Source: Kosakonia sp. H02 (GTDB lineage: Bacteria; Pseudomonadota; Gammaproteobacteria; Enterobacterales; Enterobacteriaceae). From it: a DNA stretch of 24,000 bases. The translations under genes and the position numbers were made by a program. The stretch is from the NCBI GenBank assembly GCA_030704225.1, contig CP131915.1, positions 3,836,025 to 3,860,024 of the forward strand, given 5' to 3'. Below the pieces are notes generated by a model, which worked only from the letters and a program-made list of their open reading frames with translations, made no database searches and was not told the origin of the DNA. Below are positions 1 to 24,000 of this stretch, piece after piece (position 1 is the stretch's first letter; each line of letters opens with the position of its first letter).

Positions 1-730
1 AATCCGCCGGGGCACGCTGAAAATTATCGACAATCTTCTGCAAAACCTGGTCACTCAGAACAGCACCTTCCGCCCGCGCGACCGCCAGACATTCGCGCAG
101 ATACGCCAGTGCCAGTTCAGTAATATCACGGCGCGAGAACATCCCGGCCCGGCGATTTGCCAGCACCATCAGCCCCGCGACCGCATTTTGCAGCAGTTTG
201 CGCCATGCTATCGAGACAAAATCGGATGCCAACTCAACCGCGCAGCGCGTACCGCTGAGCGCATCGACAACGCTTTTTGCCTGGGGCACATCTGGCAGCG
301 TCAGGCGCGGTTTCGCGCGTAGCCAGACAGAGGCATCCGGCTCGCGTTGTGCCGGAAACCAGACGACCGAAGGCAGCACCGTTGCGCCATTAACGAAAGG
401 CGCGAGCTGGGCTTTCTGCTCAACGCCGTTTTGCAGGGCACATACGACGGTGTTTTCATCGCACAATGCCTTCAGCCAACCGGCGCTGTCAGCCACCTGT
501 GTGGTTTTCACCGCGACAAATACCAGCCCGAACGGGTGACTGACCGCCGTCGGATCGCGCAATACCGGACCCGGCACCACAACTTCACCCTCATCGTGAC
601 GCAAAATTAACTGCGAATGCCCGGTGCGCCCGCAAAGCAGCGGTGTGCGGTCAACTTCATGCAGTGCCGCGGCGATGGTCGTACCGATAGCTCCCGGCCC
701 AATCAACGCCATCGTCGGATGGTCAGACAT
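1..730 (-). CDS. PanE/ApbA (2-dehydropantoate 2-reductase)-family oxidoreductase, 3' end cut by window edge
   Basis: The minus-strand frame is open from ATG (730-728) to position 1. It is absent from the ORF track because it has no stop in the window. My translation starts MSDHPTMALIGPGAIGTT (GxGxxG Rossmann motif) and contains IAWRKLLQNAVAGL (the W-x-K-x3-N motif typical of ketopantoate-reductase-like proteins). It starts 20 nt downstream of the EamA stop, which suggests co-transcription. Confidence 0.65.
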   Translation of the reverse strand, partial: MSDHPTMALIGPGAIGTTIAAALHEVDRTPLLCGRTGHSQLILRHDEGEVVVPGPVLRDPTAVSHPFGLVFVAVKTTQVADSAGWLKALCDENTVVCALQNGVEQKAQLAPFVNGATVLPSVVWFPAQREPDASVWLRAKPRLTLPDVPQAKSVVDALSGTRCAVELASDFVSIAWRKLLQNAVAGLMVLANRRAGMFSRRDITELALAYLRECLAVARAEGAVLSDQVLQKIVDNFQRAPAD

Positions 731-750
731 TGTGAGTTCTCCTGATGTGA

Positions 751-1578
751 TTAACCGATAATCAGTGTGCCGGTGACAATCACCGCGCACGCCAGCATTT
801 TTCTTAGCGTTAACGTTTCGCCGAGAAAGAGATAACCCAGTACTGCGGCAAACAGCACGCTGGTTTCGCGAAGCGCAGAGACGGCGCCCATCGGTGCCGC
901 TGCCATGGCGTAAATAATAATGCCGTAAGCCAGCAGCGAAACCAGACCGCCAGCCGCAGCACTCAATAAACCCGGCCGCCAGCGCAGTAAACTTTGGCTG
1001 TCGCGCAGCGTGATATAGAGCGCGGGCATCAGTACTCCCCATAATGCACTCATCCACACGGTATAGGAGAGCGCATTGCCTGAGAGGCGGACACCCATAC
1101 CATCTACCACGCTATACGCGGCGATAAAAGCCCCGGTCGCGAGGGAGTATTTCAGCCCCGGCATTGCCAGCCTGCGGCGTCTCAATGCAAGCATCAGAAT
1201 GCCGACAGAAATGAGCAGGATGCCGCCAAGCGTGGTGAGTGCCATTTTTTCCCCGGCAAACAGTGCCGCCGCACAGGTAACCAGTAACGGCGAAGAACCG
1301 CGCGCAATCGGGTAGGTTTGGCTGAGATCGCCGCTCTGGTAACTGCGTATCAGACACAGGTTATACCCGACATGCAGCAGGGCCGATAACAGCGCGTACT
1401 TCCAGCTTGCGATGGCCGGTTGCGGCAGAAACAGCGCGATAACGACGCTGGTCAGGGCGATCGTTACGCACATGATGGTCATCGACCACAACCGGTCAGT
1501 GCCGCCGCGTAATAACGCATTCCAGCTGGCATGCAGCAGGGCGGCAAATAATGTAAGCAAAATAATGGGTTCGGACAT
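751..1578 (-). CDS. EamA/DMT-superfamily transporter
   Basis: A 275-aa ORF that is almost entirely hydrophobic, with about 10 predicted TM segments. It has two-repeat EamA-like organisation and the typical N-terminus LLHASWNALLRGG. Confidence 0.8.
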   Translation of the reverse strand: MSEPIILLTLFAALLHASWNALLRGGTDRLWSMTIMCVTIALTSVVIALFLPQPAIASWKYALLSALLHVGYNLCLIRSYQSGDLSQTYPIARGSSPLLVTCAAALFAGEKMALTTLGGILLISVGILMLALRRRRLAMPGLKYSLATGAFIAAYSVVDGMGVRLSGNALSYTVWMSALWGVLMPALYITLRDSQSLLRWRPGLLSAAAGGLVSLLAYGIIIYAMAAAPMGAVSALRETSVLFAAVLGYLFLGETLTLRKMLACAVIVTGTLIIG

Positions 1579-1653
1579 GGGATGATGCTAAACAGCATGC
1601 GTCCGGATGAAAAGCGAAGTCTCGTCATTGCGCCATGAACAAATCCTCATGCA

Positions 1654-2559
1654 TTACCGGTAGCTGAGCTGGGCTTGCTGTGACTCTGCCAGCAGCCAGC
1701 GGCGGAATTTCACGATATGCGACTGCGTTTCGATGCCTTGCGGGCAGACGAAATAATAGGCGGCGGGTGAGGGAAAAGGGACGTCAAAGAGGCGCACCAG
1801 GCTGCCGTCGCCGATCTCTTTTTCAACGTGACCGCTGCGCGCAAGTGCAATGCCCTGACCCAGAAGCGCGGCTTCAATCGTCATATTGGTGTCAGCGAAG
1901 CGGACGCTCTCATGCAGCACATCAATATTTACGCCGTTCTGCTTAAACCAGGCGTCCCATTTGGGTACCAGATCGGCACCATCACGCGTGAGCAGCGGAT
2001 AGCGCAGCAGCTCGGCAGGTTCAGAAGGCGTGCCAAAACGCTGAAGCAGCGCCGGGCTGGCCACCGGAAATAACTGCTCGCGAAACATAAACTCCGTGAA
2101 TAGCGCGGGATAATTACCGTGACCGAAACGGATCGCCACATCGGAATCTGTGCCGGCGAAGTTGATGGCTTGATCGGTACTTTCGAGGCTCACCAGAATA
2201 TCCGGGTGTAAACGCGCTAAACCCGGCAGGCGCGGCAGAAGCCACTTCAGCGCAAACGAATAGGTGGTGTTTACACGCAATCGAACCCGGCCATTTTGTT
2301 CCCGCAGATCGCCAAGTGTGGTTTCCAGTTTGCTAAAGAACTCGCGTACCAGCGGCGCGAGCGCGGCACCGGCAGGCGTCAGGCTGAGGGTTTTACCGCG
2401 CTGAAAAAGTTGCAGGCCCCAGATTTCCTCCAGGTTTTTTAGCTGATGACTGACCGCGCTTTGCGTAATAAAGAGCTCTGCGGCGGCGGAAGTAAACGTG
2501 GTGTGGCGAGTGGCGACTTCAAACGCCCGCAGCGTGGCGGTAGGGGGAAGGTCACGCAT
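1654..2559 (-). CDS. LysR-family transcriptional regulator (GcvA-like subgroup)
   Basis: A 301-aa ORF. The N-terminal wHTH reads LRAFEVATRHTTFTSAAAELFITQSAVSHQLKNLE, followed by a LysR substrate-binding fold of typical length. Confidence 0.85.
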   Translation of the reverse strand: MRDLPPTATLRAFEVATRHTTFTSAAAELFITQSAVSHQLKNLEEIWGLQLFQRGKTLSLTPAGAALAPLVREFFSKLETTLGDLREQNGRVRLRVNTTYSFALKWLLPRLPGLARLHPDILVSLESTDQAINFAGTDSDVAIRFGHGNYPALFTEFMFREQLFPVASPALLQRFGTPSEPAELLRYPLLTRDGADLVPKWDAWFKQNGVNIDVLHESVRFADTNMTIEAALLGQGIALARSGHVEKEIGDGSLVRLFDVPFPSPAAYYFVCPQGIETQSHIVKFRRWLLAESQQAQLSYR

Positions 2560-2575
2560 TATTCTGTTCCTGTTA

Positions 2576-2591
2576 ATGAGCTAATACTCAT
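2576..2591. promoter_or_regulatory. Palindrome ATGAG-N6-CTCAT just upstream of the LysR start (possible autoregulatory operator)
   Basis: A perfect 5+5 inverted repeat read directly, lying 17 nt upstream of the LysR ATG at 2559. The only support is its position and symmetry. Confidence 0.2.
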
Positions 2592-2670
2592 GACACAGTA
2601 TGTCGAATTGAATGTGAAAGACAGAGTGACAGAGAAAGAAGTACGGTGGGAAAGAGCCCTGCGGGTCTAT

Positions 2671-2766
2671 GAAAAGAAAAATCCACGCCGCGGCGTGGAT
2701 TTTTGTGAAGCGAAAAGGGCAACCAGACGTTGAACAGGACGTTCATCACATTGCCATTTTTAACGA
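2671..2766 (-). pseudogene. Relic of the ychF 3' end (last 14 codons, stop lost) plus its terminator hairpin; left copy of the island-flanking direct repeat
   Basis: Aligns without gaps to 17905-18000 at an offset of 15234 bp, with about 84/96 identities by hand count. The minus-strand translation is LVKNGNVMNVLFNVW, versus [14 protein letters not shown] in the intact ychF. TGA has become TGG. Confidence 0.8.
2677..2704. terminator. Hairpin ATCCACGC-CGCG-GCGTGGAT flanked by an A-run and a T-run; probable bidirectional terminator, ending the MFS/sulfatase operon on the minus strand
   Basis: Both 8-bp stem arms are identical to the ychF terminator at 17915-17934. T-rich tracts follow on both strands. 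It lies 80 nt downstream of the MFS stop. Confidence 0.55.
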
Positions 2767-2782
2767 GTTCCACGGGTTGCTT

Positions 2783-4129
2783 TTATGATTTGGCTTGTGG
2801 TTTGCGCAACCCTGTTTTCGCTGCAAACAACAGCAGAGTGATCAGACTTACGGTCAGCATGACAATATTCACCAGTAAACCCATGCCGAAATCGCCGGTC
2901 AGATCTTTCACGTACCCCATTGCTGTTGGGCCAAAAAAACCGCCCAGGTTACCGATGGAGTTAATCACAGCGATGCCGCCAGCCGCGGCTGATCCCACCA
3001 TAAACTGTGGCGGGAGCGTCCAGAAAACCGGTAAAACGGCAAACAGACCTGCCGATGCCATGGTCAATCCGAGCACATTCAACAATGCGCCTTTACTGAA
3101 TGCGGTCAACGCTATTCCAGCGATGGCTAACACCAGCGGTACCACGGTATGGAACACGCGCTCATTACGACGATCGGATCGCTTTCCCCACCACAACAGG
3201 GCAATAACGGCGGCAATATAAGGAATGACTGACAGAAAACCGGTCGCAATAAATGAAAAACCTGCGCTTTTAATGAGCTGCGGAAGCCAGAAGTTGACTG
3301 TCGCATTAGTCATGGAAATCCCGAGGAAGATGAGCGCAAGGCTAAGCACCAGAGGATGGAAAAAAATACGAGAAACTTCAACGCTGGATGTATGCTGCCG
3401 CTGCGTTAAATCTTCATTCAAAACGTTGCGGGCAGTCTGTTTTTCCTGATCGGAAAGCCATTTAACATCCTCAACTTTTTCCGGCAGTCGCAGCCAGACA
3501 ATGATACCCAGAATCACAGCCGGAACGGCCTCAATAACAAACAGCCATTGCCATCCTTGCAGACCGCTATGCGCACCGGTGGAAAGAATGAGCCCGGAAA
3601 CCGGCCCGCCGATAATTGTCGCCAGCGGATTGGACAGTAATAAAAAGCCGACAATTTGCGCGCGCCGTTTGTTCGGAAACCATTGTGTTAAGTAATAAAG
3701 AATGCCCGGATAAAAACCCGCTTCAGCAGCGCCTAACAAAAAACGTAGGGCAAGAAAGGATTTCGCATCCCAGACAAATGCCGTACAGGCGGATAAAAGC
3801 CCCCAGGTGATCATAATCCGGGCAATCCAGCGTCGGGCACCCACGCGGGCTAACATCAAATTACTGGGCACTTCAAAAATAAAATAACTAATAAAAAATA
3901 TGCCGCTCCCCAGGCCGAATGCGGTAGCGGACAGACCGATATCTTCACGCATTGTTAATGCTGCGAAGCCCACATTCACCCGGTCGAGAAAAGCCGCAAA
4001 ATAGCAAAGCACCAAAAATGGTAATAATCGCCAGGCGATTTTATTAAATGTTTTTTGCGTCGTTTCGCTCTCTTGAAGCGGAACATACGCCGATTTACTT
4101 GTAGATGTAACGGAGGAATTTTGTGACAT
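2783..4129 (-). CDS. MFS transporter, anion:cation symporter (ACS) type (tartrate/galactonate/phthalate-permease-like)
   Basis: A 448-aa ORF with 12 TM-like segments. The N-terminal motif is FLDRVNVGFAALTM...GLGSGIFFISYFIFEVPSNLMLARVGARRWIA, characteristic of ACS-family MFS transporters. It starts 22 nt after the sulfatase stop, so the two form an operon. Confidence 0.85.
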   Translation of the reverse strand: MSQNSSVTSTSKSAYVPLQESETTQKTFNKIAWRLLPFLVLCYFAAFLDRVNVGFAALTMREDIGLSATAFGLGSGIFFISYFIFEVPSNLMLARVGARRWIARIMITWGLLSACTAFVWDAKSFLALRFLLGAAEAGFYPGILYYLTQWFPNKRRAQIVGFLLLSNPLATIIGGPVSGLILSTGAHSGLQGWQWLFVIEAVPAVILGIIVWLRLPEKVEDVKWLSDQEKQTARNVLNEDLTQRQHTSSVEVSRIFFHPLVLSLALIFLGISMTNATVNFWLPQLIKSAGFSFIATGFLSVIPYIAAVIALLWWGKRSDRRNERVFHTVVPLVLAIAGIALTAFSKGALLNVLGLTMASAGLFAVLPVFWTLPPQFMVGSAAAGGIAVINSIGNLGGFFGPTAMGYVKDLTGDFGMGLLVNIVMLTVSLITLLLFAAKTGLRKPQAKS

Positions 4130-4151
4130 TTGTCTCTGCCTTTTTATAATT

Positions 4152-5648
4152 TTAGAAACCTACCACTTGCCCCGGATCGGCCGAGGTTGCCAGTGGCGGG
4201 AAGTGAATGCCGCGCTGACCTGAAAGCCCACGATTAACAGGCAGGACAAATTCAGGCGGTTCGCAGCCTGTGAAGGTGCCGTTATTAACCCACGCCAGAT
4301 CGCTGCCGTAGAGTTCTTGTAATAGTTGTTGTTTCAATGAGCCGATGACATCGTGCATAGCCTCATGCCGGGAGAGATCGTGTTGTTCGCCCGGATCGCT
4401 CTCTAAATCAAACAGTTGGAAATGGTTTCCCGCCGGATACCAGAGAAGTTTAAAGCGCCCGTCGGTAAGCATTCGGCTGGCGAGCGGGCCTTCAAGGCTC
4501 TCGCCGTAAAACGTGCTGCGCTGCCGTTCGCCGGTCATCGATATGCCATCGCAACTTTCCGGTACGGGGATATCACACAGCGTGAGCAACGTTGGCATGA
4601 TGTCCTGGAGCCCTACCAGGCGCTTGTCACAGCGGCCGGGCTGAATGCGGTTCGAACCTGCCCGATCCACAACAATCATCGGTATTTGTGCTGAACCCTG
4701 GTAAAAATAGCGTTTGGCGTACATGCCATGGTCGCCGAGCATATCCCCGTGGTCGCTGGTGAAGACAATGATGGTGTCATCCAGGATGCCTTCTTCCCGC
4801 AACGAGCCTATCAGCAGGCGGATTTGGTGATCGATATGGGTGCATTGCGCGTAAAAGGCGCGTCGCATATCGTCGTACTGCTCTGGCGGTAGCGGCGGTT
4901 TGAGTTGTTGATTCATGGCGAGCGCATAGGGAAGGTCTGCCGCTCGTGACCATTCACTTTGTTGTGGGCCATCAATATTACGCAGGCGATAACGATCGAA
5001 ATAACTGCTCAGCGGGACAATGGGCGGGTGAGGATGAGTATAGGAAACGTACCAAAAGGCGGGACGCGTCGGGTCACGGCGGCGGATATTCTTCGCTGCC
5101 GTTTGTGTTACCCAGTTGGTCACGTGCAGCTTCTCGTCCAGGTGCCATGTCCGCCAGCTATATTCGTTATTGCTCATGCCATGCATAAATTGCTGACCGG
5201 CAACGCCATTTTCCGCGAGGAAAATTTCGTAATCATCCACGCCGCCCAGATGGCTGCGTCCCTCTTCAGCGATAAAGGCCTCTTCAAAACCGATACGATC
5301 GCGTGTGGGGTAAACGTGTAATTTCCCGGTGGCTGACGTTTGATAACCGGCACGGGCAAATGTACCTGCCAGCGTTGGCATATCCGGCATTGGCAGCGCA
5401 GGCTGAAAGATTCGATCGCCATGTTTTCGCGATGTTGTACCGGTCATGATCGTCCTGCGCGCAGGGATACAAATCGGGCAAGGTGACCAGGCATTTGGAA
5501 AATGGACCCCCGAACGAGCCAGATTGTCGATAGTCGGTGTTTCAATAAAGCGATTACCGGCAAAACCAAACAGGTGGCCTGGCCATTGATCCACGGTGAT
5601 AAACAGGACGTGGGGGCGTTTTGTTAACGTTGAATTATTGCTGTTCAT
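4152..5648 (-). CDS. Cys-type sulfatase without signal peptide (predicted cytoplasmic)
   Basis: A 498-aa ORF. The N-terminus KRPHVLFITVDQW provides the metal-binding DQ motif. The sulfatase signature C-I-P-A-R-RTIM-TG fits C-x-P-x-R-x4-TG. Later motifs TSDHGD and GKLH are present. No hydrophobic leader is visible. Confidence 0.85.
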   Translation of the reverse strand: MNSNNSTLTKRPHVLFITVDQWPGHLFGFAGNRFIETPTIDNLARSGVHFPNAWSPCPICIPARRTIMTGTTSRKHGDRIFQPALPMPDMPTLAGTFARAGYQTSATGKLHVYPTRDRIGFEEAFIAEEGRSHLGGVDDYEIFLAENGVAGQQFMHGMSNNEYSWRTWHLDEKLHVTNWVTQTAAKNIRRRDPTRPAFWYVSYTHPHPPIVPLSSYFDRYRLRNIDGPQQSEWSRAADLPYALAMNQQLKPPLPPEQYDDMRRAFYAQCTHIDHQIRLLIGSLREEGILDDTIIVFTSDHGDMLGDHGMYAKRYFYQGSAQIPMIVVDRAGSNRIQPGRCDKRLVGLQDIMPTLLTLCDIPVPESCDGISMTGERQRSTFYGESLEGPLASRMLTDGRFKLLWYPAGNHFQLFDLESDPGEQHDLSRHEAMHDVIGSLKQQLLQELYGSDLAWVNNGTFTGCEPPEFVLPVNRGLSGQRGIHFPPLATSADPGQVVGF

Positions 5649-5755
5649 TTTTTAGCTCTTTCAATGAGTTATGGCGTTTTTCTGCCGGGACAAGAAAAGC
5701 TTTCCCTGGTGGAATCATTGTCATTAAAAAGAATATGTAATAAAAAATGAGCTAC

Positions 5756-5774
5756 AAATTAGATTTCCTAATTT
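5756..5774. promoter_or_regulatory. Candidate LysR box: AAATTAG-N5-CTAATTT (contains T-N11-A)
   Basis: A perfect 7+7 inverted repeat in the divergent intergenic region between the sulfatase (start 5648) and the LysR gene (start 5806). Confidence 0.35.
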
Positions 5775-5805
5775 GTTATCTTCTAATTACATCCAGGTCA
5801 CAGTT

Positions 5806-6726
5806 ATGGATCAAAAAAGCTTGATGTCGTTTGTCGTGCTGGCCGAGGAGTTGCAATTCATCCGCGCGGCAAAGCGACTGAATGTCACGCAATCAGCGTT
5901 AAGCCAGTTAATCGCTCGCCTTGAAAAAGAGCTGGGCGTGGAGCTTTTTGAGCGCACCAAACGTAGTGTTCGCTTGTCACAATGCGGACATGTTTTTTTA
6001 CCCGAAGCGCGAAAAGTCATTGAGGATATTGATAAAGCCGCAGAAACGGCGCGCCGCGCCGCCAGGGGACAAGTGGGTAAAATTGCTGTCGCCTATGTTG
6101 ATGCTGCCCCCTTCAGCCTGCTTTCGCCGGTGATTATGCAATTTCGTAAAGCCTGGCCGGATGTCGAAATGGTATTGCATGAAATGACGTCAGCAGATCA
6201 ATTCGACGCGTTGCAACATGATCACATCGACATCGGCTTGTTGCGACCGTTATACCAGGCGGAGTGGATGCGAAGCGCGACGTTGCTGGAAGAGCCTTAC
6301 GTGGTGGCGATGCATAAAGAGCATGAGCTTGCCGCGCTGGAGGCGGTGCACATTCGCGCACTTATCAGGGAGAAATTTCTCTTTACCTCCAAAGAGAAAG
6401 CGAAATACATCTACAGCAACTGGGACGCCATATTTTCTCGCCATGGGATGTTACCGATAGTGGTTCAGGAGGTGAATCAACTCCACGCGCTGTTAAGCCT
6501 GGTTGGGGCGGGTATGGGAATGGCGTTTCTGCCGCTGTCGGTGGCGCAGAATAACAATCATGGTGTTGTCTACCGACCCATTACTGGCATTGATACACCT
6601 TGCGCGCAACTGAATATCGCCTGGCGTGATGGAACCCATAACGCGCTCATCAGTAATTTCGTTCATACTGCGAAGCAGGTAAGTGCAAGGGTGAAAAGGG
6701 ATAAAAACGTCCTGGCGGCGCATTAA
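5806..6726 (+). CDS. LysR-family transcriptional regulator
   Basis: The ORF track begins at TTG 5773. I prefer ATG 5806 (MDQKSLMSFVVLAEELQFIRAAKRLNVTQSALSQLIARLE is a canonical LysR HTH at the N-terminus), with AGGT 7 nt upstream. It is divergent from the sulfatase-MFS operon. Confidence 0.85.
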   Translation: MDQKSLMSFVVLAEELQFIRAAKRLNVTQSALSQLIARLEKELGVELFERTKRSVRLSQCGHVFLPEARKVIEDIDKAAETARRAARGQVGKIAVAYVDAAPFSLLSPVIMQFRKAWPDVEMVLHEMTSADQFDALQHDHIDIGLLRPLYQAEWMRSATLLEEPYVVAMHKEHELAALEAVHIRALIREKFLFTSKEKAKYIYSNWDAIFSRHGMLPIVVQEVNQLHALLSLVGAGMGMAFLPLSVAQNNNHGVVYRPITGIDTPCAQLNIAWRDGTHNALISNFVHTAKQVSARVKRDKNVLAAH

Positions 6727-6741
6727 GAGCACGCAGAAGAA

Positions 6742-6764
6742 AAGAGGCCAGAGTCTGGCCTCTT
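6742..6764. terminator. Hairpin AAGAGGCCAG-agt-CTGGCCTCTT between convergent genes
   Basis: A 10-bp perfect stem. On the minus strand it is followed by TTTTCTTCT. It lies between the LysR stop (6726) and the sulfatase stop (6785). Confidence 0.6.
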
Positions 6765-6784
6765 GTATGAGTGTCTCAGCGTTA

Positions 6785-8632
6785 TTATTGTGCGGAGATC
6801 CCATCTTCCATACGGTTGAACTTGTAGAAGAACGGAACGGGGTCGACAACCGGTGGATTACTGTATTTTTGCGCTTCCTGCTGCCAAAGGTTTTTCAACT
6901 CTGCCAGTTTTTCCGGATATTTCGCCGCCAGATCGGTTGATTCCGAATAATCATTGGCGGTGTTAAACAGCTGCCATTGGTCGTTTGCGTAGTCCGTGCC
7001 AATCCGGTGCATAGCCACTGCACGCCAGTCACCTTTGGTAATTGCCCTTTGACCACGCAGTTCAAAGTACTGCACATCGCGGGTTTTGGCCGTATCTGAA
7101 TTTAATGTTGGCAGGAATGATTTGCCCGCGACCGGAATTTGTTTTACGCCGTCAACGACGTCAGCAAATTTTGTCCCGGCTGCATCCAGAATGGTGGGGG
7201 CCAGGTCAATAACGCTGACGTACTGGTGGCGAATGACGCCTGGTTTCTGAATCTGTTTAGGCCAGGAGACAATCAGCGGCGTGCGGATCCCGCCTAAATA
7301 GGGCCACAACTTATAGCGACGGAAAGGCGTGCTGCCTGCATAAGCCCACGGGCGCTGATAGAGCATATCTGTATTCGGGCCACCGGCCTCATCCAGATGG
7401 GCATCCATTTCCGCGACAGTGGTGTTATCCATATAGGCACGACGGAAACCACCGTTCGGGCCACCTTCGGAAGCTGCGCCGTTATCGGTAATAAACATGA
7501 CCACGGTGTTATCAAACTGATTGGTGGATTTCAGATACTGAACCAGCCGGCCAATTTGCTCATCCGTGTGAGTAATAAAACCTGCGTATGTTTCCATAAA
7601 GCGACTGAAAACGCGTTTATGTTGTTCATCCAGCGAATCCCAGGCCGCATCACCTTTCTCACGCGGCGGGAGAACAGTATTTGCCGGTATAACGCCCAGT
7701 TTTTTCTGGCGTTCAAAACGTTCGAGGCGCAGTTTATCCCAGCCCTGGCTGTACTTGCCTTTGTAGGCATCAATATAAGATTGCGGTACTTGCAACGGTG
7801 AGTGTGCAGCCCCAAAAGCGAGATAGACAAATTTTGGCTTATCCGACTTTTCTTTGAAGGCACCGATAGCGTGATCGACCAGATCAACAGAGAGGTGATA
7901 GCCCGGTTTGTCCGGTTTGGGGAGTTCTTTATTATTTTCCACTAAATCAGGGTGATATTGCGGTGAATGACCACTCAGGAAGCCGTAGTAGTAATCAAAT
8001 CCTTTCTGTCTCGGCCAGAATTTTTGGTTACGTTCAGGCGCATCTTTGTATTCAGGTGCGATATGCCATTTTCCCAGCGCATAGGTTGAGTAGCCCGCCT
8101 GGTGCAGGGCCTGGGCCATGGTTTGCGCATTCATTGGCATTTCACCGCTGTTGGCTGGGCCTGCTCCCAGCGGCGTTTCCGGCGCAGGTGCATTCGTGCC
8201 TTTCGGCGGCAACTCTTCCATATTGACAGTCTGATTGTTGCGTCCGGTCATCAACGCAGCACGCGTCGGCGCGCACATGGAACTGGTATCGAACCGGTTA
8301 TAGCGCAGTCCCGAATACGCCAGCAAATCGATATTAGGCGTTTTAATCTCAGAGCCAAATGCGCCGATGTCCCCAAACCCCATGTCATCAAGCACAATCA
8401 TCACGACGTTGGGTTGTTGCTTCGTTTTCTCTGCGGTGGGCTGGGTCTGTCCGGCGGCCGTGAAGGACGCCATCAGCATACCTGCCATAGCGGTGCCCGT
8501 AGCCAGAATGCTGAGTAACTTTTTCCGCGAGGGAAAAAGGGGGCTATTACTTTGTTGAACGTCATTGTTCTGGTGTGAAGCGGCAAAAATTTCCTGCCTG
8601 TCTTTATAAAGCGATGTAACGAGCGTTCTCAT
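6785..8632 (-). CDS. Secreted Cys-type arylsulfatase (AtsA-like)
   Basis: A 615-aa ORF. Motifs include NVVMIVLDDMGFGDIGAFGSEIKTPNID, the signature C-A-P-T-R-AALM-TG, and GKWH. The hydrophobic leader LLSILATGTAMAGMLMASFTAAG follows a long N-region. AAGGAA sits 7 nt upstream of the ATG. It starts 33 nt after the porin stop. Confidence 0.85.
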   Translation of the reverse strand: MRTLVTSLYKDRQEIFAASHQNNDVQQSNSPLFPSRKKLLSILATGTAMAGMLMASFTAAGQTQPTAEKTKQQPNVVMIVLDDMGFGDIGAFGSEIKTPNIDLLAYSGLRYNRFDTSSMCAPTRAALMTGRNNQTVNMEELPPKGTNAPAPETPLGAGPANSGEMPMNAQTMAQALHQAGYSTYALGKWHIAPEYKDAPERNQKFWPRQKGFDYYYGFLSGHSPQYHPDLVENNKELPKPDKPGYHLSVDLVDHAIGAFKEKSDKPKFVYLAFGAAHSPLQVPQSYIDAYKGKYSQGWDKLRLERFERQKKLGVIPANTVLPPREKGDAAWDSLDEQHKRVFSRFMETYAGFITHTDEQIGRLVQYLKSTNQFDNTVVMFITDNGAASEGGPNGGFRRAYMDNTTVAEMDAHLDEAGGPNTDMLYQRPWAYAGSTPFRRYKLWPYLGGIRTPLIVSWPKQIQKPGVIRHQYVSVIDLAPTILDAAGTKFADVVDGVKQIPVAGKSFLPTLNSDTAKTRDVQYFELRGQRAITKGDWRAVAMHRIGTDYANDQWQLFNTANDYSESTDLAAKYPEKLAELKNLWQQEAQKYSNPPVVDPVPFFYKFNRMEDGISAQ

Positions 8633-8665
8633 TGCGTGATTCCTTATTAATAAAAGGTATCGGGT

Positions 8666-9946
8666 TTAAAAATCCCACTGGAATTCAATACGGGTAATAT
8701 CGTCGGCTTTCTCTTCCCAGGTATAAGACAGCCATGCGCGCAGGTTAGGCGAGCCAAACCAATATTCCAGCTGCGGGGTAATGCCAGTGCCGCCAAATTC
8801 GTCGTAAGTGTTGTAGAGGATATAACTGAACCCGGAGGCTTTTTCAGGGAACATTTGCGCGCCAACCGTTGCTGAATAACCGAGGCCGCCTTTTGCCCAG
8901 CCGCGTTTTTTAATCAGCGCTTTGGACTCGCTGTTATCGCGTTTTGAATAAGCAGTCTGACCAACAAGACGATATTGTTTCCCGATATTGGCATACCCCG
9001 CCAGCGCCCAGGTATAAAGCGAGGTGCTGTCGCGCGCATATTTTGAATCGGCATTTTTAGTAGTCTGACCAACAAGACGATATTGTTTCCCGATATTGGC
9101 ATACCCCGCCAGCGCCCAGGTATAAAGCGAGGTGCTGTCGCGCGCATATTTTGAATCGGCATTTTTAGTGTCGCCACGTTGTGTTGCGGCGATATCGACG
9201 TTACCCACGATACTGGTGCTGCCAACCGTGACAGAAGGTTGGCCGTTATGCATTGAGGCGTATACGCCATAATCACCTGGACGGAAACTGTAGAGATCAT
9301 CCGTTTGATAACCGATATCGACGCCAAAGATTTTGGATGTGCGATCGTAGCTGCCTGCGAGGAAGAGATTGTCAGGAAATTGTTTCTTATAAAGAAACTT
9401 GCCCGCGTTTTTTACACCTGCATCGGCCTGGGTATCCAGTAATCCCTGCGAACCCATATCGACCGCAAAGAAGCTCCATGTCGCGGTATGTTTACCGTAC
9501 ATAAACGCCCCAAGATCGTCATGGGAGATACCTACCCGGAATTGTTCCCATTTGACGGTATCATCAAAATCATTAAATTCGTTGATGGTTTCTCCATGCA
9601 GACGGCTATAGTTTTCCTGTCCCCGCATCCAGAAATCACCTACCAGCGCCGTTTTATCCGCAAAGTATGTTTTTCCCCGAAGTCGGCCATTCAATTGAAG
9701 ATATTCAGCATTACGGGCATTTTCATTCGTGTATGAACCCTTGACGCGAAATGTCGCATACCAGCGAGAGTCTTTCGACAGGTCGGTCAACGCAGGGACA
9801 GTGCTCCCTTTATTCGCGGAAAGGTAATTTTCTACTACATCGTCACGTTTGCTGGATGTATTTTCTTCAGCGTATACCGAACCAGCAAAGAGTGTTGAGG
9901 CAATCAGTAAAGAGAGAAAAGTACGTGTTGTTTTTATGTTCATCAT
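8666..9946 (-). CDS. Outer-membrane beta-barrel porin-like protein (family not recognised by eye)
   Basis: I prefer the start at MMNIKTTRTFLSLLIASTLFAGSVYA/EENT, a classic Sec signal with an AxA-like cleavage site, over the track start at 10063. The sequence has alternating aromatic/polar beta-strand character and a C-terminal ...EFQWDF with terminal Phe. Confidence 0.7.
   Translation of the reverse strand: MMNIKTTRTFLSLLIASTLFAGSVYAEENTSSKRDDVVENYLSANKGSTVPALTDLSKDSRWYATFRVKGSYTNENARNAEYLQLNGRLRGKTYFADKTALVGDFWMRGQENYSRLHGETINEFNDFDDTVKWEQFRVGISHDDLGAFMYGKHTATWSFFAVDMGSQGLLDTQADAGVKNAGKFLYKKQFPDNLFLAGSYDRTSKIFGVDIGYQTDDLYSFRPGDYGVYASMHNGQPSVTVGSTSIVGNVDIAATQRGDTKNADSKYARDSTSLYTWALAGYANIGKQYRLVGQTTKNADSKYARDSTSLYTWALAGYANIGKQYRLVGQTAYSKRDNSESKALIKKRGWAKGGLGYSATVGAQMFPEKASGFSYILYNTYDEFGGTGITPQLEYWFGSPNLRAWLSYTWEEKADDITRIEFQWDF
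8954..9169. repeat. Perfect 2 x 108-bp in-frame tandem duplication inside the porin gene
   Basis: 8954-9061 and 9062-9169 are identical base for base when compared by hand. They encode TKNADSKYARDSTSLYTWALAGYANIGKQYRLVGQT twice. There is AGT microhomology at the unit ends. Confidence 0.95.
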
Positions 9947-10177
9947 AGTTAGCCAGAGTTCTTGTCTTCCGGGAGCAATAAATGCGTCGGCCGGTTGAAC
10001 AATAATTATAAAACAGTGCGTGACAGAGTTTGACGTATTAAAACGCCATTGCCTGTGCGCCATTCAAATTAACCAAAGCGGAATCATCCTTAATGTCTGT
10101 AATAAAATACTGCGACGTTAGTTGTTCGATATCGTTAATATTTTTCTCCTCTGGTACTGGGCGTGTAACTAATGGGC

Positions 10178-10231
10178 AAAAAAAAACCTAAATCGGGAGA
10201 GATAAACAACATCTTCACCGATTTAGGTTTT
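10178..10231 (-). terminator. Rho-independent terminator overlapping the minus-strand RAT
   Basis: The minus-strand RNA reads AAAACCUAAAUCGG-21 nt loop-CCGAUUUAGGUUUU followed by a U-run (A9 at 10178-10186 on the plus strand). The 5' arm shares AAAACC with the RAT. Confidence 0.75.
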
Positions 10232-10255
10232 GCCTGTTAAGAACAGTAACAATCC
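10226..10255 (-). promoter_or_regulatory. RAT (ribonucleic antiterminator) target of a BglG/SacY/LicT-family protein, minus strand
   Basis: The reverse complement is GGATTGTTACTGTTCTTAACAGGCAAAACC. It matches the GGATTGTTACTG...CAGGCAAAACC RAT consensus as I remember it, and is 30/30 identical to the plus-strand copy at 10464-10493. Confidence 0.8.
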
Positions 10256-10268
10256 TTAATCTGATGCA

Positions 10269-10297
10269 CTTATAAAATTAACAGATCGTGTTAGCAA
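10269..10297 (-). promoter_or_regulatory. Candidate sigma70 promoter for the porin-sulfatase transcript
   Basis: The minus strand reads TTGCTA-17 nt-TATAAG. The predicted start is near 10262, only about 7 nt before the RAT. Confidence 0.4.
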
Positions 10298-10323
10298 GCT
10301 CTTTTTAGCGTTAATCATCAGTC

Positions 10324-10339
10324 TGTGAGATGACTCACT
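10324..10339. promoter_or_regulatory. Candidate CRP site TGTGA-gatgac-TCACT
   Basis: Matches TGTGA-N6-TCACA at 9/10 positions. Its centre is about 70 bp upstream of the predicted minus-strand start, a class-I-like spacing. Confidence 0.45.
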
Positions 10340-10391
10340 TTTTATTATTTATCCTAAAAATAGTTTGGCTTCAGAAAGATCGGCTTGTTAA

Positions 10392-10407
10392 TGCGATCAG
10401 TGTCACA
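10392..10407. promoter_or_regulatory. Candidate CRP site TGCGA-tcagtg-TCACA
   Basis: Matches the consensus at 9/10 positions. Its centre is about 60 bp upstream of the predicted plus-strand start, a class-I-like spacing. Confidence 0.4.
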
Positions 10408-10424
10408 TTTCTTAATGTGCGCCA

Positions 10425-10452
10425 TTGCATACAACAAGCTGCCTGTTAATCT
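10425..10452 (+). promoter_or_regulatory. Candidate sigma70 promoter for the sulfatase-maturase-antiterminator transcript
   Basis: Reads TTGCAT-16 nt-TAATCT. The predicted start is near 10459, about 5 nt before the RAT, mirroring the geometry of the minus-strand promoter. The -10 element is weak. Confidence 0.3.
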
Positions 10453-10463
10453 CGCCAGCAGTT

Positions 10464-10493
10464 GGATTGTTACTGTTCTTAACAGGCAAAACC
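10464..10493 (+). promoter_or_regulatory. RAT target of a BglG-family antiterminator, plus strand
   Basis: GGATTGTTACTGTTCTTAACAGGCAAAACC. Its 3' AAAACC is part of the 5' arm of the terminator that follows. Confidence 0.8.
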
Positions 10494-10540
10494 AGATAAG
10501 TTTTTTCCTTCTTGAGGATCAGCTTATCTGGTTTTTTTTT
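10488..10540 (+). terminator. Rho-independent terminator overlapping the RAT, 30 nt before the sulfatase ATG
   Basis: AAAACCAGATAAG...CTTATCTGGTTTT is a 13-bp stem with a small inner TCCT/AGGA helix, and it runs into T9-10. Confidence 0.75.
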
Positions 10541-10570
10541 GGGATTTATCGGTCAGGCAGGGCTGAAATA

Positions 10571-12301
10571 ATGAAAAAAATACTTGTCCCGGGATTGCTG
10601 TCAATATGCATTGCTCAGCAGGTACAGGCAGCGGATTTTTCCGCACAGGCCAATAGCCAGCGTCCAAATATTGTGTTGATCCTTGCCGAAGATATGAATC
10701 CCCGGTTGGGCGCGTACGGCGATCCCAATGCGGTAACGCCGAATATTGATGCGCTGGCGAAAGAGTCCGTGTTGTTTACCAACGCATTTACAATGGCGGG
10801 CGTCAGCGCACCTTCCCGCGCGGGGTTGATTACCGGCATGCCTCAACAGGCCACCGGTTTGCTGCATATGAGAACCGCGACCTATAAACATAAATATCAG
10901 GGCGTACCCCCCTCTTATGTGAAAGCTTATCCTGAATTATTGCGTGCAAACGGCTATTTCACCTATAACGACACGAAAACTGATTACCAGTTTACGGACG
11001 GGCATGCGGACGTCGGGCCATTTACCATCTGGAGCGCACATGGATCTTATTCTAATCTGGATGATTTGAGGGTGCCGGCCGCGTGGGAAAATTATGACCT
11101 GAAAGGAAAACCTTTCTTCATTAATCTCAACCCGCAGATAACGCACGAGTCAGGCATTTTTACTGCTGAAAATGTCGCTAAAATTCAGCCCGCTTTTAAA
11201 GAATTACCCGCTTTGTGGGATAAGCTACGCGCGCATTATACGCTGCCCGACATAGATCCAGCGAAGCTACAACTTGATCCGTACTGGAAAGACACAAAAC
11301 AGGTCAGAAATGAACTGGCATTGTTTTACAAGAATATCAGCGTCATGGATCAGCAAGTGGGGAATATAATAAACAGGCTTAAGAAAGACGGACTTTGGAA
11401 TAACACTATCGTTATTTTTGCTGCTGATAACGGAGATGGTTTGCCTCGTCATAAACGTGAGGGTTATGACTCCGGGACGCATGTTCCATTAATTATTCAT
11501 GTCCCTGAAAAATATACTCCTGTTGGCTGGAAATCAGCGGGCGAAAAAGACGACAGGTTACTTTCATTTGAAGATTTAGCACCGACAATTCTTGGTTTTA
11601 GTGGCGCAAAAATACCTTTTTATATGAAGGGAATTAACTTATCTCAGGATAATCCTCCTGAGAGAAAGTATATTTTCTCCGCCAGAGGGCGTATGGATGA
11701 GATTTACCTTAGGTCATACTATGTCCGCGATAAGCACTTCCAGTATGTGCAGAATATAGACAAAACGCCCAATGGCGAACATATTGCATTTCGTGATGTT
11801 CTGGATACCACCAGAGCACTGAATGAGGCGCATCAGCATGGCACGCTTAATGCAGAACAGGAAGCGTGGTTTAGCCGCAAACCTGCTGAGGAACTTTACG
11901 ATCTGCAACAGGATCCCTGGCAATTGCACAACATTGCCGGCAATACCGCCGCCGAACCCACGCTCACGCTGTTTCGTCAGAAACTGGAGCAATGGCGTAA
12001 CGAAACCAACGATATGGGGGTCATCCCCGAAGAGCAAATGGTTAAAGATTTACAGGACGCAAATGGCCAGGCGCGTGTGACGCTTCCCCCGGTTGCGGAA
12101 CTTAATCCCCTGACCAACAAAATTTATATTGCTAACCGGACGGATGGCGCCTCTATTGGTTACAGTCTGGACGGTAAAAACTGGGAGCTGTATAGCGGCG
12201 CGTTCCCGGCACCATCAGGGATTAATTCTCTCTTCATTAAAGCGGTTCGTTATGGCTGGAAGGAGAGTGAAGTTCAGCAGTTTGAGTTATCCAGACAATA
12301 A
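10571..12301 (+). CDS. Secreted Ser-type sulfatase (iduronate-2-sulfatase-like N-terminal region) with an extra C-terminal domain
   Basis: I prefer the start at ATG 10571 (MKKILVPGLLSICIAQQVQA/AD is a Sec signal). The track start at 10385 would read through the RAT and terminator. Motifs include NIVLILAEDMNPRLGAYGD and the signature S-A-P-S-R-AGLI-TG, with Ser in place of Cys. Confidence 0.85.
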   Translation: MKKILVPGLLSICIAQQVQAADFSAQANSQRPNIVLILAEDMNPRLGAYGDPNAVTPNIDALAKESVLFTNAFTMAGVSAPSRAGLITGMPQQATGLLHMRTATYKHKYQGVPPSYVKAYPELLRANGYFTYNDTKTDYQFTDGHADVGPFTIWSAHGSYSNLDDLRVPAAWENYDLKGKPFFINLNPQITHESGIFTAENVAKIQPAFKELPALWDKLRAHYTLPDIDPAKLQLDPYWKDTKQVRNELALFYKNISVMDQQVGNIINRLKKDGLWNNTIVIFAADNGDGLPRHKREGYDSGTHVPLIIHVPEKYTPVGWKSAGEKDDRLLSFEDLAPTILGFSGAKIPFYMKGINLSQDNPPERKYIFSARGRMDEIYLRSYYVRDKHFQYVQNIDKTPNGEHIAFRDVLDTTRALNEAHQHGTLNAEQEAWFSRKPAEELYDLQQDPWQLHNIAGNTAAEPTLTLFRQKLEQWRNETNDMGVIPEEQMVKDLQDANGQARVTLPPVAELNPLTNKIYIANRTDGASIGYSLDGKNWELYSGAFPAPSGINSLFIKAVRYGWKESEVQQFELSRQ

Positions 12302-12357
12302 AAAGAAACGGTTATCCGTCAATGAAACAGCGCACATGGGCAGCAGCGAGGTAAGCA

Positions 12358-13584
12358 ATGAGCCAGACGTTCACCAATTTCCAGTTGATGGCAAAACCTT
12401 CCGGTTCTGTTTGCAACATTGACTGTACCTACTGTTTTTATCTGGAGAAAGAGCATCTCTATCCGGAACGAAAAGCGCGCTGGAAGATGGATGCCACTAC
12501 GCTTGAAAACTACGTCCGAAAAAATATCCAGTCACAAAATAATGAGGTAGTGGATTTTCTCTGGCAGGGCGGAGAACCCACCTTAATGGGGCTGGATTAC
12601 TTTCGTGAAGCTGTGCGCTTACAAAATCAGTACCGTGGCCTTAAACACATTAATAATTACTTCCAGACCAACGGTACGAATCTGGATGACGATTGGGCGG
12701 TTTTTCTCAAAGAGAACAATTTTCTGGTCGGCTTGTCGATAGATGGCGACAGGATCAGCAATGACACTTACCGGCTCACCCGTTCAGGCAAAAGCACCTT
12801 TGATGCGGTGATGAACGGCCTTGAAGCGCTTAAACGGCATAAAGTGGAGTTCAATACGCTTACCGTTGTGAATGCCGAAAACGTTAAACGACCGATGGAT
12901 GTTTATAATTTTCTGAAACGGATCGGCAGTCGCTATATGCAGTTTATTCCGCTGGTTGAAAGGGCTGCCGCAAAGCCGGATGCCAATGGATTGACCCTGA
13001 TTCAGCCTGATTTCTCCGGGCAGTGTAGTGTTACCGACTGGTCGGTGCCTGCAAAAGCCTGGGGGCAATTTATGAACTGCATCTTTGATCATTGGATCCA
13101 ACACGATATCGGTAACGTTTTTGTCATGAATTTTGAGCAAACGCTGGCGAAGATGTGCGGGCAACTCAGTGCCTGTGTGATTAATGAAACGTGCGGCACA
13201 AACCTTATTGTTGAAGCGAACGGTGATGTTTACTCATGCGATCATTTCGTTTATCCAGAGAACAAACTCGGCAATCTCAACGAAGATGATTTGCTGGCGC
13301 TGGTGAATAAGCCCGAAAACATTGCCTTTGGGCAAAATAAAAAGAACGGCATCAGTAAAGATTGCCTCAATTGTATGGTTCGTCCAGTGTGCAACGGCGG
13401 TTGCCCCAAACATCGTTTTGAAATTTCCAGCGATGGTCGGCCCAATAAGAACTATTTGTGCGAAGGGTTTGCAACCCATTTGTTTCATGTCGTCCCCAAA
13501 ATGAAGACGTTGCTCTCTATGCTGCAATCCGATATGCCGCCAGGAAAAATTCGTCGGGAGATAAAGCAACACTACTACCGGTGA
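12358..13584 (+). CDS. Anaerobic sulfatase-maturating enzyme (radical SAM, SPASM domain)
   Basis: A 408-aa ORF. It has the CNIDCTYC (CxxxCxxC) radical-SAM cluster motif near the N-terminus, GGEPTL, and C-terminal Cys clusters CDHFVYP...CLNCMVRPVCNGGCPKHR. GAGGT lies upstream of the ATG. It is directly downstream of the Ser-type sulfatase. Confidence 0.9.
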   Translation: MSQTFTNFQLMAKPSGSVCNIDCTYCFYLEKEHLYPERKARWKMDATTLENYVRKNIQSQNNEVVDFLWQGGEPTLMGLDYFREAVRLQNQYRGLKHINNYFQTNGTNLDDDWAVFLKENNFLVGLSIDGDRISNDTYRLTRSGKSTFDAVMNGLEALKRHKVEFNTLTVVNAENVKRPMDVYNFLKRIGSRYMQFIPLVERAAAKPDANGLTLIQPDFSGQCSVTDWSVPAKAWGQFMNCIFDHWIQHDIGNVFVMNFEQTLAKMCGQLSACVINETCGTNLIVEANGDVYSCDHFVYPENKLGNLNEDDLLALVNKPENIAFGQNKKNGISKDCLNCMVRPVCNGGCPKHRFEISSDGRPNKNYLCEGFATHLFHVVPKMKTLLSMLQSDMPPGKIRREIKQHYYR

Positions 13585-13617
13585 AGATATTTCCACCGAT
13601 CCAGATTGTTTGCTTAG

Positions 13618-14469
<852 letters not shown>

Positions 14470-14492
14470 TCTCCTCCGGGCTATCTAAAAAA

Positions 14493-14522
14493 GGATTGTT
14501 ACTGCGTTAAGCAGGCAAAACC
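14493..14522 (+). promoter_or_regulatory. RAT target, third copy
   Basis: GGATTGTTACTGCGTTAAGCAGGCAAAACC, located 24 nt after the antiterminator stop codon. Confidence 0.85.
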
Positions 14523-14562
14523 TGAGCGCGGCTCTTTTTAAGAGCTGTTCTCGGGTTTTTTT
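14518..14562 (+). terminator. Rho-independent terminator overlapping RAT 3
   Basis: AAACCTGAG pairs with CTCGGGTTT (one G-U pair), with an inner GCTCT/AGAGC helix. It is followed by T7-A-T6. Confidence 0.75.
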
Positions 14563-14575
14563 ATTTTTTACCTAA

Positions 14576-17890
<3,315 letters not shown>

Positions 17891-17904
17891 CTTGTAACCT
17901 CATT

Positions 17905-18000
17905 GAAATAAAAAATCCACGCAAAAGCGTGGATTTTTGTGAAGCGAAAAGGGCAATCAGACGTTAAACAAGAAGTTCATCACATCGCCATCTTTAACGA
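17905..18000. repeat. Right copy of the island-flanking direct repeat (functional ychF 3' end plus terminator)
   Basis: Partner of 2671-2766; see that feature. Confidence 0.8.
17910..17938. terminator. Bidirectional rho-independent terminator shared by the phospho-beta-glucosidase gene and ychF
   Basis: ATCCACGC-aaaa-GCGTGGAT with an A-run before it and a T-run after it, located between convergent stops at 17890 and 17957. Confidence 0.75.
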
Positions 18001-19048
18001 TGTAATCTTTCCCTTCGGAGCGCATTTTGCCGGCTTCTTTCGCGCCTTGCTCACCTTTGTAGGTAATGAAATCTTCATAAGCGATGGTTTGTGCGCGAAT
18101 AAAACCTTTCTCGAAGTCGGTGTGGATTTTACCGGCGGCCTGCGGCGCGGTTGCGCCAACCGGAATAGTCCAGGCGCGCACTTCTTTTACGCCAGCGGTG
18201 AAGTAGGTTTGCAGGTTCAGCAGTTCGTAACCGGCGCGGATCACGCGGTTCAGGCCCGGCTCTTCCAGACCCAGTTCGGCCATAAACTCGTCACGATCGG
18301 CATCGTCCAGCTCGGCGATATCCGATTCAACCGCCGCGCACACCGCAACCACCACAGAACCCTCTTTGGCGGCGATTTCACGCACGGTGTCGAGATAGGG
18401 GTTGTTTTCGAAACCATCTTCATTGACGTTGGCAATGTACATGGTCGGTTTCAGCGTCAGGAAGCTCAGGTAGCGGATCGCTGCTTTGTCTTCGTCGCTC
18501 AGATCCAGCGAGCGCAGCATCCCGGCGTTTTCCAGCTGCGGCAGGCATTTTTCCAGCGCGGCCAGCTCGGCTTTTGCGTCTTTATCGCCGCCTTTGGCTT
18601 TTTTCTGCACGCGGTGAATCGCACGTTCGCAGGTATCCAGATCCGCCAGCGCCAGTTCAGTATTGATAACGTCAATGTCTTCTGCCGGATCGACTTTGTT
18701 ATTAACGTGAATGATGTTGTCATTCTCAAAGCAGCGCACCACGTGGCCGATCGCTTCCGTTTCGCGGATGTTGGTCAGGAACTGGTTACCCAGGCCTTCG
18801 CCTTTGGAGGCGCCTTTTACCAGACCGGCGATGTCCACGAATTCCATGGTAGTCGGCAGAATACGCTGCGGTTTAACGATTTCCGCGAGTTTATCCAGAC
18901 GCGGATCGGGCATCGGTACGACACCGGTGTTCGGCTCAATGGTACAGAACGGGAAGTTGGCCGCTTCGATACCCGCTTTGGTGAGCGCATTGAACAGGGT
19001 GGATTTACCTACGTTAGGCAGACCGACGATACCGCATTTGAATCCCAT
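17957..19048 (-). CDS. ychF: Ribosome-binding ATPase YchF
   Basis: A 363-aa ORF starting [23 protein letters not shown] and ending ...[12 protein letters not shown]. It is essentially the E. coli YchF sequence as I remember it. Confidence 0.97.
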
Positions 19049-19174
19049 GATGTAATTACCTTAATCTCTTGATAATCAACCCGTTGCGAAAAACGGATTG
19101 TAGAAAAGTGAAAAACTTCGCCTAGTATACACATAACCGCTGTAACGCGCGGCAAAAAAGCCGCCGCAGCCCGG

Positions 19175-19759
19175 TTACTGTGCTTTAAAGGCGTGCAGCC
19201 GGTTGGTCGCTTTGGTCAACCCTTCTTTCAGCCAAATCTCGGTGCAACGCGCCGCTTCGTCTACCGCCTCGTCGATCAGTTTCTGCTCGGAAACCGGCGG
19301 TTTACCCAGCACAAAACCGACAACTTTGTTTTTATCGCCCGGATGACCGATTCCGACGCGCAAACGGTGGAAATTCGGGTTATTGCCCAGTTTGCTGATG
19401 ATGTCTTTCAGACCATTATGGCCGCCGTGGCCCCCGCCAAGTTTGAACTTCGCCACGCCTGGTGGCAGATCCAGCTCATCATGGGCCACCAGGATCTCAT
19501 CGGGGTTGATGCGATAAAAGGTCGCCATTGCCGCAACCGCTTTACCGCTCAGGTTCATAAATGTCGTGGGGACGAGCAGACGCACATCTTCGCCTGCCAG
19601 CGTAATGCGCGAGGTATAGCCAAAAAACTTCGGCTCGTCGCGTAGCGGGACGCGGGCGCGATCCGCCAGTAAATCCACATACCAGGCACCCGCGTTATGG
19701 CGTGTCGCGGCGTATTCGGCACCGGGGTTCGCCAGCCCGACAATCAATTTAATCGTCAC
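19175..19759 (-). CDS. pth: Peptidyl-tRNA hydrolase
   Basis: A 194-aa ORF: [26 protein letters not shown]...HAFKAQ. The start codon is GTG (cac at 19757-19759), with AGGAA 6 nt upstream. Confidence 0.95.
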
Positions 19760-19933
19760 TTTTCATTCCTGACCAGGTCAATGTCCGGCGCGTAGTTTAC
19801 GTTGTGCGAAGCGCGATGACAAAATTCTCACCGGAAAGAAGGGGAAATGATAATAATTGCTCTCGTCAACCATTCGATTTTCAAGTAGTTCAGTGGGTTA
19901 TATGTAAATTTTTGTTAGTCGGATATGTGTAAT

Positions 19934-19976
19934 TGTGATCGTGTCCGCAACCGCTTAAAAGTGCGCTGCCTATACT
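19934..19976 (+). promoter_or_regulatory. Candidate ychH promoter: CRP half-site-rich box TGTGA-tcgtgt-CCGCA plus -10 TATACT
   Basis: The CRP-like box at 19934-19949 is centred about 41 bp upstream of the start implied by TATACT (19971-19976), which is class-II geometry. The right half-site is weak (3/5). I recall ychH as a CRP-activated gene in E. coli. Confidence 0.35.
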
Positions 19977-20030
19977 TTACGCACAAGGATTGGGGTTATC
20001 CCATCCAACCCATCGTTCCGGAGGTGACAG

Positions 20031-20306
20031 ATGAAACGCAAAAACGCTTCGTTACTCGGTAATGCGCTCATGGGGTTGGGGTTGGTCGTGATGGTTGTTG
20101 GCGTCGGTTATTCGATTTTAAACCAGCTTCCACAGCTTCACCTGCCACAAATTTTTGCCCACGGCGCGGTGCTCAGTATTTTCCTCGGAGCCGTGCTCTG
20201 GCTTGCAGGCGCGCGCGTTGGCGGCCATGAGCAGGTATGTGATAAGTACTGGTGGGTGCGCCACTATGACAAACGTTGCCGCCGCGACAGGCAAAATCAC
20301 GGCTAA
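20031..20306 (+). CDS. ychH: Small stress-induced membrane protein YchH
   Basis: A 91-aa ORF: MKRKNASLLGNALMGLGLVVMVVGVGYSILNQLPQ...HEQVCDKYWWVRHYDKRCRR. It has a GGAGG RBS and sits in the conserved position between pth and dauA. Confidence 0.85.
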   Translation: MKRKNASLLGNALMGLGLVVMVVGVGYSILNQLPQLHLPQIFAHGAVLSIFLGAVLWLAGARVGGHEQVCDKYWWVRHYDKRCRRDRQNHG

Positions 20307-20322
20307 CAATAACGAATTTGAT

Positions 20323-20349
20323 AACGGTTCCCGCGGGAACCGTTTTTTT
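20323..20349 (+). terminator. Rho-independent terminator after ychH
   Basis: AACGGTTCCC-GCGGGAACCGTT followed by T7. Confidence 0.7.
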
Positions 20350-20358
20350 ACCCCAATG

Positions 20359-22038
20359 TCAGAGCGCTGCTAACGCCGCATCACGGTTCGGGAAGAATGC
20401 CAGGCGGCCAGGGATCGGCTGGATACCGGCGCGGGCCATCGTGCGCAGCGGCTGAAACTCCAGGTTGCTGACGCGAAGTTCCGTGCCTTCCGGCAGGCGG
20501 CTGACAAAGCGGCGGAACGCGTCCAGACCACCGGCATCCAGCACCGGAACAGCATCCCATTTCAGCACCACGATGCGTTTCCCGGCGATGCGTGTTTCCA
20601 GGTCGCTGAACACACCTTCCGCTGCGGCAAAAAACAGCGGGCCAATCACACGCAGGACCAGCACGTCATCCGGCACGCTGACATTTACCGTTGCCAGGCG
20701 CGTCATGTGCGCTATGCGACGCATAAACAGCAGTGATGCGAGCACAATCCCGACGCTGATGGCGATAACCATATCAAACAGTACCGTCAGCGACATACAA
20801 AGAATCATTACCACAATGTCATCGGCTGGTGCGCGGCGCAGCAGGTCAATCACCTTATGCGCTTCGCTCATATTCCATGCCACCATCAGCAGCAACGCAG
20901 CCATCGCCGAAAGCGGCAGCCACGAGAGCAGCGGAGCCAGCACCAGCAGCGCCATGATCACCAGCAGCGAGTGGATCACCGCTGAAATGGGTGACGTTGC
21001 CCCGGCGCGCACGTTGGCGGCGGAGCGGGCGATAGCGGCGGTGGCGGTGATGCCGCCAAAAAACGGCGCGACAATATTGCCCAGCCCCTGACCAATCAGC
21101 TCGCTGTTGGCTTTATGTTTGGTTCCGGTCATGCCATCCAGCACGACCGCGCAGAGCAACGATTCAATCGCACCGAGCATCGCCATCGAAAACGCGGCAG
21201 GCAGCAGCGCCCGCAACGAATCCCAGCTCAACGTAAAAGTGGAATCGGGCAGATCCCACGGCAACACCAGTTGCGGCAGCAACTGCGGAATGCCATTGCC
21301 CTGGCTGCCATCGGCCAGCACATAGTGGAACTGCGAACCGATAGTGGCGACATCACCGCCCAGCAGATTAACAATCAACATGACCGCACAACCCGCCAGC
21401 AGCGCAGGCAAGTGACCGGGCAGGCGCAAACGCAGACGCGGCCAGAGGATCAACGTGCCGAGGGTGACAATACCAATTGCCGCATCGCCCGGGTTAATCG
21501 TCGGCAGTGCCATCACCAGCGCGCCCACTTTTTGCAGGTAATGCTCCGGCACGTGCGTCAGTTGCAGACCGAAAAAGTCTTTTATCTGCATGGTGGCGAT
21601 GGTAATGCCGATCCCGGAGGTGAAACCAAGGGTGACGGAAAGGGGAATGTATTCAATCAGGCGGCCAAAGCGGGCCAGACCAAACAGGATCAGAAAAACC
21701 CCGGACATCAGGGTCGCTACCAGCAGGCCGGAGAGGCCAAACTGCTGCGAGACCGGGTAGAGGATCACCACAAAGGCGGCAGTCGGCCCGGAAACGCTGT
21801 AGCGCGACCCGCCGCTCAGAGCAATCACAATGCCTGCAACGGCAGCGGTATAAAGCCCGTATTGCGGTGCGACGCCGCTGCCAATTGCCAGCGCCATTGC
21901 CAGCGGGATCGCAATAATGCCTACGGTGATGCCGGCAATCAGATCGCGGGTAAACCGTGCGGCGGTATATTTTTCTTTCCAGCAGGCATCAATGAGCGCG
22001 CGGAAAGGCATGATGTGTGGAGAAAGCAACTTGTTCAC
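20359..22038 (-). CDS. dauA: SulP-family C4-dicarboxylate transporter DauA (YchM) with C-terminal STAS domain
   Basis: A 559-aa ORF. The sequence [55 protein letters not shown] matches E. coli DauA. Synteny between ychH and prs is conserved. Confidence 0.93.
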
Positions 22039-22103
22039 AATGTGGTCGTCCGTGAAGCGTAGTCGTAAAGTATTAATAAATCATACAAATAATTTTTGAA
22101 GCT

Positions 22104-22126
22104 AAAAAAACCCGCCGGAGCGGGTT
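22104..22126 (-). terminator. Rho-independent terminator after prs
   Basis: The minus strand reads AAACCCGC-tccg-GCGGGTTT followed by T7, located 17 nt after the prs stop. Confidence 0.75.
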
Positions 22127-22142
22127 TATTGTGCAGCGTCGA

Positions 22143-23159
<1,017 letters not shown>

Positions 23160-23214
23160 CTATCCATGCGGTGTATTAAAGAGCACGATGCAACGTCTGG
23201 AACATGTGACGTTG

Positions 23215-24000
23215 TCACCGGAACTCAGCTTGCCCGGCGATGGTTTGTGCTAGCGGCGAGAGGTTGACGCCTCGCGCGACAAAACCGTGCAGCCATTCCG
23301 GGGCTTGCTCAAGCACCTGACGAGCGGCGGATTCGGTGTCAAATTCGGCAAAGACACAGGCTCCTGTGCCAGTCAGGCGCGACGGCGCGTATTCTAACAG
23401 CCAGGAAAGCGCGGCATCAACCTTACGAAAACGTTTTCTTGCGATAACCTCGCAATCGTTGCCGAATTCACATTTCAGTAACGTCTCAATTGACCTGACG
23501 GGGGTATTTCTTGGTAGTTCAGGATCATTAAAGATAACCGGAGTGGGAATGCTGACACCCGGATGCGCCACCAGATACCACTTTTCGGGCGGATTTACTG
23601 GCGTCAATATCTCGCCTACGCCCTCGGCAAACGCGGCATGACCGCGCACAAACACCGGCACATCGGCACCGAGCGTCAGACCCAGCGCCGCCAGTTCATC
23701 AACACTCAGCCCGCACTGCCACAGATGGTTGAGCGCAACCAGCACCGTCGCCGCATTTGACGAGCCGCCGCCCAGACCGCCGCCCATCGGCAGGCGTTTT
23801 TCAATGGCAATGTCCGCGCCGCTGCCTACGGTTAAGCGCCCGGTTTCCCCGGCGCGTTTCATCAGCAACCGCGCCGCGCGCACGATAAGGTTCTCTTCAT
23901 CAGGCACGCCAGCAACCGGCGTCAACAGGCAAATGTTGCCATCGCTGCGCGGTTCAATCGTCAGCGTATCACCGTAGTCAAGGAACTGAAAAAGCGTTTG
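23215..24000 (-). CDS. ispE: 4-diphosphocytidyl-2-C-methyl-D-erythritol kinase, 5' end beyond window
   Basis: The frame stays open past the track's Met at 23925 to the window edge. My translation of 24000-23926 gives [20 protein letters not shown]..., and the GHMP-kinase motif [14 protein letters not shown] is present. It has the conserved position upstream of prs. Confidence 0.9.

What the first reader, a model, noticed from the sequence alone, without database searches (positions are those of the whole stretch)
10178..10540. Two identical, outward-facing BglG-type RAT/terminator switches in one divergent control region, gating sulfatase and porin genes
Seen in the sequence:
- The 30-mer GGATTGTTACTGTTCTTAACAGGCAAAACC occurs at 10464-10493 (+). 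Its exact reverse complement occurs at 10226-10255.
- In both copies the 3' AAAACC is the start of the 5' arm of a long hairpin followed by a 9-10 nt U-run (10488-10540 on +, 10231-10178 on -).
- A third copy, GGATTGTTACTGCGTTAAGCAGGCAAAACC, with the same overlap geometry lies at 14493-14562.

Established knowledge: RAT overlapping a terminator is the signature target of CAT-domain antiterminators (BglG, SacY, LicT). Binding stabilises the RAT and prevents terminator formation. The protein's activity is set by PTS phosphorylation of its PRDs.

What is unusual: the first genes behind the two identical switches are not sugar-PTS genes. One side leads to a Ser-type sulfatase and its radical-SAM maturase. 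The other leads to an outer-membrane porin and an arylsulfatase. I am not aware of sulfatase maturation being described as under RAT/PRD antitermination control. A mirror pair of 100% identical RATs sharing one promoter region is also an unusually tidy regulon design.
Basis: partly seen in the sequence, partly recalled or inferred. Interest (0 to 1): 0.85.

Follow-up and report, generated by a model that had tools for sequence, protein, structure and literature searches.

The report
BglG antiterminator switches gating sulfatase genes
Three standard BglG-type RNA switches in a Kosakonia genome put two secreted sulfatases, their maturation enzyme and a new type of porin under the same sugar-sensing control as a beta-glucoside uptake system. 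This wiring recurs in many gamma-proteobacteria and points to an undescribed pathway for eating sulfated plant glucosides.

Summary
The 30-mer occurs exactly at 10464-10493 (+) and 10226-10255 (-), with a variant at 14493-14522. Each overlaps a strong terminator hairpin followed by a U-run.

These are BglG/LicT-type RAT-terminator attenuators. Outside the apical loop they match the two E. coli bgl RATs. The canonical hairpin covaries across 24 RATs. A CAT-PRD-PRD antiterminator, BglF and a phospho-beta-glucosidase sit in the locus.

- a Ser-type sulfatase with anSME and bglG on one side;
- a porin-fold protein with no Pfam family, plus an AtsA-like arylsulfatase, on the other.

The wiring is not a one-off. 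RAT-gated sulfatase, anSME and porin genes recur in a Citrobacter-like contig, Superficieibacter, Salmonella, Proteus, Serratia, Vibrio, Celerinatantimonas and metagenome contigs.

The 100% identity of the mirror pair is specific to this genome. It most likely reflects short-patch gene conversion.

The mechanism is ordinary. The regulon content appears undescribed and suggests a pathway of periplasmic desulfation, PTS uptake and cleavage for sulfated beta-glucosides. The substrate is unknown; glucosinolates are one speculative candidate.

This is a new variant of a known kind, of moderate interest.

The parts
10464..10493 (+). RAT 1 (ribonucleic antiterminator) on the sulfatase side
   Evidence: Exact 30-mer. 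Covariance model R1 scores it 44.1 bits, E about 2e-9. It matches the E. coli bgl t1/t2 RATs outside the apical stem-loop.
10488..10540 (+). Intrinsic terminator 1; its 5' arm overlaps RAT 1 through AAAACC, and it ends in U9
   Evidence: Folding energy -22.4 kcal/mol, z -5.06. Inverted repeat I3. Stem shows compensatory changes in L013, L004 and L005. Only about 30 nt separate it from the ATG at 10571.
10226..10255 (-). RAT 2 on the porin side, identical to RAT 1
   Evidence: 44.1 bits.
10178..10231 (-). Intrinsic terminator 2; overlaps RAT 2 and ends in U9
   Evidence: Folding energy -23.1 kcal/mol, z -7.23. Orthologous stems in L013 and L004.
10256..10463 (.). Divergent promoter region of 208 bp. 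It holds CRP-like sites at 10324-10339 (TGTGA-N6-TCACT) and 10392-10407 (TGCGA-N6-TCACA), and a conserved minus-strand sigma-70 promoter: TTGCTA (10296-10291), 17-nt spacer by alignment columns (16 nt by these window coordinates), TATAAG (10274-10269).
   Evidence: Read from the sequence and from the four-genome alignment A2. TGTGA..TCAC, GCAAG and TTATAAAA are invariant from Kosakonia to Salmonella. Promoter function and the start site (about 10262) are inferred. The consensus scan found no promoter here.
10571..12301 (+). Ser-type formylglycine sulfatase, 576 aa, with a Sec signal peptide; S1_8-like
   Evidence: PF00884 at 5e-39. SAPSR motif at residue 79. Best solved relatives are S1_8A/B sulfatases at 3e-57.
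12358..13584 (+). Anaerobic sulfatase-maturating enzyme (radical SAM/SPASM)
   Evidence: TIGR03942 at 486 bits against a cutoff of 349.
13636..14469 (+). BglG/LicT antiterminator (CAT-PRD1-PRD2)
   Evidence: NF046042 (LicT) 387 bits and NF007295 (BglG) 378 bits. PF03123 and PF00874 x2. His99, His158 and His206 are invariant in alignment A4. Identical to WLI76462.1 of Kosakonia sp. H02.
14493..14522 (+). RAT 3, between bglG and bglF
   Evidence: 46.2 bits.
14517..14562 (+). Intrinsic terminator 3; overlaps RAT 3
   Evidence: Folding energy -25.6 kcal/mol, z -6.08.
14612..16483 (+). BglF, the beta-glucoside PTS EIIBCA (transporter and sensor)
   Evidence: NF007335 at 1064 bits against a cutoff of 894.
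16496..17890 (+). GH1 6-phospho-beta-glucosidase
   Evidence: NF007356 at 640 bits; PF00232.
8666..9946 (-). Outer-membrane porin-fold protein of a small family with no Pfam domain. It is 426 aa here and 381-391 aa in the full-length homologues. It has a signal peptide and a C-terminal Phe.
   Evidence: No Pfam or NCBIfam hit. Only 27 relatives among 5.8 billion proteins. AF2 pLDDT 78, all-beta. Foldseek top hits are OmpF, OmpU, OmpC and PhoE at probability 1.0. The start at 9946 is inferred from the signal peptide.
6785..8632 (-). Cys-type (CAPTR) AtsA-like arylsulfatase, S1_4-like, with a signal-like N-terminus. Second gene of the porin-side operon.
   Evidence: PF00884 at 3e-64. P. aeruginosa AtsA (1HDH) matches at 1.6e-83 over the full length. 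Motif. The exact start codon is uncertain.

Best explanation
The three elements are BglG/LicT-type RAT-terminator attenuators in the 5' leaders of three transcription units of one regulon in Kosakonia sp. H02.

Proposed mechanism:
- Two back-to-back promoters lie in the 208-bp spacer. They are probably CRP-dependent.
- Each promoter starts a transcript that forms a RAT within its first ~40 nt.
- Unless the RAT is stabilised, the overlapping and much more stable terminator forms and transcription stops.
- When the EII transporter BglF is busy transporting a beta-glucoside, it stops phosphorylating the locus-encoded BglG. BglG then dimerises and binds the RATs, and RNA polymerase reads through.

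What read-through expresses:
- On one side, a periplasmic Ser-type sulfatase, its radical-SAM maturase and bglG itself. This is positive autoregulation, as in the E. coli bgl operon.
- On the other side, a dedicated porin and an AtsA-like arylsulfatase.
- Behind the third switch, bglF and the phospho-beta-glucosidase.

Together this reads as a catabolic pathway for sulfated beta-glucosides: entry through the porin, desulfation in the periplasm, PTS uptake with phosphorylation, then cleavage. The desulfated product is the signal sensed by BglF, so basal sulfatase expression primes a feed-forward loop.

What is shown and what is inferred:
- Shown: the sequence and structure of the switches, the gene identities, and the conservation of the wiring.
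- Inferred: promoter positions, which antiterminator acts on the RATs, the inducer logic, and the substrate.
- The perfect identity of the two divergent RATs is best explained by a short-patch gene conversion. It overwrote the apical part of the sulfatase-side RAT with the porin-side version.
For: RAT identity:
- Exact matches.
- The E. coli bgl t1/t2 RATs recovered from LF82 differ only in the apical stem-loop.
- On 24 RATs the canonical hairpin is 96.3% paired, and 6 of 9 pairs show compensatory changes. 0 of 500 shuffles reach these values, and slid controls collapse to 29-60% paired.
- Covariance model R1 finds 36 hits at E<0.01 in 329 kb. Those I mapped onto gene calls lie in the intergenic region directly upstream of a gene.

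Terminator overlap and exclusivity. RAT alone is -1.9 to -5.2 kcal/mol; the terminators are -22 to -26.

Trans-acting factors: CAT plus two PRDs with the conserved His, BglF, and the GH1 enzyme.

Conservation of the wiring (RAT directly upstream of sulfatase, anSME or porin genes):
- L013, a Citrobacter-like contig.
- Superficieibacter L004 and Salmonella L005.
- Proteus L007 and Serratia entomophila L008.
- Vibrio sp. ABG19 L011.
- Celerinatantimonas L014 and V. gazogenes L015.
- Metagenome contigs L017, L019 and L020.
- Gene order and chromosomal site differ between genera while the RAT gating persists.

Other points:
- The terminator stem on the sulfatase side shows compensatory substitutions between genera, and only ~30 nt separate the U-run from the start codon.
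- CRP-like boxes and a -35/-10 pair are conserved upstream of the porin-side RAT.
- Gene conversion: in the closest relative L013 the two RATs differ. The Kosakonia sequence resembles L013's porin-side RAT (2 differences), while the flanking terminators stay orthologous on each side.
Against: - There are no expression, start-site or binding data; everything is computational.
- The porin-side leader is long (~230 nt between the U-run and the start codon). It contains a TATAAT that is conserved in L013, so some porin transcription could start downstream of the terminator.
- The + strand promoter is not well defined.
- The RAT nucleotides that contact the protein are the same as in generic bgl RATs, so a paralogous antiterminator elsewhere in the genome could act here.
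- Serratia and Vibrio sp. ABG19 have RAT-gated sulfatase loci with no bglG within 10 kb.
- Orthologous sulfatase-anSME-porin clusters in Tatumella lack RATs, so the coupling is not obligatory.
- The substrate is unknown. The nearest solved relatives of the two sulfatases are carrageenan and N-sulfoglucosamine sulfatases and a generic arylsulfatase. These do not identify a sulfated glucoside.
Confidence: 0.85

Rival explanations
1. The RATs are genuine, but they are served mainly by another BglG-family paralogue encoded elsewhere in the genome, or by several through cross-talk. The sulfatases would then respond to a different sugar signal from the adjacent BglF.
For: All three RATs carry the generic enterobacterial bgl consensus shared with E. 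coli t1/t2. The Serratia entomophila and Vibrio sp. ABG19 loci have RAT-gated sulfatase genes with no antiterminator within 10 kb.
Against: In 8 of the loci examined, a bglG-bglF(-GH1) set sits next to the RAT-gated sulfatase genes despite rearrangements. In Kosakonia, bglG is co-transcribed behind the sulfatase-side switch.
Confidence: 0.1
2. The downstream genes, especially the porin and arylsulfatase, are transcribed chiefly from promoters located after the terminators. The RAT-terminators would then have little control over them.
For: A ~230-nt leader lies between the porin-side U-run and the start codon. It contains a TATAAT box conserved in L013.
Against: On the sulfatase side only ~30 nt separate the U-run from the ATG, leaving no room for a promoter. 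In V. gazogenes and Proteus the porin gene follows its RAT-terminator(s) by only 40-90 nt. The RAT and terminator show purifying and compensatory evolution across families. The consensus scan found no promoter in the leader.
Confidence: 0.1
3. The perfect 30-bp inverted repeat marks a mobile element or recombination site (terminal inverted repeats) and is not a pair of RNA switches.
For: A 100% identical inverted repeat with 208-bp spacing. The whole island sits at different chromosomal sites in different genera.
Against: Identity ends exactly at the RAT borders. Each arm is followed by its own, different terminator. The orthologous arms in L013, L004, L005 and L017 are non-identical RATs with compensatory stem changes. 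No transposase lies between or beside the arms.
Confidence: 0.02
4. The sulfatases are sulfur-scavenging enzymes, as with classical AtsA/AtsB, which are sulfate-repressed and tyramine- or CysB-controlled. Their position behind RATs would be a secondary or incidental layer, not evidence for carbon catabolism of sulfated glucosides.
For: The 615-aa enzyme is a close full-length relative of P. aeruginosa AtsA, a sulfate-starvation protein (background knowledge). LysR regulators lie nearby at 1654-2559 and 5773-6726.
Against: The sulfatase, anSME and porin genes stay linked to bglG, PTS and GH1 genes through extensive rearrangement in about ten loci. RATs sit directly in their leaders. The LysR genes flank a separate module of cytoplasmic sulfatase plus MFS transporter that has no RAT.
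Confidence: 0.08

Closest known systems
E. coli bglGFB(H) operon, with RAT/terminator t1 upstream of bglG and t2 between bglG and bglF
   Same: The RAT sequence is the same outside the apical stem-loop, and the AAAACC overlap with a terminator is the same. The BglG of E. coli LF82 is 58% identical, with conserved PRD histidines. BglF and GH1 BglB are present. bglG lies behind the first switch, giving autoregulation. CRP-type sites lie upstream; CRP is the main bgl activator according to PMC9499468 (listed). A porin (bglH) belongs to the E. coli operon (background knowledge).
   Different: Here a sulfatase and anSME are inserted between switch 1 and bglG. A second, divergent switch drives a porin of an unrelated family with no Pfam domain, plus an arylsulfatase. 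There are three switches around a shared bidirectional promoter instead of two in series.
B. subtilis SacY with sacB (levansucrase) and LicT with licS/bglS (secreted beta-glucanase)
   Same: RAT-terminator control is extended to an exported enzyme that acts on the external substrate upstream of the PTS step (review PMC12591593; PMC5393181, listed).
   Different: Those enzymes are glycoside hydrolases or transferases in Gram-positives. Here the exported enzymes are sulfatases that need a cytoplasmic radical-SAM maturase, which is itself gated, together with an outer-membrane channel.
Klebsiella atsBA (Ser-type arylsulfatase plus AtsB maturase) and P. aeruginosa atsA
   Same: A Ser-type sulfatase is paired with an anSME/AtsB-type maturase (TIGR03942). 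The second enzyme is AtsA-like (1HDH at 1.6e-83).
   Different: The classical systems are regulated by sulfur supply or tyramine at transcription initiation (background knowledge). Here control is by PTS-linked antitermination.
Streptococcus pneumoniae accessory region with a cellobiose PTS and a putative sulfatase (PMC3283741)
   Same: A beta-glucoside/cellobiose-type PTS is genomically coupled to a sulfatase (abstract).
   Different: That region is in a Gram-positive and its abstract lists a ROK family protein, not a BglG/RAT system. The abstract lists no porin and no anSME.

Membership tests
BglG/SacY/LicT RAT-terminator attenuator | RAT consensus sequence of about 29-30 nt (GGAUUGUUACUG...CAGGCAAAACC) | tested here: met
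   Exact consensus flanks in all three copies. They match the E. coli t1/t2 RATs. Covariance model scores are 44-46 bits, E about 1e-9.
BglG/SacY/LicT RAT-terminator attenuator | An imperfect hairpin (lower stem, two internal loops, upper stem) supported by covariation | tested here: met
   On 24 RATs, 96.3% of cells are paired and 6 of 9 pairs show double changes. 0 of 500 shuffles match, and slid controls fall to 29-60%. Some of these sequences were used to define the pattern, so this is a partly fitted test.
BglG/SacY/LicT RAT-terminator attenuator | The 3' part of the RAT overlaps the 5' arm of an intrinsic terminator, so the two folds are mutually exclusive | tested here: met
   The terminator is favoured by 7.5-7.8 kcal/mol. 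With the RAT forced, the residual hairpin is uncoupled from the U-run.
BglG/SacY/LicT RAT-terminator attenuator | Located in a 5' leader, downstream of a promoter and upstream of the regulated gene | tested here: inconclusive
   The position upstream of the genes is clear. A conserved TTGCTA / 17-nt spacer / TATAAG promoter sits about 7 nt before the porin-side RAT, and there are two CRP-like boxes. However, the scan tool called no promoter, the + strand promoter is ill-defined, and there are no start-site data.
BglG/SacY/LicT RAT-terminator attenuator | A cognate antiterminator with an N-terminal CAT RNA-binding domain and two PRDs carrying phosphorylatable histidines | tested here: met
   PF03123 at 7e-24 and PF00874 x2. 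LicT and BglG equivalog models score above their cutoffs. His99, His158 and His206 are invariant.
BglG/SacY/LicT RAT-terminator attenuator | A PTS EII sensor of the glucose/beta-glucoside class in the regulon | tested here: met
   BglF EIIBCA, NF007335 at 1064 bits against a cutoff of 894.
BglG/SacY/LicT RAT-terminator attenuator | Protein-dependent read-through of the terminator; RNA binding | not testable with these tools
   Needs EMSA, in-vitro transcription or reporter fusions.
Formylglycine (S1) sulfatases with an anSME maturase | C/S-x-P-x-R active-site motif, a sulfatase domain, and a radical-SAM/SPASM maturase | tested here: met
   SAPSR in the 576-aa protein, CAPTR in the 615-aa protein. 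PF00884 in both. TIGR03942 at 486 bits against a cutoff of 349.
General (OmpF/OmpC/OmpU-type) porins | A trimeric 16-stranded beta-barrel fold, and sequence membership in Porin_1/Porin_4 | tested here: inconclusive
   The fold criterion is met: the AF2 model has pLDDT 78, and Foldseek gives probability 1.0 and TM 0.58-0.69 to OmpF, OmpU and OmpC. Sequence membership is not met: there is no Pfam or NCBIfam hit. Oligomeric state was not tested.

The most novel reading that the evidence does not exclude
This conserved RAT-gated module (porin, two periplasmic sulfatases, anSME, BglG, BglF and GH1) is the missing bacterial route for sulfated plant beta-glucosides. The strongest version is the desulfo-glucosinolate route: periplasmic desulfation of glucosinolates, PTS uptake of the desulfo-thioglucoside, and phospho-beta-glucosidase cleavage to nitriles. 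A 2018 review states that the sulfatases of this route are still unidentified (PMC6767122). 6'-O-sulfated aryl glucosides would be an alternative substrate. Desulfation would be a prerequisite for both sensing and PTS phosphorylation.
Probability: 0.2. Interest if true: 0.75.

Novelty: new variant of a known kind. Interest (0 to 1): 0.5.

Why it matters
Sulfatases in Proteobacteria are usually viewed as sulfur-scavenging enzymes controlled at transcription initiation. Here two secreted sulfatases and their maturase are wired to a PTS-sensing RNA switch as part of a carbon-catabolic regulon, and the wiring is conserved from Enterobacteriaceae to Vibrionaceae.

This gives three things:
1. A clean, testable candidate locus for the utilisation of sulfated beta-glucosides by plant-associated and gut bacteria. 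Such compounds include glucosinolates, sulfated phenolic glucosides and similar plant metabolites.
2. A previously unclassified porin family whose genomic context suggests a function.
3. A natural example of how a BglG regulon expands by copying a 30-nt RAT plus terminator in front of new operons. It includes divergent pairs and tandem double attenuators.

Tried and rejected
- The genome-contig scan with the 576-aa sulfatase returned only three distant hits, in a Puniceicoccaceae MAG, a Bacteroidetes MAG and Robiginitalea.
- Exact look-ups of the window sulfatase and of P0001 (C. amalonaticus) found nothing.
- The megablast search of 8600-14700, which spans the switches and the sulfatase, anSME, bglG and porin genes, found no match in 5,426 complete E. 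coli genomes. Only bglG matches there, at 67% identity.
- Rfam has no RAT family. It gave only sub-threshold chance-level hits, including SpF19 at RAT 3.
- The consensus promoter scan found nothing in the 208-bp spacer. The promoter proposals rest on conservation only.
- The mobile-element reading of the inverted repeat was rejected (see rival explanations).
- Tatumella ptyseos and T. terrea (L009, L010) have sulfatase-anSME-porin clusters without RATs. The metagenome locus L018 holds a relative of the porin but also has no RAT hit. The coupling is therefore frequent but not universal.
- Substrate inference from solved sulfatase structures was uninformative: S1_8 carrageenan and sulfamidase enzymes, and S1_4 AtsA. 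The only named glucosinolate sulfatase, from an insect, is S1_10, a different subfamily.
- Full-text searches combining sulfatase with BglG, antiterminator, RAT or beta-glucoside PTS found no description of this wiring. The library lacks most subscription-journal papers.
Full report
**Observation**

The 30-mer GGATTGTTACTGTTCTTAACAGGCAAAACC is present exactly at 10464-10493 (+) and, as a reverse complement, at 10226-10255. No match appeared in 100 shuffles. A third copy that differs only in the apical part lies at 14493-14522. The inverted repeat is exactly 30 nt long, and the flanks diverge immediately.

In each copy the last six bases (AAAACC) open a long hairpin that ends in GG plus U7-U9. 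Folding energies are -22.4, -23.1 and -25.6 kcal/mol, with z-scores of -5 to -7 against dinucleotide shuffles. Forcing the RAT pairs costs 7.5-7.8 kcal/mol and leaves the residual hairpin six unpaired bases away from the U-run. The RAT alone is worth only -1.9 to -5.2 kcal/mol. The two folds are therefore mutually exclusive, and the terminator is the default.

**Source and gene map**

BglG, BglF, BglB, YchF and DauA of the window are identical to WLI76462-WLI76468 of Kosakonia sp. H02.

| Coordinates | Strand | Gene or product |
|---|---|---|
| 1654-2559 | - | LysR-family regulator |
| 2783-4129 | - | MFS transporter |
| 4152-5648 | - | Cytoplasmic Cys-type sulfatase |
| 5773-6726 | + | LysR-family regulator |
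| 6785-8632 | - | 615-aa Cys-type (CAPTR) sulfatase |
| 8666-9946 | - | Secreted protein with no family hit |
| 10178-10540 | both | Control region |
| 10571-12301 | + | 576-aa Ser-type (SAPSR) sulfatase with signal peptide |
| 12358-13584 | + | anSME (TIGR03942, 486 bits) |
| 13636-14469 | + | BglG |
| 14493-14562 | + | RAT 3 and terminator 3 |
| 14612-16483 | + | BglF |
| 16496-17890 | + | GH1 phospho-beta-glucosidase |
| from 17957 | - (ychH +) | ychF, pth, ychH, dauA, prs, ispE backbone |

- The 615-aa enzyme aligns over its full length with P. aeruginosa AtsA (1HDH, 1.6e-83).
- The 576-aa enzyme is nearest to S1_8 sulfatases.
- The unannotated protein belongs to a family of only 27 detectable members, 381-391 aa apart from three N-terminally shorter entries.
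- An AlphaFold model of this protein (pLDDT 78, pTM 0.76) is an all-beta barrel. Its best PDB matches are OmpF, OmpU, OmpC and PhoE at probability 1.0.

**Identity of the switches**

The E. coli bgl RATs, recovered from strain LF82, are GGATTGTTACTGCATTCGCAGGCAAAACC (t1) and GGATTGTTACCGCACTAAGTGGGCAAAACC (t2). Both have the same AAAACC/terminator overlap. The window RATs differ from these only in the upper stem and loop, and they differ by compensatory changes.

I aligned 24 distinct RATs from the window, E. coli and nine related loci and tested the published hairpin (lower GG/CC, UUG/CAA, upper 4-bp stem).
- 96.3% of cells are paired.
- 6 of 9 pairs show double changes.
- The covariation score is 0.312 against 0.125 in shuffles, and 0 of 500 shuffles reach it.
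- Pairing falls to 29-60% when the partner is slid.

A covariance model built from this alignment finds 36 hits at E<0.01 in 329 kb of window plus loci. Those I mapped onto gene calls lie in the intergenic region directly upstream of a gene.

The locus BglG has a CAT domain (7e-24) and two PRDs. It passes both the LicT and the BglG equivalog models. It keeps the three histidines that align with His101, His160 and His208 of E. coli BglG. Rfam has no family for RATs.

**Conservation of the wiring**

The closest sulfatase and porin relatives were traced to their contigs. All coordinates below are locus coordinates.

| Locus | Source | RAT-terminator positions and gated genes |
|---|---|---|
| L013 | SRA contig, 86-90% aa identity, Citrobacter amalonaticus-like | Same layout as the window, three RAT-terminators |
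| L004 | Superficieibacter sp. | Same layout, but next to mutS instead of ychF |
| L005 | Salmonella enterica | Divergent RAT pair between two sulfatase genes; a separate RAT-bglG-RAT-bglF-GH1-porin operon on the other strand; bglF is split there |
| L007 | Proteus sp. | One RAT before porin-sulfatase-anSME-sulfatase; one before bglG; a tandem pair before bglF |
| L008 | Serratia entomophila | A RAT before anSME, a LamB-type porin and the sulfatase |
| L011 | Vibrio sp. ABG19 | A RAT upstream of the sulfatase |
| L014 | Celerinatantimonas diazotrophica | Tandem RATs before EIIBC-GH1-porin-sulfatase; another before anSME |
| L015 | Vibrio gazogenes | RATs before bglG and, divergently, before anSME; in tandem before porin-sulfatase |
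| L017 | Metagenome contig | Five RATs in 10 kb, including a divergent pair before anSME and the sulfatase |
| L019 | Metagenome contig | A weaker RAT before EIIBC-porin-sulfatase-anSME |

Tatumella has sulfatase-anSME-porin clusters without RATs, and L018, which holds a relative of the porin, also has none. The coupling survives reshuffling of gene order, strand and chromosomal site across Enterobacteriaceae, Morganellaceae, Yersiniaceae, Vibrionaceae and Celerinatantimonadaceae. This is the strongest available argument that it is functional.

On the sulfatase side the terminator stem itself shows compensatory substitutions between genera. Only about 30 nt separate the U-run from the start codon.

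**The mirror pair**

Divergent RAT pairs are a recurring feature of this module (L013, L004, L005, L017/L020, L015). In none of these relatives are the two arms identical.

In L013 the porin-side RAT is GGATTGTTACTGTCCTGAACAGGCAAAACC, which is 2 differences from the Kosakonia sequence. The sulfatase-side RAT is GGATTGTTACAGCATGTAAATGCAGGCAAAACC. The downstream terminators are clearly orthologous to those of Kosakonia on each side.

The simplest reading is a short-patch gene conversion in the Kosakonia lineage. It would have been anchored on the shared flanks GGATTGTTAC and CAGGCAAAACC, and it replaced the apical 10-13 nt of the sulfatase-side RAT. This is an inference. It is an evolutionary detail and not a design feature.

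**Promoter region**

In the four-genome alignment of the spacer, the following are invariant from Kosakonia to Salmonella:
- a CRP-like TGTGA-N6-TCAC box at 10324-10339;
- GCAAG, which reads as TTGC on the minus strand (a -35 element);
- TTATAAAA, which reads as TATAAG on the minus strand (a -10 element).

The alignment columns put 17 nt between the two hexamers; the window coordinates I give for them (10296-10291 and 10274-10269) leave 16. Either way the predicted start site is about 7 nt before the porin-side RAT.

A second CRP-like box (10392-10407) is conserved in the three closest genomes. The + strand -10 element is uncertain. The consensus scan called nothing in the spacer. CRP dependence would match E. 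coli bgl (PMC9499468, listed). All of this is inference.

**Caveat on the porin side**

The leader between the U-run and the start codon is about 230 nt long. It holds a TATAAT conserved in L013, so an internal promoter cannot be excluded there.

**Proposed mechanism**

Established for the family: BglF phosphorylates and inactivates BglG when no substrate is present. During transport BglG is dephosphorylated, dimerises and binds the RAT, which blocks terminator formation.

Inferred for this locus: all three switches carry the same protein-contact nucleotides and should respond together. Read-through would express the porin, both periplasmic sulfatases, the cytoplasmic maturase, BglG itself, BglF and the phospho-beta-glucosidase.

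The coherent reading is a pathway for sulfated beta-glucosides. Desulfation happens in the periplasm, and the desulfated glucoside is both the PTS substrate and the inducing signal. Basal read-through would therefore prime a positive loop.

The substrate is unknown. One enzyme is AtsA-like, which suggests an aryl or aglycone sulfate. The other is S1_8-like, which suggests a sugar O- or N-sulfate.

Glucosinolates are one candidate. A review notes that the sulfatases of the bacterial desulfo-glucosinolate route are unidentified, and that 6-phospho-beta-glucosidases and a PTS have been implicated (PMC6767122; also PMC8660893). The only named glucosinolate sulfatase, from an insect, is S1_10. I rate the glucosinolate reading at about 0.2.

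**Comparison with known systems, and novelty**

The switches are members of the BglG/SacY/LicT RAT-terminator class. Every testable defining feature is met. Only the promoter position and the biochemistry remain open.

Placing exported substrate-processing enzymes (sacB, licS) or a porin (E. coli bglH) under such control is known (background knowledge).

What seems new is the cargo: formylglycine sulfatases, their radical-SAM maturase and an unclassified porin family. The bidirectional architecture also seems new. I found no paper that describes it, within the limits of the library. A cellobiose PTS plus sulfatase island exists in pneumococcus, but its abstract lists a ROK family protein and no BglG/RAT system (PMC3283741).

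**Verdict**

The finding is real. It is correctly interpreted in mechanism and conserved. It is a new variant of a known kind, and the unusual part is the regulon content and not the RNA device. Interest is 0.5.

Noticed in passing
window 8954-9169 (- strand gene 8666-9946): There is an exact 108-bp tandem duplication (2.0 copies, 100% identity) inside the porin gene. It adds 36 in-frame residues (TKNADSKYARDSTSLYTWALAGYANIGKQYRLVGQT, twice). All homologues lack the extra copy; the full-length ones are 381-391 aa. The region has pLDDT 25-37 in the model. It is either a very recent duplication, adding roughly one beta-hairpin, or an assembly artefact.
   Followed up: partly
window 1654-6726: A second, RAT-less sulfatase module lies next to the locus: two LysR-family regulators, a cytoplasmic Cys-type sulfatase (CIPAR, no signal peptide) and an MFS transporter. 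The sulfatase, MFS and one LysR regulator recur beside the RAT-gated module in L013 and L004. The module may handle a sulfated aglycone or another sulfated compound inside the cell.
   Followed up: partly
window 9947-10177 (- strand): An unusually long leader of ~230 nt lies between the porin-side terminator and the start codon. It is moderately conserved in L013 and L004 and contains TTTTATAATTATTGTTCAACCGG, which includes a perfect TATAAT. It could be an internal promoter or another regulatory element.
   Followed up: partly
L015 9771-9960; L014 6636-6830; L007 14273-14580: Tandem double RAT-terminator attenuators (two complete switches in series) sit upstream of porin or PTS genes in Vibrio gazogenes, Celerinatantimonas and Proteus. 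This arrangement should sharpen the response.
   Followed up: no
window 14486-14568: Rfam family RF02430 (Streptococcus sRNA SpF19) gives a sub-threshold match (25.7 bits, E 0.17) exactly on RAT 3 plus its terminator. This hints that the 'sRNA' family may itself be a terminated RAT leader.
   Followed up: no
window ~6785-17890 versus L004, L005: The whole sulfatase-bgl island sits at different chromosomal sites in different genera: next to ychF in Kosakonia, next to mutS in Superficieibacter, and between mdtQ/yohP and dusC in Salmonella. Gene order is also shuffled. This is consistent with horizontal transfer of a metabolic island.
   Followed up: partly
L005 15792-17651: In the Salmonella enterica isolate, the bglF gene of the module is split into two ORFs of 330 and 270 aa. 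It is probably a frameshifted pseudogene, which would leave BglG unregulated by its sensor.
   Followed up: no
L009 ~9660-9770: A run of about 14 tandem copies of the 9-bp unit AACTGATTA (a CTGATTAA-containing repeat) lies in the promoter region upstream of the Tatumella ptyseos sulfatase-anSME-porin operon, which lacks a RAT.
   Followed up: no
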